DNA from: Deltaproteobacteria bacterium
GTDB taxonomy: Bacteria > Desulfobacterota > JADFVX01
Assembly: GCA_029860075.1 (NCBI GenBank)
Contig: JAOUBX010000044.1
Span: 1 to 37,045, forward strand
DNA: 37,045 nucleotides
Direction of reading: 5' to 3'
Shown: piece by piece, positions 1 through 37,045 of the stretch
Position numbering within the stretch: the stretch's first letter is position 1
Layout: each line of letters opens with the position of its first letter
Notes under the pieces: model-generated
What the model saw: the letters and a program-made list of their open reading frames with translations, nothing else
What the model was told of the DNA's origin: nothing
Database searches by the model: none
Position numbers and translations under genes: made by a program

Positions 1-135
1 ATCAACTTCATTCTCTCATCCATAGGTTTCGTATCTTTCCAGGGCATAGGCATTTCCTCCTCTCCCTTTATTATACTGTTACCTATGTCTATATGTTATT
101 CTGTTACCCATCTTACTAGGTTGTACCACCCCCAA

Positions 136-168
136 CCCCCTCCTTGAATAAGGAGGGGGCTTTTTTCT
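136..168 (+). terminator. Rho-independent terminator-like hairpin (ccccctcctt-gaat-aaggaggggg + TTTTTTCT), possibly bidirectional at the rtcB 3' end
   Basis: Perfect 10-bp GC-rich stem at 136-145/150-159 followed by a T-tract at 161-168 on the + strand. The T-tract overlaps the rtcB stop codon (167-169 on the minus strand). On the minus strand the hairpin is preceded by the A-run rather than followed by U's. Confidence 0.5.
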
Positions 169-1372
169 AGCCCTTCACAACACCAAGAGGCCTTAACTTA
201 ACTAAAGGTTTAATAAGGTCAAGCTCTGACTCGATAACTGTATCGATATCCTTGTACGCCTGAGGTGCCTCACCCAGATCATGGCTCCCCTTCTCCTTGC
301 CGTGTCTCACCTTGTTCCAGCGGTCAAAGACAATTCCTTCCATGGCCTCGTTGCATTCCTCGACGGAAAGACGGCGTGAGGCCTCATTCCTTCCCATGGC
401 ACGACCCGCACCATGAGAGCAGGAAGTGAAGGAGTCACTGCTCCCCAGGCCTTCTACTATGTAAGAGGGGCTTCCCATTGATCCGGGAATAATACCAGCT
501 TCGTTTGTACGTGCCGATGTAGCCCCTTTACGGTGAACCCAGACATTTTTGCCAAAATGATTTTCGATACCTGCATAGTTATGGTGAATGTTTATGGGAC
601 ATTCAAATTCAGTGTCAGGAAAGCTTTCACTTAAGGCCTCCTTGAAAGACTCCATAATTCTTCGCCTGTTTTCTTTTGCATAATCGAGTGCAAAATTCAT
701 GTCTGTAATGTAGGCCTTACCTTCCTTCGAGGAAAGGGGAAGAAAAGCGAGGTCCTTATTGGGGATCTTTGATTTCAACTTGTCATTGAGGCTCATTGCC
801 ACCTGGTTGTAGTACCGTGCGATCTGGTATCCCAGGTTTCGAGAACCCGAATGAATCATGAGCCACACATACCCGTCATCTCCCTCCTGTAGTTCAATGA
901 AGTGGTTTCCCCCTCCAAGCGTTCCAAGGTTTCTGTTTGCCAGCTTCCAGATATGCTCTGAATACCATTTACGGTCTTGTGGGTTTTCAATTTTTTCATC
1001 AAAGCCATTCCAGTCCTGCTTTTTCTTGTGGGCCTTTCCCTCACCACAGGGGACAAGTTCCTTTACTCTGGTGACTATCTGCCGGATCAACTCCCTCGAT
1101 GTTTCAGTCACGGGGAGATCTGTTTTAACAGCTCCCATACCGCAGCCAATATCAACGCCAACGGCATTGGGTATGACAGCGTCTTCACAGGCGATAACGC
1201 CACCGATAGGCATACCGTATCCCTGGTGGCAGTCGGGCATTAAGGCCACATGTTTAAATATAGCAGGATGTTTAGCCAGATCTTCAGCCTGTTTTAAGGC
1301 GCCATCTTCAATTTCACCACACCATGATTTAATAGGAACCCTGTAATTATCTTCATTTTTTACCCATTTCAT
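167..1372 (-). CDS. rtcB: RNA-splicing ligase RtcB (3'-phosphate/5'-OH RNA ligase)
   Basis: 401-aa ORF with hallmark RtcB motifs (MPDCHQGYGMPIGGV, GVDIGCGM, NHAGRxxxR-like C-terminus). The start is 13 nt after the rtcA stop and has an AGAGG RBS. Confidence 0.95.
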   Translation of the reverse strand: MKWVKNEDNYRVPIKSWCGEIEDGALKQAEDLAKHPAIFKHVALMPDCHQGYGMPIGGVIACEDAVIPNAVGVDIGCGMGAVKTDLPVTETSRELIRQIVTRVKELVPCGEGKAHKKKQDWNGFDEKIENPQDRKWYSEHIWKLANRNLGTLGGGNHFIELQEGDDGYVWLMIHSGSRNLGYQIARYYNQVAMSLNDKLKSKIPNKDLAFLPLSSKEGKAYITDMNFALDYAKENRRRIMESFKEALSESFPDTEFECPINIHHNYAGIENHFGKNVWVHRKGATSARTNEAGIIPGSMGSPSYIVEGLGSSDSFTSCSHGAGRAMGRNEASRRLSVEECNEAMEGIVFDRWNKVRHGKEKGSHDLGEAPQAYKDIDTVIESELDLIKPLVKLRPLGVVKG

Positions 1373-1384
1373 AATATTACCTCT

Positions 1385-2410
1385 TTATTCGTTGTTAAAT
1401 AGCTTGATTTCCCAAAGTCCCTCTTCCACTTCATCCATGGTAATATCGACTTTTAGAAATTTGCCAATTACCTCTGCATTTGTCCTGGTATGCTCCGTTG
1501 GTGAAAGAGTGGTGAACCTTCCTCCTCCTGCTATAGCCATTGGTATCAGTAGCTGGTCTGCCAGATATTTCCCTGCCACTGCCTTAGATTCAATGTATTG
1601 CCTGGCACGGTTTGCCGCTTTTTTTGCTACCTTTTCAGCCTTTACGCCCCTTTCACCAAAGCCTGTAAAAACTTCTCTCATATTTTCAGACTCAACCTCA
1701 ATGGTTATTACATTGCCCGGACCAGGTGAATCTTTGACGGTCTTTGCCTGAATGCAGGTTTTATCGAGATTAAAATAATCCATGACAATTTTTAGTTCTC
1801 TGTGAGCAATTTTTTCAGGTATCTGTGATGTAAGAGCCCTGGCTTTTATTCCAATAAGTTTGCCACGTGAAAGCAGTTCAATCTTTTCAAGTCTGTCAGC
1901 AGGATTTACAAGTACCTTAAACCTTCCTCCTCCGGCAGGATAAAAACCATGCTTTTCAAGGGATATGGAAACCTGAACACCCATTCTCTCCAAAAGTGGC
2001 AGAAAGGCCTTTTCGAGAAAATCAAAGGGTGGGGCCATAGGATTATGAGTCCCACCTTCAAGCACGATCTCTGACGGCCCTTTAGCCACCATAAGTGCAG
2101 GAAGTATTGACTGCAAGACAAGTGTACAACTCCCGGCAGAACCGATGGCAAAGTGGTATTTACCATTTTTGATTTGTTCAGGTTTAAAGGTAAGGCTCGT
2201 AGAACGGATTTCATTGCCCTCTGCCCGCGCATTTCCTATCTCAACGGCGGCATTAACTGCCGTCAGGTGCTGCCGCATAAGTCCCGGCTTTCTCCTTTTT
2301 GCCCTGATGTTTTCTATGCAGAATGGTTTGCCCGTTACGAGGGATAGGGCCAGCGCTGTTCTAAGTACCTGCCCGCCTCCTTCACCGTATGAACCATCAA
2401 TATTAATCAT
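1385..2410 (-). CDS. rtcA: RNA 3'-terminal phosphate cyclase RtcA
   Basis: Collinear with E. coli RtcA (GEGGGQVLRTALALS, PGLMRQHLTAVNAA, FAIGSAGSCTLVLQ). The longest ORF runs to 2455, but the internal Met (MINIDGSYGEGGGQ) at 2408-2410 has an AGGAG RBS and matches the canonical RtcA N-terminus. Confidence 0.92.
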   Translation of the reverse strand: MINIDGSYGEGGGQVLRTALALSLVTGKPFCIENIRAKRRKPGLMRQHLTAVNAAVEIGNARAEGNEIRSTSLTFKPEQIKNGKYHFAIGSAGSCTLVLQSILPALMVAKGPSEIVLEGGTHNPMAPPFDFLEKAFLPLLERMGVQVSISLEKHGFYPAGGGRFKVLVNPADRLEKIELLSRGKLIGIKARALTSQIPEKIAHRELKIVMDYFNLDKTCIQAKTVKDSPGPGNVITIEVESENMREVFTGFGERGVKAEKVAKKAANRARQYIESKAVAGKYLADQLLIPMAIAGGGRFTTLSPTEHTRTNAEVIGKFLKVDITMDEVEEGLWEIKLFNNE

Positions 2411-2501
2411 TTTTATTTCTCCTTTTTCCTTAGCTGCCGGGTCGCCCCCTGACAAATTCAGGGGCGACCCACCGACAGCAGGCCGACTGAATTGTACTTC
2501 A

Positions 2502-3608
2502 TTAGAGCAGGTTTACCACTCTGTCGGCCAGACCTTTTTCTCCTAAAACTACACTCAATTTAGAATTACCGGCAATCTTTTCAAGGAAGTCCAGTTCCTT
2601 AAGCCTCATAAGTGTGGGGTTGCTCTCAAGTATACGTGCTGTGTTTGCCTGACTTCTCATGGCTGCCGTTTCTTCCCGGCGCATAATCAGGTTTGCATGG
2701 GCTGCTTTTTGAGCCTCGATGACCTTGTTCATGAGTTCCTTCATTTCACCTGGCAGGATAATATCCCTGATGCCAAGACTGACAATCTCTATTCCAAATT
2801 CCATGCTACGTTGACGGATTGTCTTCTCCAGCTCCTGAGATACATTCTCCCTGTCAGTGAGAAGGGTATCAAGATCATAACTCCCGATGACGGCCCTGAT
2901 AGCAAGTTGTGCCTCCCTGTAAATAGCCTGACGACTATCATCACTGGCAATGACTGACTTAAGGGGGTCTGCAATGCGGTAATTTACGACAGCATTCATC
3001 CTGAGCGATACCTTGTCACGGCTCATAATTTCCTGACCCGCTACATCAAGTACGGTTTCCCGTATATCTACATGGTAAACCTTGACCTTTCCTATTCCTT
3101 TCCAGAAAAGGTGTTGACCCGGCCCTAATGTGTCGACAAACTCTCCATCCCTGAAGTATAGCCCTTTAAATCCCTCATCAACGAATACCATATGGAACCT
3201 TTCCGTTGCATCAGGTGAGTCTGCTATGCTTTTGCGGCTTTTATGGATAAAGCGGATCTCGCTGGCATCAATTATTTCAATTTTTACTTTCCTGAAGGTT
3301 GTCCAAAGAGCATATAGCCCTGGAGCAAGAACCTTTTCAAAGCGTCCATCTATCCAGACAAGGGCACGCTCTGAATCTTTAAGGTCTATTGTGGTCACTT
3401 CTTCATCTAACAAGCCTGACTTTACCATAATGTCGAGCTTTTCATGGGTAAGCCATGGATCCCTCATGGAGACGACATCTACCTTTATCTTGTTAAGAGG
3501 ATCAACAAAACGGTGCTTACCCTTATCAAGCAAACCCATAAATTCCTGTTCTTTAAAATAGAGTCCTTTCTCATAGGAATGAACTTTCTTTGTTTTTATG
3601 ATTAGCAT
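2502..3608 (-). CDS. SPFH/band-7 (slipin/stomatin-like) protein with duplicated N-terminal beta-rich module; no predicted TM helix
   Basis: 368 aa. The C-terminal ~200 aa show typical SPFH/stomatin features, including an Ala/Gln-rich coiled-coil tail (KVIEAQKAAHANLIMRREETAAMRSQANTARI). An N-terminal internal repeat is visible (EKGLYFKEQEFMGLLDKGKHRF vs FKGLYFRDGEFVDTLGPGQHLF). It is first in the operon upstream of rtcA-rtcB and has a good GGAGGG RBS. Confidence 0.8.
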   Translation of the reverse strand: MLIIKTKKVHSYEKGLYFKEQEFMGLLDKGKHRFVDPLNKIKVDVVSMRDPWLTHEKLDIMVKSGLLDEEVTTIDLKDSERALVWIDGRFEKVLAPGLYALWTTFRKVKIEIIDASEIRFIHKSRKSIADSPDATERFHMVFVDEGFKGLYFRDGEFVDTLGPGQHLFWKGIGKVKVYHVDIRETVLDVAGQEIMSRDKVSLRMNAVVNYRIADPLKSVIASDDSRQAIYREAQLAIRAVIGSYDLDTLLTDRENVSQELEKTIRQRSMEFGIEIVSLGIRDIILPGEMKELMNKVIEAQKAAHANLIMRREETAAMRSQANTARILESNPTLMRLKELDFLEKIAGNSKLSVVLGEKGLADRVVNLL

Positions 3609-4034
3609 TTTTAAAATCCCTCCTTCAATTTCTTAATTATCTATCACCGGGAAATAACCCTCCGGAAGCGTTCCCTCTTTCAGCCACACCTTCAGGTGCG
3701 GAGCCAAGCTTGAGTTTTCTTCTGCTTAAGGCTGCCTTTAGCGTCCACCTTTATTTGCAGTAACTTCTTTCACTGTCATCACTCAAAAGGCTTCAGTCTG
3801 TAGGTCTGCCTAAAGCAGGCAGAAAGCGGTATCTGCTTGCTGCATGGCACCTTTAAATGCTGCCCTGTCAGGTTTTGAAATCCTCACCCTTTGGGGAGTG
3901 ACTTTACTAATGCCTTAACAGGGCCGGTCAAAAAAGGGGCGCTTCCTTCAGGTCGATATTGGCGATCATTACGATCAAAGGGGTTTTTAGCCCCTGCTTG
4001 GCGCAGGACTCGAACCTGCAACACTCACAGTATG

Positions 4035-4066
4035 GTGTCGTATCAACCGCAAATTATCATTCTCAG
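4035..4066. repeat. Inverted repeat arm R (32 bp), partner of 4270..4301
   Basis: gtgtcgtatcaaccgcaaattatcattctcag is the reverse complement of 4270..4301 with 30/32 identities. In the minus-strand RNA the two arms form a ~32-bp helix closing the inserted module. Confidence 0.9.
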
Positions 4067-4269
4067 AGTCATTCATAAAGTCCAAGGCAAGGCGCAGTCA
4101 TGCAAAAATAGTTATTCATATTTTAAATGGCTGCAACGCCGCATTGGGCTTTATGGGTGTCTCCCTTCGGGCGATATGATAAGTGGCCATCTACTGCGTC
4201 GTACTCACTTGAATTAGTAACAACTAGTCCTGCGCTCGTACGTCTTGCATATGACCACTTCTCATATCG

Positions 4270-4301
4270 CTGAGATTGATAATTTGCGGTTGACACGACA
4301 C
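4270..4301. repeat. Inverted repeat arm L (32 bp), partner of 4035..4066
   Basis: ctgagattgataatttgcggttgacacgacac, which is the reverse complement of arm R with 2 mismatches. Confidence 0.9.
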
Positions 4302-4476
4302 TCATGTGATGCTCTACCCATTGAGCTAACCAGTTCCCAATACCGGCCTTTGTCAGATCCCATGTCCGGTACACACAATGTTAATCTTTCAAACAGTGTG
4401 TGCCGCTGGCCCGGCGGTATGAGCTTTTTAAAGAACCTGATAGCGGGCATTTCCGCCATCTCTTGCCTTCTATAAT

Positions 4477-4492
4477 GGCAACTCATGTGCCA
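4477..4492 (-). promoter_or_regulatory. Sigma54 (-24/-12) promoter for the leader-spfh-rtcA-rtcB transcript
   Basis: The minus strand reads TGGCAC-ATGAG-TTGCC (revcomp of + 4477-4492 ggcaactcatgtgcca). This is an exact TGGCAC-N5-TTGC with correct GG/GC spacing. It points toward the tRNA-mimic leader and rtc genes, and the cognate sigma54 activator RtcR is encoded divergently. Confidence 0.65.
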
Positions 4493-4569
4493 ACTTTATA
4501 AAAAAAGCCAAAATACTTCTTAACTATCTGTAATAACGAATATAATTTATTTTTACAGACAATTCTGTC

Positions 4570-4598
4570 TTGACAACTGTTCTCGAATAATGCATATT
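4570..4598 (+). promoter_or_regulatory. Candidate sigma70 promoter for rtcR (-35 TTGACA, 17-bp spacer, -10 CATATT)
   Basis: TTGACA at 4570-4575 and CATATT at 4593-4598, about 37 nt upstream of the rtcR ATG. An adjacent small palindrome cAGACAattcTGTCTt could be an RtcR/autoregulatory site. Sequence match only. Confidence 0.3.
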
Positions 4599-4634
4599 TC
4601 TTATATGTATTTATAAGAAAGTATAAAATTAGAT

Positions 4635-6212
4635 ATGAAAAAAACAGTGGCAATTGGTTTGCTAGGAACCATGATGGATCAGGGCAAAGATGAGAAGCGC
4701 TGGCAGCGGTGGCGTCCGACGGTATCCCTTTGTCAGCATGAGGAATTGCTTATAGACCGCCTGGAGCTACTCTACGAAAAACGCTACTCTTCAATTGTGA
4801 AACAGGTTGCTCAAGATATTAAAGCTGTGTCGCCGGAAACAGAAGTAGTCCCTCAAAATGTACATTTTAGAAATCCCTGGGATTTTGAGGAGGTCTATGG
4901 TGTCCTTCACGACTTTGCCAGAGGCTACACTTTTGATGTAGAGAACGAGGATTATCTTATCCATATTACGACGGGAACACATGTGGCCCAGATATGCCTC
5001 TTTCTCCTGACCGAGTCTCACTACTTTCCTGCAAGGCTGATTCAGACCAGTCCGGCGGGAAGGCAAAAGGTTGAAGGTTCTTATGCCATTATCGATCTCG
5101 ATCTCTCAAAATACGACCAACTCGCCATGCGCTTCAGGCAGGAAATCAAGGACGATATCTCCTTCCTCAAGTCCGGCATAGAAACAAGAAATGAGGCTTT
5201 TAACAGTCTTATTGAAAGGATAGAGCGCGTTGCCATGCACTCCATCGACCCAATTCTCCTCATGGGGCCCACAGGGGCAGGTAAGTCAAAGCTGGCCCGC
5301 AGGATCTACGATCTCAAGCAGAGTCGGCGACAGTTGGCGGGAAATTTTGTCGAAGTCAATTGTGCCACGCTCCGGGGGGACGGTGCCATGTCGGCTCTTT
5401 TCGGCCACAAAAAGGGAGCTTTTACAGGGGCCATTGAGGGGAGGGAAGGGCTTTTAAGGGCTGCCGACAAGGGAGTTCTCTTTCTAGATGAGGCAGGAGA
5501 ACTAGGGCTTGATGAACAGTCCATGCTTTTAAGAGCCATTGAAGAAAAATCATTTCTCCCTGTCGGAGCGGACAGGGAAGTCAATAGCGACTTTCAACTG
5601 ATCTGCGGAACGAACCGGGATCTTCAAAAAGACGTTGCCCATGGACGTTTCAGGGAAGATCTTTTTTCCCGTATCAATTTGTGGACCTTTAACCTTCCTG
5701 GACTAAAAGAACGCCCTGAAGATGTAGAGCCCAACCTCGATTATGAACTGGACCGTTTTGCCGAGAGAAATAATCTGCATGTTACCTTTAATAAAGAAGC
5801 CAGAAAAGGCTTTCTTGATTTTTCTACATCCCCCGAAGCTTCATGGTCGGCCAACTTTCGAGATCTAAACAGTGCCGTCACCCGAATGGCAACACTCTCA
5901 AAAGGAGGACGGATAAGGGAAGAGGAAGTTCTTGAAGAAATGGGACGGCTGAGGAAATTGTGGAGCAAACCGGAAAAGGGAGAAGATGTTTTAATTGAAC
6001 GACTTGGAGAAGAAAAGGTTGACCGTCTTGACCGTTTTGACCGGGCGCAACTGGCCGATGTGCTGAGCGTATGCAAGCAATCCAAAAGCCTATCCGAGGC
6101 GGGGCGTATTCTTTTTAACGTATCAAGAAAAAGCAAGAAAACCAGCAATGATGCCGACAGGTTGCGAAAATATCTTACGCGATTTGATATTAACTGGACT
6201 GATTTGCAATGA
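4635..6212 (+). CDS. rtcR: Sigma54-dependent transcriptional activator RtcR (N-terminal CARF domain + AAA+ sigma54-interaction domain + C-terminal HTH)
   Basis: 525 aa, collinear with E. coli RtcR (KKTVAIGLLGTMMDQ..., Walker A GPTGAGKS, and GAFTGA at 5419-5436). It is divergent from the sigma54 promoter of the rtc operon. Confidence 0.95.
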   Translation: MKKTVAIGLLGTMMDQGKDEKRWQRWRPTVSLCQHEELLIDRLELLYEKRYSSIVKQVAQDIKAVSPETEVVPQNVHFRNPWDFEEVYGVLHDFARGYTFDVENEDYLIHITTGTHVAQICLFLLTESHYFPARLIQTSPAGRQKVEGSYAIIDLDLSKYDQLAMRFRQEIKDDISFLKSGIETRNEAFNSLIERIERVAMHSIDPILLMGPTGAGKSKLARRIYDLKQSRRQLAGNFVEVNCATLRGDGAMSALFGHKKGAFTGAIEGREGLLRAADKGVLFLDEAGELGLDEQSMLLRAIEEKSFLPVGADREVNSDFQLICGTNRDLQKDVAHGRFREDLFSRINLWTFNLPGLKERPEDVEPNLDYELDRFAERNNLHVTFNKEARKGFLDFSTSPEASWSANFRDLNSAVTRMATLSKGGRIREEEVLEEMGRLRKLWSKPEKGEDVLIERLGEEKVDRLDRFDRAQLADVLSVCKQSKSLSEAGRILFNVSRKSKKTSNDADRLRKYLTRFDINWTDLQ

Positions 6213-6258
6213 AGAGGATGTATCATTGAAAATTATTGAAAACAAACTGATAGTTAAA

Positions 6259-7179
6259 ATGAAGTTCGGTTCTCATCTTTATGGAACAGCAACCTCTCAT
6301 TCGGATGTGGATTACAAAGGTATTTTTCTGCCGACCAGGGAAGAAGTTCTTCTCGGTAAAATAGCGAAATGTCATAGCTACACCTCGGGAGAGGAGGGTG
6401 CAAAAAATACGAAGGATGATATTGATATTGAACTCTATTCTCTTCATTTTTTTATTAAGCTCGCCTGTGATGGTCAGACCGTTGCCATGGATATGCTTCA
6501 TGCCCCTCAAGATATGTTGATTGAATCGTCGCCCATCTGGGTTGATATTGTTAATAATCGAGAGAAATTCTATACTAAAAACCTTAAATCCTTCATTAAT
6601 TATGCCCGCCGTCAGGCAAGCAAGTATGGTATTAAAGGTTCCAGGTTGAGTGCTGTGAGAACCATTCTTGATCTGCTTGAAAAAGAAGATTCTTCAAAAA
6701 AGATGAGGGAAATCTGGCATATGCTCCCCGAGCTTGAACACTGTTATCATGTTGCACCTAATCCCGATGGTATGAGGCAGTATCAGGTATGCGGAAAATA
6801 TTTTCAGGAATCTGCTGCCATCGATTACGTCATCCCCATTTTGCAAAAGTTCAGTAACGATTATGGAGGAAGGGCGAGACAGGCGTCGGAAAATAAAAAT
6901 GTCGACTGGAAGGCTGTTTCTCATGCCTTAAGGTCAGCATATCAGACCAGGGAAATACTGACCTACAAGAGGATTACTTTTCCATTAAAGGAGGCTGAAC
7001 TTTTAAAAAAGGTCAAAGAAGGTAAGATGGATTATATGTCGGAAGTTGCGCCCCTTTTAGAGGATTTAATGGATGAAGTTGAAAGTCTGGTCGCCGAAAG
7101 CTCACTTCCTGAAAAAGTTGATCAGAAGTTCTGGGATGATATTATTTGCAATACCCTGGAGAAAGAGTTGTTTGGATAG
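6259..7179 (+). CDS. Pol-beta-superfamily nucleotidyltransferase (RlaP/COG3541-like, RNA-repair associated), paralogue 1
   Basis: NTase motif GSHLYGTATSHSDVDYKGIF (GS...DxD). The longest ORF starts at 6148 and overlaps rtcR by 65 nt. Alternative in-frame starts are TTG 6226 and ATG 6259, so the start is uncertain. A conserved helical C-terminal half follows. Confidence 0.7.
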   Translation: MKFGSHLYGTATSHSDVDYKGIFLPTREEVLLGKIAKCHSYTSGEEGAKNTKDDIDIELYSLHFFIKLACDGQTVAMDMLHAPQDMLIESSPIWVDIVNNREKFYTKNLKSFINYARRQASKYGIKGSRLSAVRTILDLLEKEDSSKKMREIWHMLPELEHCYHVAPNPDGMRQYQVCGKYFQESAAIDYVIPILQKFSNDYGGRARQASENKNVDWKAVSHALRSAYQTREILTYKRITFPLKEAELLKKVKEGKMDYMSEVAPLLEDLMDEVESLVAESSLPEKVDQKFWDDIICNTLEKELFG

Positions 7180-7185
7180 ATCGAT

Positions 7186-7950
7186 ATGAAAGAAATTATT
7201 ATTAAAGAACTGGAAAAAATTGAAAAAGAGTTTCATGTCAGGATCATCTATGCCTGTGAGTCAGGCAGCCGTGCATGGGGATTCCCATCAATGGACAGTG
7301 ATTATGATGTACGTTTTATCTACGTTCACCCAAGAGACTGGTATCTTTCCATCGGTGAGAGACGGGATGTTATCGAGCGTCCTATCGATAGTGAGCTGGA
7401 TATTGGTGGTTGGGATATTCGAAAGGCCCTCAAGCTCCTGAAAAAATCAAATTCCCCTCTTCTGGAATGGATTTCTTCGCCTATAGTTTACCGTCAGATT
7501 GGGTCCGTTATGGCTCCCTTCAGGGATCTATCGGAAAAGGCTTTTTTGCCTGAATCTTCATTTCACCACTACCTCGCCATGGCGAAAAAGAAGGTGTCTG
7601 AGATGCAGGAGGAAGAGAAGGTTCGTGCTAAAACGGCTTTCTACGCATTGAGGCCACTTTTATGCTGCACATGGATAGTTGAATTTGGAACCCAGCCTCC
7701 AATGAAAATCGATGAACTTCTATCAGTCTTTATTCCCCATGGTGATTTGCGTGATTACCTCGATGAATTAATAGATGAAAAAAGCAGGAACACTGAATCC
7801 TTTCTTATAGAGCCCTGTACTGAATTGGATGACTACCTTGAACTACAGTTGAGTGAGCTTCAGTTGAATGTGCCTAAAAATCCCGAAAAACTTAAAACTG
7901 AAGTTTTTGATGAAGTTTTCAGGGACGTTTTGAGAACGGTTGAAGAATGA
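7186..7950 (+). CDS. Pol-beta-superfamily nucleotidyltransferase (RlaP/COG3541-like), paralogue 2
   Basis: 254 aa with motif ACESGSRAWGFPSMDSDYDVRFIY (GS...DxD), typical of the ~250-aa predicted-nucleotidyltransferase family found in RtcB neighbourhoods. It starts 6 nt after paralogue 1. Confidence 0.7.
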   Translation: MKEIIIKELEKIEKEFHVRIIYACESGSRAWGFPSMDSDYDVRFIYVHPRDWYLSIGERRDVIERPIDSELDIGGWDIRKALKLLKKSNSPLLEWISSPIVYRQIGSVMAPFRDLSEKAFLPESSFHHYLAMAKKKVSEMQEEEKVRAKTAFYALRPLLCCTWIVEFGTQPPMKIDELLSVFIPHGDLRDYLDELIDEKSRNTESFLIEPCTELDDYLELQLSELQLNVPKNPEKLKTEVFDEVFRDVLRTVEE

Positions 7951-8215
7951 AACCCAACATAGATAACAATAAAAATATATTGAAAAAGATATGAATGTAG
8001 TTGCTTGGCATTGTCATCTTTGCAATAGAGAAACTTACAAAGATCCACCAAGGTTTTGCCATGTTTTGTAATTTGCCAGTGTACTCTTATTGTTATTCAA
8101 AACAATTGATTAAAGGCTTATTGAATATGAAAGTATGCCCCAATTGTTCACCAAAAAAATCTAATGATAATAAATCATTATCCGACAGCTAAGGACTCTC
8201 TTTCTTCCTTCAGTG

Positions 8216-8686
8216 CTATGGCTGAACTTCTACCGCAGTGGCAACAAATCGATATTCTTTAATGGGTTCTTTGATCTTTTCGATCTCTTCCCTGGATTTG
8301 CCTGCATCCTGAGCAAAGTGTCTGGCTTGGGAAACTTCCATAATTTCCACATGGAGCCTTCCCTGGGCCCGGACCTTTTTACCCTTAAGATCGTCAGGCA
8401 CAAAAAAACCGTAGTCTTTAAAAGTCACCCTCACAGCACCTTGCTCGGATTGCAAAACCATCCAGCATCCCTTAACCTGGCACAGCTTGCTTACCTTGCC
8501 TTCAAGTAGTACCTCCCGGTTCTTTATTTCATCGAAATGCTCGATGGCATAGGCCAGTGAAACGCTTTTGTTAAGGGTAATTGACGATCCATAGGTAGCA
8601 GGCGCCCCGGACTTTTCCCCATTGGACACTCCCGTTACCAACAGACATAACATGATAAAAAACAAGCTAAAGGTCTTCATAATCAC
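8216..8686 (-). CDS. Secreted DUF4920-like protein
   Basis: 156 aa with an N-terminal signal peptide (MIMKTFSLFFIMLCLLVTGVSNG) and the conserved CQVKGCWMVLQ motif typical of DUF4920. Confidence 0.55.
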   Translation of the reverse strand: MIMKTFSLFFIMLCLLVTGVSNGEKSGAPATYGSSITLNKSVSLAYAIEHFDEIKNREVLLEGKVSKLCQVKGCWMVLQSEQGAVRVTFKDYGFFVPDDLKGKKVRAQGRLHVEIMEVSQARHFAQDAGKSREEIEKIKEPIKEYRFVATAVEVQP

Positions 8687-8889
8687 CTCAATAATTATTT
8701 TTTCAGGACTCTTTCATGTGTCAGGGCACGACCTGGAAGAGGATTACTTTTTGAGGCAATTTAGCATAAATAAAGAGTCCATGTAAATTTTTTTTGGCAC
8801 CCCTACTCATCTGTGTAATCTTTCCTTAAAGCAATATCCCCTCCATACTCTTTTGCAAGGCCGCTGATAATTTTTACTTGACCTAATAC

Positions 8890-8918
8890 TGACTAAAGTA
8901 TAATAATGACTGTAGTCA
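8890..8918. promoter_or_regulatory. Candidate TetR operator: TGACTA-N17-TAGTCA inverted repeat overlapping a TATAAT -10 box
   Basis: tgactaaagtataataatgactgtagtca lies between divergent 8216..8686 and tetR. The outer arms are a 6-bp inverted repeat, and an inner tgact-gt-agtca palindrome and a TATAAT at 8899-8904 are present. Confidence 0.3.
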
Positions 8919-8936
8919 ATTATTTGAGGTGATATT

Positions 8937-9539
8937 ATGGCAAGCCAGGCAGAGCGACGTGCCAAGACACGTAACAAAATTATCAAGGCAGCAAAGAAGC
9001 TTTTTGACAAACAGGGTTTTGAATCTACCTCTGTGGACCAGATTGTCAACACTGCCAACGTTGCCAAGGGAACTTTCTACCAGTATTACGACACAAAAAT
9101 TGAAATTCTGGCCGATGTTATCCGTGATGAAGGATCGCAGCAGACCCGTGAGGCTTTGGAAAAAGCCGCTAAGGGTTCACCGGTCATTCCCATTTTGGAA
9201 GCTTATATCCAGACGCTGTGTGAGTGGTTTGAAGGGCATAGCAAGATTGCCGAGGCCTTGATTTTTTCCAGCCTCAAAACGATTGGAGATAAAGAACTTT
9301 GTGATTCACACCGTTACGGTCGCAGCTTTTTGATGGAACTCATGAAGCTGGCGCAAAAGCAAGGGGCTGTGCGTGATGACGTACCGGCGGGAGAACTGGC
9401 AAAAGTACTGGGAGGATCGCTTGCCTTTTCTGTGCTGGCATGGTGCAAGAATCCGCAGCCCCGTGCGCTTGTAGAATCGATGAATCACAGCCTGGAGATA
9501 TTTCTTCATGGCGCGAAAAAGGGGGACTTTAATGACTAA
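8937..9539 (+). CDS. TetR/AcrR-family transcriptional regulator
   Basis: The N-terminal HTH is typical of TetR (RNKIIKAAKKLFDKQGFESTSVDQIVNTANVAKGTFYQYY). Its stop overlaps the next gene's start (ATGACTAA). Confidence 0.85.
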   Translation: MASQAERRAKTRNKIIKAAKKLFDKQGFESTSVDQIVNTANVAKGTFYQYYDTKIEILADVIRDEGSQQTREALEKAAKGSPVIPILEAYIQTLCEWFEGHSKIAEALIFSSLKTIGDKELCDSHRYGRSFLMELMKLAQKQGAVRDDVPAGELAKVLGGSLAFSVLAWCKNPQPRALVESMNHSLEIFLHGAKKGDFND

Positions 9540-12168
9540 GTGGATGATGGATTGGAAGCAGGCTGCTGAGGGTACACGTGAGCAGTGCGGTGGTAAAGGC
9601 TGGAACCTGGCACAACTGCACAATTATGGTTTTCACCTTCCAAAGGGGGGGGTCATAATTACCGATCTCTACGAAGAAATTATCAATACCGGTAAGATCA
9701 AAAATTTTATTGCGTTAATCAAAGACAGGCCTGACAATGAATTCACATCACCCAAACATGCGCTGCTCATAGAACTGAAAGATGAATTCCTGAAAGTAAA
9801 ACTCCCCGAGAATTTCAGGGTCGAGCTTGAGGACTTTCTGGCACGCTGCGGTTTAACATCGGAGGCGATAGCTGTCAGATCCAGTGGTACCCTGGAAGAT
9901 GGAAGTGAAAACTCCTTTGCCGGTATTCATGACAGTTTTCTTAATGTTATCGGTCTGGAAAATGTGGAGTCGGCAATTCTTAAATGCTACGCCTCGCTCT
10001 GGTCGGCCCGTGCTATCAGCTATCGGCGAAAAATGAACATCAGTGACGACGCTATTTCTGCTGCCCTGGTCATTATGGGAATGGTAAATGCCGAATCGGC
10101 CGGTGTTGCCTTTACCTGCGATCCAGCCACAGGGAGGCGCGATGTGATGGTAATTAATGCTAACTTCGGGTTGGGTGAATCTGTCGTTTCCGGTGTTGCA
10201 GAACCCGATCAATACCGGCTCAACCGCTACCATAAGAAGCTTATTGACCGATATATTGGCAATAAGGAAAAGACCTCCCTTATGAAGGAAGGGGGGGGCA
10301 CGGCGCTTGTCCCTGGAAAGAACAGTCCGGTCCCCTCTTTAACCAATTCCCAGGTCGAACAACTTGCCCGTCTGTGTGACCGGGTATTTCACCTGCTCGG
10401 CAAAGGTGAAGCGCATCAGGATATAGAGTGGGCCTTCGACGGTGATCAGTTTGTGGTATTGCAATCACGTCCCGTAACGGGGATGACTGAAATCATACCG
10501 GCTGAATTGAAGAATCAGCCCCTATGCTGGAGCAACGGTAATTTCCGTGATGCCGTACCCATGGTACTGCCCCGGCTATCGAGTGAATTTTGCGATTATC
10601 ACATCAATGACATTATGCGAAAAAACTTTGATTGCTTAAACTATCCTATCGATCGTGCCGCACGTTTTTCCTGCCAGTTTGAGGGCCGACTTTATTGCAA
10701 CTCATCGCTTGTGCAATGGTTGTGGTATGACACTTTAGGAGTTGAGCCGGAAAAAACCAATATCAGTTTGGGTGGCCATCAGTATGTCATTCATATTGAT
10801 AAAAAATGCAAAAGGAACATAAGAAAGAGGCTTTCAAGAATATGGCGAATGATCCTCTTTGTCAAGGCAATGGCCAGCTATAAGAAGAATGCAAAAAAAA
10901 TCATTGATAGAGAAATAGCATATACAGAGAAATTCAGGGAAAAAGATCTGTCGGCCTTGTCCGATAAAGAACTCATGGAGGCCCTTTCAGGCATTGATTC
11001 ACGACTTGACGACTATAACAGTTCATTTGTCATGCTCTCCTCCGCCTCGGGCGCCCTCTTTATGCTCGTTCAAACACTGGAAAAGTATTTTCACGACAAG
11101 GCCTATTCTCTGGCCAATGCATTGATGGCAGGCATATCAGACATTACCAGTGCAAACCATGGATATGAGTTGCAGGTCCTGGCATCGGTTGCATCAGAGG
11201 ACGAAGAGGCTAAGCTTTTTTTTGGATCGAACCCTTTTGAGCCGCATCTATGGCAAGAAGCGCTAAGGGAAAGCTCCCCTTTCAGGCAAGCCTTTAAAAA
11301 CTATCTCCGGGAATATGGTCATCGCGCCATTTATGAAATGGATGTGACGCAACCCCGCTGGCGTGAAACACCTGATTACCTCTTAAAATGCATCAGCAAC
11401 TACCTGAGCGCAGGATCTCTGTCGAAAATGGAGGACAAAGGAAAGCAGGCATCAGATGAGGCATGGCGGGAAATAAAAGAGAAAGTGCCCCGCTACATGC
11501 ACCGATATATCAAAAACAGTCTCAAACAGGCAGCCAAGGGGGCCGCATTAAGGGAAATGGGAAAATCAACCTATGCAAGGCACATGGAGATATTGAGATA
11601 CCTCCTTCTGGAGATGGCTAATCGATTGAAAAAAAGAAATCTCATAGAAAGTGAAAATGATATTTTTCACTGTGCCAGGGCTGAAATCATTGCTGTCTTA
11701 AAGGGGGAGTGGCATGGGAGGAACTTAAAGGAGATAGTGCTGGAACGCAAAGAAATCAAGTCAAAACAGGAAGAGCTACCGGCTCCGGACATACTGATCG
11801 ATGATAAGCCAAAACAGGTGTCCCATGACTTAGAAACTGCCGAAAAGGGGCTGAAAGGCATCGGCGTCGCGGCAGGTATCGCAAAAGGCACGGCCCGCCT
11901 TATTGCATCACCCGATGAAGGGCATCGACTAACCCCAGACGATATTCTTGTAGCACCCTCAACGGACCCTTCATGGACGCCGCTTTTTCTCAACGTCTCT
12001 GCCATCGTCATGGAGACCGGCGGTTATCTCTCACATGGCGCTATTGTTGCCAGAGAGTATGGCATCCCGGCTGTCGTAAACGTTCCCGGAGCCATGCGCT
12101 TGATTAAGGAAGGGGAAAAAGTGGAGATAAACGGCGGCCTGGGTCTTGTCAGAAAGATAAAATGTTAA
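9532..12168 (+). CDS. PEP-utilising enzyme of the PEP-synthase/rifampin-phosphotransferase (RPH) type: N-terminal PPDK_N ATP-grasp + C-terminal phospho-His swivel domain
   Basis: The N-terminus (CGGKGWNLAQL) matches the pyruvate-phosphate-dikinase nucleotide-binding domain. The extreme C-terminus has the PEP-utilisers mobile-domain motif (GGYLSHGAIVAREYGIPAVV). The longest ORF starts at 9508, but Met 9532 has a GGGGGAC RBS and is translationally coupled to tetR. Confidence 0.8.
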   Translation: MTKWMMDWKQAAEGTREQCGGKGWNLAQLHNYGFHLPKGGVIITDLYEEIINTGKIKNFIALIKDRPDNEFTSPKHALLIELKDEFLKVKLPENFRVELEDFLARCGLTSEAIAVRSSGTLEDGSENSFAGIHDSFLNVIGLENVESAILKCYASLWSARAISYRRKMNISDDAISAALVIMGMVNAESAGVAFTCDPATGRRDVMVINANFGLGESVVSGVAEPDQYRLNRYHKKLIDRYIGNKEKTSLMKEGGGTALVPGKNSPVPSLTNSQVEQLARLCDRVFHLLGKGEAHQDIEWAFDGDQFVVLQSRPVTGMTEIIPAELKNQPLCWSNGNFRDAVPMVLPRLSSEFCDYHINDIMRKNFDCLNYPIDRAARFSCQFEGRLYCNSSLVQWLWYDTLGVEPEKTNISLGGHQYVIHIDKKCKRNIRKRLSRIWRMILFVKAMASYKKNAKKIIDREIAYTEKFREKDLSALSDKELMEALSGIDSRLDDYNSSFVMLSSASGALFMLVQTLEKYFHDKAYSLANALMAGISDITSANHGYELQVLASVASEDEEAKLFFGSNPFEPHLWQEALRESSPFRQAFKNYLREYGHRAIYEMDVTQPRWRETPDYLLKCISNYLSAGSLSKMEDKGKQASDEAWREIKEKVPRYMHRYIKNSLKQAAKGAALREMGKSTYARHMEILRYLLLEMANRLKKRNLIESENDIFHCARAEIIAVLKGEWHGRNLKEIVLERKEIKSKQEELPAPDILIDDKPKQVSHDLETAEKGLKGIGVAAGIAKGTARLIASPDEGHRLTPDDILVAPSTDPSWTPLFLNVSAIVMETGGYLSHGAIVAREYGIPAVVNVPGAMRLIKEGEKVEINGGLGLVRKIKC

Positions 12169-13421
12169 AGTTTCTTAAATACATATCTCCAGTACTGTTT
12201 ATTTTTCCAGTTATAGTATTTATTTCCGATGCCCATGCCATTGAGCGCCGCCGTAACCAGTTTCTTGATGAGCAGGGTTATTATGTCTTTATTACGCCTT
12301 ACAGCCTGCCCGGTATAGGAGGTGGTGCGGGTCTGGTGGGCGCCGTGTCCAATGTGGCCAACAGTTATACCGACCTCTATACCTATATCCTTGATGGTGA
12401 TCTGGAGGGAGGTGGTTTTGCGATTTCTGACGTTCATATCCTTTCTAAAAGACTCGTCTTTGATCTGACGGGTTCAAAGTTCAGAAAGATCATAATTTAA
12501 AGGTTTAACACACGCGGTATTGGTGGTGATGAAGATGACTATACCTTGCTCGAACTGGATGAAAACGATTTCCTCGGTGCCAGGCTGACAAGTATTTTTT
12601 TCGATCGTATGCTGGAATTCTATGTAATGGGCTATGACGGTAAATGGCATACATCCAAACTGCGTGATTCCCATGGGAATGTAACGCAAGACCTTAAAGA
12701 CAGTGATACTCTGGATTACGGTGTAGGTGTTGTTGGCATGCGTATCGATTACACCGATGATTACCAGAATCCCCGTGTAGGGCTTCGTTTTGATTTTAAT
12801 GCCAGAGAGATGACTAAACGGGAAAAGTATCTTCCCGATCAGTATGTAATGCAATACAGTTTGACAGGTTACATCCCTTTCAGGAGGTGGGATACGCTGG
12901 TGCTTAATTATTTTCAGGGTGATTCCGTGGTACGGTCCATAGGAGAAACAGATAGGGCAGAGGTAGAACGGATATATGGTTATAACTGCAGTACCGGCAC
13001 ACCTGCCGAGCAACAGGACTGCAATGATGTAATCGATACCATTATCGACGGTAATCGCTATGGTACGGCCGGAGGGTTGGGTGGTACGAGCCGTCTGCGC
13101 GCCTATCCCATGGACCGCTACCAGGGCGCTCATATCCGCTTTATCGGCGTGGAGTATCGTTGGAATATTACGGAGGAATCGACCCCCTTTAATATCTGGA
13201 TTGCAAAAGATATACGTACATCCTTCCAGATGGCTTTTTTTTACGAAATGGGCATGGTAGCTGATAGCAGGAGCAACCTTTACGACAAGTATCGCTCCAA
13301 TACCGGGTTAGGCTTCAGGATGGTAACGGAAGGCGGTTTTGTTATTCGCGGTGATGTTGCTACAGGCCGCGAAGGGCCAGGTGTCAGTATTATTATCGGT
13401 TATCCCTGGGAGTCATTTTAA
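12162..13421 (+). pseudogene. Outer-membrane beta-barrel protein (Omp85/surface-antigen-like C-terminus) interrupted by an in-frame TAA at 12498-12500
   Basis: ORF 12162..12500 has a signal peptide (MLKFLKYISPVLFIFPVIVFISDAHA). ORF 12546..13421 is in the same frame and has no ATG or signal peptide of its own. It has alternating amphipathic beta-strands and a C-terminal aromatic end (IIIGYPWESF). The intervening 15 codons are open. This is a single nonsense codon, or else readthrough or a sequencing error. Confidence 0.5.
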
Positions 13422-13794
13422 GTTGAAAAATTCATCTGCTCCTATTGACTCATTAGAAAATGTTGCCAAAGGTATAGCCCTGTAAAGTGGGTACGAACTT
13501 TGTGCCCACGCGGTAGAAAAAAGGGGGTGAAAAAATGGGAACAGGTTGGCTTATTCTAACAAAACTAACCCTTGCCATGTTTATCCAGAAAAGCATTTAC
13601 AAAGGTAGTCGCTTAAGGTATAAAAAATAATCAAACTTTTTGTGGAAAAAGAAATGGGGAAAGAGAAAAAAACAGAAAGCCCGGATCGGTAACGGTTTCG
13701 GGACTTTTTATGGATAAGACTGGTTGAAACAGTCGCTTTCCCTATTAATTTAACTGAGTAAAACCAATATATATTAAGAAATGAAGATTGCGAT

Positions 13795-16700
13795 ATGAAA
13801 CAAGACATGCTTCAAGCAGTAATTGAGCAGCTCGATTTTAGCAATGGACAGCTCTTTAGCACTGTAGAAGTCTCTCGTGGATCGCTTAGCCGGAAGGATT
13901 GGCTGGACAAAGGAGATTGGCTTCTTTCTGCCCAAAAAGCTGGAGTGGAGTATATCTTTTTTGTTGAGAACAACCCCGTTGCAGTTTTTGCACGGAGCAA
14001 AAAGTCAGATGAAGAGAAAATTGCAGTTTTCAATAAAATTTGGTGTTTGGCACGACCTCGCCTTCTATTTCTGGAATCAGAAGGTGAGCTTTCTGTTATA
14101 GACCTGGCACAAGCCCCGATACGGCAAGAATGGAACGTCGATAAACAAAAACTTACCGCATTAGAGATATTGACATCCGTTGAGAAGGTTGCACGTAAAT
14201 TACAAAAATATCACCGTGACAATATTGAAACAGGCAAGGTCTTTGAGCATGGACGATTTGGTGATTTAAAACATCGGGCCGATCAGGCGTTGATTGCTGA
14301 CTTGAGGACCGTCAGGGGTGAATTGATGCAGGCAGGCCTTCACGGTCCCAAAATGCAATATGCCCATGCTCTAATCGGACGATCCATATTTATTCGTTAT
14401 CTGGAAGACCGGGGCATTTTAACTGAAGAGTATTTTTCTAAAGTTGCTGGATCAAATCCGACATGGCAGACACTATTACAAAATCCTTATTCACGTGACC
14501 AAATGGATTTCTCCGGCGTTAAAGCAAAATATCCACGTGTACTTCAGGATAAGGATTTTACTTATGCATTATTCCGCATGCTCTCGATAGATTTTAATGG
14601 AGATATGTTTCCTGACATTGATGAGGAAGAAAAAAATATTGAGGGCAGGCACCTGCAACTCATACAAGAACTTTTATATGGTGATGTTGGCTCTCAGAAA
14701 AAGCTGTTTTTTTACTCCTATAAGTTCGATATCATCCCGCTCGATCTGATCAGTGCGATCTATGAGGAATTTTACCATGCATCAGCAAGTGCGAACGAAA
14801 AAAAGAGCAAGGCACGGCAAGACGGAGCTTACTACACCCCGCCGGCACTGGCCGAATTCGTTCTGTCAAGAATACTGACTGATGAAGTGTTACAGAAAAA
14901 TCCGAGAATACTAGATCCGGCATGTGGCTCCGGGATATTTCTGGTTGAAGCATTCCGTCGAGTTGTTCGTTATCGGCTATATCAAAAGAAATCTTCTCTA
15001 CATTTCAGCGAATTGAAGGAAATACTCGGAAGGCAGATTGCAGGCATTGAGGTCAATGAAGAAGCAGCCCGAATCACCGCATTCAGCTTATACCTTGCCA
15101 TGCTGCACTATCTGGATCCACCATCCATTTTTGAACACATCCTGAATGGAGATAAACTGCCAAACCTGATTATGTCAGCGAATGAGTTAGACAATCATTA
15201 CAACAGCATCCATGTGGCTAATGCGTTTGCTCTCGACAATAAAAACGTAGGAGAAATTGATGTTGTGGTGGGCAATCCTCCATGGGGTGCGCCCAATAAT
15301 CCAAGTAAGGGTGCCAAAGATCGTCAGCGCATCATGCTGGACTGGTGCAAAAAAAGAAAATACCCCATTGGAGACAACGAACCATCCCAGGCTTTTCTTT
15401 GGCGATCGCTGGATTTCCTGAATAAAGAAGGCCGGTGCGCCTTGTTGACCTCTGCTGGGGTTCTTTTCAACCATAGTTCAACCACACAGACGTTCCGCCG
15501 AGAATGGATGAGCAGAGTTTGCATTACGGAAGTATTCAACTTCTCTCATGTGCGGAAATTCTTCTTCAAGGGAGCAGATTCTCCTTTTGTGATGATTCAT
15601 TTCAAGAATGGTGAACAAGGTAAAACTCCGGTTGAATACTGGTCCCTAAAACAGGTGGCTTCACTTAAGGAAACACAAGCAATCCTGCTGTCGAAATATG
15701 ATCGAGCTTATTTGACGGGACAAGACCTGACCGACAATAAAACATGGAAAGCTAATTGGTTCGGTAGACATGCGGATACAGTGTTTTTTCATCAGTTTCA
15801 TAATTTTAAAACATTATTAGATCACATAGATAGGAGATTCTCAGGCCAAGGGATATCACCCAATCCTCCCCAAAAAGCTACAGACGATTTGCCAAGAAAT
15901 TTATTGGTACAATCTTCATTTAGTCGTTTCAATGATTCTCTACAGTTTAAAAATTTACCCCTGCGTGTATACAGACTAGGAAAAATAGAAACATATACTG
16001 GCCCACGTTTATTAATTAAAAGAGGTATATCCGAAAAGGGGGAGACAAAAGGTACTGTTGTTGCCAGATATGAATCTAAGAATTTTTGTTTTACAAACGC
16101 AATTAATGGAATCAAATTAATCAATAATGAAGAAACACAATATTTACTTTTTCTTGGTATCTTGTGGTCATCATTCAGTAGATATTTTTATTTCAATATC
16201 TCAGCAAATTGGGGGTTGTGGCATCATGAAATTCACCTTGATGATGAATTGCTTCAACTCCCCATTCCTAGTCGTCTACGGGGAAAGGAAGCAAACCACG
16301 TTGTCTCCATCGTCAAAAAACTCCGAAACTACCAGCCTCAGGTACAGGACGTATTATATCCTGATGGTGTTCCGCAAAATGAAATCGAATTACAGCGGCG
16401 TAAATGGGAAGCGGAACTTGATGAGGCTGTCTTTGATTTGTACGGTTTTACCAAAGAACAGCAGGATTTGATCCGTGATTGCTGTGAAGTGACTCTGCCA
16501 TTCTTTTATCAGCCTTATAACAGTGTTGGCGCTATGCCAGGAGTAAAAGGCAGTGATACTTCCTGGATAAAACACTATGCTGAACGGTTTGCCCGACGCT
16601 GGCAACCTTATCTGAATCAAGACGAAATTCTGCGGGCTGACCTTCACATTGGCGCGTCCGGTAATATGGTCGCCATAGAATTTTACCCGGCAGACTTGGG

Positions 16701-16959
16701 CGATGAGTGGAATCTATCACCCAAAACAGATTCTTGGGGGCATGTTCTGGAAGAAATCAGCAAGTCATTACCACGTCCCATGGGGACATCTCAAATCCTG
16801 CTTGATGGGATCGTCCATATCGTGACAGATAACAGCATCATAGTTATAAAACGCAACGAGAAACGATTCTGGACACGAAGTCTGGCCTACGAGGATGCTG
16901 AGTCCACATTGGCCAAGCGTATGCTGGAAACAATGCCTGAAAAGAGTGGTGTTGAATAG
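13795..16959 (+). CDS. Large gamma-class N6-adenine DNA methyltransferase (Eco57I/MmeI/PglX-like architecture: N-terminal helical domain, MTase core, C-terminal TRD)
   Basis: 1054 aa with motif I ILDPACGSGIFLVEAF, motif IV VVVGNPPWG and a ~500-aa C-terminal region. No convincing D...ExK nuclease motif is seen in the N-terminal 330 aa. Confidence 0.85.
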   Translation: MKQDMLQAVIEQLDFSNGQLFSTVEVSRGSLSRKDWLDKGDWLLSAQKAGVEYIFFVENNPVAVFARSKKSDEEKIAVFNKIWCLARPRLLFLESEGELSVIDLAQAPIRQEWNVDKQKLTALEILTSVEKVARKLQKYHRDNIETGKVFEHGRFGDLKHRADQALIADLRTVRGELMQAGLHGPKMQYAHALIGRSIFIRYLEDRGILTEEYFSKVAGSNPTWQTLLQNPYSRDQMDFSGVKAKYPRVLQDKDFTYALFRMLSIDFNGDMFPDIDEEEKNIEGRHLQLIQELLYGDVGSQKKLFFYSYKFDIIPLDLISAIYEEFYHASASANEKKSKARQDGAYYTPPALAEFVLSRILTDEVLQKNPRILDPACGSGIFLVEAFRRVVRYRLYQKKSSLHFSELKEILGRQIAGIEVNEEAARITAFSLYLAMLHYLDPPSIFEHILNGDKLPNLIMSANELDNHYNSIHVANAFALDNKNVGEIDVVVGNPPWGAPNNPSKGAKDRQRIMLDWCKKRKYPIGDNEPSQAFLWRSLDFLNKEGRCALLTSAGVLFNHSSTTQTFRREWMSRVCITEVFNFSHVRKFFFKGADSPFVMIHFKNGEQGKTPVEYWSLKQVASLKETQAILLSKYDRAYLTGQDLTDNKTWKANWFGRHADTVFFHQFHNFKTLLDHIDRRFSGQGISPNPPQKATDDLPRNLLVQSSFSRFNDSLQFKNLPLRVYRLGKIETYTGPRLLIKRGISEKGETKGTVVARYESKNFCFTNAINGIKLINNEETQYLLFLGILWSSFSRYFYFNISANWGLWHHEIHLDDELLQLPIPSRLRGKEANHVVSIVKKLRNYQPQVQDVLYPDGVPQNEIELQRRKWEAELDEAVFDLYGFTKEQQDLIRDCCEVTLPFFYQPYNSVGAMPGVKGSDTSWIKHYAERFARRWQPYLNQDEILRADLHIGASGNMVAIEFYPADLGDEWNLSPKTDSWGHVLEEISKSLPRPMGTSQILLDGIVHIVTDNSIIVIKRNEKRFWTRSLAYEDAESTLAKRMLETMPEKSGVE

Positions 16960-17627
16960 TGGCCAGAAAAACACGAAAAATTGGTGGGTTTGCTCAGCTA
17001 TGGCAGCGACATGAAAATCTCTATCATTCTATATGCTGCAATGCTCTTGCACAGCTTATTATTACCGATGATCAGCGTAAGGATGAGGATGCCATATCCG
17101 AAGCGCTTTGCCCAATCTTACTACAGGTGTGCTTCAGTCATCCTGATAAACCAAAGCCCCCTGAATGGGAACTTCCGATTGCGCCCGTAAGTAGTGTTGA
17201 CCTTAAAGGAGGTAAAGTCCGAAAGCGTCCGGATTTTACCTGCACACTTGTAAACACATTTGCCGATTCCTGCGAGATGTATGCAATAGCTCTTCACATC
17301 GAATGTAAGCGGCTGGGCAAAAAAATTGGCTCATGGGACCTTAATAAAAACTACATCGAAAATGGTGTGAATCGCTTTGACTCCAGAACACATGAATACG
17401 GCAAATATGCACCATGCGGGATAATGATAGGATACATCGTAAATTCAGAAAAGAATGATGTTCTTAATGATGTCAATAGTCGTTTGCCGTCAACAATATC
17501 GGCACTTAAGTTTTCTTTCGCTACAAAAGTTGAACATTGCGATTCTTTATTCAACCGTAACTGCGTTGCTCCAAAGCAATTCAAACTGATTCATATCTGG
17601 GTAGATTTAACTGGTAACGCTCAATAA
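16959..17627 (+). CDS. Putative PD-(D/E)xK nuclease, translationally coupled to the methyltransferase (candidate restriction component)
   Basis: 222 aa. GTG start overlaps the MTase TAG (taGTG). The sequence RPDFTCTL...x...IALHIECKR gives a PD-x23-E-C-K motif. There is no other recognisable domain. Confidence 0.45.
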   Translation: MARKTRKIGGFAQLWQRHENLYHSICCNALAQLIITDDQRKDEDAISEALCPILLQVCFSHPDKPKPPEWELPIAPVSSVDLKGGKVRKRPDFTCTLVNTFADSCEMYAIALHIECKRLGKKIGSWDLNKNYIENGVNRFDSRTHEYGKYAPCGIMIGYIVNSEKNDVLNDVNSRLPSTISALKFSFATKVEHCDSLFNRNCVAPKQFKLIHIWVDLTGNAQ

Positions 17628-17828
17628 ATGAAATAAGTGTGGGGAAAAGGGGACAAAGGTTCTCTTCAAAGCATTAACGGCGCACCTCTTTAAGAAGTAC
17701 GCCGTTTTTTATGTAGTGAAAATCTATATTCATGAAGCCAGGAAAGGTATTAAGCTTTAAAACACAAAAAAAGGGTGGGCATAATGCCTACCCTCTTGTT
17801 ATTAGAAAGGTCTTTTTTTCTCTCTATC

Positions 17829-18284
17829 TTATGAGTGAACCAAATACTCCAGTTCAGAACCACTGATCTGGTGGAAGTTGAGATATTTGTAGATTCTGTC
17901 CGTTGCATCAGCGGTAATCTTCTTGGGAACGATCTCCATATATTCACTTGCTGATGGAAGACGGCCAAGCATGGCAGTAACAGCGGCAAGCTCGGCGCTA
18001 CCGAGGTAAACCTGTGTACCTGTTCCAAGCCTGTTGTTGAAGTTTCTTGTTGATGTTGAGAATACGATTGTGTTGTCGCCAACTCTTGCCTGGTTACCCA
18101 TGCAAAGTGAACAACCCGGGATCTCTGTTCTTGCACCTGCAGCGCCATAGATAGAGTAGTAACCCTCCTGCTGTAGCGTTTTCTCATCCATTTTTGTTGG
18201 AGGACAAATCCACAGTTTTGTTGGAACCTGACCTTCACCTTGCAGTACTTCACCAAGCGCTCTGAAGAGACCGATATTTGTCAT
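17829..18284 (-). pseudogene. Orphan 3' fragment of aconitase B (last 151 codons) with its own copy of the terminator hairpin
   Basis: The protein is 148/151 identical to the C-terminus of the 853-aa AcnB at 20560..23121. Nucleotide identity is only ~90% (rough by-eye estimate), with mostly synonymous changes. The repeat spans 17757..18316, including a degenerate copy of the acnB terminator (gggtgggcataatgcctaccc). Confidence 0.85.
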
Positions 18285-18452
18285 ACAGCTTCCGACAAAT
18301 ACTTCATCGATCTTTTAGTTGACAGCTTTCTTTATCACTCTTATTATACGATTAGAATGAATGATGAATACGGTGCTTTAAGTAAAGCTTATTTTAAAGC
18401 ATAAACATTCATTTCCCATCTTTCACTTTAATCTGAATAAAAGGAGTGCCCT

Positions 18453-19163
18453 GTGGATAAAATTCTTCTCGTTGATGATTCCGAATTTTTTATTGTTTTA
18501 ATCAAGTCACTTCTCGATGCCAGAGGCTGTAATGTTCTGACGGCTACTGACCCGAAAGAAGCACTTCAAATTCTCAAACAAGAAAAACCCAAGCTCATAC
18601 TTCTTGATCAGTACATGCCTGACATGACAGGGGATGAATTTTGCAGGAAAGTAAAAGAGAATGAGGACACGAAAGATATTGCCGTAATTATGCTGACTGT
18701 TTCCGATAAAGAGGAAGACAGAGAAAAATGTTTTGCCGCAGGTTGTGATGAATTCATTACCAAGCCAATATGCAAGGAAGAGTTCCTTGCTGTCATATCA
18801 AAGTACATACAAATCTATGAGCGAAAACAGGAGAGATATCCCATCTATGAAAGCATGAAATATCACCTTAATGGTGTTGAATATTCAGGTCATGTTCACT
18901 CTGTCAGTCAAAGAGGCTGTTTTATCATGGGAGAGGAAATGCTTAGCGAGGATACTCTCATTACATTAAAGTTTCCCATCTCCAAAGTGCACGACGAGGT
19001 CAATGTGATAGGAAAAGTGGTCTGGAATTTCGATTCAAAAAAAGAGAAATTTCCGCACATCCCGGAATCAGGTCATGGTATGGGCATCCAATTCATTGAA
19101 ATCAGTGAAGAGGATGAAGAGGCCATTGCTAAATATATAGCCCTCGGTGATTTTGTAGTATAA
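18453..19163 (+). CDS. Response regulator with CheY-like receiver and C-terminal PilZ (c-di-GMP-binding-like) domain
   Basis: Receiver motifs are present (LLVDDSEF..., phospho-accepting D in LILLDQYMPDMTG, and K in FITKP). The C-terminal part has PilZ-like VSQRGCFI and GMGIQF motifs. GTG start with an AAGGAG RBS. Confidence 0.75.
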   Translation: MDKILLVDDSEFFIVLIKSLLDARGCNVLTATDPKEALQILKQEKPKLILLDQYMPDMTGDEFCRKVKENEDTKDIAVIMLTVSDKEEDREKCFAAGCDEFITKPICKEEFLAVISKYIQIYERKQERYPIYESMKYHLNGVEYSGHVHSVSQRGCFIMGEEMLSEDTLITLKFPISKVHDEVNVIGKVVWNFDSKKEKFPHIPESGHGMGIQFIEISEEDEEAIAKYIALGDFVV

Positions 19164-19428
19164 ATGAGCAAGCGTAATCCGGATACAATCCCGGAAAAAA
19201 TATAAAACCCGGAATCCGCTCAGCTTAGCGCCATCCACTCTACAATAAAAAACCGTATTGATGGGTTTCGTTTCACTGCACCCATCCTTGATTTAAGCAT
19301 TTTTAAGAAGGGAAAAACTTAGGCCCGCTTAAGAATCACCGCTCCACCCTGTCCACCACTGATACAGAGGGAAGTTTTGTAGCGTGGGCATTGCCCATTT
19401 TACCGAGCTAAGTTAGATGAAAATGGTC

Positions 19429-20346
19429 CTAATGAATTAGAATAAATAGTTCGTTTAAATTTTCTTCGATAATTGAGCCATCTTCATTAATCCAATCAAT
19501 CGAATTCATCGACTCTTTCTGAAATTGTATCTCATAACTGGTTTTTTCCCACTCTTGATCTTCAAGAAAAGTGTGCAGTGAGGAGGATTGGAAATTAATG
19601 ATAATTAATCCATTTTCGTTAGATTTATATTCAGCTTTTGCCAATTTCAATTTTGCCAAGACTTCTTCTCTTTTATCCGTTTTTTCAATAGAAAGGTAAT
19701 ACTCTTTAGGTACACTAACACTGATAAGAGGTATCGCAATTAAAGAATAGATTGATGCAAAGATAATAGATCTTACTGGCCTTGGGCTTGATTCCTCTTC
19801 TTTACTCCCTATTTGATTGTTTGTGATAACAACCGTTCCTGCTATAAAGTCATGCAATGCTCTTTTCTTTTTGTTTAACAGTAATACCATTAATTCACTG
19901 GCATACCATAAATTCTGAATGTAAAAGAGGATATAACTGAAAAGTGTTGTGTTGGAATGTAGGAATACTGACCTGTCATCAAATGACAGGGTAAAGTAAC
20001 TTTGTAAATCGGTGAGTGAAAAAAGAGTTGTCAATAATGATATAAGAAGGATTATGCTGAAAAAAATATCAACGGAATTTCTTAGGATTGCTTCTTTAAA
20101 GGATATTTTACTTCCATCCAATTTCGTTATGCGAATTCTTGCTATTAATTTTCCGGGAGATATTCCATATTTTGCATTAAGAACAACTATAAAAATAGAA
20201 AATGAAAGATAAGTTACAGTTAATATTGAAACTTCTAGAGGAATTGATGGCTGCTCAAATGCCACTATGATTTTATAAAGAATTACAACAAATGAGACAT
20301 CAATTAAAACTGCAAGGAGTCTTCTCCAAAATCCCGCATAAATCAT
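19429..20346 (-). CDS. RDD-family membrane protein with a C-terminal extracytoplasmic domain
   Basis: The N-terminus (YAGFWRRLLAVLIDVSFVVILY) is typical of an RDD domain, with several TM helices and a C-terminal soluble domain. Confidence 0.65.
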   Translation of the reverse strand: MIYAGFWRRLLAVLIDVSFVVILYKIIVAFEQPSIPLEVSILTVTYLSFSIFIVVLNAKYGISPGKLIARIRITKLDGSKISFKEAILRNSVDIFFSIILLISLLTTLFSLTDLQSYFTLSFDDRSVFLHSNTTLFSYILFYIQNLWYASELMVLLLNKKKRALHDFIAGTVVITNNQIGSKEEESSPRPVRSIIFASIYSLIAIPLISVSVPKEYYLSIEKTDKREEVLAKLKLAKAEYKSNENGLIIINFQSSSLHTFLEDQEWEKTSYEIQFQKESMNSIDWINEDGSIIEENLNELFILIH

Positions 20347-20490
20347 GTTTAAAACCCCTTTTTAGAAATAGACTAACAGCATAAAGAATGAGAATAGACT
20401 AAATCACAATTAAGAAAAGATTGCAATATTTAGGGTGGAAAAGTTTTTTACTTTTTAAAGGGAAGAAGAGATTTAGAGCAAGAGGTAGTG

Positions 20491-20524
20491 AAATAAAAAA
20501 AGGGTGGGCATTTAATGCCCACCC
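20491..20524 (-). terminator. Rho-independent terminator of acnB
   Basis: Perfect hairpin gggtgggcat-tta-atgcccaccc at 20502-20524, followed on the minus strand by a U-tract (the + strand A-run at 20491-20501). It lies 36 nt downstream of the acnB stop. Confidence 0.8.
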
Positions 20525-20559
20525 TCTGTTTAATAGAAAGGTCTGTTTTTCTCTCTTTC

Positions 20560-23121
20560 TTAGTGAACCAGGAATTCCAGTTCAGAACCACTGATTTGGT
20601 GGAAGTTGAGATATTTGTAGATTCTATCCGTTGCATCGGCAGTAATTTTCTTGGGAACTATCTCCATGTACTCACTTGCTGATGGGAGACGACCCAGCAT
20701 GGCAGTAACAGCAGCAAGCTCGGCACTACCGAGGTAAACCTGAGCACCTGTTCCAAGTCTGTTGTTGAAGTTTCTTGTCGATGTTGAGAATACGATTGTG
20801 TTGTCACCAACTCTTGCCTGGTTACCCATGCAAAGTGAACAACCCGGGATTTCTGTTCTTGCACCTGCAGCACCATAGATGGAGTAGTAACCCTCTTGCT
20901 GAAGTGTTTTCTCATCCATTTTTGTTGGAGGACAAATCCACAGCTTTGTTGGAACCTGACCTTCACCTTGCAGTACTTCACCAAGCGCTCTGAAGAGACC
21001 GATATTTGTCATACAGCTTCCAACAAATACTTCGTCGATCTTTTCATTTGGTCTCTTGTCATCAGCTAAAATTTCAGTCAGTGTAGCAACATCATCAGGA
21101 TCATTAGGGCAACAGAGAATAGGCTCTGTGATCTCGTTAAGATCGATCTCTATGACAGCTGCATATTCTGCATCAGAATCAGCTTCAAGAAGTTCAGGAT
21201 TTGCGATCCACTCTTTCATCTTATCAGCTCTTCTCTGAAGCGTGTTGGTATCTTCATAGCCTTCAGCAACCATCTGCTCGATAAGTTTGATGTTTGATTC
21301 AAGAAATTCGGTGACAGGCTCTTTATTGAGCTTAACGGTACAGGCGGCAGCACTTCTTTCAGCCGATGCATCAGAAAGTTCAAAAGCCTGCTCACATTTA
21401 AGATCTTCAAGACCTTCGATTTCCATAACACGTCCGGCGAAGATGTTTTTCTTACCCTTTTTTTCTACCGTAAGATGGCCATCCTGGATAGCCTTATAAG
21501 GAATGGCGTTTACAAGGTCTCTAAGGGTGATACCGGGCTGCATTTCTCCTTTGAACCTGACCAGTACCGATTCAGGCATATTGAGAGGCATGCTGCCTGT
21601 AACACCGGCAAATGCTACAAGGCCGGAACCTGCGGGAAATGAGATGCCGATTGGGAATCTTGTATGGCTGTCACCACCGGTACCGACTGTATCAGGAAGA
21701 CAGAACCTGTTGAGCCATGAGTGGATAACACCGTCACCGGGTCTGAGGATAACACCGCTTCTTGAAGTGATAAACTCAGGAAGTGTATGCTGAAGTTTGA
21801 TATCAGCCGGCTTTGGATAGGCTGCCGTGTGACAGAAGGACTGTAAAACAAAATCGGAACCAAAACCGAGAGCGGCAAGTTCCTTGATTTCGTCTCTTGT
21901 CATTGGTCCCGTTGTATCCTGGGAGCCTACCGTTGCAGCGACAGGCTCAACATACATACCCGGTCTTACACCTGCCATACCGCAAGCTTTACCAACCATT
22001 TTCTGTGCCAGAGTATAGCCTTTGCCCGTATCGGCAGGTTGCTCAGGCTGAGCGAACATATCAGATGCGCCCAGGCCCAGCGCTTCTCTTGCTTTGGCAG
22101 TGAGGCCTTTTCCGATGATAAGAGGAATTCTTCCTCCCGCTCTCATCTCGTCAGCCAATGTATTTGGATTGAGTTTAAATGTGTTTACGGTGGAGCCATC
22201 TTTTTCTATGACACCTTCGTAAGGCTTTACAGTGATCACATCACCCGTTTCGAGGTTGGCAACATCAGTCTCGATGGGGAGGCAGCCTGAATCTTCGGCT
22301 GTATTAAAGAAGATAGGAGCGATGGTGTTACCGATAACAATGCCGCCTGTTCTTTTGTTAGGAACACCGGGGATATCTCTACCCATGTGCCACTGAACAG
22401 AGTTGATACCGGATTTTCTACTTGAACCGGTACCTACAACGTCACCAACATAGGCCAGAGGATGACCTTTAGCTTTCAGCTCTTTCATTGTATCGAGAGG
22501 GTTTTCCATCCTTGCAACAAGCATGGAGTTGGCATGTAGCGGGATGTCACTTCTGGTGAAGGCTTCGCTTGCCGGTGAAAGGTCATCTGTGTTTGTCTCA
22601 CCGGGAATCTTGTAGACCGTTACGGTGATCTCTTTTTCCAGTTCAGGCCTGTTTGTAAACCACTCAGCATTGGCCCAGGACTCGATAACCTCTTTAGCCT
22701 TTGCATTGGATGAAGAAAGTTCTACAACGTCATTGAAGGCATCGTAGACCAAAAGGGTGTTTTTAAGTTTATCAGCAGCAAGGTCAGCTACTTCATCAAC
22801 GGTCAGTGCATCGATAAGAGGTTTAACATTGTATCCACCAAGCATCTGGCCCAGTGCATTTACCGCTTCTTCTTTTGATATTGCAGTTGATATATTTCCC
22901 TGTACTACGTCATTTAAAAATGCCGCTTTTACATAGGCCGAGTCATCAACGCCGGGAGCAACGCGTGTAAATAAGAGTTCTTTTAATTTTTCAGTTTCGC
23001 TGTCATTTGCTTTTATCAGTTCGATGACTTCTGCTGTCTGCTCAGGGGTGAGTGGAAGAGGTGGTACATTGAGTGCTGCTCTTTCTTGTACATGTTGATC
23101 ATAGTTTTTTAAAAAATCCAT
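20560..23121 (-). CDS. acnB: Aconitate hydratase B (bifunctional aconitase 2 / 2-methylisocitrate dehydratase)
   Basis: 853 aa, collinear with AcnB (N-terminal HEAT-like region, swivel domain and aconitase catalytic domains, with Cys ligands in the SCMTNIG / GCSLCMGNQ region). Confidence 0.95.
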
Positions 23122-23320
23122 TTTTTTCTCTCCATAAATTAATTAATGAATTGTGAGTCGGCTTCATTTTTTAAAGTTAGAGTTTTTACCATAAAATAGA
23201 GATGATTTCAATTGTTTTCGGTGGTTTTAAGCCTTATTTTGGTCAGTTTATAAAGGAAAGGCGATAAATGGGGTATGGTTGAAAAAACTACTTGAAGTCA
23301 TTGTGACCCCACCCTCTCCC

Positions 23321-23944
23321 TCAGGGAGAGGGGATATGATCAGTAATTAATTTCTTTACTATCTCCTCAACTTCCTCTCTTGTCCACTCCCTTACTTCAA
23401 AAGGTCCTGCAATTTTTACCAGATCGCCTACGGTTTGAAACTGCTTTGGGAATTCCTTTTTAAAGGGGACTGTCAGAAGCAGTAAAAAGAAGAAGAGAAA
23501 AACCGAATAAAAGGCGGCCAATTCGAAGTGTTTGTCAGTACCAAGATAGACAGCGGGGAAGACGACAAAAGGCATGGCCAGGTAAATTGCGACCTTGAGC
23601 CATGTGGGCCGGTCAATGGGTTTATAGACCTTTTTACGTGAAGATATGGAGGAGAAGAGAATGGCCCAGTTCTTCTTCCGGTTTTTCCTGCCGAAGATGC
23701 TTTCGAAGCGAGTGTCAAAACGGATTTGATCCCGTGAAAGGCCGAAGTTTTTCATGAGTGATTTTCTGACCGTATAGAAGCCGTGATCGGGATGGCTCAT
23801 TTCATCTGTCCAGTTGTTGAGTTTGGAACGAATAAGCTCTGCCAACATGTCTGGTGAACTGTGCTCAGCCACTTCCTCTTGGGAAAGGGCAATTTGAAAT
23901 TTATCTTCAAGGGCTGATATGAATTTGGGATTAGTCGGTAGCAT
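23321..23944 (-). CDS. Hypothetical membrane protein (2 predicted TM helices)
   Basis: 207-aa ORF with hydrophobic segments (WLKVAIYLAMPFVVFPAVYLG; FYSVFLFFFLLLLTVPF) and no recognisable family. The stop codon sits in the loop of the perfect hairpin ccctctccc-tca-gggagaggg at 23312-23332. Confidence 0.4.
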   Translation of the reverse strand: MLPTNPKFISALEDKFQIALSQEEVAEHSSPDMLAELIRSKLNNWTDEMSHPDHGFYTVRKSLMKNFGLSRDQIRFDTRFESIFGRKNRKKNWAILFSSISSRKKVYKPIDRPTWLKVAIYLAMPFVVFPAVYLGTDKHFELAAFYSVFLFFFLLLLTVPFKKEFPKQFQTVGDLVKIAGPFEVREWTREEVEEIVKKLITDHIPSP

Positions 23945-24122
23945 GATTTTTTGATTGAGATTTTTTAAAGGGAAAGTATACAGGGAAATATTAAAAGGGG
24001 TAAAGGGGTTTTGTTTTGAATGTGTAATTATGTTTTTTTGACCACCCCTTTATACCCTCAGGGGGCATAAATCCATAAAATAGGAAGGGAGAACAGTTCC
24101 GGAGGCCAGGAGGGGTGTTTTA

Positions 24123-25631
24123 TTAAAGTACCGGCTCCATAGGCAGCAGCTTCAAGAAGCCAACTTTCATCCTTTTAAAAATGGACGATCTGGAATCGGC
24201 ATGTTTTACATGGGCCGCCCAGCTGTTTTGTCGCGACATATCCCTTTCGATGTTCTCTTCTACCTGCCTGGCAAGGGAAGGATTGTTTATTAACACACCC
24301 ACTTCTGTATTTAGATTGACTGACCGTGGATCTAGGTTGAAGGTGCCTATATAAAGTGTTTCGCTATCGATGATAAGCGTCTTGGCATGGATTGCAAAGA
24401 TGGGCGGTTCTTTTTCCATCTCCTTATAACGGTCGATAAGCTCCTTCATTACCTCGGGCTGAGGTTTGTATTCGTAAATCTCTATGCCGGCCTTTACAAG
24501 CTTTTTTCGCTTTTTGCTGTATCCGCTGAATGCGAGAATGTTGTCTGTGGAAAGCAGGGAATTGGTGTTGATGCGTACCCTAACGCCTTTCTTTATTAGC
24601 TCTTTAAATAACTCTATTCCCTCGTCGGGCATAACGAGATAGGGCGACTGGATGGTAATGCTCTTTTTTGCTTTTTTTAATTCCTCCACGATGGCCGTCG
24701 TCGTTTTGCCACCACCTTTCAGGCCTTCCTTCCCTTCGTTTTTGCCGGGCAGGTCGCTTATAAACCGCATGTCATCCCAGGTGAGGTTCCGGACCAGTTT
24801 GTCAAACCTTTGAGGTAAATTTTCAAGGGCCTGACGTACATTAGGTGCAAAGTTAGCGCTATCTTTTGCATAGTCATGGAGCTCCTTATATTTGGCCTGG
24901 ATAGTTTTTTTCTTTAAACCCTTCTCCGGATCGCCTATCAACTTTTCTACCGGCACAGAAAGTTTGCTCTTCCAGAAGCGCTCAAAGCTGCTCTCCATAT
25001 CTTCCGCCACAGGGCCGAAGAGGAGGATGTCCCGATCCCTGAAATTATATTCCTGGTCATAATCGTAATATTCATCGGCCATGTTACGGCCGCCGGTAAT
25101 AGCAATAAGGTTGTCGACAATGACGGTCTTGTCATGCATGCGCTGGTTGGATGCCCGAAAATCGCTGAAGAGATTGAAGATGCGTTTGATCTTTGACGTG
25201 CCTACCTTATGTTTTGGATTGTAAATGCGGATATTGACATTAGGGTGCGCCGCCAAAGCCAGCAGGGTTTCGTCGTCGGCATCGACGAGAAGGTCATCGA
25301 CGATAACTCGAATACTGACACCCCTCTCGGCAGCAGTCAACAGCGCTTCCGTCGCCAATATGCCGATATTATCACTGCTCCAGATAAAGTACTGTACATC
25401 AATGGATTTCTCTGCATTCCCAGCCAGCCATGCCCGCGCCATGAGTGATTCCTCCCCCTTTTCAAGAACATAAGCAGCACTTTTGCCTTCATAAGCTGCC
25501 AGAAGTTGTCTCAGGTTGTCCAGGTGTTTTCCTTCAGCCCATGCGGGGCAAGTGTTCATGAGAAATGAGAGAAGGAGGAGAGTGATAAGAGTGAAATTCT
25601 TTCCTGAAATTTTGGAATAACGGGTTTTCAT
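24123..25631 (-). CDS. Phospholipase D-family protein (two HKD motifs; cardiolipin-synthase/PLD-like), secreted or lipid-anchored
   Basis: 502 aa with a signal peptide and HKD motifs HDKTVIVD and HAKTLIIDSETLYIGTFNLDPRS. Confidence 0.8.
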   Translation of the reverse strand: MKTRYSKISGKNFTLITLLLLSFLMNTCPAWAEGKHLDNLRQLLAAYEGKSAAYVLEKGEESLMARAWLAGNAEKSIDVQYFIWSSDNIGILATEALLTAAERGVSIRVIVDDLLVDADDETLLALAAHPNVNIRIYNPKHKVGTSKIKRIFNLFSDFRASNQRMHDKTVIVDNLIAITGGRNMADEYYDYDQEYNFRDRDILLFGPVAEDMESSFERFWKSKLSVPVEKLIGDPEKGLKKKTIQAKYKELHDYAKDSANFAPNVRQALENLPQRFDKLVRNLTWDDMRFISDLPGKNEGKEGLKGGGKTTTAIVEELKKAKKSITIQSPYLVMPDEGIELFKELIKKGVRVRINTNSLLSTDNILAFSGYSKKRKKLVKAGIEIYEYKPQPEVMKELIDRYKEMEKEPPIFAIHAKTLIIDSETLYIGTFNLDPRSVNLNTEVGVLINNPSLARQVEENIERDMSRQNSWAAHVKHADSRSSIFKRMKVGFLKLLPMEPVL

Positions 25632-26197
25632 TTCAGGTAGAGTTTACCTGTAATCAGGAAATATGTAAAGTTGAAGGAAGGCTGCAGATTAAAGGCTTAA
25701 TTTATAAATTGGCTCAGATCAGTATTATGTTCATTTATATTGAAATATATTTCTTTTAACCTTACCCCTAAAGCAACAAAATACAGGGAATAAAAAAACT
25801 TTTCTTTCTATGCTTGACAAAGAATTAAAAATAGATTATCTTTTTTTAAAACGTAATCGAAGCTTAATCCACACTGGATCTATAAACATATCAAACAGCT
25901 CAAGGGGGAATTCCCCTTCTCACTATTTCGAAATCGTACCTTAAAAAGAAGCCATTCAGATATTAATCATTCAAAAAAATAGGACTCTTAACTGCTTGCA
26001 TCTCAAATCCGGATCTTCTTGCATTGAATATATCTGAAAATTCAGCTTTATAATAAAATAAACATCAATTATTTTAGGTTTTGCCCTCGCTGGTTTTGTA
26101 GTGGCATCCTTTCATCAGTAATGGATCAAAAGTCCCTGTTTATCAATATTCTGAATCTAAATCACAATATAAGCATTTATAGCTTGAAGGAGTTAAT

Positions 26198-27445
26198 ATG
26201 AATCTGAAGGACCTTAAAGAGGAGAAGATCGGCAATCTGATCAAGATGGCCGAAGATCTTGGCGTTGAAGGGGCGGCCGGAAAACGAAAGCAGGAACTGA
26301 TATTTGCCATTTTGCAGGCCCAAACGGAAAAGAATGGCATGATATACAGTGAAGGGGTGCTGGAGATCCTGCCTGACGGGTTCGGCTTTTTGAGGGCTCC
26401 CGATTACAACTATCTCCCCGGTCCCGATGATATTTATATCTCTCCTTCCCAGATCAGACGGTTTGGCCTTAGAACGGGTGATACCATTTCAGGTCAGATC
26501 AGACCCCCCAAAGAATCTGAAAGATATTTTGCTCTCCTTAGAGTCGAAAAGATAAACCATGATGAACCGGAAGCGGCAAGAGGGAAAATCTTATTTGACA
26601 ACCTGACGCCGCTCTACCCCGATGAGCATATCAAGCTTGAAACAGACAGAAAGAACTTGTCAGGAAGGATTCTCGATATTGTTGCGCCTATCGGAAAAGG
26701 TCAGAGGGGACTTATTGTCGCCCCCCCGAGAACGGGGAAGACCATGTTTCTCCAGAGCATTGCCAACAGCATTACCATCAATCACCCCGAGGTTTACCTC
26801 ATCGTTCTTCTCATCGATGAAAGACCGGAAGAGGTGACGGATATGATTCGCTCCGTCAAGGGCGAAGTGGTGAGCTCTACCTTCGATGAACCGCCTCAAA
26901 GGCATGTTCAGGTGGCGGACATGGTTATAGAAAAGGCGAAAAGACTGGTTGAGCATAAGAAAGACGTTGTCATTCTTCTTGACAGTATTACACGACTTGC
27001 AAGGGCGCATAATACGGTTACACCTGCCAGCGGAAAGGTTCTCTCCGGTGGTATCGATGCCAATGCCCTCCAGAAGCCGAAAAGATTTTTTGGCGCTGCA
27101 AGGAATATTGAGGAAGGCGGCAGCCTGACGATTATTGCAACGGCCCTTGTCGATACGGGAAGCAGGATGGATGAAGTCATCTTTGAAGAATTCAAAGGAA
27201 CCGGTAATATGGAGAGTCACCTTGACAGAAAGCTCGTCGAGAAGAGAATTTTCCCTGCCATTGATATTAATAAGTCAGGAACGAGGAAGGAAGAACTCCT
27301 CATTGAACAGGAAGACCTCAATAAGATCTGGATACTCAGGAAAGTGCTTCACCCTCTCAATGTTGTAGACAGCATGGAGTTTATCAGGGAAAAAATTGAA
27401 AAAACGAAGAGCAACAGAGAATTTTTCGATATTATGAACAAGTAG
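26198..27445 (+). CDS. rho: Transcription termination factor Rho
   Basis: 415 aa with an N-terminal insertion domain and cold-shock-domain-like RNA-binding domain, a RecA-type ATPase with Walker A (APPRTGKT), Q-loop and R-loop, and the canonical C-terminus. A long AT-rich 5' leader (25632-26197) is consistent with rho autoregulation. Confidence 0.97.
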
Positions 27446-27704
27446 CACTATATCCTGGATATCCCTTTCTGTCGGCTGACGGTGTAAAAGGTGTTATTCT
27501 TGACACCTGCGTACAGCCAATATAGACTGTTTTAGCCCTCGGTTTCTTTTGGAGTCAAGCTTTTGAGCCGCCTTAAATATGAAACGGGATTATAAATTCA
27601 AAGAGAAATTCATTTTATTCAGGAACCTTATCCACCGTTCATCTTCCTCTTGTTTACCTTTCTCCCGGAAACTTTCCTTCTTCCGGAGTAATCCCGGTTA
27701 AACT

Positions 27705-29921
27705 ATGTATATATCTCCCCTTAAAAAGATAAAAATTGCCGAACTGGAAGACAGGCAAAGAAGAAGGAGAGATTTTTACATCCTCATAGGGACCATTTTG
27801 ACAATGGCGGGGCTGACATTTCTTGAAACCGCGCTGTACAAGCAGGGAGGTGAACTCCCCGTTGCCAACAATATCCTCATATTTGTCATTATTAATATTA
27901 ATGTCATCCTCCTTCTTCTCATTCTTTACCTCCTTGTAAGAAACCTGGTAAAGCTATTTTTTGAACGAAAAAGCCGGATTCTCGGTGCAAAACTCAAAAC
28001 CAAACTTGTTGCCGCCTTTGTATCTTTATCGCTTATACCAACGCTTCTTCTCTTCTCTTTTTCAGTTGCCTTCATTTCAAACAGTATTGAAGATTGGTTC
28101 AGCGCTCCCGTTGAAAAGACCCTTAAGGGGGCGGAACAGATATCGAGAAGTTTTAATAATGCCAAGGCTGACGAAGCTATTTACCATGCCAATCAGATAA
28201 GCAAGAAGATCAAGGAGCGAAAGCTCATTAATCAAAACAGGCTCAACTCTCTCAGGTGGTATCTCAAGGCCAAAGTTGTTGAGTACAGGCTGGGAAGTAT
28301 TGAAGTGTTTTCACCGCATCAAAAGGTTTTGGCCGCTGCCGTTCACCCCGACCTTTCTGCCGACCTTTTCTCCTTACCCGAGTCCTCTCTTATAAAAGAT
28401 GGATTAATGGGCAAAAAAACATCCGTCATTCAGACTGTAGGCAAAGGGGATATGATAAGGGGCGTTTCTCCCATTTATTCAACATGGAAAAAAGATGATA
28501 TTGTTGCCGTCGCTGTTGCCACCTATTACATTCCTTACAGGCTTGTTGCCAAAATGACCGATATCAGCAACTCCTACAAGGAGTACAGGCAGCTTAAAAT
28601 GGTCAAGTATCCCGTTAAAATGAATTATCTCATGACGCTGCTTATGGTGACGCTTGTCATTATTTTTACGGCAATCTGGTTCGGCCTTTACCTTGCAAAG
28701 GGGATTACCGTGCCTATTCAGGAACTGGCAGAAGGAACCAATGAGGTTGCCAACGGCAATCTTGACTTTAAGATCGACCTTGAGTCAGGCGATGAGGTGG
28801 GCACACTGGTGAGTTCTTTTAACAAGATGACGGAAGATATCAAAGTGAGCAAAAGGAGGCTCGAAAAGAGTAACCTCGACCTGGAAAACAGACGCCGGTA
28901 TATCGAGATCATTTTAAGAAGTGTGACGGCGGGCGTTATCTCTGTGGACAAGCTGGGTAAAATCAGTACCATTAACAGGTCTGCCGAAAAAATGGTTGGT
29001 GTTAGAGGGGAGGATATTTTAAACAGGAACTACAAGAAAGTGGTCGGCAAATATTATCAGGAAATGATAAAGAGTATGGTAAAGGCCGCTTTTGCCGCCG
29101 GTGGAACGATAGAAAGGGAAACCAAGCTGACACTTAAGGGAGAGAACGTGACTCTTCTTATCAGCCTGTCCATATTACGTGATGAAAGAAATAATTACCT
29201 TGGTATGGTTCTTGTTTTCGATGATCTGACGGAACTCATTAAGGGGCAGAGGGCTGCTACCTGGAGGGAAGTTGCCCGGCGCATTGCCCATGAGATAAAA
29301 AACCCCCTTACTCCCATACAGCTTTCGGCGCAAAGATTGCAAAAACGATTTGGGGACAAGGTTGATGACGAAATGGATATTTTTGGAGAGTGCACCTCAA
29401 CCATTATCAGCCAGGTTGATGAACTGAAGGCGCTTGTTAATGAGTTTTCCAGTTTTGCCCGCCTTCCCGCAGCGAATCCCGTTGCTACTCATATAGGAGA
29501 GATCATTAAAGAGGTCCTTTCCCTCTATCGTGAAGCCCATAAGGATGTTGATTTCAGAACCTTCATGCCCGACAATATTCCGCTTCTTAATCTCGATCAG
29601 AAGCAGATCAAACGGGTTTTTATTAACCTTCTTGAAAATGCTGTCGAGGCATTGAGGTTGGAAGGGGTTATTGAAATTTCGGCACGCCATAACGAGGAAG
29701 AGAGAAAAGTGGAGATTACCGTTGCCGATAATGGCGCAGGGATTTCTCTCCACGATAAAAACAGGCTCTTTGAACCTTATTTTTCAACCAAAAAAGGGGG
29801 AACCGGTCTGGGCCTCGCCATTATTGATACGATCATGAAAGATCATAAAGCCGCTATCAGGGTGAAGGATAATGTTCCAAGGGGTACGAAGTTTATGCTA
29901 GAATTTCCTGTAATGAGTTAA
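27705..29921 (+). CDS. ntrY: Membrane sensor histidine kinase, NtrY-like (TM region, HAMP, PAS, HisKA with HEIKNPLTPI, HATPase_c)
   Basis: 738 aa with N-terminal TM helices, an H-box RIAHEIKNPL, and N/G boxes (DNGAGI, GGTGLGLAI). It lies immediately upstream of a sigma54-dependent response regulator. The symbol is by architecture and synteny only. Confidence 0.75.
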   Translation: MYISPLKKIKIAELEDRQRRRRDFYILIGTILTMAGLTFLETALYKQGGELPVANNILIFVIININVILLLLILYLLVRNLVKLFFERKSRILGAKLKTKLVAAFVSLSLIPTLLLFSFSVAFISNSIEDWFSAPVEKTLKGAEQISRSFNNAKADEAIYHANQISKKIKERKLINQNRLNSLRWYLKAKVVEYRLGSIEVFSPHQKVLAAAVHPDLSADLFSLPESSLIKDGLMGKKTSVIQTVGKGDMIRGVSPIYSTWKKDDIVAVAVATYYIPYRLVAKMTDISNSYKEYRQLKMVKYPVKMNYLMTLLMVTLVIIFTAIWFGLYLAKGITVPIQELAEGTNEVANGNLDFKIDLESGDEVGTLVSSFNKMTEDIKVSKRRLEKSNLDLENRRRYIEIILRSVTAGVISVDKLGKISTINRSAEKMVGVRGEDILNRNYKKVVGKYYQEMIKSMVKAAFAAGGTIERETKLTLKGENVTLLISLSILRDERNNYLGMVLVFDDLTELIKGQRAATWREVARRIAHEIKNPLTPIQLSAQRLQKRFGDKVDDEMDIFGECTSTIISQVDELKALVNEFSSFARLPAANPVATHIGEIIKEVLSLYREAHKDVDFRTFMPDNIPLLNLDQKQIKRVFINLLENAVEALRLEGVIEISARHNEEERKVEITVADNGAGISLHDKNRLFEPYFSTKKGGTGLGLAIIDTIMKDHKAAIRVKDNVPRGTKFMLEFPVMS

Positions 29922-29933
29922 AGGGAGAATGCA

Positions 29934-31286
29934 TTGAATTGCAATATATTGATTGTCGATGATGAAGAGAGTATAAGAAGCACCCTTTCGGGAGTTCTGA
30001 AAGACGAAGGCTTTGATGTAATTCTTGCCGAAGACGGTGAAAAAGGATTCGATATGGCAAAGGAGGAAGGGCCCGATCTCGTTCTCCTCGATATCTGGAT
30101 GCCCGGTATTGATGGTATGGAAACGCTAAAAAAGATAAAGAGTGAACTTCCCCACCTTCAGGTCATTATGATGTCGGGCCACGGTACTATCGAAACCGCT
30201 GTTCAGGCGACGAAACTGGGGGCCTATGATTTTATTGAAAAGCCGCTTTCTCTCGATAAATTGCTTTTGTGCATTAATAATGCGCTTAGCCTGCACCGTC
30301 TTGAGGAAGAGAATAAGCGACTGAAAGAAAAATTTGGCGGCTGGCGTGAAATGGTTGGTGAAAGTGTGGCCATGAAGAAGCTTAAAGAGCAGATAGCTAC
30401 CGTGGCGCCTTCCAATGCCTGGGTGCTTATTACCGGTGAAAACGGGACAGGCAAGGAGCTTGTTGCAAATCTCCTGCATCTCAAAAGCAAGCGATCTGAC
30501 GCGCCTTTTGTTGATGTCAATTGTGCCGCCATTCCTGAAGAACTCATTGAGAGTGAGCTTTTCGGACATGAAAAAGGCGCTTTTACGGGGGCCGTTTCGA
30601 GTAAAAGAGGCAAGTTTGATCTTGCCAACGGCGGGACGCTTTTTCTTGATGAGATTGCTGATATGAGTCTTAAAACGCAGGCCAAAATATTGAGAATTCT
30701 TCAGGAACAGCGCTTTGAAAGGGTGGGAGGCAGCAAAAGTATCAAGGTTGATGTACGGGTCGTTGCAGCCACCAATAAAGACCTTTTGCAGGAGATCAAG
30801 GAAGGCAGTTTCAGGGAAGATCTTTATTACCGGCTCAATGTTATCCCATTCGAAGTACCGCCTCTCAGAGAGAGAGAGCAAGACATTGAACTCCTTGTTA
30901 AAAAGTTTGTAAATCTCTATTCCAAGGACATGGGTGGGCCTGCAAAGCGTTTCCATGATGAGGCCATTGAAGGATTAAAGCAATATCACTGGCCCGGCAA
31001 TGTACGAGAGCTCAAGAATCTCGTTGAAAGACTGGTTATCATGACACGCGGCTCTGTTATAAAAAAGTCAGATCTTCCACCCTATATTCCGGGGAAAGAG
31101 CTTAAAGGACCTGACTTTGAAAGCTTTGGCAGCTTAAAAGATGCAAGGAACGCCTTTGAAAAGGCTTTTATTGCAGAAAAGCTGGCTGAAAATAATGGAA
31201 ATATAACTAAAACAGCAGAGGCTATAGGGCTTGAAAGGAGCAACCTGCATAAAAAAATCAAAATGTATGAGTTGGAAGTGGATTAA
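29934..31286 (+). CDS. ntrX: Sigma54-dependent response regulator (receiver + AAA+ sigma54-activator + Fis-type HTH), NtrX/NtrC-like
   Basis: 450 aa with a receiver domain (ILIVDDE..., DLVLLDIWMPG), Walker A GENGTGKE, GAFTGA at 30574-30591 and a C-terminal HTH. The symbol is tentative. Confidence 0.8.
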   Translation: MNCNILIVDDEESIRSTLSGVLKDEGFDVILAEDGEKGFDMAKEEGPDLVLLDIWMPGIDGMETLKKIKSELPHLQVIMMSGHGTIETAVQATKLGAYDFIEKPLSLDKLLLCINNALSLHRLEEENKRLKEKFGGWREMVGESVAMKKLKEQIATVAPSNAWVLITGENGTGKELVANLLHLKSKRSDAPFVDVNCAAIPEELIESELFGHEKGAFTGAVSSKRGKFDLANGGTLFLDEIADMSLKTQAKILRILQEQRFERVGGSKSIKVDVRVVAATNKDLLQEIKEGSFREDLYYRLNVIPFEVPPLREREQDIELLVKKFVNLYSKDMGGPAKRFHDEAIEGLKQYHWPGNVRELKNLVERLVIMTRGSVIKKSDLPPYIPGKELKGPDFESFGSLKDARNAFEKAFIAEKLAENNGNITKTAEAIGLERSNLHKKIKMYELEVD

Positions 31287-31287
31287 T

Positions 31288-31785
31288 ATGGCTGGTGTTT
31301 TAGCAAGAAGATATGCCCTTTTTCCCCTCCTTTTGTTTCTTCTTGTTTCTTGTGGAAAAGGGGGCTCTGTTGTAGGTAAGGAAGCGCCACCCTTTAAGTT
31401 GGACCTTCTTGAAGGAGGGCAGATCGGTATAAGCGATTTAAGAGGCAAGCCTGTTATTCTCTATTTTTTTGCAAGCTGGTGATGGCGCTGCAAGGATGAG
31501 ATTCCCCTGGTCAAGGGGGCATACAGTAAATACAAGGAAAAAGGGCTCACTATCATCGGTATCGGTATCCAGGATAAAAAAGAGAAAATAGCCGATTATG
31601 TAAAGGAGAAAAAACTGGAATGGCCCGTGGGTTTTGACAAAGGAGATCTTATTGCCAGAACTTATGGTATAACTTTTGGCGCCGGTGTCGTGTTTATTGA
31701 TTCCTCCGGTATTGTGCAGGGTCGCTTTCTGGGTGGCTTTGGCAATAAAGAACTGGAAAAAGAGATTGGGAAAATAGTTAAATAA
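31288..31785 (+). CDS. TlpA/ResA-like thiol:disulfide oxidoreductase lipoprotein with in-frame UGA (candidate selenocysteine) replacing the first Cys of the CxxC motif
   Basis: Lipoprotein signal peptide (LLFLLVSC). The sequence reads ...GKPVILYFFASW-[TGA at 31480-31482]-WRCKDEIPLV..., and the ORF continues in frame for 100 more codons with canonical TlpA-family sequence to the TAA at 31783-31785. The stop falls exactly where W-C-x-x-C is expected. A hairpin CCCCU-GGUCAA-GGGGG lies 22 nt downstream (31504-31519). Confidence 0.7.
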
Positions 31786-32111
31786 AGAGAGTTTCTTTTG
31801 AGTCGATTTAATGCTAACCCCCTGTTTTATTTAAACAGTAGCCGCTGTTAAGGAACTGAAAATCATTCTTGACAGTGTGGAAATGATGGTATATCATCTT
31901 TTATGAGAAGATGGGCAAAATCAGAGATTTACCTGTTTTTTTAATACGATAGGCTGGCAGGTTAAGTAGTTCAGGAAGTCGGTTGTCACACTGGGATGGA
32001 AGAGAAAAACAACGGCAGGGCGCTCCTTTCCGTATGGGGGTTTCGAACCATCGTAAGTGCTCCACATGGGTCGGAAGTACCCAGAGTTTTTAGGAAAGGA
32101 GGTAAAACGCT

Positions 32112-32315
32112 ATGGCAAAAGGAACGGTTAAGTGGTTTAACGAGCAAAAGGGCTTTGGATTTATTGAGCAGGAAGATGGACCAGATGTTTTTGTACATTT
32201 CAGCGCCATCCAGAGCGAGGGTTTTAAAACCCTTCATGAGGGACAGGCTGTAGAGTTCGAGGTAGTTGAAGGCCCCAAGGGAGCCCAGGCTGCAAATGTA
32301 GTTGCTGCTAACTAA
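32112..32315 (+). CDS. cspA: Cold-shock protein (CspA family)
   Basis: 67 aa ([33 protein letters not shown]) with RNP1/RNP2 motifs and a ~120-nt 5' UTR. Confidence 0.95.
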
Positions 32316-32342
32316 GAACTTTTCATATTGATTTTTACTAAA

Positions 32343-32369
32343 GCGGGCTTATTGAAGCCCGCTTTTTTT
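32343..32369 (+). terminator. Rho-independent terminator of the csp gene (followed by a second perfect hairpin at 32372-32392)
   Basis: gcgggcttattgaagcccgc followed by TTTTTTT, then gcctgca-ttttga-tgcaggc as a tandem second hairpin. Confidence 0.8.
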
Positions 32370-32428
32370 ACGCCTGCATTTTTGATGCAGGCTAAAAAAG
32401 CATTCCTTAATAAACCCGTATGAGTTAA

Positions 32429-33088
32429 TTGTTTAATCCTCAGATCATATACTGTGATAATCACCTCTTTGTCCTTAATAAACCGGCCGGCCTTCTGGTG
32501 CAGGGTGACAGGAGTGGTGATCTTTCTCTCCTCGATCTGGCAAGGGCTTATATTAAAGAAAAGTACAATAAGCCTGGAAATGTTTATCTCGGTCTTGTTC
32601 ATCGACTGGACAGGCCCGTTTCAGGTGTCGTTGTTCTTGCCCGTACGTCAAAAGCCGCCGCCCGCCTCTCTCAGCAATTTAAAAGCAGAAAGGTTACCAA
32701 GATCTACCACGCTATGGTTGAGGGGAAAGTGGCCAAAGAGGGCAGGTGGTTTGATAATATCGTTCGAAATGGTGTTACCAGTCGCGTAACGGAGCAGGAG
32801 GAGGGCCTTCCGGCGGAACTGACTTTTTGCAGGTTAAATTATTTTGACGGCATTTCTCACGTAGAGATTGATCTCGCCACGGGGAGGCATCACCAGATTA
32901 GAGTGCAGTTTGCATCCAGGGGCTATCCTGTTCTTGGAGATTTCAGGTATGGTTCCAGAGTAAAATTTGGTGATAAAGCGCTTGCTCTGCATGCCAGGAT
33001 CTTAAGCCTTACCCATCCCACAAAAGAGGAAAAGATGACATTTACAGCGGAGTACCCCGAAAGCTGGCGTTCTTATGGTGATCTTTGA
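32429..33088 (+). CDS. RluA-family pseudouridine synthase
   Basis: 219 aa with the catalytic motif HRLDRPVSGVVVLARTS typical of the RluA/RluC/RluD family. Confidence 0.85.
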   Translation: MFNPQIIYCDNHLFVLNKPAGLLVQGDRSGDLSLLDLARAYIKEKYNKPGNVYLGLVHRLDRPVSGVVVLARTSKAAARLSQQFKSRKVTKIYHAMVEGKVAKEGRWFDNIVRNGVTSRVTEQEEGLPAELTFCRLNYFDGISHVEIDLATGRHHQIRVQFASRGYPVLGDFRYGSRVKFGDKALALHARILSLTHPTKEEKMTFTAEYPESWRSYGDL

Positions 33089-33203
33089 TTTTGTATGCTT
33101 AACCTTTGCGCTCTTGTTATTCCTTCCTCTGAAAGAATATAAAAACGTTGTAATTTCCCTGCGCTTTTTGTACTATCCATCATGTTTGATCTCAAATTTT
33201 AAA

Positions 33204-33225
33204 CTAGGAGCCTGTCGGACTTAGG
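33204..33225. repeat. 22-bp inverted repeat arm (partner 33349..33370) flanking a 123-bp AT-rich spacer immediately upstream of the aldolase gene
   Basis: ctaggagcctgtcggacttagg versus the revcomp of 33349..33370 (ctaggagtctgtcggacttagg): 21/22 identities. Confidence 0.85.
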
Positions 33226-33348
33226 GCAAATATACTGCGAAAAAGCTATTTTGGCCAGATTTCCCGATTAAATTCGTTAAATATGTTCAATATTCGCCTC
33301 ATTTAATCAAAAAATCTGACTCAAAATGGCTTTTTCTCGCTACAATTT

Positions 33349-33370
33349 CCTAAGTCCGACAGACTCCTAG
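33349..33370. repeat. 22-bp inverted repeat arm (partner 33204..33225)
   Basis: cctaagtccgacagactcctag. It ends 31 nt before the aldolase ATG. Confidence 0.85.
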
Positions 33371-33401
33371 AAATTTCTTAATAAACAAGGAGGTTCTCAT
33401 C

Positions 33402-34283
33402 ATGAGAAATGCTTTTGATTACCAGGTGGAGTGGAGCGGCTTAAAAAACAGGATGGCACAGATGTTTAATCCTCAGTCGGGGCGTACCGTATTGCTTGCC
33501 GTAGACCACGGTTATTTCCAGGGGGCGCCGGCAGGGCTTATTAACCTGAGGGAAACCCTCAATCCTCTTCTACCCTACTGTGATGCCGTGAGCCCTACCA
33601 TTGGCGGATTAAAAACCAGTATGGATCCCACTTGCAGGACGCCTGTTATCCTGAGGGCCACCGGTGGAAACAGCATGAGAAGGTCCGATGAACTGGATGA
33701 TGAAATTGTTACCGTTTCTGCGGAAGAAATGGTGAGGATGAATGCCATCGGATTTACCGTTTCATGTTATATCGGCCTGCCCCACCAGTCTCAAACGATA
33801 GAAAGCCTGACAGCGCTTACTGAAGAAGCCCACAGATATGGGCTTGTCTCTATAGGTATTACAGCTGTCGGAGCCGATCCTGTGCTTACCAGGTTTGTTA
33901 AGGGTGAGCGGGAAGATGGAGGCGAGTTGACTGAAGAGGACAAGAAAGAAGCGCTCAGGTATCTCAAACATGCCTGCAGGGTTGTTTCGGAAAATGGCGC
34001 CGATATTGTAAAGACTTACTACTGTGATGGTTTTGAAGAGGTTGTAGAGGCCTGTCTTTCGCCCATTGTCATAGCAGGTGGGACGAAAAGACCCACAAGA
34101 GAAGCGCTGGAATTTACTTACAATGCGATCAAGGCAGGGGCAGTCGGTGTCGATATGGGAAGAAACATTTTTCAAAATGAAAATCCTGTGGCAATGATCC
34201 GTGCCGTTCGTTCCGTTGTGCATGAAGGAAAAAGTGTGGACCAAGCTTATGATCTCTACCAGAAAGTAAGTAAAGAGGGTTAA
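33402..34283 (+). CDS. DhnA/LsrF-type class I aldolase (DeoC/FbaB family; possibly AroA'-like 2-amino-3,7-dideoxy-D-threo-hept-6-ulosonate synthase)
   Basis: 293 aa with LAVDHGYFQGAP and the conserved Lys region (DIVKTYY, VIAGG) typical of DhnA-type aldolases. The exact substrate cannot be assigned from sequence. Confidence 0.7.
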   Translation: MRNAFDYQVEWSGLKNRMAQMFNPQSGRTVLLAVDHGYFQGAPAGLINLRETLNPLLPYCDAVSPTIGGLKTSMDPTCRTPVILRATGGNSMRRSDELDDEIVTVSAEEMVRMNAIGFTVSCYIGLPHQSQTIESLTALTEEAHRYGLVSIGITAVGADPVLTRFVKGEREDGGELTEEDKKEALRYLKHACRVVSENGADIVKTYYCDGFEEVVEACLSPIVIAGGTKRPTREALEFTYNAIKAGAVGVDMGRNIFQNENPVAMIRAVRSVVHEGKSVDQAYDLYQKVSKEG

Positions 34284-34296
34284 AGGGAAATTAGTT

Positions 34297-35322
34297 GTGA
34301 AAACAGGAATGTATTACAGCAACAGCGATGTACGGATTGAAGAAATACCTCTCCCGCAAGTGGGAGATGGGGATGTGCTCGTCAAGGTAAGGGCCAGTGG
34401 TATTTGCGGCAGTGACCTCATGGAGTGGTATCGTATCAAGCGTGCGCCGCTGGTCCTTGGGCATGAAGTGACAGGTGATATTGTCCGGATCGGCAAAGAT
34501 GTTAAAAACTGTAAGCCCGGAGACAGGGTTTTCGCCATTCATCATGTCCCCTGTGATGAATGTCCCGAATGCCTGAAAGATCACCATACGGCCTGTGAAG
34601 TTTTGCAGAAAGTGAATAATTTTAATCCCGGCGGTTTTTCAGAATATCTCCTGGTAAGCGGCAGGAGTGTTCAAACAGGATTGATGGTTTTGCCCGAAGA
34701 GATGAGTTATGAAGAGGGGACATTTATTGAGCCCCTTGGCACGATCTTGCGTGGGCAAAGGATGGCTGGCACATTACCGGGTGATACGGTAGTTATTGTT
34801 GGAAGCGGCCTGTCAGGACTTCTTCATATCAAAGCGGCAAAGGCAATGGGGGCAGGGAATATTATTGCCGTCGATATTGAGGAGAACAGGCTTGCCGCTG
34901 CCCGTAATTTTGGCGCTGACCATACGGTTAATGCAAAGGCAGATGTTAAACAATTTGTGAAAGATAATAACGGCGGGCGGCTGGCCGATCGTGTTATTAT
35001 TTGTGCCGGTGCACTCGATGCGGCAATTCAGGCCCTTGGATTGATAGGAAAAGGAGGGACCCTTCTCTTTTTTGCCGTGCCTAAACCGGGGGAAGAGATA
35101 AGTATCGACTTTAATCCTTTTTGGAGAGATGATATATCGATAAAAACTAGCTACGGCTCATCCCCATTCGATCATACCCAGGCAATGGAGTTCATCCGTA
35201 ACGGCAGTATTATCGTTTCCGATATGGTAAGCCACCGTTTCCCTCTTGATGAAATCCAGGATGCCTTTAATATGGCGGCGGACGGTAAAGAGTGTCTCAA
35301 GGTTATTATCAGTTTGCCTTAA
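34297..35322 (+). CDS. Zinc-dependent medium-chain dehydrogenase/reductase (threonine/sorbitol dehydrogenase-like)
   Basis: Catalytic Zn motif GICGSDL and GHEVTGDIV, structural Zn Cys cluster CDECPEC, and Rossmann motif GSGLSG. Confidence 0.85.
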   Translation: MKTGMYYSNSDVRIEEIPLPQVGDGDVLVKVRASGICGSDLMEWYRIKRAPLVLGHEVTGDIVRIGKDVKNCKPGDRVFAIHHVPCDECPECLKDHHTACEVLQKVNNFNPGGFSEYLLVSGRSVQTGLMVLPEEMSYEEGTFIEPLGTILRGQRMAGTLPGDTVVIVGSGLSGLLHIKAAKAMGAGNIIAVDIEENRLAAARNFGADHTVNAKADVKQFVKDNNGGRLADRVIICAGALDAAIQALGLIGKGGTLLFFAVPKPGEEISIDFNPFWRDDISIKTSYGSSPFDHTQAMEFIRNGSIIVSDMVSHRFPLDEIQDAFNMAADGKECLKVIISLP

Positions 35323-35379
35323 GATAGTGGTGAATATTATCCTGGAAGGGGCAGTTGGATCGTGGTTTCCAGGTTTATA

Positions 35380-36030
35380 TTAAAACTCTTTCCTTACCCT
35401 TTCAACGAGAATGTCCACAGGGACGGTGAGGACGCTAAAGTTATACTTCCATACACCCTTTCTGTCGAGCATGACAATAGCATTGGTATGGCCGAATGAT
35501 CCGTCTTCATTTTTCTCGTAAAAGAACCTGAATCCCTTGAGGACCTTATCTACTTCCGATTTTTCACCTGTGAGAAAGGACCAGTATTCGGGATTGGCAT
35601 TGATAGAGGCGGCATGCTTTTTAAGTACTTCCGGCGTATCACGTTCGGGATCCATCGTTATTGAGATGAGTCTGAGCCCCTTTTTAATTTCTGACTGCAT
35701 TTCTTTCTCAATGTCCATAAATTTATGAGTCATAATGGGACAGCTTTCCTTGCAGTTTGTGTAAATGAAATTGAAAAGAACAACCTTTCCCTTCAGGTCT
35801 TCATTGGTAACAATTTTACCGTCCTGGTTCGTTAAGTTAATCGTGGGCGCCGTTTCTTCAAACTGGACAATCCTTCCATTTTCATAGATTTGGGCAGTTT
35901 TTTTCTTTTCAGCTTTTTTCGTCGTGTGCTGTTCATGAGATGAGTGATCTTCATGCCCTTTTTCGGAACAACCGGCAAATATAATAAGGGCTGCCATTAT
36001 AAGAAGAGTTATTTGTTTCATAATATTCAT
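35380..36030 (-). CDS. SCO1/SenC-family copper chaperone (thioredoxin-like lipoprotein) with a His-rich N-terminal tail
   Basis: Lipobox AGCS, His-rich region HEDHSSHEQH, the SCO motif CKESCP (CxxxCP) and a conserved downstream His. Confidence 0.8.
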   Translation of the reverse strand: MNIMKQITLLIMAALIIFAGCSEKGHEDHSSHEQHTTKKAEKKKTAQIYENGRIVQFEETAPTINLTNQDGKIVTNEDLKGKVVLFNFIYTNCKESCPIMTHKFMDIEKEMQSEIKKGLRLISITMDPERDTPEVLKKHAASINANPEYWSFLTGEKSEVDKVLKGFRFFYEKNEDGSFGHTNAIVMLDRKGVWKYNFSVLTVPVDILVERVRKEF

Positions 36031-36563
36031 TATTCCTCCATTTTGTTAAATCGGTGAAGATGGATTTTACTCTACCGGCTAAAGTTTTTCAAGGTAAATG
36101 GGCGGAGTGGGGGATAGAGTAGTCCTATTGATAGATTATAGAAATCTTGATTTTCAGGGTAGAGAATAAGCTTTATTCAAATCCTGCTTGCAAAAGCAAC
36201 ATACTTTTCTTTACCGCTAAAGAAAAGTATGCAAAAGAAAGCCGCCCTACAATGCCGATCCCGCCGCTGGCGTGACTCCCCTCGCTCTGGCATTAGCTGT
36301 GGCGGGTTTATGCCCGGAACCGGATAAGTGCCTTTACGAAATAAAAATTATTTCTAAGTTACTAAAACTCGCTGCGCTCAGACAGAATAACCCCTTTTCT
36401 TCCACAGCTAATGCCTCCGCTCGGCTGCATTGAATGGGAATAGAAAAAAATATAAATCTTTTAATAATTCCTCCCCTTGCCAAGGGTTTATGCCCCTAGA
36501 GGGTAGAGGTTAGGAGGGGTCTATTTACCCAATTAATTAACTGCGATCCAAATAATGAAAGGA

Positions 36564-37045
36564 TTAATCTCTCGGCACAGCAAGCATCCTGTCAAGTGCT
36601 CTCTTGGCGGGAACCCTGATCTCCTCGGGTACTTTAACGATATTCTTCATCTCTTTAAGTGACTCATAAATATCCTCAAGCGTAGTAAGCTTCATATTGG
36701 GGCAGACAAGAACCTCTGAGGGGAGTATAAACTCTTTGTCGGGATTTTCCTTTTTCAGACGGTATAAGATTCCATTTTCAGTAGCGACAATAATTTTTTT
36801 AGCGTCACTCTTTCCGGCATATTCATACATACCCGATGTGCTGCAAATATGATCAGCCAGGTCGAGGATTTCCGGAGCACATTCGGGGTGAGCCATAAAG
36901 ACGGCATCAGGGTGTTGCTCCTTGGCTTTTACAACCTCTTCAGGTTTTAAAAGGTGATGGGTGGCGCAGAAACCTTTCCAGTACAGTACTTCCTTTTCGG
37001 GAAGAAACTTGGCTACATACTGGGCAAGGTTCTGGTCAGGCGTCA
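36564..37045 (-). CDS. nadA: Quinolinate synthase NadA, 5'-truncated by the window edge
   Basis: Extending the 110-aa ORF upstream in frame gives an open frame to the window end (...[53 protein letters not shown]...). This matches the NadA C-terminal half (AHPEC, ADxxGST). Confidence 0.85.

Follow-up and report, generated by a model that had tools for sequence, protein, structure and literature searches.

A probable RtcR-controlled RNA-repair locus of the slipin-plus-RlaP subtype, opening with a large structured RNA that contains a tRNA look-alike

Gene content and promoters

The window, comprising positions 1 to 37,045 of contig JAOUBX010000044.1 (Deltaproteobacteria bacterium, assembly GCA_029860075.1), carries genes for a slipin/SPFH protein, RtcA and RtcB on the minus strand, and genes for RtcR and two nucleotidyltransferases (NT1 and NT2) on the plus strand (Table 1). 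All six had been proposed in an initial annotation of this DNA; all are real, lie at or near the positions given there, and have strong family matches in profile searches. The reported absence of Ro60, archease and PrfH also holds: the window's 20 other ORFs of 150 aa or longer include no TROVE/Ro60, archease or PrfH gene.

Table 1. Features of the rtc locus, in order of position in the window.
Feature	Position	Strand	Evidence or content
Terminator candidate	136..159		Hairpin rich in G+C, flanked by a T run on each side, immediately beyond the rtcB stop codon (terminator scan)
rtcB, RNA 3'-phosphate/2',3'-cyclic-phosphate ligase, 401 aa	167..1372	-	PF01139, E=4e-111, full profile
rtcA, RNA 3'-terminal phosphate cyclase	1385..2410	-	NF003246, E=4e-137; PF01137 and PF05189
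Soluble slipin/SPFH protein, 368 aa	2502..3608	-	Band_7, E=7e-34, residues 143-313
Leader 3' domain, ~390 nt	3609..3998	-	Long-range covarying helices; ends at the SPFH Shine-Dalgarno
tRNA-like element, 3' half	3999..4034	-	Anticodon-stem 3' strand, variable region, T arm GCAGGTTCGAGTCCTGC, short acceptor 3' strand
Insert, 267 nt	4035..4301	-	Interrupts the anticodon loop of the tRNA-like element; inverted repeats of 25 bp at its ends, 4035-4059 and 4277-4301
tRNA-like element, 5' half	4302..4332	-	Short acceptor 5' strand, D arm GCTCAATGGGTAGAGC, anticodon-stem 5' strand
Leader module 1	4340..4420	-	Outer stem, CCAGCGGC box, variable hairpin, near-invariant GTACCGGACATGGGATCTGAC box
Sigma-54 -24/-12 promoter element	4477..4492	-	TGGCACATGAGTTGCC; points at the leader and SPFH-rtcA-rtcB
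Sigma-70-like promoter candidate for rtcR	4570..4598	+	TTGACA-17-CATATT, 10/12 matches (consensus scan; consensus match only)
rtcR, CARF-domain sigma-54 enhancer-binding activator, 525 aa	4635..6212	+	NF038308 equivalog, E=6e-247; PF06956 and PF00158
NT1, long-subtype RlaP-family nucleotidyltransferase, 317 aa	6226..7179 (ORF 6148-7179)	+	PF10127, E=1e-15
NT2, canonical RlaP nucleotidyltransferase, 254 aa	7186..7950	+	PF10127, E=1e-87, profile positions 1-249, full length

In the minus-strand operon, rtcA and rtcB are separated by 12 nt, and the hairpin beyond rtcB is likely the operon terminator. The rtcA reading frame extends to a TTG at 2455 (1385-2455, minus strand); the true start is probably the ATG at 2410, since the profiles begin at residues 15-17 of the longer ORF. 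RtcR also matches the PADLOC RtcR model (E=6e-259). The sigma-54 element has one mismatch to TGGCAC-N5-TTGCW, a match that alone is not significant window-wide (21 found versus 18 expected); it is kept at an equal position in related loci L001, L002, L003, L008, L048, L058, L076 and L081. From it, an ~870-nt leader ahead of SPFH-rtcA-rtcB is predicted to be transcribed, with spacing and orientation suggesting co-transcription of leader and SPFH gene.

The RlaP nucleotidyltransferases

NT1 does not overlap rtcR: translation probably begins at the TTG at 6226, downstream of an AGAGGA Shine-Dalgarno, and yields the 317-aa NCBI product. Because the remaining gaps are only 13 nt (rtcR to NT1) and 6 nt (NT1 to NT2), co-transcription of rtcR with both nucleotidyltransferase genes is plausible. 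These genes thus probably lie on the sensor's own transcript, behind the sigma-70-like candidate and not the sigma-54 promoter, and the earlier idea that a single CARF sensor governs every part of the locus does not follow.

Both proteins exceed the threshold of PF10127, whose name is 'RNA repair pathway DNA polymerase beta family', and neither matches any other Pfam family, which places them in the RNA-repair family RlaP and not among the antibiotic nucleotidyltransferases. The NT1 match (58.7 bits, cut-off 23) is limited to the N-terminal half, the protein consisting of a Pol-beta nucleotidyltransferase core and a divergent C-terminal half. It belongs to a populous subfamily of ~311 aa, and G17, D29xD31 and D67/D69/E71 are invariant in 14 members. 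NT1 and NT2 can be called paralogous, as they were initially, at the level of the family and not beyond it (19% identity over 91 aa, E=0.22, pairwise BLASTP).

The name RlaP dates from 2016 and reflects the family's operonic association with RNA ligases; two members from Pseudomonas were characterised biochemically in 2025. The enzyme extends RNA 3'-OH ends by one or two nucleotides and may restore those lost to trimming toxins (PMC12776372).

The SPFH protein

The SPFH protein belongs to a highly conserved 368-aa family, one member of which is named '...PA4582'. Its AF2 model (pLDDT 81.5) contains three all-beta repeats of ~55 aa, the SPFH alpha/beta domain and a long C-terminal helix; homologues of 434 and 501 aa differ in repeat number. 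The cytoplasmic location originally suggested is supported, as no membrane anchor or hydrophobic segment was found by Kyte-Doolittle analysis (maximum 19-residue hydropathy 1.07) and the model opens with beta strands, not a helix.

In Foldseek searches, stomatin, HflK/C and prohibitin match the C-terminal two-thirds of the model, and among PDB folds the major vault protein (MVP) alone aligns with the whole model (~420 columns). The predicted full-length architecture resembles MVP in its N-terminal beta repeats, SPFH-like shoulder and long cap helix. Like the eukaryotic vault, which combines MVP with vault RNA and the TROVE-domain protein TEP1, the SPFH gene is genetically linked to a small or medium-sized structured RNA. 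There are differences: the window protein has three repeats versus nine in MVP, identity is 11-13%, Pfam Vault-repeat has no match in it, and the window system has no TROVE or PARP partner.

The leader RNA

So far undescribed is the RNA at the head of the operon: large, structured, conserved and unannotated, with a tRNA look-alike inside it. Without the insert the leader measures ~550 nt. Its 5' module and its 3' domain both covary, an unpermuted tRNA-like cloverleaf lies between them, and no Rfam family covers the leader beyond the tRNA-like part. In module 1, helix 1 (columns 24-33 with 83-93) shows compensatory changes in six of nine pairs in an alignment of 49 loci (A3). Alignment of 72 homologous leaders gave 41 alifold pairs in the 3' domain, 29 of them with at least three standard pair types and at least 80% pairing. 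For leader covariation, 97% of cells were paired and 17 pairs had compensatory changes; none of 500 shuffles scored as high, and slid controls were 29-52% paired.

The tRNA mimic is, in our view, the most interesting part of the locus. Its presence had been proposed at the outset, and it is real: it lies within the transcript predicted to be under RtcR/sigma-54 control, its orthologues in seven related loci score 39-70 bits with RF00005, and covariation is seen. Both ARAGORN and Rfam miss the window element, which the insert splits in the anticodon loop; its 3' half was identified by alignment with the uninterrupted element of L081, a locus 89% related to the window, and also shows covariation. 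The D and T arms, which form the elbow, are nearly invariant, and the anticodon loop is free to vary. The insert folds as a long rod (fold z-score -10.1), is absent from L081 and has no Rfam match, and its inverted repeats occur nowhere else in the window. Because it is interrupted in this way, the window element may be impaired.

Might this element be a bacterial Y RNA of the YrlA type, belonging to a Ro60/Rsr system with rsr elsewhere in the genome? Salmonella rsr-yrlB-yrlA-rtcB-rtcA operons do encode Y RNAs with tRNA-like domains (PMC7790460; PMC4201824). They are RtcR-controlled, their transcript carries the tRNA-like non-coding RNA ahead of rtcBA, and their first gene encodes an RNA-associated, ring- or cage-type protein. 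In the window that gene encodes an SPFH protein, not Ro60/TROVE, and in the loci for which gene calls were tabulated no TROVE gene appears. YrlA has a circularly permuted order (T arm, acceptor-like hairpin, D arm), and its gene shares a strand with rsr at a distance of less than 4 kb (PMC4201824), whereas the leader element has the ordinary D-anticodon-T order and, in related loci, matches RF00005 directly. The leader is also much larger, matches no Y RNA model, and does not contain the GNCGAAN0-1G box as such in module 1. A Y RNA is therefore very improbable.

Conservation of the gene neighbourhood

This leader RNA accompanies the SPFH gene across bacterial phyla. Leader matches lie directly upstream of it in 53 of 85 loci (nhmmer), extending into the 3' domain in distant loci, and in the reverse test, which covered 35 testable metagenome contigs, the module 1 motif predicted an SPFH gene downstream in 31. 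Related Desulfobacterota-type genomes share the layout rtcR / leader / SPFH-rtcA-rtcB, and L081 has a layout identical to that of the window. The position of the RlaP pair after rtcR is a local variation, repeated in that one 89%-identical relative. The SPFH gene occurs with rtcA and/or rtcB, in varying order, in L001, L002, L003, L008, L048, L058, L076, L086 and L087, and a divergent rtcR adjoins these genes in all nine except L008, where the contig starts just upstream of the promoter. Other arrangements include rtcR / SPFH-rtcA-RlaP (L082/L083) and rtcR / slipin-RlaP (Citrobacter, L147).

The SPFH and nucleotidyltransferase genes are thus true recurrent companions of rtc genes. That they are unrelated neighbours, or that NT1 and NT2 belong to a toxin-antitoxin (MNT/HEPN) or antibiotic-resistance family, is already contradicted and scarcely credible, given the PF10127 assignments, the tight gene spacing and the recurrence of these combinations in Desulfobacterota-type MAGs, Planctomycetota, Citrobacter and, from the literature, Pseudomonas. 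In favour of chance, an RlaP gene lies within 5 kb of the window-type SPFH family in just 4 of 80 genome loci, so that the RlaP link is sporadic, and rtc genes are missing from the surroundings of most of the SPFH homologues found (Planctomycetota), which means that Rtc repair is not the only setting of the SPFH-RNA unit.

Relation to known Rtc systems

The canonical Rtc system of Escherichia coli (rtcR / rtcBA) likewise has a CARF/sigma-54 activator divergent from a sigma-54 operon encoding RtcB and RtcA, but lacks SPFH and RlaP genes, and no long tRNA-like leader is described there. Closer is Pseudomonas aeruginosa, with PA4582 (SPFH, PaFlo8) - rtcB - PA4584 (RlaP) - rtcA and a divergent rtcR, PA4581 (PMC8619066; PMC13086221). 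The two loci have five protein families, a divergent rtcR, a leading SPFH gene and RlaP in common (PMC8619066; PMC13086221; PMC12776372), the likeness of PA4582 to the window SPFH protein resting on the source annotation. They differ in that P. aeruginosa has one RlaP gene, between rtcB and rtcA, where the window has SPFH-rtcA-rtcB and two unlike RlaPs behind rtcR. Deletion of paFlo8 gave no phenotype in the assays tried.

The locus is probably an RtcR-controlled RNA-repair system of the slipin-plus-RlaP subtype, with the gene set of PA4581-PA4585. Clusters of this kind, in which RtcA and RtcB are under RtcR control alongside a soluble cage-type SPFH protein and two RlaP enzymes, are already known. 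Of the first interpretation, the recurrent SPFH and nucleotidyltransferase companions, the RlaP family and the tRNA-like RNA stand; the view of the gene set as non-canonical and possibly uncharacterised does not, its protein families being already named and described (PF10127, the RlaP literature, the P. aeruginosa operon).

It is accordingly unlikely that the SPFH protein, the nucleotidyltransferase pair and the tRNA mimic cooperate under one CARF sensor in a larger RNA-damage or conflict system not characterised before. The components do recur together across loci, and the unlike RlaP pair also forms a cassette of its own beside M78 peptidase, PIN and SNase genes (L084/L085), as is typical of conflict islands. 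However, the window nucleotidyltransferase genes do not lie behind the sigma-54 promoter, and PADLOC defence models match none of the SPFH protein, RtcA, RtcB and NT2.

A possible mechanism

RNA breaks caused by ribotoxins or stress leave 2',3'-cyclic-phosphate ends. RtcA cyclises 3'-phosphate ends, and RtcB joins 5'-OH ends to ends that carry a 3'-phosphate or a cyclic phosphate. tRNA halves with 2',3'-cyclic-phosphate ends bind the RtcR CARF domain and switch on sigma-54 transcription (PMC7790460). The two RlaPs would be made together with the sensor and would therefore be present before induction. Their products end in 3'-OH and are not ligatable by RtcB, a gap flagged by the RlaP authors themselves (PMC12776372). 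The SPFH protein may, in the manner of MVP and other SPFH proteins, assemble into a soluble ring or cage, which could concentrate or shield RNA substrates.

We tentatively suggest that the leader may be excised from the transcript at the tRNA-like element by tRNA-processing enzymes and may act with the SPFH assembly. A purely cis-regulatory role is about as likely: the leader would then be only a 5' UTR setting SPFH expression, for instance by sensing tRNA status or by being cut by RNase P/Z at the tRNA-like element, and no trans-acting partner, a possibility to which we give somewhat less than even weight. It is consistent with the position of the leader, which is always on the strand of the SPFH gene and 500-650 nt ahead of the SPFH start, its last helix ending near the SPFH Shine-Dalgarno, and with its place in Planctomycetota between a tRNA array and the mRNA, a site at which a processing signal could be of use. 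Against it, though not decisively, a leader of ~550 nt with numerous long-range covarying helices is big for a processing signal, and an anticodon loop that tolerates 267 additional nucleotides, beside near-invariant D and T arms, suits recognition by a protein.

tRNA arrays

A further parallel is found in systems in which tRNA arrays are linked to rtcB (PMC8421152). In an Anabaena trcR mutant, the tRNA operon, rtcB and the slipin gene alr0740 are all strongly derepressed (PMC8421152; PMC10272220), and TrcR was shown to bind the promoters of rtcB and alr0739-0740 (PMC10272220). Neither paper mentions a linkage of SPFH genes to arrays or a leader RNA. The window differs in its single tRNA-like element and in regulation by RtcR/sigma-54, not TrcR. 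In Planctomycetota, the unit of leader RNA and orthologous SPFH gene follows arrays of 10-39 tRNA genes, and in Adhaeretor mobilis (L013) the elements are combined on one strand as rtcB-rtcA-[30 tRNAs]-leader-SPFH-RlaP-x-RlaP.

Gene content of the Rtc locus

The genes of the Rtc locus lie in two divergent groups separated by 1026 nt (see table). On the minus strand, the SPFH, rtcA and rtcB genes are tightly packed, with 12 nt between rtcA and rtcB in the ORF list, and the genes for the RtcB ligase and the RtcA cyclase belong to one operon, divergent from rtcR. The initial annotation had described an SPFH-rtcA-rtcB unit facing rtcR and two nucleotidyltransferase genes (NT1 and NT2), and this six-gene arrangement is upheld, with small corrections, by family assignments from Pfam and NCBIfam and by a re-reading of the gene junctions. 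RtcR consists of a CARF-like domain (PF06956, E=1e-85, residues 2-181) and a sigma-54-interaction AAA+ domain (PF00158, E=7e-49, residues 184-350). Reading of the junctions places the start of NT1 at a TTG codon, which leaves 13 nt between rtcR and NT1 and 6 nt between NT1 and NT2; a start at 6220 (GTG/GTA) was dropped because the codon reads GTA. The module had also been said to lack Ro60, archease and PrfH, and indeed no TROVE, archease or PrfH gene is present among the 20 other ORFs of at least 150 aa in the window, a 37,045-bp contig of a Deltaproteobacteria MAG. Those ORFs have unrelated functions, and include a TetR regulator, a PEP-utilising enzyme, an MmeI-like methylase, aconitase B and Rho.

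Features of the Rtc locus and of the intergenic region between its two gene groups
Feature	Position	Strand	Evidence or description
rtcB	167-1372	-	PF01139, E=4e-111
rtcA	1385-2455	-	NF003246 equivalog, 457 bits vs cut-off 352
SPFH	2502-3608	-	Band_7 (PF01145), E=7e-34, residues 143-313 (Pfam)
T arm of tRNA-like element	~4019-4003	-	
Insert in tRNA-like element	4035-4301		267 nt
D arm of tRNA-like element	~4326-4311	-	
Sigma-54 -24/-12 element	4492-4477	-	TGGCACATGAGTTGCC, directed at SPFH gene; sequence match only
Candidate sigma-70-like promoter	4570-4598		
rtcR	4635-6212	+	NF038308 equivalog, 820 bits vs cut-off 650
NT1	ORF 6148-7179, start corrected to 6226	+	PF10127, E=1e-15, N-terminal half only
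NT2	7186-7950	+	PF10127, E=1e-87, full length

Both nucleotidyltransferases belong to the RNA-repair family RlaP (PF10127; the Pfam description reads "RlaP, RNA repair pathway DNA polymerase beta family"), in agreement with the proposal that they modify RNA ends. Against a gathering score of 23, NT2 reaches 294 bits over the full profile and NT1 58.7 bits over profile positions 19-144 only. The two are related only distantly, sharing 19% identity across 91 aa (E=0.22). NT1 falls into a populous subfamily of ~311 aa, and its catalytic residues G17, D29, D31 and D67/D69/E71 do not vary among 14 members of this subfamily; in NT2, the Pol-beta signature GS...DSDYD was found by direct reading of the sequence. 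The C-terminal half of NT1 (residues ~151-291) lies outside the RlaP profile match. A Csa3-like identity for this half, suggested by PADLOC (E=3e-4), was not trusted given the weakness of the match, and the only other PADLOC matches among the locus proteins were to RtcR models. A PDB sequence search returned no RlaP relative with a solved structure.

The name RlaP was reportedly given by Burroughs and Aravind in 2016, in a study that is also said to discuss Band-7 proteins. Two Pseudomonas RlaP enzymes have been shown to add one or two nucleotides (NMP) to RNA 3'-OH ends, and the rlaP gene of P. fluorescens and P. aeruginosa is located between rtcB and rtcA under RtcR control (PMC12776372). 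In the window, the RlaP pair is instead found ~4.9 kb from rtcB, within the same locus, behind rtcR on the plus strand. The SPFH protein PaFlo8 is likewise embedded in the rtc locus of P. aeruginosa, according to a 2026 study (PMC13086221), and one close homologue of the window SPFH protein is named "...subunit PA4582" in its source annotation. The initial annotation had seen in these genes a larger and possibly uncharacterised RNA damage-response system. The gene observation and the functional grouping stand; the novelty of the gene set does not, since rtc loci with RlaP and slipin genes have already been published (PMC12776372, PMC13086221). The gene set is ordinary, that of another slipin/RlaP-type Rtc operon, a label that guards against a false claim of novelty. 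What varies in the window is the placement of the RlaP pair behind rtcR and the splitting of a tRNA-like element by an insert (vide infra).

Conservation of the gene neighbourhood

An alignment of SPFH homologues was used to scan GTDB, each species being represented by one genome, and this yielded 80 loci. The SPFH gene occurs with rtcR, rtcB and/or rtcA in Desulfobacterota-type loci (L001, L002, L003, L008, L048, L058 and L076), including one (L003) in which the contig ends after rtcR, the only such neighbour visible. A look-up of further homologues added the arrangement rtcR | SPFH-rtcA-rtcB in Syntrophotalea carbinolica and one further contig, and an 89%-identical relative (L081) reproduces the layout of the window exactly, including rtcR-RlaP-RlaP. 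In the plasmid collection, homologues have only 32-37% identity.

Several other loci contain rearranged or reduced versions of this set. Two (L082, 7709-10939, and L083, 120-3797) feature a variant operon, rtcR | SPFH-rtcA-RlaP, with an RlaP of the NT1 type and no rtcB within 10 kb after it. In two others (L084, 5365-7892, and L085, 2105-4950), an NT1-type and then an NT2-type RlaP gene form a stand-alone cassette, preceded by a small ORF and an M78 peptidase gene, followed by PIN, SNase and RelB genes, and with no rtc gene nearby. In Citrobacter freundii (L147, NZ_CP151862.1, 3948-7901), rtcR is divergent from a two-gene slipin-RlaP operon lacking both rtcA and rtcB, which indicates that these two accessory proteins are enough to make up an RtcR-controlled unit; in the 448-nt leader of this operon, no tRNA-like element was detected by ARAGORN. 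Finally, the planctomycete Adhaeretor mobilis (L013) has rtcB, rtcA, 30 tRNA genes, SPFH and two unlike RlaP genes, all on the same strand.

The recurrent linkage of SPFH and nucleotidyltransferase genes to rtc genes, on which the initial annotation had made its proposal depend, is thus found in Desulfobacterota-type, Citrobacter and Planctomycetota loci. It is not a constant one: in a profile search, only 4 of the 80 genome loci have RlaP within 5 kb of SPFH, and rtc neighbours are missing for most of the SPFH genes in Planctomycetes. Given recurrent layouts on the one hand and these sporadic associations on the other, SPFH and RlaP are true but facultative companions of the rtc genes.

The SPFH protein

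An AlphaFold model of the SPFH protein (21 homologues, pLDDT 81.5) predicts three beta repeats of ~55 residues each (residues 1-181), an SPFH domain and a long helix (residues 287-348). No transmembrane or hairpin membrane anchor of the kind present in stomatin, HflK/C and prohibitin was detected, the maximum KD(19) hydropathy being 1.07, and no gene for an NfeD or FtsH-type protease partner is found in the window or in the related loci whose genes were listed.

In a Foldseek comparison of the model with the PDB, stomatin (E=5e-16), HflK/C, prohibitin and flotillin match the C-terminal two-thirds. Only chains of the major vault protein (MVP) span the repeats as well, over 410-429 columns (E=9e-11 to 2e-8, query-normalised TM 0.34-0.41). 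MVP combines tandem beta repeats, an SPFH-like shoulder and a cap helix, and the window protein appears to share this architecture as a resemblance of fold; no match to Pfam Vault or MVP_shoulder was obtained at E<=0.01. Two homologues, P0068 (434 aa) and P0074 (501 aa), have one or two extra N-terminal beta repeats of ~65 aa in alignment A1, so that the repeat number is variable, as in vault-protein-like architectures. The modelled likeness is one of architecture only, and is to be read neither as membership in the MVP family nor as evidence of a particle.

A conserved structured RNA upstream of the SPFH gene

The sigma-54 element directed at the SPFH gene leaves a leader of ~870 nt. The TGGCACATGAGTTGCC match by itself is not significant across the window, but the same element occupies the same position in 8 related loci. 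When the window leader without its insert was used as a single-sequence nhmmer query against 85 loci, a match was found immediately upstream of SPFH, on the same strand, in 53, including distant Planctomycete loci, and coverage reached ~500 nt in several.

Covariation was assessed in two parts of the leader. For the 5' part (module 1) and the tRNA-like element, 49 copies were aligned, and the outer stem of module 1, which is out of register in the MAFFT alignment, was left out of the scoring. Compensatory changes are seen in 17 of the 26 consensus pairs, and 97% of alignment cells are paired, compared with 29-52% for control structures slid by 1-3 columns; none of 500 shuffles reaches the observed values. 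In the 3' domain, aligned across 72 loci, 29 of the 41 predicted pairs show at least three standard pair types and at least 80% pairing. Rfam 15 contains no family matching these leaders beyond the tRNA-like part.

The association also holds in reverse. Metagenome contigs were scanned for a 22-nt module-1 motif, and among the 35 with at least 900 nt of downstream sequence, 31 have an SPFH gene on that strand at a distance of 500-650 nt downstream, and many have upstream tRNA arrays. The whole leader is therefore a conserved structured RNA that precedes the SPFH gene from Desulfobacterota to Planctomycetota. A search for publications joining RtcB to RtcR and Band-7, to a tRNA-like leader or to MVP found nothing relevant.

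Some metagenome contigs with the module-1 motif are arranged differently. In three (L094, L098 and L115), the SPFH-like matches lie only 99 and ~400 nt downstream. Another (L129) has 26 tRNAs together with the motif and no SPFH gene within 2.8 kb.

The tRNA-like element and its insert

A tRNA mimic had been postulated as part of the system, and it is borne out by D and T arms in the minus-strand leader, spaced ~290 nt apart in the window, and by matches of uninterrupted counterparts in 7 related loci to the Rfam tRNA model RF00005 (39-70 bits), as well as by a match in A. mobilis (52.5 bits). The window copy, split by the insert, falls below the RF00005 gathering score. Rfam found nothing credible in the whole window at the gathering score or in 3500-4750 at E<=10, and ARAGORN found no tRNA in the window; both misses are attributable to the 267-nt insert.

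The arms are in the order D-anticodon-T, and RF00005 positions 1-71 are aligned in the relatives. The acceptor stem has only 3-5 conserved pairs, compared with 7 bp in tRNA. Anticodon loops are often 6 nt long and differ in sequence among loci, and ARAGORN reports 'tRNA-???' or differing and unusual anticodons (ATG, ACA). Judging from these variable and often short loops, the element has the look of a handle shaped like a tRNA, not of a tRNA that takes part in decoding. It differs from YrlA, the Ro60-linked bacterial Y RNA, in which a permuted T arm, acceptor-like hairpin and D arm are closed by a Ro-binding stem (PMC4201824), whereas the window element is unpermuted. YrlA is also encoded within ~4 kb of rsr (TROVE) on the same strand, whereas no TROVE was found in the 26 window ORFs scanned.

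The insert is located exactly in the anticodon loop and, by alignment, is absent from the 89%-identical relative. Its ends are 25-bp terminal inverted repeats that recur neither elsewhere in the window nor in viral contigs, and its predicted fold is a very stable rod (z-score ~ -10). A group I intron was considered and rejected, as there is no Rfam intron match and the inverted repeats and rod-like fold better fit other readings. The insert could be a MITE-like element, or else a lineage-specific RNA arm or helical extension. Separately, the closest genome locus (L001) contains a 60-bit tRNA-model match ~1.1 kb downstream of rtcB (15215-15327); it spans 113 nt, implying an insert of ~40 nt.

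Association with tRNA arrays

In Planctomycetota, ARAGORN shows that the RNA-SPFH unit follows long tRNA arrays on the same strand. In ten loci (L004, L005, L009, L012, L013, L016, L017, L024, L040 and L047), arrays of 10-39 tRNA genes directly precede SPFH, located ~600-7000 nt upstream of the gene (which lies at ~10001); total tRNA calls per locus are 35 in L004, 36 in L005, 40 in L009 and 30 in L013. The order of the tRNA genes is largely conserved, ending in ...His, Trp, Thr, Arg x3-4, Cys and then the leader RNA. Upstream tRNA calls were also counted wherever a genome locus extended at least 1.5 kb in that direction (70 loci): 18 have 10 or more, 13 have 3-9, 32 have one or two (usually the tRNA-like element itself) and 7 have none.

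Such L-arrays are known, and in cyanobacteria rtcB is their neighbour and is co-regulated with them (PMC8421152). In an Anabaena mutant of the regulator gene trcR, rtcB (77-fold), alr0740 ("slipin family protein", 42-fold) and the tRNA operon are all derepressed (PMC10272220). The tRNA-array literature examined, including these two papers, makes no mention of the link between SPFH and the arrays or of the leader RNA.

Possible functions

Three features go beyond what is described in the literature examined. The rtc-linked slipin lacks a membrane anchor and looks like a shortened major vault protein; its gene is preceded, from Desulfobacterota to Planctomycetota, by a large RNA that covaries and includes a tRNA-like domain; and in Planctomycetota this RNA-SPFH unit stands at the end of tRNA gene arrays with as many as 39 members. 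These bring together three poorly understood items, namely the SPFH proteins of rtc operons, paired RlaPs and tRNA L-arrays, and bear on how bacteria protect or restore the tRNA pool under ribotoxin or antibiotic stress. What merits follow-up is the leader RNA, together with its pairing, across phyla, with tRNA arrays and a vault-like SPFH protein.

RtcR is described as sensing tRNA halves with 2',3'-cyclic-phosphate ends (PMC7790460). Cyclic ends are made by RtcA and ligation is carried out by RtcB, according to published work, and RlaP lengthens 3'-OH ends and may put back nucleotides lost to trimming toxins (PMC12776372). The RlaP study itself flags a gap between the 3'-OH product of RlaP and the substrate of RtcB (PMC12776372). 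In the window, the RlaPs would be expressed with rtcR from the candidate sigma-70-like promoter, the SPFH protein may be a soluble oligomeric scaffold, and the leader RNA may act either as a processed partner RNA or as a cis-regulatory element. It is conceivable, and on balance we think it doubtful, that the ~550-nt leader and the anchor-less, vault-like SPFH protein form one soluble ribonucleoprotein cage for binding or sheltering tRNAs or tRNA fragments, a unit that different lineages would have plugged into RtcR-controlled repair, as here, or onto the ends of tRNA arrays, as in Planctomycetota. Were this the case, rtc-linked slipins and the enigmatic tRNA L-arrays would gain a common, testable function.

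Other genes in the window

Two further regions of the window contain recognisable systems. A 1054-aa protein (13795-16959) combines methylase domains of three kinds (N6_Mtase, Eco57I and MmeI), as is usual for type IIG/IIL restriction-modification enzymes, and its gene is overlapped by a 222-aa ORF (16959-17627) with no Pfam match. A second sigma-54 system (27705-31286) encodes an NtrY-like histidine kinase and then an NtrX/NtrC-type response regulator, and this pair appears unrelated to the rtc locus.

What the first reader, a model, noticed from the sequence alone, without database searches (positions are those of the whole stretch)
3979..4492. tRNA-mimic RNA with a 267-nt helix-closed insertion in its anticodon loop, in the sigma54-driven leader of the RtcR-controlled operon
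An exact sigma54 promoter (TGGCAC-N5-TTGC, minus strand, 4477-4492) sits about 870 nt upstream of the first operon gene. The intervening leader contains a minus-strand element with the following parts:
- a canonical tRNA D-arm (GCUC-AAUGGGUA-GAGC);
- a perfect anticodon stem (UCACA/UGUGA);
- a 5-nt variable loop;
- a canonical T-arm (GCAGG-UUCGAGU-CCUGC);
- a 3' acceptor-like strand.

The 5' acceptor strand cannot pair with the 3' strand, and the anticodon loop holds a ~267-nt insertion closed by a 32-bp near-perfect helix (30/32). This is the mirror image of bacterial YrlA Y RNAs, which place a tRNA-like module inside a long stem, and those are encoded next to rtcBA under RtcR in Salmonella. 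Separately, RtcR's CARF domain is reported to sense tRNA-derived fragments. A tRNA decoy transcribed in cis with the repair genes could be a substrate sensor, an autoregulatory element or a Y-RNA analogue. Inside the insertion, gcgcaggacu is complementary to the T-arm/acceptor segment aguccugcgc, which hints at alternative folds.
Basis: partly seen in the sequence, partly recalled or inferred. Interest (0 to 1): 0.85.

Follow-up and report, generated by a model that had tools for sequence, protein, structure and literature searches.

The report
Known repair-operon tRNA mimic, interrupted
The tRNA look-alike is real but is the already predicted "band 7-associated tRNA" of RtcB RNA-repair operons. 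The 269-base hairpin in its anticodon loop occurs only in this genome, so it is most likely a tolerated insertion rather than part of the design.

Summary
Minus-strand D arm, anticodon stem, 5-nt variable loop and T arm lie downstream of a TGGCAC-N5-TTGC promoter, split by a 269-nt insertion closed by a 30/32 helix.

The element is not new in kind. It is the b7a-tRNA predicted by Burroughs & Aravind (2016) next to Band-7/SPFH genes in RtcB operons, and the window has rtcR, Band-7, rtcA, rtcB and two RlaP genes.

- About 90 homologous loci carry the same cloverleaf, with strong covariation.
- The family has a short 3-4 bp acceptor stem and a hypervariable anticodon loop.
- Only the window has the insertion. 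The closest relative (82% Band-7 identity) has an intact 6-nt loop at exactly that site.
- No second copy of the insertion was found anywhere searched. It is not a group I or bulge-helix-bulge (BHB) intron.

Best reading: a self-folding, MITE-like orphan insertion tolerated in the most plastic part of the RNA. Some relatives lack the anticodon arm altogether.

Beyond the finding, the tRNA-like domain sits inside a larger leader RNA conserved across phyla. It has an upstream three-helix domain, two downstream hairpins and conserved boxes, and none of this matches an Rfam family.

The parts
4478..4492 (-). sigma54-type promoter TGGCAC-N5-TTGC, divergent from rtcR
   Evidence: Sequence read. The same motif sits at the same relative position in homologous loci L001, L002, L087, L089, L006-L008, L011-L013 and L067. 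Its use as a promoter is inferred, not shown.
4430..4460 (-). 5' hairpin followed by a conserved GUUCUUU tract (terminator/attenuator-like) at the start of the leader
   Evidence: Terminator-like hit. A hairpin followed by GUUCUUU (GCUCUUU in L008) recurs in Desulfobacterota-type leaders. Function untested.
4337..4423 (-). Conserved upstream RNA domain. Closing helix P1 pairs CUCAUACC (4416-4423) with GGUAUUGG (4337-4344). The junction is GCCGGGCCAG. Helix P2 pairs CGG-CACAC (4398-4405) with GUGUG-UA-CCG (4367-4376), and a CCA/UGG helix and a variable hairpin complete it.
   Evidence: RNAalifold on 12 leaders. On 26 sequences, P2 plus CCA/UGG is 97.5% paired, against 51% or less for slid controls, with compensatory changes at 5 of 11 pairs. 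A P1 duplex was predicted in all 26, mean z -2.9 against shuffled partner strands (22 of 26 below -1.64), with different sequences. A sequence HMM finds the domain in 44 of 75 held-out loci from other phyla, always abutting the tRNA-like element.
4301..4332 (-). b7a-tRNA 5' half: short acceptor strand UGGU, U8, A9, D arm, anticodon-stem 5' strand UCACA and loop nucleotides UGAG
   Evidence: It matches positions 3-32 of an HMM built from 69 other b7a-tRNAs (24.0 bits, E 2.6e-8). U8, A14 and the A15:U48 Levitt pair are kept.
4032..4300 (-). Lineage-specific 269-nt insertion in the anticodon loop. A 32-bp closing helix (4035-4066 with 4270-4301) leads to a three-way junction with two hairpins of about 100 nt (4171-4270 and 4066-4163).
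   Evidence: Exact gap against L001. Inverted repeats I1-I3. Fold z = -11.7. Absent from all other loci examined. No other copy found.
3999..4031 (-). b7a-tRNA 3' half: loop nucleotides AC, anticodon-stem 3' strand UGUGA, variable loop GUGUU, T arm and acceptor strand GCCA
   Evidence: It matches HMM positions 35-71 (24.4 bits, E 1.9e-8). With the insertion removed in silico, the two halves match the HMM end to end (54.5 bits, E 6e-18).
3963..3995 (-). Two conserved hairpins directly 3' of the tRNA-like domain: H1 (GGGG-CUAAAAA-CCCC) and H2 (UGAUC-GUAAU-GAUCG)
   Evidence: Both hairpins are present in 11 of 12 aligned leaders, with different stem sequences; in L005 the stretch folded was cut short and shows only H1. 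H1 is also visible in most of the 70 sequences of alignment A2.
3942..3952 (-). Conserved purine-rich box CCUGAAGGAAG (family consensus CCGARGGRRG)
   Evidence: Same position in the 12 leaders aligned. It resembles the Y RNA GNCGAAG / GGUCCGA motif only loosely. Function unknown.
3822..3847 (-). Conserved downstream box CCAUGCAG..GAUACCGCUUUC of the leader
   Evidence: Near-identical in Desulfobacterota and Planctomycetota loci. It is part of the downstream HMM hit found in 19 of 75 held-out loci.
2502..3608 (-). Band-7/SPFH (slipin) gene, first gene of the operon
   Evidence: Pfam PF01145, E 6.6e-34. More than 6000 homologues.
1385..2455 (-). rtcA (RNA 3'-phosphate cyclase)
   Evidence: Pfam PF01137 and PF05189.
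167..1372 (-). rtcB (RNA ligase)
   Evidence: Pfam PF01139, E 3.8e-111.
4635..6212 (+). rtcR (CARF-type RtcR domain plus sigma54 AAA+ activator), divergent from the operon
   Evidence: Pfam PF06956 and PF00158.
6148..7950 (+). Two RlaP-family nucleotidyltransferase genes downstream of rtcR
   Evidence: Pfam PF10127, E 9.5e-16 and 1.1e-87. The family is characterised in PMC12776372.

Best explanation
**What it is.** The element is the window's copy of the band 7-associated tRNA-like RNA (b7a-tRNA). This is the predicted RNA partner of the Band-7/SPFH protein in RtcB/RtcA RNA-repair operons.

**How it likely works.**
- By analogy with Salmonella (inferred), tRNA damage yields 5' tRNA halves ending in 2',3'-cyclic phosphate. 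These bind the RtcR CARF domain, and RtcR then fires the sigma54 promoter at 4478-4492.
- The transcript begins with an ~870-nt leader that is a multi-domain structured RNA. Its folds are supported by covariation; that it is transcribed as one RNA is inferred.
- In order, the leader holds a 5' hairpin with a U-rich tract, an upstream three-helix domain closed by helix P1, an L-shaped tRNA-like domain, two hairpins and conserved boxes.
- The acceptor stem of the tRNA-like domain is only 3-4 bp and abuts P1.
- The tRNA-like elbow most likely acts as a scaffold or decoy. It would present a tRNA shape to the co-encoded Band-7, RtcB, RtcA and RlaP proteins or to anticodon nucleases, as proposed for YrlA with Ro60 (inferred).

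**What the insertion is.** In this genome alone a 269-nt imperfect palindrome has landed in the anticodon loop, the least constrained part of the family. It folds on itself, extending the anticodon stem by a ~34-bp helix and two hairpins. The elbow, the acceptor and the flanking domains stay intact, so it is tolerated. Its origin is most likely a MITE-like mobile element or a local expansion, not a designed part of the RNA.
For: **Identity**
- The gene set is rtcR, Band-7, rtcA, rtcB and two RlaP genes.
- The published description of b7a-tRNA fits.
- The same synteny and the same cloverleaf occur in L001-L005, L087-L092 and 80 genome loci.
- Counted on 70 sequences, the D, anticodon and T stems are 100%, 99.7% and 100% paired with many compensatory changes.
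- U8 and A14 are near-invariant and the 15:48 Levitt pair covaries: G:C 35, A:U 23.
- The HMM scores 54.5 bits once the insertion is removed.

**The insertion is lineage-specific**
- There is an exact 269-nt gap against L001, whose leader is otherwise 74% identical.
- No other locus is split.

**The anticodon arm is plastic**
- Loops of 5, 6 or 8 nt occur in 11 of 70 sequences. U33 is present in only 32 of 59 seven-nt loops. There are 28 different 'anticodons'.
- The arm is missing or much reduced in L018, L056 and L059.

**The insertion is self-contained**
- The minimum-free-energy fold keeps the D arm, anticodon stem and T arm.

**MITE-like traits**
- It has 30/32 terminal inverted repeats, is small and non-coding, and has the GC content of the window.
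- Another IR-bounded ~170-bp element lies at 33204-33370.
- Unrelated insertions sit in the leaders of L089 and L091.

**Larger RNA**
- Supported.
Against: - No second copy of the insertion was found in the window, about 90 loci, JGI metagenome contigs, plasmids, phages, viral contigs or called proteins. The defining multi-copy property of a MITE is therefore unproven.
- No clear target-site duplication is visible.
- The rest of the source genome could not be searched, because its proteins are not in the look-up index.
- The near-perfect 32-bp helix and the fully intact tRNA halves would also fit selection for a functional arm.
- Transcription, RNA ends, protein binding and any role of b7a-tRNA are untested in any organism.
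- The primary paper (Burroughs & Aravind 2016) could not be read here. What it says about flanking structure is unknown to me.
Confidence: 0.65

Rival explanations
1. The insertion is a selected, functional arm. A long double-stranded handle with two hairpins would turn the tRNA-like domain into a bipartite, Y-RNA-like molecule: a tRNA-shaped module plus a long protein-binding or RNase III-processed stem. It could, for example, tether a partner protein or produce tRNA-half-like fragments.
For: - YrlA joins a tRNA-like module to a long stem at the anticodon-arm position.
- The helix is 30/32 paired and the whole insertion is very stable (z -11.7).
- The tRNA halves show no decay.
- No other copies were found that would mark it as a mobile repeat.
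Against: - It is present in 1 of about 90 loci and absent from the closest relative.
- There is no Ro60/TROVE gene among the window proteins scanned against Pfam.
- No Rfam Y RNA or YrlA match was found.
- No homologues exist on which to test covariation.
- RNase III ends (5'-P, 3'-OH; general knowledge) are not RtcB substrates.
Confidence: 0.15
2. The insertion has disabled the b7a-tRNA. This copy would be a recently broken RNA gene in an operon that still works, or is itself on its way to decay.
For: - The contiguous cloverleaf that every other locus keeps is interrupted.
- tRNA-finding tools no longer see it.
- A 32-bp perfect duplex in an mRNA leader would be an RNase III target (general knowledge), which could sever the leader.
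Against: - All stems and tertiary-contact nucleotides of both halves are intact.
- Band-7, rtcA, rtcB and rtcR are full length with strong family matches.
- The insertion folds independently, so the core can still form.
- Relatives that lack the anticodon arm show the arm is dispensable.
Confidence: 0.14
3. The insertion is an intron in a tRNA-like anticodon loop. It would be either self-splicing (group I) or cut out by an endonuclease and resealed by the co-encoded RtcB ligase.
For: - The anticodon loop is the classic site of tRNA introns.
- RtcB is the tRNA-splicing ligase of archaea and animals.
- The size, about 270 nt, is in the range I recall for bacterial tRNA group I introns (from memory, not checked here).
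Against: - There is no Intron_gpI or other Rfam match even at E <= 10.
- No terminal G lies next to the 3' junction (...CACCAU|AC).
- The junction has a 1-nt and a 3-nt bulge 2 bp apart, not a bulge-helix-bulge.
- A 32-bp closing helix is not a group I feature.
- No splicing endonuclease gene is in the operon.
Confidence: 0.03
4. The insertion is an assembly artefact of the metagenome-assembled genome.
For: - The contig comes from a MAG.
- The sequence is unique, and no independent assembly of this locus could be retrieved.
Against: - The insertion is not an inverted copy of neighbouring sequence.
- It is an imperfect palindrome (64% self-complementary overall), not an exact one.
- Both junctions fall cleanly inside a 6-nt loop with flanks colinear to L001.
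- Its GC content equals that of the window.
Confidence: 0.03

Closest known systems
b7a-tRNA (band 7-associated tRNA-like RNA) of SPFH/Band-7 RtcB repair operons (Burroughs & Aravind 2016; summarised in bioRxiv 10.1101/312249)
   Same: - It has the same genomic place and strand, directly upstream of a Band-7 gene with rtcA, rtcB and RlaP.
- It has the same cloverleaf with conserved D and T arms and tertiary nucleotides.
- It matches a family HMM at 54.5 bits once the insertion is removed.
   Different: - The anticodon loop is split by a 269-nt structured insertion, seen in no other locus examined.
- The published description available to me mentions only a tRNA-like gene. Here it is one domain of a longer conserved leader RNA.
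YrlA / bacterial Y RNAs encoded with rsr (Ro60) in RtcR-controlled rsr-yrlBA-rtcBA operons
   Same: - It is a tRNA-like module encoded in an RtcR/sigma54 RNA-repair operon.
- It has conserved D and T arms and a covarying Levitt pair.
- It has a proposed scaffold or decoy role.
- In the window copy only, a long helix emanates from the anticodon-arm position.
   Different: - No Ro60/TROVE gene is present.
- The order of arms is normal, not permuted, and the RNA ends are not in the long stem.
- There is no Rfam match.
- The GNCGAAN0-1G motif is not at a 5' end; only a loosely similar CCUGAAGG box lies downstream.
MITEs and other short palindromic insertion elements
   Same: It has 32-bp terminal inverted repeats (30/32), measures 269 bp, is non-coding, and is inserted in an intergenic leader. 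The contig holds another IR-bounded element.
   Different: No second copy was found in anything searched, there is no clear target-site duplication, and no cognate transposase is known.
Intron-containing tRNA genes (bacterial group I introns, archaeal BHB introns)
   Same: The interruption lies in the anticodon loop and the exon halves are intact.
   Different: There is no group I core and no terminal G next to the 3' junction, no bulge-helix-bulge, and the host is not a decoding tRNA.

Membership tests
b7a-tRNA (Band-7-associated tRNA-like RNA) | Encoded next to, and on the same strand as, a Band-7/SPFH gene in an RtcB RNA-repair gene cluster | tested here: met
   It lies 391 nt upstream of Band-7 (3608), which is followed by rtcA and rtcB. 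rtcR and two RlaP genes are divergent.
b7a-tRNA (Band-7-associated tRNA-like RNA) | Strong resemblance to a tRNA cloverleaf (D, anticodon and T arms, tertiary-contact nucleotides) | tested here: met
   All three stems pair. U8, A14, GG, UUCGAGU and A15:U48 are present. The family stems are 99.7-100% paired with covariation.
b7a-tRNA (Band-7-associated tRNA-like RNA) | Sequence homology to other family members | tested here: met
   An HMM was built from 69 other loci. With the insertion removed, the window matches at 54.5 bits, E 6e-18, over positions 3-71 of 73. The native sequence matches as two halves of 24.0 and 24.4 bits.
b7a-tRNA (Band-7-associated tRNA-like RNA) | Contiguous tRNA-sized (~73 nt) element | tested here: not met
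   It is split by 269 nt in the anticodon loop. This is the only such case among about 90 loci.
b7a-tRNA (Band-7-associated tRNA-like RNA) | Expressed as an RNA that works with the Band-7 protein | not testable with these tools
   This has not been validated experimentally in any organism.
Canonical (decoding) tRNA gene | 7-bp acceptor stem | tested here: not met
   The window has 4 bp. In the family, the three outer pairs are unpaired in 39-56 of 70 sequences.
Canonical (decoding) tRNA gene | 7-nt anticodon loop with U33 and purine 37 | tested here: not met
   The window loop is UGAG + 269 nt + AC. L001 has the 6-nt loop UUAGAC. In the family, U33 is present in 32 of 59 seven-nt loops.
Canonical (decoding) tRNA gene | Detected by tRNA finders | tested here: not met
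   ARAGORN finds 0 genes, with introns allowed and on the spliced sequence. Rfam tRNA gives no hit in the window.
YrlA / bacterial Y RNA | Encoded near a Ro60 (TROVE) gene | tested here: not met
   No TROVE domain was found in the 18 window proteins scanned. Not every small ORF was scanned.
YrlA / bacterial Y RNA | Match to Y RNA / YrlA covariance models | tested here: not met
   No such hit at E <= 10 in 3600-4700.
YrlA / bacterial Y RNA | [quoted passage not shown] | tested here: not met
   The arms run in the order of a normal tRNA: D, anticodon, T (YrlA layout).
YrlA / bacterial Y RNA | GNCGAAN0-1G motif near the 5' end | tested here: inconclusive
   A conserved CCGARGGRRG box lies about 50 nt 3' of the tRNA-like domain (CCUGAAGG in the window). 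CCCGAAGG lies at the junction of the insertion. Neither has the position of the YrlA motif, and neither has its exact sequence.
MITE | Terminal inverted repeats; small; non-coding | tested here: met
   32-nt arms, 30/32 complementary; 269 bp. Its six-frame translation matches no protein.
MITE | Multiple copies in the genome or in related genomes | tested here: inconclusive
   No copy was found in the 37-kb window, 90+ loci, JGI metagenome contigs, plasmids, phages or viral contigs.
MITE | Target-site duplication | tested here: inconclusive
   Only a CAT trinucleotide recurs near both ends, offset by 2 nt on one side.
Group I intron in a tRNA anticodon loop | Group I core (P3-P8) and a terminal G | tested here: not met
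   No Intron_gpI hit at E <= 10. The insertion ends ...CACCAU with no G at the junction. The fold is a 32-bp helix plus two hairpins.
Archaeal-type spliced tRNA intron | Bulge-helix-bulge at the exon-intron junctions | tested here: not met
   The junction has a 1-nt 5' bulge and a 3-nt 3' bulge separated by 2 bp.

The most novel reading that the evidence does not exclude
The 269-nt insertion may not be junk. It could be a recently recruited functional arm that makes this b7a-tRNA a bipartite, Y-RNA-like molecule: a tRNA-shaped head on a ~40-bp double-stranded handle. Alternatively it could be an intervening sequence that is cut out and resealed by the operon's own RtcB ligase. On either reading, the whole sigma54-driven leader would be a previously undescribed large ribonucleoprotein RNA that serves the Band-7 protein as Y RNA serves Ro60.
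Probability: 0.1. Interest if true: 0.8.

Novelty: new variant of a known kind. Interest (0 to 1): 0.45.

Why it matters
b7a-tRNA is a computational prediction that, as far as the texts I could read say, has never been tested. Three results bear on what it does.

- **The window copy is a natural experiment.** A 269-nt structure sits in the anticodon loop while every other tRNA feature is preserved. Some relatives have lost the anticodon arm. Together these suggest the working parts are the elbow and the acceptor side, not the anticodon loop. That argues against a strict anticodon-nuclease decoy role in these lineages.
- **The tRNA-like domain is one module of a longer RNA.** The leader is conserved from Desulfobacterota to Planctomycetota and Acidobacteriota. 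It has covariation-supported helices on its 5' side and no Rfam family. This gives RNA-repair researchers a defined candidate RNA to test with Band-7, RtcB, RtcA and RlaP.
- **There is a practical consequence.** tRNA finders call these elements tRNAs with odd or 'stop' anticodons, which can contaminate tRNA gene sets.

Tried and rejected
- **Group I or other known RNA in the insertion.** Rfam at gathering score and at E <= 10 gave only noise.
- **Intron-aware tRNA detection.** ARAGORN with introns up to 600 nt, and on the spliced sequence, found nothing.
- **Search for further copies of the insertion (MITE test).**
  - The window held only the two arms.
  - Local blastn against all fetched loci found nothing.
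  - A 21-mer of the inverted repeat in JGI metagenome contigs gave one hit inside what reads as unrelated coding sequence, L086.
  - blastn against plasmids and phages gave no match.
  - Two scans of viral contigs gave one chance 18-mer.
  - A concatenated six-frame translation was searched against 5.8 billion proteins, to catch spurious ORFs called in other copies. It gave no hit.
- **Origin of the insertion by duplication of leader sequence.** The insertion junction carries CCCGAAGGG and the leader carries a CCGAAGG box. Smith-Waterman scores against eight leaders, on both strands, equal those of shuffles, so this was rejected.
- **The 10-nt insertion/T-arm complementarity as a switch.** p is about 0.02 by shuffling, and the minimum-free-energy fold keeps the T arm. 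Not pursued.
- **Retrieving the source genome or independent assemblies.** The exact Band-7 protein is not on record.
- **Reading Burroughs & Aravind 2016.** The paper is not held.
- **13-nt identity between the repeat and the L089 spacer.** TGTCAACCGCAAA occurs in the insertion's repeat and in the rtcR-promoter spacer of L089. This is within chance expectation for the amount of sequence compared.
- **First alignment of the upstream leader.** One RNAalifold run on a gappy alignment gave no structure, and one parsing script failed part-way. Both were superseded.
Full report
**1. The observation**

- TGGCAC-N5-TTGC lies at 4478-4492, 870 nt upstream of the first gene.
- The D arm (4311-4326), the anticodon stem (4305-4309 with 4025-4029), a 5-nt variable loop and the T arm (4003-4019) are all present.
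- A 32-nt inverted repeat, 94% complementary (4035-4066 with 4270-4301), encloses the inserted sequence.
- The repeat occurs nowhere else in the window and never in shuffles.
- The region folds with z = -9.6, and the insertion alone with z = -11.7.
- ARAGORN and Rfam see nothing in the window.

**2. Surroundings**

- The downstream genes are a Band-7/SPFH (slipin) protein, RtcA and RtcB.
- Upstream and divergent lie RtcR (CARF-type RtcR domain plus sigma54 AAA+ domain) and two RlaP nucleotidyltransferases.
- No Ro60/TROVE gene and no transposase were found among the proteins scanned from the rest of the contig. Those genes look chromosomal: aconitase, Rho, an NtrY-like histidine kinase with a sigma54-type response regulator, and a restriction-modification methylase.
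- The contig is a 37-kb piece of a 'Deltaproteobacteria bacterium' MAG.

**3. Related loci settle the identity**

- Homologues of the Band-7 protein were traced to their contigs and to 80 species-representative genomes.
- Almost all carry a tRNA-like element 270-600 nt upstream of Band-7, on the same strand.
- In the closest relative, L001 (82% Band-7 identity), the leader aligns to the window end to end at 74% identity. The one exception is a clean 269-nt gap in the anticodon loop: L001 has UUAGAC, the window has UGAG + 269 nt + AC.
- Rfam's tRNA model hits the uninterrupted relatives at 41 bits (L001) and 52 bits (L003).
- An HMM was built from 69 other loci. It matches the window as two halves (24.0 and 24.4 bits, 270 nt apart). 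It matches end to end at 54.5 bits (E 6e-18) once the insertion is removed in silico.

**4. Properties of the family**

Counted on 70 sequences:
- The D, anticodon and T stems are 100%, 99.7% and 100% paired, with many compensatory changes. Slid controls give 27-44%.
- U8 is present in 68 of 70 and A14 in all 70. The T loop is UUCRANU. The 15:48 Levitt pair covaries, G:C 35 and A:U 23. The L-shaped fold is therefore under selection.
- Only the inner 3-4 acceptor pairs are conserved.
- The anticodon loop is hypervariable. There are 28 different 'anticodons', U33 is present in only 32 of 59 seven-nt loops, and 11 of 70 loops have 5, 6 or 8 nt.
- Some loci have no proper anticodon arm. L056 is just a long acceptor helix plus a T arm, and L018 and L059 are reduced.
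- These are not decoding tRNAs, although ARAGORN calls many of them tRNAs, including a 'tRNA-Stop'.

**5. What is already known**

[quoted passage not shown] It credits the prediction to Burroughs & Aravind 2016 and notes that the RNA has not been validated.
- That is the only paper in the library using the name. The 2016 paper itself is not held.
- From memory, its abstract pairs 'Rot/TROVE and SPFH/Band-7 modules' with 'YRNAs and a novel tRNA-like molecule' and introduces the RlaP nucleotidyltransferase. This matches the gene set of the window.
YrlA is a tRNA mimic in the RtcR-controlled Salmonella operon. [quoted passage not shown]
- The tRNA mimic is therefore a member of a known, predicted kind.

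**6. The insertion**

- It is unique to the window among about 90 loci.
- It forms a 32-bp closing helix and then a three-way junction with two ~100-nt hairpins. It is 64% self-complementary overall, and its GC content equals that of the contig.
- It is not a group I intron: there is no Rfam hit at E <= 10 and no G at the 3' junction.
- It is not a bulge-helix-bulge intron.
- It shows no significant similarity to the leader or to leaders of relatives.
- Every search for another copy failed.
- The remainder of the source genome was out of reach, so the multi-copy criterion for a MITE is untested where it matters most.
- The contig does hold another IR-bounded ~170-bp element, at 33204-33370.
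- The leaders of L089 and L091 carry unrelated ~280-nt insertions elsewhere. Such leaders therefore do collect insertions.
- The insertion folds on itself and the family's anticodon arm is dispensable or variable. My best reading is a tolerated, MITE-like orphan insertion (confidence about 0.65).
- A functional arm, a disabling hit, an intron and an assembly artefact rank below it.

**7. Beyond the finding: a larger conserved RNA**

*Upstream domain.*
- In RtcR-type loci, the leader between the promoter and the tRNA-like domain holds a conserved domain.
- Helix P1 has its 5' strand just before the box CGCCGGGCCAG and its 3' strand 4-6 nt before the acceptor.
- Helix P2 pairs CGR-CRCAC with GUGYG-WW-YCG and encloses a variable hairpin. 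A CCA/UGG helix completes the domain.
- RNAalifold recovers P2 and CCA/UGG.
- On 26 sequences these are 97.5% paired, against 51% or less for slid controls, with compensatory changes at 5 of 11 pairs.
- A P1 duplex was predicted in all 26 sequences, with quite different strands (mean z -2.9 against shuffled partners; 22 of 26 below -1.64).

*Downstream elements.*
- Two hairpins follow the tRNA-like domain in 11 of the 12 leaders folded; the twelfth stretch (L005) was cut short.
- A CCGARGGRRG box and a CCAUGCAG..GAUACCGCUUC box follow them.

*Distribution.*
- HMMs trained on 10 leaders find the upstream domain in 44 of 75 held-out loci and the downstream region in 19 of 75. These loci come from Planctomycetota, Acidobacteriota and others. 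The hits are always on the same strand and at the expected distance.
- No Rfam family matches these parts.
- No paper found in the library describes them. I cannot exclude that the 2016 paper does.

**8. Mechanism**

*Shown here:*
- the conserved L-shaped fold;
- its fixed place in a conserved leader;
- the sigma54-type promoter motif and the divergent rtcR gene;
- the lineage-specific insertion.

*Inferred:*
- RtcR, activated by cyclic-phosphate tRNA halves as in Salmonella, drives transcription of the leader.
- The RNA serves as scaffold or decoy for Band-7, RtcB, RtcA and RlaP, or for anticodon nucleases, as suggested for YrlA.
- The window's insertion leaves that function intact because it only lengthens the anticodon arm.

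**9. Verdict**

The element is a tRNA mimic of the RtcR regulon, as already predicted in the literature.
- The insertion is a one-off variant, probably incidental.
- Interest is moderate. It rests mainly on what the variant and the arm-less relatives say about which parts of b7a-tRNA matter, and on the larger conserved leader RNA.

Noticed in passing
L017-L050 and others (e.g. L023 1479-2324, L021 1737-2356, L029 1482-2336): In many Planctomycetota loci an array of ordinary-looking tRNA genes lies just upstream of the b7a-tRNA and Band-7, on the same strand. The recurring order is Trp(CCA), two or three Arg, then Cys(GCA), often with His, Thr and Gln. Trp and Cys tRNAs are among those cleaved on DNA damage in Salmonella, and Arg tRNAs are colicin D targets. 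In Anabaena one repressor controls rtcB, a slipin gene and a tRNA array (PMC10272220). The arrays could be spare tRNAs linked to the repair system.
   Followed up: partly
L018 2443-2491, L056 ~2600-2690, L059 2410-2463: Some b7a loci have a reduced tRNA-like domain without a proper anticodon arm. L056 is only a long acceptor helix plus a T arm. All three still keep the upstream conserved domain.
   Followed up: partly
window 4430-4460 (minus strand): A hairpin followed by GUUCUUUAAA lies right after the predicted transcription start and was flagged as terminator-like. The GUUCUUU tract after a hairpin is conserved in Desulfobacterota-type leaders. It could be an early attenuator or a protein-binding site.
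   Followed up: no
window 33204-33370: A second IR-bounded element of ~167 bp has 22-nt arms, 95% complementary, and a partly palindromic interior. It lies in an intergenic region upstream of the DeoC-family gene. It is unrelated in sequence to the insertion.
   Followed up: partly
window 17760-18128 and 20491-20856: A ~370-nt direct repeat is 78-92% identical. It appears to duplicate the 3' end of the aconitase B gene and its downstream hairpin.
   Followed up: no
L089 ~2680-2965 and L091 ~2700-2960: The leaders of two Olavius-symbiont-like loci carry ~280-nt insertions just before the Band-7 ribosome-binding site. L089's is flanked by short tandem repeats (GGATTGC on one side, CAATCTT on the other); in L091 only the CAATCTT run is seen. 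These are different elements at a different site from the window's insertion.
   Followed up: no
L006 1253-2977, L007 1210-3001; L013 2237-2368: Gene order varies between loci. In two Desulfobacterales MAGs the order is b7a-tRNA, rtcB, then Band-7. L013 has two tandem tRNA-like elements after one upstream domain.
   Followed up: no
L005 4563-4635 (Syntrophotalea carbinolica CP000142), L048 2538-2609 and others: ARAGORN calls b7a-tRNAs ordinary tRNAs with odd identities. Examples are Leu(CAG) with a short variable loop, His(AUG), 'Stop'(UUA) and 2- or 4-base anticodons. Genome annotations may therefore list them as tRNA or suppressor genes.
   Followed up: no
window 4549-4576; same spacer in L001, L005, L087, L089, L006-L008: A TGTCAA-containing, partly palindromic motif recurs between rtcR and the sigma54 promoter and may be the RtcR binding site. 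The insertion's terminal repeat also contains TGTCAAC. It shares 13 nt with the L089 spacer, which is within chance expectation.
   Followed up: no
window 6148-6212: The first RlaP-like ORF (start 6148) overlaps the end of rtcR (6212) by 65 nt. It matches only the N-terminal part of the RlaP profile (PF10127, E 9.5e-16), whereas the second ORF is a full-length RlaP.
   Followed up: no

What the first reader, a model, noticed from the sequence alone, without database searches (positions are those of the whole stretch)
13795..17627. Candidate defence system: 1054-aa NPPW adenine methyltransferase translationally coupled to a small PD-(D/E)xK protein
The MTase has the size and domain order of Type IIG/IIL or BREX PglX enzymes, with an N-terminal helical domain, the MTase core and a large TRD. 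Its N-terminus lacks a detectable D...ExK nuclease motif. A separate 222-aa ORF overlaps its stop (taGTG) and carries a PD-x23-ECK motif. This could be an unusual split restriction-modification arrangement with the nuclease supplied in trans, or an uncharacterised MTase-dependent defence pair. The region starts after an AT-rich 370-bp gap and ends just before the orphan acnB fragment, which is consistent with horizontally acquired DNA.
Basis: partly seen in the sequence, partly recalled or inferred. Interest (0 to 1): 0.65.

Follow-up and report, generated by a model that had tools for sequence, protein, structure and literature searches.

The report
Split restriction-modification pair with separate nuclease
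A large DNA adenine methyltransferase whose own nuclease-like domain appears to be dead is always encoded with a small, apparently active nuclease gene overlapping its stop codon; this looks like an undescribed two-subunit form of a restriction-modification defence enzyme that is widespread in bacteria.

Summary
A 1054-aa gamma-class N6-adenine methyltransferase (13795-16959) is followed by a 222-aa ORF (16959-17627) whose GTG start overlaps the TAG stop by one base.

- **Small protein:** it matches no Pfam, NCBIfam, PADLOC or PHROGs family. Its family keeps E43, P91-D92 and E115-C116-K117 almost invariant. Its AlphaFold model is most similar to BamHI, OkrAI and BstYI.
- **Methyltransferase N-terminus:** it has a restriction-endonuclease-like alpha/beta domain with no D...(D/E)xK motif, so it is probably inactive.
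- **Linkage:** it is effectively obligate in both directions. Every nuclease-seeded locus with upstream DNA has the methyltransferase, and 63 of 63 assessable methyltransferase-seeded loci have the nuclease. Distant versions (about 25% identity) lie on plasmids of Clostridium botulinum, Bradyrhizobium, Agrobacterium (pTi) and others.
- **Specificity:** nuclease identity tracks the conserved methyltransferase domains (rho 0.73-0.80) but not the target-recognition domain (rho 0.20). Of 52 pairs with over 80% identical nucleases, 22 have recognition domains under 40% identical. The nuclease therefore probably has no sequence specificity of its own.

Best reading: a split Type IIG/IIL-like restriction-modification enzyme, with a methylase-specificity subunit plus a nuclease acting in trans. 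This is a new variant of a known kind. No enzymatic activity has been tested.

The parts
13422..13794 (.). AT-rich intergenic region upstream of the methyltransferase gene; presumed promoter region
   Evidence: GC 36.7% against 43.8% for the window. No promoter-like site was found here, and the number found in the scanned region (13300-17900) was no higher than in shuffles. No Rfam family or tRNA was found.
13795..16959 (+). Methylase-specificity subunit: 1054-aa gamma-class N6-adenine DNA methyltransferase of Type IIG/IIL-like architecture
   Evidence: ORF. Pfam N6_Mtase 8e-20, Eco57I 1.6e-17, MmeI_Mtase 4e-11. PADLOC REase_MTase_IIG PDLC03603 1.7e-56 over aa 54-802. Best solved-structure match by sequence is DrdV 7lo5, 1.4e-6.
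13795..14199 (+). aa 1-135: N-terminal alpha/beta restriction-endonuclease-like domain without a D...(D/E)xK motif (presumed catalytically dead)
14200..14724 (+). aa 136-310: helical connector resembling the N-terminal helical domain of Type I HsdM, PglX and DrdV
14725..15714 (+). aa 311-640: methyltransferase catalytic domain. Motif X YYTPP is at aa 346-350, motif I DPACGSG at aa 374-380 (nt 14914-14934), and motif IV NPPW at aa 494-497 (nt 15274-15285)
   Evidence: Sequence. D374, G378, G380, N494, P495, P496 and W497 are at least 97% conserved in 98 homologues.
15760..16164 (+). aa 656-790: hypervariable segment, presumed target-recognition domain
   Evidence: Mean pairwise identity 29-37% here against 51-62% in the other domains. 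Its identity is uncoupled from that of the rest of the protein and of the nuclease (rho 0.20-0.24).
16192..16956 (+). aa 800-1054: conserved C-terminal domain, the methyltransferase domain whose divergence tracks the nuclease best (candidate docking surface)
   Evidence: Mean identity 55%. Spearman rho with nuclease identity is 0.80, the highest of the five domains. The ...IIVIKRNEKRFWTRSLA.EDA..T... block is invariant in 6 diverse sequences.
16959..17627 (+). Nuclease subunit: 222-aa stand-alone PD-(D/E)xK protein. Its GTG start overlaps the methyltransferase TAG stop by 1 nt. Catalytic candidates are E43, D92 (nt 17232-17234) and E115-C116-K117 (nt 17301-17309)
17679..17710 (+). Possible weak terminator after the pair (GGCGCAC...GTACGCC followed by G and TTTTTT)
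   Evidence: Read directly from the sequence. The terminator scan did not call it, so this is tentative.

Best explanation
This is a two-subunit, ATP-independent restriction-modification enzyme: a 'split' Type IIG/IIL-like system.

The 1054-aa subunit reads the DNA target through its variable recognition domain. It methylates an adenine there (NPPW, gamma class), which marks host DNA as self. Its own N-terminal nuclease-like domain has lost the catalytic residues.

The 222-aa protein supplies the only PD-(D/E)xK active site. It is made by translational coupling from the same mRNA and has no sequence specificity of its own. It is recruited by the large subunit, probably through that subunit's conserved C-terminal domain and/or its dead nuclease domain. 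It then cuts unmethylated DNA near the bound site. A double-strand break probably needs two copies, either as a BamHI-like dimer or as two complexes.

Shown here:
- The gene pair and its junction.
- Conserved methyltransferase and nuclease motifs.
- The nuclease fold.
- Absence of a nuclease motif in the large subunit.
- Near-obligate two-way linkage of the two genes.
- Recognition-domain swapping while the nuclease stays constant.
- Location in defence and mobile contexts.

Inferred, not shown: physical complex formation, cleavage and its position, methylation, and phage or plasmid restriction.
For: **Linkage**
- 62 nuclease-seeded genome loci from many phyla all have the methyltransferase directly upstream wherever upstream DNA exists.
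- The two apparent exceptions are explained. L069 has a divergent methyltransferase C-terminus. L057 is a decayed copy interrupted by an insertion.
- 63 of 63 assessable methyltransferase-seeded metagenome loci have the nuclease downstream. Junction offsets cluster within a few bases of zero.
- In each of 6 plasmid homologues examined, at 23-26% methyltransferase identity, a 180-238-aa ORF lies directly downstream. That ORF is homologous to the nuclease and keeps D...E(C/A)K.

**Nuclease**
- Restriction-endonuclease fold and invariant catalytic residues.

**Dead N-terminal domain**
-.

**The nuclease does not read the sequence**
- Across 98 pairs, nuclease identity correlates with the N-terminal, helical, methyltransferase and C-terminal domains (rho 0.73-0.80) but not with the recognition domain (rho 0.20).
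- 22 of 52 pairs with more than 80% identical nucleases have recognition domains under 40% identical.

**Defence context**
- Neighbours include Wadjet, Tn7-like elements, Type III RM and type III CRISPR genes.
- The pair is nested between brxC and pglXI of type 3 BREX in at least 6 loci.

**Gene order**
- The methyltransferase comes first and the nuclease is translationally coupled, which fits 'protect before cut'.
Against: - No biochemical, methylome or phage-challenge data exist for any member that I could find.
- Inactivity of the N-terminal domain is inferred from missing motifs. E98 and D103 are 90-99% conserved in the close clade, so an unorthodox active site is not excluded.
- No complex prediction could be run, so the interaction is unproven.
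- The recognition-domain assignment rests on variability and position only.
- REBASE and DefenseFinder were not available, so prior listing of such pairs there cannot be excluded.
Confidence: 0.6

Rival explanations
1. This is an orthodox Type II restriction-modification system. The 222-aa protein is an independent, sequence-specific restriction endonuclease (BamHI-like) that recognises the same site as the large methyltransferase and needs no contact with it.
Against: The nuclease is 80-92% identical between loci whose recognition domains are only 25-36% identical, and nuclease identity is uncorrelated with recognition-domain identity (rho 0.20). Independent Type IIP enzymes would have to change specificity together with the methyltransferase. 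The family is unusually well conserved for restriction endonucleases. The large methyltransferase keeps a vestigial nuclease domain and a conserved C-terminal domain that co-diverges with the nuclease.
Confidence: 0.12
2. The pair is not autonomous. It is an accessory or 'backup effector' module of a larger BREX-type system and needs ATPase or PglZ partners to act. The copy in this window would then be an inactive orphan.
For: The closest relatives (79% nuclease identity, 82% methyltransferase N-terminus identity) lie between brxC and pglXI of type 3 BREX loci, and 7 of 147 loci have a BrxC neighbour. A 2026 survey reports stand-alone PD-(D/E)xK nucleases as frequent auxiliary effectors in BREX loci (PMC12839542).
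Against: About 95% of loci have no BrxC, PglXI or SNF2 neighbour. These include this window and the six plasmid versions examined. Both genes are intact with all motifs in the window. Unrelated defence genes are commonly nested in BREX loci (established knowledge).
Confidence: 0.1
3. The large protein is a complete Type IIG enzyme with an unorthodox but active N-terminal nuclease. The small protein has another role, such as a second-strand nickase (like the small subunit of R.BspD6I), a regulator, or a repair or anti-self-cleavage factor.
Against: There is no D...(D/E)xK arrangement. E98 and D103 are replaced (Q, T, N, K, S, A) in more distant homologues. The small protein keeps a full canonical catalytic set at 99-100%.
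Confidence: 0.1
4. The pair is not a defence system. It is an orphan or regulatory methyltransferase next to an unrelated nuclease (for example a toxin-like or mobile-element maintenance gene), or a post-segregational killing (addiction) module whose main role is to stabilise the element.
For: It occurs on conjugative plasmids and mobile elements. Restriction-modification systems in general can behave as addiction modules (established knowledge).
Against: The strict two-way linkage and overlapping junction argue for one functional unit. Recognition-domain diversification is the signature of an arms race over DNA targets. The neighbours are typical of defence islands. Addiction and defence are not mutually exclusive.
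Confidence: 0.06

Closest known systems
Type IIG / Type IIL restriction-modification enzymes (MmeI, DrdV, BpuSI)
   Same: Same domain order in the large protein: N-terminal nuclease-fold domain, HsdM-like helical connector, gamma-class N6A methyltransferase (NPPW), recognition domain, C-terminal domain. Best profile match is PADLOC REase_MTase_IIG 1.7e-56. Best solved relative is DrdV. Recognition-domain diversification resembles that of the MmeI family.
   Different: Those enzymes are single polypeptides with an active N-terminal D...ExK nuclease. Here the N-terminal domain lacks the motif, and the only canonical active site lies on a separate, obligately linked 222-aa protein from an unrelated sequence family (hhalign probability 0.2% between the two).
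Type III restriction-modification (Mod + Res) and Type I (HsdM/S + HsdR)
   Same: The logic is the same: a methylase-specificity module reads the DNA, and a separate non-specific nuclease subunit is recruited. Recognition-domain swapping changes specificity without changing the nuclease subunit.
   Different: Res and HsdR are large SF2 helicase/ATPase-nuclease fusions. The 222-aa protein has no ATPase, and no ATPase gene lies next to the pair in the window.
Heterodimeric Type IIS endonucleases (R.BspD6I = Nt.BspD6I + small subunit; BtsI; BsrDI)
   Same: A small, non-specific PD-(D/E)xK subunit acts only when bound to a large DNA-recognising subunit. BspD6I subunits appear among the weak structural matches.
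   Different: In those enzymes the large subunit has its own active nuclease and no methyltransferase, and methylation is done by separate enzymes.
BREX PglX/BrxX methyltransferase
   Same: Similar size, helical N-terminal region, gamma-class methyltransferase, recognition domain and C-terminal domain. Some relatives are nested in BREX type 3 loci.
   Different: NCBIfam BREX PglX scores are 27-56 bits against cut-offs of 400-900. No BrxC or PglZ was found among the window's ORFs of 100 aa or more. PglX has no alpha/beta nuclease-like N-terminal domain and no dedicated small nuclease.
Haloferax volcanii HVO_A0006 (PMC4389544)
   Same: A stand-alone 219-aa PD-(D/E)xK protein related to Type IIG enzymes, proposed to complement a nuclease-less Type IIG-like methyltransferase in trans.
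   Different: HVO_A0006 is a fragment of the N-terminus of a Type IIG gene, flanked by transposases and rare. It is not a conserved operon partner. The protein here is a separate family and not an N-terminal fragment.

Membership tests
Type IIG/IIL RM enzymes (MmeI/DrdV/BpuSI-like) | Nuclease, methyltransferase and specificity functions in one polypeptide | tested here: not met
   The only canonical PD-(D/E)xK site is on the separate 222-aa ORF. No fused forms appear among the 150 best family representatives listed.
Type IIG/IIL RM enzymes (MmeI/DrdV/BpuSI-like) | Active N-terminal D...(D/E)xK nuclease motif | tested here: not met
   No invariant acidic or Lys residues in aa 40-110 across 35 diverse homologues. 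E98 and D103 are conserved only in the close clade and are not arranged as a motif.
Type IIG/IIL RM enzymes (MmeI/DrdV/BpuSI-like) | Gamma-class N6-adenine methyltransferase core (motif I, NPP[YFW]) followed by a C-terminal recognition domain | tested here: met
   Pfam N6_Mtase, Eco57I and MmeI_Mtase. PADLOC REase_MTase_IIG 1.7e-56. NPPW and DPACGSG are at least 97% conserved. Variable segment at aa 656-790.
Type IIG/IIL RM enzymes (MmeI/DrdV/BpuSI-like) | Cleavage at a fixed distance from an asymmetric site; one-strand methylation | not testable with these tools
   Needs biochemistry or methylome data.
Orthodox Type II RM (independent R and M) | The endonuclease recognises the target sequence by itself, so its sequence changes with specificity | tested here: not met
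   Nuclease identity is uncoupled from recognition-domain identity (rho 0.20). 22 of 52 near-identical nucleases are paired with recognition domains under 40% identical. This is an inference from comparative data.
Type III RM | Res subunit with SF2 helicase/ATPase motor plus nuclease | tested here: not met
   The 222-aa protein has no ATPase domain in Pfam or NCBIfam, and its model is a single nuclease-fold domain.
BREX (PglX) | PglX equivalog score and co-located brxC and pglZ | tested here: not met
   NCBIfam BREX_1_MTaseX 55.8 bits against cut-off 500, and BREX_2 43.8 against 400. No BrxC or PglZ was seen among the window's ORFs of 100 aa or more; only the seven nearest were profile-scanned.
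MADS (MAD2 methyltransferase) | NCBIfam antiphage_MADS2 equivalog | tested here: not met
   42.3 bits against cut-off 720. PADLOC mad2 gives only 4.6e-22, far weaker than Type IIG.
MANTIS (BREX-related, bioRxiv 10.64898/2026.09.23.753747) | Two ATPases that activate hemimethylation and cleavage (taken from the title; the text could not be opened) | tested here: inconclusive
   The paper could not be read. Term counts show that it mentions BrxC, DUF499 and helicase. No ATPase gene flanks the pair in the window.
PD-(D/E)xK nuclease superfamily (small ORF) | Restriction-endonuclease fold with conserved acidic residues and Lys on the core strands | tested here: met

The most novel reading that the evidence does not exclude
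This pair represents a distinct, previously unclassified architecture of restriction-modification. One polypeptide combines a pseudo-nuclease domain, the methyltransferase and the specificity domain. It obligately partners with a small, motor-less, non-specific PD-(D/E)xK subunit. The dead nuclease domain and/or the conserved C-terminal domain act as the docking and licensing platform. The architecture comprises hundreds of sequence clusters across many bacterial phyla and on Ti-type and C. botulinum plasmids. Current tools score the large subunit as a single-gene 'Type IIG' enzyme and leave the small one unannotated.
Probability: 0.5. Interest if true: 0.72.

Novelty: new variant of a known kind. 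Interest (0 to 1): 0.62.

Why it matters
**Annotation.** If this reading is right, annotation pipelines are misreading a sizeable class of 'Type IIG' or 'N-6 DNA methylase' genes. PADLOC's Type IIG profile is by far the best match to the large subunit, while the real nuclease is an unannotated 'hypothetical protein' with no Pfam, NCBIfam, PADLOC or PHROGs family.

**Evolution.** The system would be a natural intermediate between fused Type IIG/IIL enzymes and multi-subunit Type I/III systems. It would show how a nuclease domain can be retired and replaced in trans.

**Possible uses.** A small non-specific nuclease that is programmed by a swappable recognition domain on a partner protein could be useful for enzyme engineering. 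This would build on the MmeI-family recognition-domain code.

**Experimental access.** Members on C. botulinum plasmids (including pCLK), Agrobacterium pTi and rhizobial plasmids make the hypothesis directly testable in culturable strains.

Tried and rejected
- **Family libraries for the small protein:** Pfam, PADLOC, NCBIfam and PHROGs gave no hit.
- **Solved structures by sequence, using the nuclease family profile:** only noise.
- **Is the small nuclease a duplicate of the methyltransferase N-terminal domain?** hhalign gave probability 0.2%, so this was rejected.
- **tblastn of the small protein against plasmid and phage collections:** no match. Distant plasmid versions were found only through the methyltransferase and then confirmed by profile comparison.
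- **Fusions of the nuclease family to larger proteins:** none among the 150 best listed of 578 clusters.
- **BREX, MADS and Type III membership:** rejected on scores and gene content.
- **MANTIS preprint:** it could not be opened, so only its title and term counts were used.
- **Literature searches:** no paper describing this arrangement was found, whether searching for split or two-subunit Type IIG systems or for the plasmid protein accessions.
- **Fold library:** the afdb50 library was not available.
- **Promoter and terminator scan:** no more sites than in shuffled sequence.
- **RNA genes:** no Rfam family or tRNA in the window.
- **Integration at acnB:** I considered whether the acnB 3' duplication marks integration of the methyltransferase-nuclease pair. 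The repeat brackets the RR-PilZ and RDD genes, not the pair, so this is unresolved.


Full report
**1. Observation**

The window has a 1054-aa ORF at 13795-16959 (+, ATG) and a 222-aa ORF at 16959-17627 (+, GTG). At the junction the sequence reads GAATAGTGGCC, so the TAG stop and the GTG start share one base.

- The large protein carries LDPACGSG (aa 373-380) and GNPPWG (aa 493-498). It hits Pfam N6_Mtase, Eco57I and MmeI_Mtase at aa 317-592.
- The small protein carries P91-D92, then 22 residues, then E115-C116-K117.
- The upstream gap of 373 bp has 36.7% GC.
- The downstream acnB fragment is real.

**2. The small protein**

It matches nothing in Pfam, PADLOC, NCBIfam or PHROGs, and nothing in the PDB by sequence profile. 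It nevertheless belongs to a large family.

- 299 word-indexed hits were found, all unnamed or 'hypothetical'.
- A profile search found 578 clusters at 50% identity with E <= 1e-3. All of the best 150 are stand-alone proteins of 97-293 aa.
- In 98 homologues, E43, E115 and K117 are 100% conserved, and D92 and C116 are 99% conserved.
- An AlphaFold2 model (pLDDT 88, pTM 0.87) places D92 at the start of strand 93-98 and E115/K117 in strand 109-119.

It is therefore a PD-(D/E)xK nuclease with an intact catalytic set and only distant structural relatives.

**3. The large protein**

The best library match is PADLOC's Type IIG REase-MTase profile PDLC03603 (1.7e-56, aa 54-802). BREX PglX and MADS MAD2 models score far below their cut-offs. 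The best solved relative by sequence is the Type IIL enzyme DrdV.

A model of aa 1-340 (pLDDT 83) shows two parts.

In 35 diverse homologues, no acidic or lysine residue in aa 40-110 is invariant. The conserved signature is hydrophobic: FFV-x-NNP-x3-F, W83, RPR and F92. E98 and D103 are 90-99% conserved in the close clade. They do not form a D...(D/E)xK arrangement, and they are replaced in more distant members.

I infer a catalytically dead nuclease-like domain. This is an inference from motif loss, not a demonstration.

**4. Linkage**

- *Seeding with the nuclease.* Five diverse homologues looked up directly, and 62 loci from a scan of one genome per species, all have a 1050-1100-aa methyltransferase homologue directly upstream wherever upstream DNA exists. 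The junction is usually the same 1-nt overlap.
- *Apparent exceptions.* L069's short upstream ORF is a divergent methyltransferase C-terminus (E 1e-9). L057 is a decayed copy with an insertion inside the nuclease gene.
- *Seeding independently with the methyltransferase N-terminal domain in metagenome contigs.* 63 of 63 assessable loci have the nuclease downstream.
- *Distant versions.* At 23-26% methyltransferase identity, all six plasmid homologues examined have a 180-238-aa 'hypothetical protein' directly downstream. The plasmids are B. elkanii pBel61, C. botulinum Loch Maree pCLK, Sagittula p5, M. oryzae pMOC1, B. gladioli bgla_4p and Agrobacterium pTi_CFBP2407.
- These downstream proteins match the nuclease profile: hhalign probability 95-96%, and hmmsearch E from 2.5e-11 to 1e-4 in a six-sequence search. 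They keep D...E(C/A)K.

The pair is a conserved two-gene unit spread over many phyla. These include Desulfobacterota, Planctomycetota, Bacillota, Spirochaetota, Cloacimonadota, Chloroflexota, Acidobacteriota and Pseudomonadota.

**5. Who reads the DNA?**

In the methyltransferase, aa 656-790 is hypervariable. Mean pairwise identity there is 29-37%, against 51-62% elsewhere. Its position is that of the recognition domain in MmeI, DrdV and PglX.

- Over 98 pairs (4753 comparisons), nuclease identity correlates with each conserved methyltransferase domain: rho 0.73 for the N-terminal alpha/beta domain, 0.78 for the helical region, 0.78 for the methyltransferase core, and 0.80 for the C-terminal domain.
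- The correlation with the recognition domain is only 0.20.
- Of 52 pairs whose nucleases are more than 80% identical, 22 have recognition domains under 40% identical. One example is L055/L084, with nuclease identity 90% and recognition-domain identity 27%.

This is the pattern expected for recognition-domain shuffling on a constant nuclease, as in Type I/III systems and the MmeI family. It argues against an independent sequence-specific Type IIP endonuclease.

**6. Context**

In the window the pair stands alone, between an unannotated 291-aa ORF and the acnB fragment. No ATPase, BrxC or PglZ was seen among the window's ORFs of 100 aa or more, of which only the seven nearest were profile-scanned.

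- Its GC3 (37-40%) is lower than that of most flanking genes.
- The closest relatives lie in unrelated contexts. L076/L077 (79% nuclease identity) and L100 (82% methyltransferase N-terminus identity) are nested between brxC and pglXI of type 3 BREX loci. The L076 element also carries ParA and ArdC.
- Other neighbours include Wadjet, Tn7-like elements, Type III RM and type III CRISPR genes.
- Only 7 of 147 loci have BrxC.
- 21 of 147 loci have a LexA/CI-like HTH-S24 gene directly upstream, which may be a controller. It is absent in the window.

The pair therefore behaves as a mobile, self-contained defence-island module.

**7. Mechanism proposed**

I propose a split Type IIG/IIL-like restriction-modification enzyme. 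The large subunit binds its target through the recognition domain and methylates adenine. The small subunit is made in step by translational coupling, docks on the large subunit, and cleaves unmodified DNA near the site.

The candidate docking surfaces are the conserved C-terminal domain, which shows the best co-divergence with the nuclease, and the dead nuclease domain. Given a single active site per small subunit and the BamHI-like fold, double-strand cleavage probably needs dimerisation or two complexes. All enzymatic steps are inferred.

Rival readings are listed with their tests:
- an independent Type IIP endonuclease;
- a BREX accessory module;
- an active but unorthodox N-terminal nuclease plus a second-strand nickase;
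- an addiction module rather than a defence system.

**8. Comparison with known systems**

It works like Type IIG/IIL enzymes in domain order and methyltransferase class. It works like Type III/I systems and heterodimeric Type IIS enzymes in using a non-specific nuclease subunit recruited in trans.

It fails two defining features of Type IIG: a single polypeptide and an active N-terminal nuclease. It lacks the motor of Type I/III. It fails the BREX and MADS model cut-offs.

The only conceptual precedent I found is H. volcanii HVO_A0006 (PMC4389544). That protein is a transposon-flanked fragment of a Type IIG N-terminus, proposed to act in trans. It is not a conserved operon partner.

A 2026 BREX survey notes stand-alone PD-(D/E)xK 'backup effectors' in BREX loci but, in the passages retrieved, does not describe this pair (PMC12839542). 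The MANTIS preprint could not be read. By its title it needs two ATPases, which are absent here.

**9. Verdict**

I rate it a new variant of a known kind, with interest 0.62. The family is widespread and unannotated, and the comparative evidence for a trans-acting non-specific nuclease is strong. It remains within restriction-modification logic, and no experiment backs it yet.

Noticed in passing
window 17760-18315 and 20491-21046: The last roughly 150 codons of acnB plus its terminator hairpin are present twice as a direct repeat (300 nt at 92% identity, and the adjacent 72 nt at 78%). The repeat brackets a response-regulator-PilZ gene (18453-19163) and a 31.5% GC RDD-family gene (19429-20346). 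It looks like the scar of an insertion or recombination at the 3' end of acnB, and the methyltransferase-nuclease pair lies just outside it.
   Followed up: partly
L076 2468-20666; also L100, L030, L034, L059, L137: The closest relatives of the pair are nested inside type 3 BREX loci, between brxC (DUF6079) and the N6_N4 methyltransferase pglXI. In L076 an AAA_15/DUF3696 gene, an SNF2 helicase gene and pglZ lie downstream. The position is recurrent, but this holds for only about 5% of loci.
   Followed up: partly
L055 1733-2392; 21 of 147 related loci: A 216-219-aa HTH(XRE)-S24 peptidase protein (LexA/CI-like) is encoded directly upstream of the methyltransferase in 21 loci. It may be a controller or a damage-responsive regulator of the pair. 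It is absent from the window.
   Followed up: partly
L070 3857-7629, L071 3845-7434, L072-L075: Distant versions of the same two-gene unit lie on plasmids of cultured bacteria: B. elkanii pBel61, C. botulinum Loch Maree pCLK, Sagittula p5, M. oryzae pMOC1, B. gladioli bgla_4p and Agrobacterium pTi_CFBP2407. They are annotated only as 'N-6 DNA methylase' plus 'hypothetical protein'.
   Followed up: yes
window 167-7950: An RNA-repair cluster: rtcB and rtcA on the minus strand, and divergent rtcR followed by two RlaP-family nucleotidyltransferase genes. The first of these (6148-7179) overlaps the end of rtcR.
   Followed up: no
window 8937-12168: A TetR-family regulator gene overlaps the start of an 886-aa PEP-utilising enzyme gene (PPDK_N plus the mobile domain). 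The nearly identical copy in L078 also hits Pfam Rph_4th, a domain whose name suggests a rifampicin-phosphotransferase-like enzyme.
   Followed up: no
L057 1900-6420: A decayed copy of the pair in Peptococcaceae BRH_c4b. The methyltransferase is truncated at its N-terminus, and the nuclease gene is split by about 1.9 kb carrying three reverse-strand ORFs.
   Followed up: partly

Follow-up and report, generated by a model that had tools for sequence, protein, structure and literature searches.

In Streptococcus thermophilus, the 3' end of fda harbours CIMEs, which are att-flanked ICE remnants that have no integrase. Their att repeats measure some tens of bp, and autonomous relatives among the ICEs, equipped with the corresponding integrase, are known. 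In Escherichia coli, e14 and phage 21 use the TCA-cycle gene icd, whose 3' end is then found twice as direct repeats, icdC being the C-terminal pseudogene (Hill et al. 1989 as cited in PMC13626634). The e14 element is a cryptic prophage of 15 kb that has a site-specific recombination system of its own, is excised upon SOS induction and has an integration site used recurrently in E. coli (PMC13626634). Homology-facilitated illegitimate recombination combines one homologous end with one illegitimate end (PMC3240628). The process was defined by experiments, which showed microhomology at the joint and, in most cases, that part of the recipient DNA was lost (de Vries & Wackernagel 2002; Prudhomme et al. 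2002; both cited in PMC5361080). C-terminal displacement at Rhs, CdiA and T6SS effector loci has been attributed to this process (PMC5361080; Jackson et al. 2009 as cited there), which is also the proposed source of the orphaned 3' ends that lie downstream of Rhs and T6SS genes (PMC5361080).

Here we describe a locus with two acnB 3' ends in a 37,045-nt stretch of DNA from a Deltaproteobacteria bacterium, the whole of which is called the window. We show that DNA of two related lineages, about 6.5% apart in acnB, is joined at this locus, and that the intact acnB retains the 3' end and terminator of one lineage while those of the other form a non-functional orphan 2.2 kb downstream.

Two copies of the acnB 3' end

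The two acnB tails have the same direction, lie about 2.2 kb apart and flank a REC-PilZ and an RDD gene (Table 1). A direct-repeat search returned 17829-18128/20557-20856 at 92% and a second pair, 17760-17831/20491-20562, and the two copies are 92.4% identical across ~553 nt by pairwise alignment and BLAST. Thus, the diverged direct repeats of the acnB 3' end and terminator around a two-gene cassette, first noticed in a preliminary description of this DNA, are real. The homology begins sharply at 18316 in the orphan and at 21044 in the intact gene, and its other limit is the terminator T-run, at 17766 and 20495, respectively. The preliminary coordinates (17757..18316 and 20494..21044) were therefore right at the ends within the coding sequence and are slightly corrected at the terminator ends. 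The coding part of the orphan occupies 17829..18314 and comprises 161 codons (K693 to the end) plus the stop codon, with zero frameshifts and zero internal stops; the 151 codons previously reported correspond to an ATG-started ORF of 151 aa (17829..18284). Of the 480 coding nt compared, 31 are different (6.5%, instead of the ~10% estimated before), and codon positions 1, 2 and 3 account for 2, 1 and 28 of them. At the protein level, the three differences counted earlier prove to be two amino-acid substitutions and one additional terminal Ser in the orphan. The intact AcnB protein is 100% identical to NCBI MDH3975248.1.

Starting from J1, the copies share ~8-10 identical nt, show 2 mismatches within 22 nt and then enter a 77-nt perfect block. 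From ~8-10 nt off J1, differences reach into the terminator. Having only 2 differences in the first 98 nt is compatible with a recombination core and also with plain homology. The terminator hairpin of the intact acnB (20499..20527) has a perfect stem (-27.7 kcal/mol), and the orphan stem has one A.C mismatch (-22.5 kcal/mol). The T at 18317 creates an in-frame TAA directly ahead of the orphan. We found no inverted or arm-type repeats at the cassette ends.

Table 1. Features of the acnB locus and of the adjoining variable region (positions in the window)
Feature	Position	Strand	Basis
DUF4920 gene, conserved neighbour bounding the variable region	8216..8686	-	Pfam DUF4920
Remainder of the variable region	8800..17734	+	Pfam and PADLOC annotation
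TetR gene	8937..9539	+	Pfam/PADLOC
Rph-like PPDK_N/PEP-utilizer protein	9508..12168	+	Pfam/PADLOC
112-aa and 291-aa ORFs	within 8800..17734	+	
Type IIG/PglX-like methyltransferase-nuclease (R-M-like), 1054 aa	13795..16959	+	Pfam/PADLOC
222-aa partner of the type IIG R-M-like gene	16959..17627	+	Pfam/PADLOC
Post-terminator flank of the orphan, ~30 nt	17735..17765	-	common to full-length acnB loci of L086 and L174
Repeat copy B: orphan acnB 3' end, 3' UTR and terminator	17766..18316	-	repeat search, alignment, codon comparison
Junction J1, end of acnB homology within the coding sequence at codon K693	18316..18317	.	alignment
Candidate sigma-70-like promoter facing REC-PilZ, 3 nt from J1	18319..18347	+	consensus match
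REC-PilZ response-regulator gene, 236 aa; second cargo gene	18453..19163	+	Pfam Response_reg and PilZ
Tentative thiolase C-terminal stub (..SLCISGGQGGAVILKRA*)	19319..19399	-	six-frame translation
RDD-family membrane protein gene, 305 aa; first cargo gene past the acnB terminator	19429..20346	-	Pfam RDD
Repeat copy A: last 161 codons of intact acnB, 3' UTR and terminator	20495..21044	-	repeat search, pairwise alignment, codon comparison
Intact acnB, 853 aa, bifunctional aconitate hydratase 2	20560..23121	-	Pfam Aconitase_B_N, Aconitase_2_N, Aconitase

We considered the possibility that the acnB ends of two strains were stitched together in a metagenome-assembled contig. Contigs of relatives and of the same strain do break inside or just past the repeat, and the final 160 nt of one contig (L001) pass into a third acnB variant. 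However, J1 and the terminator-cassette junction are unique sequences that recur at 100% identity in three independent assemblies. The ENA contig L001 equals the window at 100% over 8453..20829 and thereby bridges the R-M genes, the orphan, both junctions with the cassette between them, and the intact-type tail in one single contig. A Logan contig (L002) equals the window at 100% over 18264..20836. In addition, L090 (99.97%) runs from the upstream genes through acnB to 20895, connecting these genes and the 5' part of acnB to the intact-type SNPs. Because three independent assemblies share the junctions, we consider an assembly artefact highly improbable.

Origin of the two tails

Comparison of the tails by the Nei-Gojobori method gave a dN of 0.0054 and a dS of 0.325 (dN/dS 0.017), and 28 of the 31 changes are at third positions. 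The changes are thus mostly synonymous, and the two tails diverged as working genes in different lineages, both as the preliminary description had proposed. It had set against this view a local tandem duplication, in which the acnB tail would have been copied within one genome and would later have diverged or been partially converted. The repeats are indeed direct, in the same orientation and close together. However, an orphan that had always been neutral is expected to carry ~54 non-synonymous changes at this dS (0.32), and only 2 are observed (P about 5e-21). In addition, the differences extend almost to J1 and into the terminator, one copy could have been replaced later by another allele only through homology on its flanks, which a cassette-free donor lacks, and the downstream flank of the orphan resembles the acnB loci of other lineages. 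In-situ duplication is effectively refuted by the substitution pattern; since the copies diverged as functional coding sequence, we exclude it with a confidence close to certainty. The 95% upper bound for the neutral time of the orphan is ~5% of dS. As at most ~5% of the synonymous divergence accrued while the orphan was a pseudogene, the joining took place recently compared with the time over which the tails diverged. The second tail is the footprint of horizontally introduced DNA.

Relatives carry both types of tail. The C-terminus of the orphan (..EYLVHS) is that of P0002, and the intact C-terminus (..EFLVH) is that of P0122 and P0125. In a BLAST comparison with L086, the match runs on to 17735 for the orphan copy only and not for the intact copy. 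The 30-nt post-terminator flank of the orphan is also found in L174, and the flank of the intact copy has no such match. The intact acnB is itself a mosaic relative to these genomes: its 5' part is L084-like, with L084 reaching 93% at nt 1001-1300, and its 3' 1 kb is L086/L174-like, with L086 and L174 at 90-92% from ~nt 1600 to the end. Homologous exchange between lineages thus acts on acnB.

We also compared the surroundings of the locus. In L084, the DUF4920 gene (89.7% nucleotide identity to that of the window) is located ~1.2 kb after acnB, the window segment 8800..20490 (11.7 kb) is entirely absent, and the corresponding interval contains an IS-derived HTH_Tnp_1 fragment. Since this relative lacks the 11.7 kb, the acnB-DUF4920 interval is a variable hotspot, and the variable region does reach beyond the cassette across the R-M genes, as previously suspected. 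The R-M-like gene pair (1054 aa and 222 aa) adjoins the orphan tail and is 77-78% identical to a pair within a BREX-like cluster of L092. Several relatives' contigs end 140-250 nt past acnB. A second acnB 3' fragment was found in none of 164 other acnB loci, which are mostly from distant taxa (64-80% protein identity) and include few close relatives. Within the diversity sampled, the acnB tail therefore does not recur as an attachment site. The duplicated arrangement otherwise occurs only in the same strain, in three samples, and the searchable collections yielded no donor or empty-site genome above ~97% identity.

Cassette content and the joining of the two lineages

Apart from a possible thiolase stub, REC-PilZ and RDD are the only genes that the repeats enclose; no recombinase, replication, mobilisation, phage or conjugation gene was found between them. 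Pfam scans, covering all ORFs of at least 80 aa in the cassette and the main ORFs across the rest of the window, detected no tyrosine/serine recombinase, transposase, phage or conjugation gene in the 37 kb. The lack of an integrase between the repeats, noted earlier, thus extends to the whole window. Plasmid and phage collections contained no match for the cassette, and no related autonomous element was found in protein, plasmid and phage collections. The RDD gene is the compositional outlier of the window (GC 31.5%, GC3 0.27) and, itself aside, has no homologue of >45% identity among 5.8 billion proteins. The cassette side of J1 is not an integrase gene but a near-consensus candidate sigma-70 promoter (TTGACA, 17 nt spacer, TATTAT; 11/12 consensus matches). 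In a PDB phmmer search, 7 of 9 matches to the putative thiolase stub were the extreme C-termini of acetyl-CoA acetyltransferases, at E-values of only 0.4-1.2. A Pfam scan gave no match because the peptide is too short. The stub is followed by a hairpin and T-run at ~19240..19290 and could possibly be an orphaned thiolase end.

We infer that the mechanism was homology-facilitated illegitimate recombination in a single event. The reading of the locus as a one-off scar, left when a homologous crossover and an illegitimate join combined DNA of related lineages (a C-terminal displacement), has in our view about an even chance of being correct. The locus is a recombination scar and not a working device, with no sign of an active mobile element. 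J1 is a novel abrupt joint inside the coding sequence, with neither arm-type repeats nor an integrase gene beside it. In the slightly preferred version, a linear fragment from a congener, carrying part of acnB, the terminator, RDD and REC-PilZ, would have arrived and found its homologous anchor within acnB. The opposite end of the fragment, located 3 nt before the REC-PilZ promoter, would have joined the resident acnB illegitimately at K693; the resident tail would thereby have moved downstream unaltered, and the incoming tail would have kept acnB intact. The present 3' end of the intact gene may have come from the incoming element, as implied in the preliminary description. In a mirror version, the orphan, its flank and the R-M segment would be the incoming DNA, anchored on the DUF4920 side. 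The putative thiolase stub suggests that earlier illegitimate joins may have shaped the cassette. A joint with zero loss of resident DNA, placed exactly at the start of the duplicate, is predicted equally by a pre-formed att site or a circular intermediate.

The main rival is a decayed site-specific element comparable to e14 or phage 21 in icd, or else an att-flanked remnant resembling a CIME. A tyrosine or serine recombinase would have inserted an element with a replacement acnB 3' end at a core near K693. The element's recombination module and most of its cargo would later have been deleted, or an integrase encoded outside the 37 kb would have acted in trans. As in the e14 icd/icdC pattern (PMC13626634), foreign DNA lies between direct repeats made of a TCA-cycle gene's 3' end, the differences are nearly all synonymous and the gene remains functional. 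The foreign base composition of RDD and the sharp start of homology at J1 also fit, and the almost identical first 98 nt with the perfect block could be read as a conserved recombination core. However, the cassette and the window contain neither a recombinase gene or pseudogene nor a phage/ICE gene, RDD adjoins the restored acnB end with a promoter at the other cassette end, no related element was found in the plasmid or phage collections, and the second tail is unique among the loci compared (0/164). Moreover, 550 nt is unusually long for a gene-restoring att segment, and a possible thiolase stub is unexpected under clean site-specific integration. Site-specific integration with an element-borne replacement 3' end, the explanation favoured in the preliminary description, is thus not upheld, and we regard it as unlikely, though the most serious competitor.

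Another route to the same product geometry, with direct diverged repeats around the insert and no resident DNA lost, is a Campbell-type insertion. A non-replicating circle bearing the 550-nt acnB tail, the terminator, RDD and REC-PilZ, with J1 pre-formed, would have entered by a single RecA-dependent crossover in the tail. The acnB mosaic is evidence of recombination between these lineages. However, a 2.7-kb circle with an arbitrary joint would first have to form, which is an additional step, and genes for replication or mobilisation are missing from the cassette; we consider this route quite improbable. We also consider it improbable that a minimal REC-PilZ/RDD cassette without an integrase uses the acnB tail as its attachment site, being moved in trans by an unseen recombinase or toggling in and out RecA-dependently via the 550-nt gene-restoring repeat. 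If true, it would represent a small mobilisable module with a long, selectively maintained housekeeping-gene end, and the thiolase stub would be a souvenir of a previous target. In any case, the 550-nt repeats (~93% identical, with the 77-nt perfect block) should permit RecA-dependent loss of the cassette, which would leave a chimeric but functional acnB.

Significance and comparison with known systems

The locus illustrates cleanly how, in nature, foreign DNA of a few kb can enter beside a housekeeping gene, and in part within it, while the gene stays active. The foreign DNA supplies a gene end of its own. The displaced tail records a related lineage as the partner and acts as a built-in clock, showing that nearly all divergence is older than the event. 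For annotation, our finding accounts for an orphan 151-aa 'aconitase' ORF and for metagenome contigs of this clade breaking at the acnB 3' end, and it flags the acnB-DUF4920 interval as a variable hotspot with defence-type genes. The locus is an ordinary, tidy case of a gene-transfer scar and reveals no new type of mobile element or mechanism.

Like a CIME, the acnB insert lacks an integrase, adjoins the 3' end of a metabolic gene and has a direct repeat on either side; unlike for CIMEs, no related autonomous element was found. With e14 (PMC13626634), the locus shares a functional gene with an alternative 3' end, mostly synonymous differences and copies whose recombination gives, or at acnB should give, a chimeric functional gene. 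It differs from e14 in having no recombinase, a cargo of 2.2 kb of ordinary genes and a roughly three times longer repeat, and in that recurrence at acnB is not seen among the 164 loci. Displacement at Rhs, CdiA and T6SS loci swaps functionally different toxin tips along with immunity genes and builds arrays under selection, whereas the acnB locus exchanges equivalent housekeeping-enzyme ends, carries cargo unrelated to acnB and shows a single displacement. Nevertheless, the anchoring on conserved upstream sequence, the illegitimate other end and the survival of the resident 3' end as a downstream orphan are alike, and in both cases the orphan opens with a stretch of conserved sequence. The experimental cases, from transformation or conjugation, differ from the acnB locus, where zero resident DNA was lost at the joint, and resemble the event proposed for it in that one homologous and one illegitimate end integrated a few kb of foreign DNA beside an anchor gene.

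The two acnB tails and their divergence

We found a truncated second acnB 3' end 2.2 kb downstream of the intact acnB and in the same orientation. By repeat finding, pairwise alignment and BLAST alike, the two tail copies are ~550 nt long with ~92% identity. In both, acnB homology starts abruptly and ends at the T-run of the terminator. The orphan tail keeps the reading frame from K693 up to its stop, a span of 161 codons, and an in-frame TAA created at the junction directly precedes the tail. The preliminary description recognized the duplication, but its count of 151 codons applies only to the ATG-started ORF. Annotation agrees with it on the REC-PilZ and RDD genes between the repeats and on an R-M-like locus beside the orphan.

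Features of the window around the duplicated acnB tail
Feature	Position	Strand	Remarks
Intact acnB	20560..23121	-	853 aa; three of three AcnB Pfam domains
Tail of intact acnB	20495..21044	-	homology starts at 21044 and ends at the T-run, at 20495
Orphan acnB tail	17766..18316	-	homology starts at 18316 and ends at the T-run, at 17766
Orphan/cassette joint (J1)	18316/18317
REC-PilZ gene	18453..19163	+	between the acnB tail copies
RDD-family gene	19429..20346	-	between the acnB tail copies
222-aa ORF and type IIG R-M-like gene	13795..17627		left of the orphan
Possible second orphaned gene end	19319..19399	-	18-26 codons ending ..SLCISGGQGGAVILKRA*, directly past the RDD stop
Terminator-like hairpin and T-run	about 19240..19290		after the ..SLCISGGQGGAVILKRA* stretch
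AATAGACTAA, twice	20370..20400		20 nt apart, upstream of RDD
Small acnB 3' UTR hairpin, intact copy	20535..20557	-	predicted; 5' of the terminator
Small acnB 3' UTR hairpin, orphan copy	17804..17826	-	predicted; 5' of the terminator
RNA-repair locus (Rtc/RlaP)	167..7950
TetR-family gene and Rph-like gene	8937..12168		overlapping

The coding parts of the tails differ at 31 of 480 nt, which is 6.5% rather than the ~10% given earlier. These differences are distributed 2/1/28 over the three codon positions and are mostly synonymous, as had been noted, with a dN of 0.0054, a dS of 0.325 and a dN/dS of 0.017 (Nei-Gojobori). Two of the three amino-acid differences previously counted are substitutions; the third is an additional C-terminal Ser. 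If the orphan had been a pseudogene throughout the divergence, as a local duplication would have it, its branch should carry ~54 non-synonymous differences, against the 2 seen (Poisson P = 5e-21), and a local duplication of this kind is rejected. The orphan can have been a pseudogene for no more than ~5% of the synonymous divergence (95% upper bound). Thus, nearly all of the divergence arose while both tails belonged to working genes, and the event joining them is recent. The claim that the copies evolved as functional coding sequence in different lineages is thereby upheld and quantified, and the C-termini and the flank support it as well. The orphan ends in ..EYLVHS, like the AcnB of one relative (P0002), and the intact gene in ..EFLVH, like those of two others (P0122 and P0125). 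The ~30 nt 3' of the orphan terminator (17735..17765) match the post-terminator sequence of full-length acnB in two related contigs (L086 and L174), while the sequence following the terminator of the intact copy is cassette-specific. A DNA pattern of this 30-nt flank gave no match among metagenome contigs.

The orphan is an untranslated relic. Its terminator has a stem mismatch (-22.5 vs -27.7 kcal/mol for the intact copy), which is consistent with relaxed constraint. The small hairpin (GAGAGA...CCUUUCU) predicted in the 3' UTR of both copies has similar sequence in relatives. An Rfam L20_leader match to the intact 3' UTR and terminator (20490..20563) is below threshold (E 0.12, 26.5 bits vs a gathering score of 58.7) and was judged a chance match. 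A tRNA/tmRNA search found none.

The window is a contig from an NCBI MAG labelled 'Deltaproteobacteria bacterium'. Independent assemblies concur with it, and an assembly artefact is rejected. One ENA contig of the same strain (L001) matches 8453..20829 of the window at every position. It passes through the R-M genes, across the orphan and J1 into the cassette and on past the terminator junction, reaching 270 nt into the intact-type tail. Its final 160 nt (12378..12538; window 20830..20990) differ from both window copies at 31 positions, and this end is a contig-end chimera running into a third acnB variant of that metagenome. A Logan contig (L002) likewise matches 18264..20836 without a difference, and a further contig (L091) does so over 21584..26799. 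L090, assembled from the sample that gave L001, shows 99.97% identity over 20895..33944 and has the six intact-type SNPs nearest 21044. Contig breaks inside the repeats are expected of a genuine repeat at such identity. Artefact and local duplication, even taken jointly, are very improbable. In L090 (ENA ERZ27296429), another sample of the strain, codon 244 of the otherwise identical acnB is changed from TGG to TAG (window 22391), so that gene calling splits acnB into pieces of 243 aa and 497 aa; the change is either a true nonsense allele or an error in the consensus.

The acnB-DUF4920 interval

The closest acnB relatives available are 86-94% identical (L083, L084, L086 and L174; L085 was also compared). 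Looking up the exact proteins of acnB, REC-PilZ, RDD, DUF4920 and the 207-aa gene upstream recovered this one strain alone, from three samples, and no near strain with a different arrangement. An AcnB scan of GTDB genomes and JGI metagenomes gave nothing nearer than ~80% protein identity. Upstream of acnB, L084 is collinear with the window, its 208-aa gene corresponding to the 207-aa gene. Downstream, only ~1.2 kb separates the acnB terminator from DUF4920 in L084, vs 11.7 kb (about 8800..20490) in the window. L084 therefore represents an empty-site-like allele for the whole 11.7-kb interval, and the variable region extends beyond the 2.2-kb cassette. The suggestion that an island may reach past the orphan over the R-M genes is borne out in that these genes, too, are missing from L084. 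Three other related contigs (L083, L086 and L174) end 140-250 nt past acnB, which fits strain-level variability there. The short L084 interval contains an IS-derived HTH_Tnp_1 fragment (12797..12955), and a 157-nt stretch after DUF4920 (13774..13930) matches the 3' end of the window rtcR (6045..6208) at 77%; both suggest that this hotspot has been rearranged further.

The acnB gene, too, is mosaic. The window copy is nearest to L084 in its 5' part (up to 93% at nt 1001-1300) and nearest to L086 and L174 over its 3' part (90-92%, from nt ~1600 through the 3' end), indicating that homologous exchange among these lineages acts on acnB. Both tails are about equally far from L086 and L174 (91-92%) and the intact gene has no identity step at 21044, so the relatives do not assign either tail as native. 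RDD is the only compositional outlier, with a GC of 31.5% and a GC3 of 0.27 (0.37-0.54 in all other window genes), which is no guide to polarity since the partner lineage was a congener.

The R-M-like pair consists of a 1054-aa type IIG/PglX-like methyltransferase overlapping its 222-aa partner and is 77-78% identical to a pair in another contig (L092, 6834..10666). The 222-aa protein has no Pfam family and contains an E-x-K-like 'HIECK' motif. A homologue search placed it in a widespread family linked to PglX-like genes, with no member next to acnB. The L092 pair lies inside a BREX-like cluster (BrxC/PglY, PglZ, an SNF2 helicase and a second methylase) that adjoins ParA, ArdC and HTH_17 genes. 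Because the window pair stands alone, it may be a fragment of a BREX-like system. Also within the interval absent from L084, a TetR-family regulator gene overlaps the start of one encoding an 886-aa PPDK_N/PEP-utilizer protein, for which precomputed Pfam gives Rph_4th (rifampicin-phosphotransferase-like). The RNA-repair locus comprises rtcB, rtcA, an SPFH/Band-7 gene, the sigma-54 activator rtcR and two adjacent RlaP (polymerase-beta-family) genes. Further window genes identified by Pfam are cardiolipin-synthase-like PLD, rho and ntrYX-like genes.

Origin of the joint

DNA of two related lineages is joined here at one abrupt novel joint, J1, with no mobility machinery present. We favor, with moderate confidence, one homologous crossover combined with one illegitimate join, that is, homology-facilitated illegitimate recombination, because this is the simplest route to diverged direct repeats around an insert with the gene left intact. 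Transformation and conjugation are both known to involve such recombination (PMC3240628). A congener's fragment of at least about 3 kb, containing part of acnB, the terminator, RDD and REC-PilZ, would have been anchored in acnB by homology, and its far end would have joined the resident acnB at K693, displacing the resident tail. In the mirror version, it is the R-M segment together with the orphan and the adjoining flank that would have been imported, anchored on the DUF4920 side. The former is slightly preferred; the short imported piece, the recombinogenic anchor gene and an orphan flank like that at the relatives' full-length acnB loci hint at it. A circular intermediate inserted by one Campbell-type crossover would give the same product, and we consider this variant improbable.

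The preliminary description saw a footprint of site-specific integration into the acnB 3' end. This survives as the less supported of two live options, in the form of a decayed e14-like or CIME-like element, i.e. a recombinase remnant. This main rival, which we regard as unlikely but still a serious candidate, draws on the striking formal likeness of the acnB tails to icd/icdC of e14 and on the first 98 nt by J1, which are near-identical between the copies and include a 77-nt perfect block. However, Pfam scans of the ORFs detected no tyrosine or serine recombinase, transposase, phage or conjugation gene either between the repeats, where the lack of an integrase had already been described, or elsewhere in the 37-kb window. 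Searches for inverted and terminal repeats at the cassette ends returned only chance-level matches. Moreover, the cassette side of J1 has a near-consensus predicted sigma-70-type promoter (TTGACA, 17 nt spacer, TATTAT), 3 nt from J1 and directed toward REC-PilZ. The cassette has no match in plasmid and phage collections, and a homologue search with RDD among 5.8 billion proteins gave nothing above 45% identity other than RDD itself. A duplicated arrangement common to all related genomes, which had been considered earlier, is not what we found: a second acnB fragment occurs in 0 of 164 other acnB loci with flanks of up to 10 kb (80 GTDB genomes, 80 JGI metagenome contigs and four close relatives). 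The icd site of e14/phage 21, in contrast, is recurrently used. The possible second orphaned gene end in the cassette aligns with the extreme C-terminus of thiolases (acetyl-CoA acetyltransferases), which make up 7 of 9 matches in a PDB phmmer search (E 0.4-1.2); it has no Pfam match. If real, this stub would indicate earlier illegitimate joins in the history of the cassette.

Also unlikely is a duplication in place in which one copy later underwent allelic replacement. Differences between the copies lie as close as 8 nt to J1 and occur in the terminator too, and a donor that lacked the cassette would offer no homology on the flanks.

acnB remains intact. REC-PilZ and RDD appear to have come as a self-contained pair with predicted promoter regions of their own. 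RecA-dependent deletion of the cassette should be possible across the 550-nt repeats, and the product would be a chimeric acnB with two substitutions and a terminal Ser as its only differences, similar to the icd-icdC chimeras formed when e14 is lost. The locus helps annotation and serves as a worked example. It adds another case to a known class of recombination scar, here within a variable hotspot, and is not a new system; homology-facilitated illegitimate recombination has likewise been proposed for the C-terminal displacement by which Rhs, CdiA and T6SS genes come to be followed by orphaned 3' ends (PMC5361080).

What the first reader, a model, noticed from the sequence alone, without database searches (positions are those of the whole stretch)
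31288..31785. In-frame UGA at the CxxC active site of a TlpA-like lipoprotein: probable selenocysteine (UxxC) oxidoreductase
The reading frame runs straight through TGA 31480-31482. The stop codon falls exactly at the first Cys of the thioredoxin-fold W-C-x-x-C motif (FFASW-U-WRC). The 100 codons downstream are canonical TlpA/ResA sequence ending at a proper TAA. A small GC hairpin with a GGUC-containing loop follows 22 nt after the UGA. The gene sits directly after ntrX, within 2 nt of its stop, so it may be co-regulated by the NtrYX-like system. It would be missed, or truncated to 64 aa, by standard gene callers.
Basis: partly seen in the sequence, partly recalled or inferred. Interest (0 to 1): 0.6.

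Follow-up and report, generated by a model that had tools for sequence, protein, structure and literature searches.

The report
Selenocysteine-encoding ResA/TlpA-like lipoprotein gene
This is a real gene for a membrane-anchored, periplasm-facing thiol-disulfide oxidoreductase whose catalytic cysteine is replaced by UGA-encoded selenocysteine; the kind has been known since 2004, but this subfamily is cut in two by standard gene callers.

Summary
ORF 31288-31785 (+) has one in-frame TGA (31480-31482), at the first Cys of the thioredoxin-fold WCxxC motif (W-U-W-R-C). The Pfam AhpC-TSA/Redoxin match and a ResA match (PDB 4nmu, E=2.6e-30) both span it.

Thirteen further homologous genes (42-82% identity), from other metagenomes and MAGs, carry TGA at the same codon, with conserved coding sequence on both sides. 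An independent assembly of the same organism also has the TGA. TGA ends 3 of 23 other window genes, so the code is not reassigned.

A 6-bp hairpin (31503-31519) with a 5-nt loop starts 20 nt after the UGA. It meets all four published bacterial SECIS criteria and is paired in 14 of 14 genes, with a C-G to U-A compensatory change. Its Gly codon is always GGG, against 18% at other conserved Gly columns.

Every relative above about 45% identity appears in databases only as a fragment cut at this codon, or with the TGA misread as Trp. No Cys-form orthologue was found.

Not shown: selA, selB, selC and selD are absent from this 37-kb contig, and the rest of the genome could not be examined.

Verdict: a new, misannotated subfamily of the known UxxC "Prx-like/TlpA-like" selenoproteins. 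Moderate interest.

The parts
31288..31785 (+). Full selenoprotein gene: 165 codons including Sec65, TAA stop. A ResA/TlpA-like thiol-disulfide oxidoreductase. An alternative start, ATG 31267, overlaps the end of the upstream gene.
   Evidence: Translation. Pfam AhpC-TSA 9.9e-24 and Redoxin 4.4e-17. PDB ResA 4nmu E=2.6e-30 over profile positions 24-164. The alternative start was read directly from the sequence.
31288..31353 (+). Lipoprotein signal peptide ending in lipobox L-V-S-C22 (Cys22 = 31351-31353).
   Evidence: Read from the translation. A lipobox is present in the window and 9 other family genes. L001, L003 and L006 have an uncleaved hydrophobic anchor instead. No signal-peptide predictor was run.
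31480..31482 (+). In-frame UGA = Sec65, the N-terminal (attacking) position of the W-U-W-R-C redox motif.
   Evidence: TGA at the homologous codon in 14 of 14 family genes. It aligns with the first Cys of WCxxC in ResA.
31489..31491 (+). Resolving Cys68 (TGC) of the UxxC motif.
   Evidence: Invariant in 11 aligned sequences, as TGC or TGT. Replaced by Tyr only in the degenerate copy L008.
31503..31519 (+). Predicted bacterial SECIS hairpin: 6-bp stem (31503-31508 with 31514-31519) and 5-nt loop GGUCA (31509-31513), with G31510-U31511 invariant.
   Evidence: Paired in 84 of 84 cells across 14 sequences; C-G to U-A compensatory change in 3 sequences. Energy -8.8 kcal/mol, 26 nt from UGA to loop. 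Meets the bSECIS criteria quoted in PMC13188914. Gly codon in the 3' arm is GGG in 9 of 9, against 13 of 73 at other invariant Gly columns.
31681..31683 (+). Ala132, in the invariant F-G-A-G motif, at the position of the thioredoxin-fold cis-proline.
   Evidence: The HMM alignment to ResA 4nmu places YGitfgAg opposite YGVGPLPT. Ala is present in all 17 Sec-clade sequences read through this position. The 12 Cys-type homologues read keep Pro.
27705..31286 (+). Upstream sensor kinase (NtrY-like, 27705-29921) and sigma-54 response regulator (NtrX/NtrC-like, 29934-31286). Probably one operon with the selenoprotein gene.
   Evidence: Pfam and NCBIfam. No terminator-like site between the regulator gene's stop and the selenoprotein start; one scan hit at 31152-31165 lies inside the regulator gene's coding sequence. 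An NtrX orthologue lies directly upstream in L002, L007, L008, L011, L012 and L019.

Best explanation
The gene encodes a 165-residue prolipoprotein of the ResA/TlpA/CcmG branch of the thioredoxin fold. Selenocysteine, encoded by UGA 31480-31482, takes the place of the N-terminal active-site cysteine (U65-W-R-C68).

Proposed mechanism:
1. SelB carrying Sec-tRNA(Sec) binds the 6-bp, 5-nt-loop hairpin at 31503-31519 and delivers Sec when the UGA is in the ribosomal A site. (Inferred from sequence.)
2. The product is exported. It is lipidated at Cys22 and faces the periplasm. (Inferred.)
3. There the U65/C68 pair cycles between selenol/thiol and selenenylsulfide and reduces disulfides of envelope client proteins. 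ResA and CcmG do this for apocytochrome c, and TlpA for Sco and CoxB. The pair would be re-reduced by a CcdA/DsbD-type membrane electron carrier. (Inferred from family membership; client and reductant unknown.)
4. The gene is probably co-transcribed as the third gene of an NtrY-like/NtrX-like two-component operon. (Inferred.)

Shown here: the conserved in-frame UGA, coding conservation on both sides, the conserved and covarying hairpin, family membership, and synteny. Everything else is inference.
For: TGA conservation:
- TGA sits at the identical codon in the window and 13 other genes of 42-82% protein identity, from different samples and MAGs.
- An independent assembly of the same organism is identical across the gene.

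Homology to Cys-type enzymes: the TGA aligns with the first Cys of WCxxC in ResA, and the domain match spans it.

Hairpin:
- 100% paired in 14 sequences, with two probably independent C-G to U-A switches. Each couples a synonymous Pro change (CCC to CCU) with a Gly-to-Arg change (GGG to AGG).
- It meets all four bSECIS criteria and has the 6-8 bp stem with a conserved loop G described in PMC4605307.

Genetic code: TGA is an ordinary stop for 3 of 23 other window genes.

Lineage: the contig belongs to a MAG that NCBI labels 'Deltaproteobacteria bacterium'. Ten of the 18 selenoprotein-rich organisms tabulated in PMC1794560 are Deltaproteobacteria.

Precedent: UxxC selenoproteins of the AhpC-TSA, Redoxin and TlpA-like folds are established predicted families (PMC13188914 Table 1; PMC1088965).
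Against: - No tRNA-Sec, selA, selB or selD lies in the 37-kb contig. The rest of the genome could not be examined.
- There is no protein-level evidence.
- The hairpin is short, and its folding energy alone does not differ from shuffled sequence.
- The conserved loop G lies 27 nt after the UGA. That is further than the roughly 20 nt typical of characterised elements, though inside the 16-37 nt model range.
- The cis-proline, normally conserved next to the active site, is missing, so catalysis may differ from ResA/TlpA.
- One syntenic copy (L008) has lost both redox residues.
Confidence: 0.88

Rival explanations
1. The UGA is decoded as cysteine, not selenocysteine. A non-canonical tRNA-Cys with a Sec-like structure would be delivered by SelB, always or only when selenium is scarce.
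For: A published precedent exists: Vargas-Rodriguez et al. 2018, RNA Biol 15:471. It was seen only as a reference in PMC8762117 and was not read. Nothing in the sequence data separates Sec from Cys insertion at a SECIS-dependent UGA.
Against: No such tRNA lies in the window. No Cys-codon orthologue exists in the clade. If Cys served equally well, TGA-to-TGC/TGT changes would be expected among 14 or more diverged genes, and none is seen.
Confidence: 0.05
2. The gene is a pseudogene, a truncated gene, or carries a sequencing error. Only a 64-residue N-terminal fragment, if anything, would be made.
For: Gene callers and NCBI annotation treat it as two fragments. L008 shows that the gene can decay.
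Against: The same TGA occurs in 14 genes, with strong amino-acid conservation and free synonymous variation downstream of it. An independent assembly has the identical sequence. There are no other frame disruptions. The residues downstream are the conserved core of the fold.
Confidence: 0.03
3. The organism reads UGA as a sense codon everywhere (Trp as in code 4, or Gly as in code 25).
For: Two database homologues (P0001, P0002) are stored with Trp at this position.
Against: Those two entries are gene-caller artefacts. Their DNA has TGA, and under table 11 the loci do not translate to the stored proteins. In the window, 3 of 23 Pfam-supported genes end in TGA, and none of the 23 needs an internal TGA. 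Trp or Gly at the catalytic position would inactivate the enzyme.
Confidence: 0.01
4. Sec is inserted, but the 31503-31519 hairpin is not the SECIS. Its conservation would come from the conserved peptide P-L-V-K-G plus codon bias, and the real signal would lie elsewhere.
For: The stem lies within conserved codons. The hairpin is small. Folding energy is not significant against shuffles. No lower stem is conserved.
Against: The Gly codon in the 3' arm is GGG in 9 of 9 genes, against 18% GGG at seven other invariant Gly columns of the same genes. Lys is AAG in 9 of 9. An amino-acid change (Gly to Arg) is tolerated only together with the compensating synonymous Pro change, in 3 sequences. Sliding the pairing register by one column drops pairing to 70-74%.
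Confidence: 0.08

Closest known systems
Prx-like thiol:disulfide oxidoreductase selenoproteins (PF00578, UxxC; Kryukov & Gladyshev 2004, as listed in PMC13188914 Table 1; 'Prx-like protein' in PMC1088965)
   Same: AhpC-TSA/Redoxin fold with a thioredoxin-like UxxC motif in place of the peroxiredoxin TxxU. PMC1794560 lists it in several Deltaproteobacteria: Geobacter species, Syntrophus aciditrophicus and Desulfotalea psychrophila.
   Different: The listed representative (WP_010940744.1) could not be retrieved for comparison. No full-length, U-annotated relative appeared among the hits of the profile search. This clade has its own signature: W-U-[W/A/M]-R-C, plus Ala in place of the cis-Pro.
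[quoted passage not shown]
   Same: TlpA-like or Redoxin domain, one Sec, UxxC motif.
   Different: Subfamily identity could not be tested, because the representatives MGB1650493.1 and HEU0032618.1 were not retrievable. NCBI annotates members of the present clade as 90-aa fragments named 'TlpA family protein disulfide reductase' or 'redoxin domain-containing protein'.
ResA (Bacillus; PDB 4nmu, 1st9) and CcmG/DsbE, TlpA: Cys-type extracytoplasmic thiol-disulfide reductases
   Same: Best solved-structure match (E=2.6e-30). Same domain length and the same position of the W-C-x-x-C motif. ResA, CcmG and TlpA being membrane-anchored and extracytoplasmic is from general knowledge, not tested here.
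   Different: Sec replaces the first Cys. The dipeptide is W-R. The cis-Pro is replaced by Ala. Scores fall below NCBIfam cut-offs for ResA (98 vs 170), DsbE (41.5 vs 123) and TlpA (29.6 vs 230).
NCBIfam NF041054, ResA-like WAxxUGC motif-containing selenoprotein
   Same: A ResA-like fold that carries Sec.
   Different: Different motif and Sec position (WAxxUGC vs WUxRC), and a 354-residue model. The score is 50.5 bits against a cut-off of 300, so this protein is not a member.

Membership tests
Bacterial selenoprotein gene (SelB/SECIS-dependent UGA recoding) | In-frame UGA aligned with a catalytic Cys of homologues, with coding conservation on both sides | tested here: met
   The TGA aligns with the first Cys of WCxxC in ResA and other Cys-type homologues. 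Both flanks are conserved in 14 genes.
Bacterial selenoprotein gene (SelB/SECIS-dependent UGA recoding) | UGA-containing orthologues in other organisms | tested here: met
   Thirteen further genes have TGA at the same codon. More than 10 further database entries are C-terminal fragments that start just after it.
Bacterial selenoprotein gene (SelB/SECIS-dependent UGA recoding) | bSECIS stem-loop: 3-9 nt loop, 4-16 bp stem, G in the first two loop positions, 16-37 nt from UGA to loop, energy at most -7.5 kcal/mol | tested here: met
   Loop 5 nt (GGUCA), stem 6 bp, spacing 26 nt, energy -8.8 kcal/mol. Criteria taken from PMC13188914. Conserved with covariation. bSECISearch itself was not available.
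Bacterial selenoprotein gene (SelB/SECIS-dependent UGA recoding) | selA, selB, selC (tRNA-Sec) and selD present in the same genome | not testable with these tools
   None lies in the 37-kb contig. The window is the whole contig, and other contigs of the MAG could not be fetched.
Bacterial selenoprotein gene (SelB/SECIS-dependent UGA recoding) | Selenium present in the protein | not testable with these tools
   Needs 75Se labelling or mass spectrometry.
TlpA/ResA/CcmG-like thioredoxin-fold oxidoreductases (Pfam AhpC-TSA / Redoxin / Thioredoxin_8) | Significant domain match above the curated cut-off | tested here: met
   PF00578 84.1 bits (cut-off 26), PF08534 62.7 (26.6), PF13905 43.2 (27). ResA 4nmu E=2.6e-30.
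TlpA/ResA/CcmG-like thioredoxin-fold oxidoreductases (Pfam AhpC-TSA / Redoxin / Thioredoxin_8) | W-C-x-x-C redox motif | tested here: met
   Present as W-U-W-R-C, with Sec in the first position.
TlpA/ResA/CcmG-like thioredoxin-fold oxidoreductases (Pfam AhpC-TSA / Redoxin / Thioredoxin_8) | Conserved cis-proline loop facing the active site | tested here: not met
   Ala132 (F-G-A-G) aligns with the Pro of ResA L-P-T. Ala is present in all 17 Sec-clade sequences read through this position; Cys-type homologues keep Pro. This rests on sequence alignment only.
TlpA/ResA/CcmG-like thioredoxin-fold oxidoreductases (Pfam AhpC-TSA / Redoxin / Thioredoxin_8) | Extracytoplasmic location through a signal peptide or membrane anchor | tested here: inconclusive
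   A lipobox or a hydrophobic N-terminus is visible in all full-length members. No predictor was run and there is no experiment.
Named equivalogs ResA, DsbE/CcmG, TlpA, StoA (NCBIfam) | Score above the curated equivalog or subfamily cut-off | tested here: not met
   ResA 98.4 vs 170; StoA 52.9 vs 210; DsbE 43.2 vs 359; TlpA 29.6 vs 230.
   504.9 bits vs cut-off 600. AtoC and NtrC models score almost as well. It is best described as an NtrC-family sigma-54 response regulator.

The most novel reading that the evidence does not exclude
The clade may be an obligately Sec-dependent branch of the ResA/TlpA fold. Its signature is W-U-x-R-C with the cis-proline replaced by Ala, and no Cys-form orthologue was found among 1.84 billion cluster representatives. 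It may have a function distinct from cytochrome or copper-centre maturation. One possibility is a selenium- or sulfur-handling, or redox-signalling, role tied to the NtrYX-like sigma-54 two-component operon it follows. In one paralogue the neighbouring genes are instead two YeeE/YedE-type transporter genes.
Probability: 0.2. Interest if true: 0.55.

Novelty: new member of a known kind. Interest (0 to 1): 0.35.

Why it matters
- Annotation. Public annotation splits every member of this subfamily. NCBI and ENA hold 90-aa 'TlpA family' or 'redoxin' fragments, or entries with a spurious Trp at the Sec position, so selenoproteome counts for these uncultured Deltaproteobacteria are too low. The 14-sequence alignment and the hairpin model could seed a family-specific model for annotation pipelines.
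- Biology. A periplasmic UxxC reductase with no Cys-form relatives and no cis-proline is a useful natural case for asking what Sec contributes to a thioredoxin-fold active site.
- Regulation. The conserved position behind an NtrYX-like system gives a testable regulatory link.
- Limit. None of this overturns current understanding. UxxC Prx-like and TlpA-like selenoproteins have been catalogued since 2004-2008.

Tried and rejected
- Rfam. At gathering thresholds the whole window gave nothing. A permissive scan of 31440-31600 gave only a chance mir-500 hit (E=5.4). No bacterial SECIS family matched in either scan.
- ARAGORN found no tRNA in the window.
- Other selenoprotein genes. A scan of the window for split ORFs found only this one; the other candidates are out-of-frame shadows of real genes.
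- Single-sequence folding of the 66 nt after the UGA was not better than shuffles (z=+0.86). The case for the hairpin therefore rests on comparative data.
- RNAalifold also proposed a 4-bp helix across the UGA (alignment columns 2-5 with 10-13). It shows no covariation and has a broken cell in two of its four pairs. I did not adopt it.
- A base pair between loop positions 1 and 4 looked perfect in 11 sequences. L019 breaks it (G.G). I report it only as an observation.
- The genome-contig scan (4 relatives) and the metagenome-contig scan (6 relatives) found few loci. No locus included Sec machinery.
- The representative accessions of the published UxxC families could not be fetched, so subfamily identity with them is unresolved.
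- SCO1/SenC, 3.6 kb downstream (35380-36030, minus strand), was considered as a possible client. No SCO1/SenC-annotated gene appears in the gene tables of L001, L004, L018 or L019, so no link is claimed.

Full report
**The observation**

The + strand frame that opens at ATG 31288 runs to TAA 31783-31785 with a single interruption, TGA at 31480-31482. There are 64 codons before it and 100 after. The mechanical ORF list shows the two halves as separate ORFs.

With the TGA read as Cys, the 165-residue product matches Pfam AhpC-TSA (9.9e-24, residues 29-144), Redoxin (4.4e-17) and Thioredoxin_8 (5e-11). All of these matches span the TGA. A profile of the family matches solved ResA structures best (4nmu, E=2.6e-30, profile positions 24-164). 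In that alignment the TGA lies opposite the first Cys of W-C-x-x-C.

The N-terminus has a basic stretch, a hydrophobic stretch and a lipobox, L-V-S-C22. The upstream gene ends at 31286, one base before the ATG. A second possible start, ATG 31267, overlaps that gene's end.

**Is the TGA real and conserved?**

A protein search returned two 'full-length' relatives (P0001, P0002) and several fragments of about 90 residues. P0001 and P0002 are stored with Trp at the critical position. Their DNA has TGA there, and under table 11 the loci do not translate to the stored proteins. They are products of a gene caller that used a Mycoplasma-type code on short contigs.

The 90-residue fragments begin just downstream of the same codon. 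Extending them upstream in frame recovers the N-terminal half of the protein, and the join is a TGA. Scans of GTDB genomes and JGI metagenomes, and a profile search, added more members.

In all, 14 distinct genes carry TGA at this codon:
- the window;
- L001, L002, L003, L004, L005, L006, L007, L011, L012, L013, L018 and L019;
- a paralogue in L001 at 13673-14164 on the minus strand.

The full-length family members aligned are 42-82% identical to the window protein.

More than ten further database entries are C-terminal fragments that start at or just after the codon. Several begin 'MRC...', using the ATG that directly follows the TGA.

An independent ENA assembly of the same organism is 99.97% identical over 12.5 kb and identical across this gene. 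In that assembly the gene is called as 71-aa and 52-aa pieces. Sequencing error and a private pseudogene are therefore excluded.

TGA ends 3 of 23 Pfam-supported genes in the window, and none of the 23 needs an internal TGA. A reassigned genetic code is excluded as well.

**The RNA element**

In all 14 genes a hairpin occupies the same codons, (I/V/L)-P-L-V-(K/Q/E)-(G/R). It has a 6-bp stem, (U/C)CC(C/U)CU paired with AG(G/A)GGG, and a 5-nt loop (GGUCA, CGUGA, GGUCC, CGUGC, GGUGC or GGUCG). In the window it is 31503-31519.

Evidence that the structure is under selection:
- All 84 stem cells form standard pairs.
- One pair changes from C-G to U-A in three sequences: L004, L005 and the L001 paralogue. 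L018, the protein relative of L004 and L005, keeps C-G, so the change probably arose twice.
- That change joins a synonymous Pro change (CCC to CCU) with a Gly-to-Arg replacement (GGG to AGG). The pairing is kept at the cost of an amino-acid change.
- Where the 3' arm residue is Gly, its codon is GGG in 9 of 9 genes. At seven other invariant Gly columns of the same genes, GGG is 13 of 73 (18%). Lys in the stem is AAG in 9 of 9.
- Sliding the pairing register by one column lowers pairing to 70-74%.

The element meets each criterion of the published consensus bSECIS model (PMC13188914): loop of 3-9 nt, stem of 4-16 bp, G in the first two loop positions, 16-37 nt between UGA and loop (26 here), and energy at most -7.5 kcal/mol (-8.8 here). 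It also fits the description of a 6-8 bp stem with a conserved loop G in PMC4605307. The G here lies 27 nt after the UGA rather than about 20.

Only 1.6% of the 1520 TGA triplets in the window are followed by such a perfect hairpin. Taken alone, the hairpin is not thermodynamically remarkable (z=+0.86). The argument is comparative.

**What could not be shown**

The window has no tRNA gene, no Rfam match, and no selA, selB or selD. The window is an entire 37,045-bp contig of a MAG that NCBI labels 'Deltaproteobacteria bacterium'. Its Rho protein is about 80% identical to those of Geobacter and Geomonas. Ten of the 18 selenoprotein-rich organisms tabulated in PMC1794560 are Deltaproteobacteria. 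This makes Sec decoding plausible but does not demonstrate it for this genome.

**Function and mechanism**

By homology the protein is an extracytoplasmic thiol-disulfide oxidoreductase of the ResA/CcmG/TlpA type. It scores below every NCBIfam equivalog cut-off (ResA 98 vs 170; DsbE 43 vs 359; TlpA 30 vs 230). It is a relative of those enzymes, not an orthologue of any of them.

Sec occupies the solvent-exposed attacking position of the motif, and Cys68 is the resolving residue. My inference is a selenol/thiol to selenenylsulfide cycle that reduces envelope client proteins, with re-reduction by a CcdA/DsbD-type carrier. Neither partner is identified.

One feature departs from the family. The cis-proline that faces the active site in thioredoxin-fold proteins is replaced by Ala132, within an invariant F-G-A-G (or Y-V-A-A in the paralogue group). 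This holds in all 17 Sec-clade sequences read through this position, while all 12 Cys-type homologues examined keep Pro.

**Context**

The gene follows a sensor kinase with an NtrY-type N-terminal region and an NtrC-family sigma-54 response regulator. The regulator's GAFTGA motif is visible in its translation. Its best NCBIfam match is NtrX, at 505 bits against a cut-off of 600.

No terminator-like site lies between the regulator gene's stop and the selenoprotein start. The one scan hit nearby (31152-31165) is inside the regulator gene's coding sequence. A strong promoter-like site (31869-31897) precedes the next gene, cspA.

An orthologue of the regulator (61-92% identity) lies directly upstream in L002, L007, L008, L011, L012 and L019. 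It does not in L001, L004, L013 or L018. Co-transcription as the third gene of the operon is the simplest reading. Regulation by the system is possible but untested.

**Comparison with what is known**

UxxC selenoproteins with AhpC-TSA, Redoxin or TlpA-like folds are established predicted families:
- 'Prx-like thiol:disulfide oxidoreductase' (PF00578; UxxC or UxxU);
- 'thiol:disulfide interchange protein';
- 'Redoxin family protein' (PF08534);
- 'UGC-containing TlpA family protein'.

These are listed in PMC13188914 Table 1, PMC1088965, PMC2398784 and PMC1794560. The kind is therefore known.

The specific clade appears not to be captured by current annotation models. NCBI names its members as 90-residue fragments. 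The only ResA-like selenoprotein model that matched in NCBIfam (NF041054, WAxxUGC) scores 50 bits against a cut-off of 300.

An exhaustive HMMER scan of 1.84 billion cluster representatives found no full-length relative above 42% identity. The 42% hit is an ordinary WCASC protein with cis-Pro. Everything above 45% is a truncated fragment. I could not retrieve the published representative accessions, so whether the clade falls inside one of the catalogued families is open.

**Verdict**

This is very probably a selenocysteine-encoding ResA/TlpA-like lipoprotein gene with a conserved bSECIS hairpin (confidence about 0.88). It is a new, systematically misannotated subfamily of a known kind of selenoprotein.

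It has three features worth following:
- no Cys-form orthologues;
- loss of the cis-proline;
- a conserved position behind an NtrYX-like operon.

Interest is moderate (0.35).

Noticed in passing
L008 350-793 (JADFVM010000090.1, 'Proteobacteria bacterium' MAG): The syntenic slot after the NtrX orthologue holds a degenerate copy. The Sec codon is CGA (Arg) and the resolving Cys is TAT (Tyr). There is an N-terminal in-frame stop and a short C-terminal deletion, yet the hairpin sequence is intact. This may be gene decay in a lineage that lost Sec use.
   Followed up: partly
L001 12664-14164 (minus strand): A second family member (W-U-M-R-C, lipoprotein, same hairpin with the U-A variant) lies in the same contig as the L001 orthologue. 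Two PF04143 YeeE/YedE-type 'Sulf_transp' genes follow it directly on the same strand. A whole paralogue group with Y-V-A-A in place of F-G-A-G exists (P0019, P0022, P0023, P0037, P0060).
   Followed up: partly
P0001 (L002 474-965) and P0002 (L003 170-622): Public protein entries carry Trp at the Sec codon, because the gene caller applied a UGA=Trp code to short contigs. This artefact hides selenoprotein genes as apparently complete, inactive-looking proteins.
   Followed up: yes
window 31681-31683 (Ala132): The thioredoxin-fold cis-proline is replaced by Ala in all 17 Sec-clade sequences read through this position. Cys-type homologues keep Pro. Only sequence alignment supports this; no structural model could be made.
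   Followed up: partly
window 31509 and 31512 (hairpin loop positions 1 and 4): These two wobble positions (Leu CUG/CUC, Val GUC/GUG) covary: G:C in 7 genes, C:G in 6, and G.G in one (L019). The close relatives L003 and L006 differ, so the switch happened more than once. It may reflect a loop-closing interaction that presents the invariant G-U.
   Followed up: partly
window 35380-36030 (-): A SCO1/SenC copper chaperone gene lies 3.6 kb downstream. SCO1/SenC proteins are known clients of TlpA in other bacteria (from memory). No SCO1/SenC-annotated gene appears in the gene tables of L001, L004, L018 or L019, so no functional link is claimed.
   Followed up: partly
window 167-7950: An RNA-repair cluster: RtcB, RtcA, an SPFH/Band 7 protein, the sigma-54 activator RtcR, and two RlaP nucleotidyltransferase genes.
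   Followed up: no
window 13795-16959 (+): A 1054-residue fused methyltransferase of the MmeI/Eco57I type, probably a type IIG/IIL restriction-modification enzyme. Small ORFs without Pfam matches flank it.
   Followed up: no
L021 2-2227 versus window 20560-23121: The aconitase B gene is intact in the window (853 aa) but is called as two pieces (497 + 243 aa) in the 99.97%-identical ENA assembly. One of the four mismatches probably introduces a stop there.
   Followed up: no
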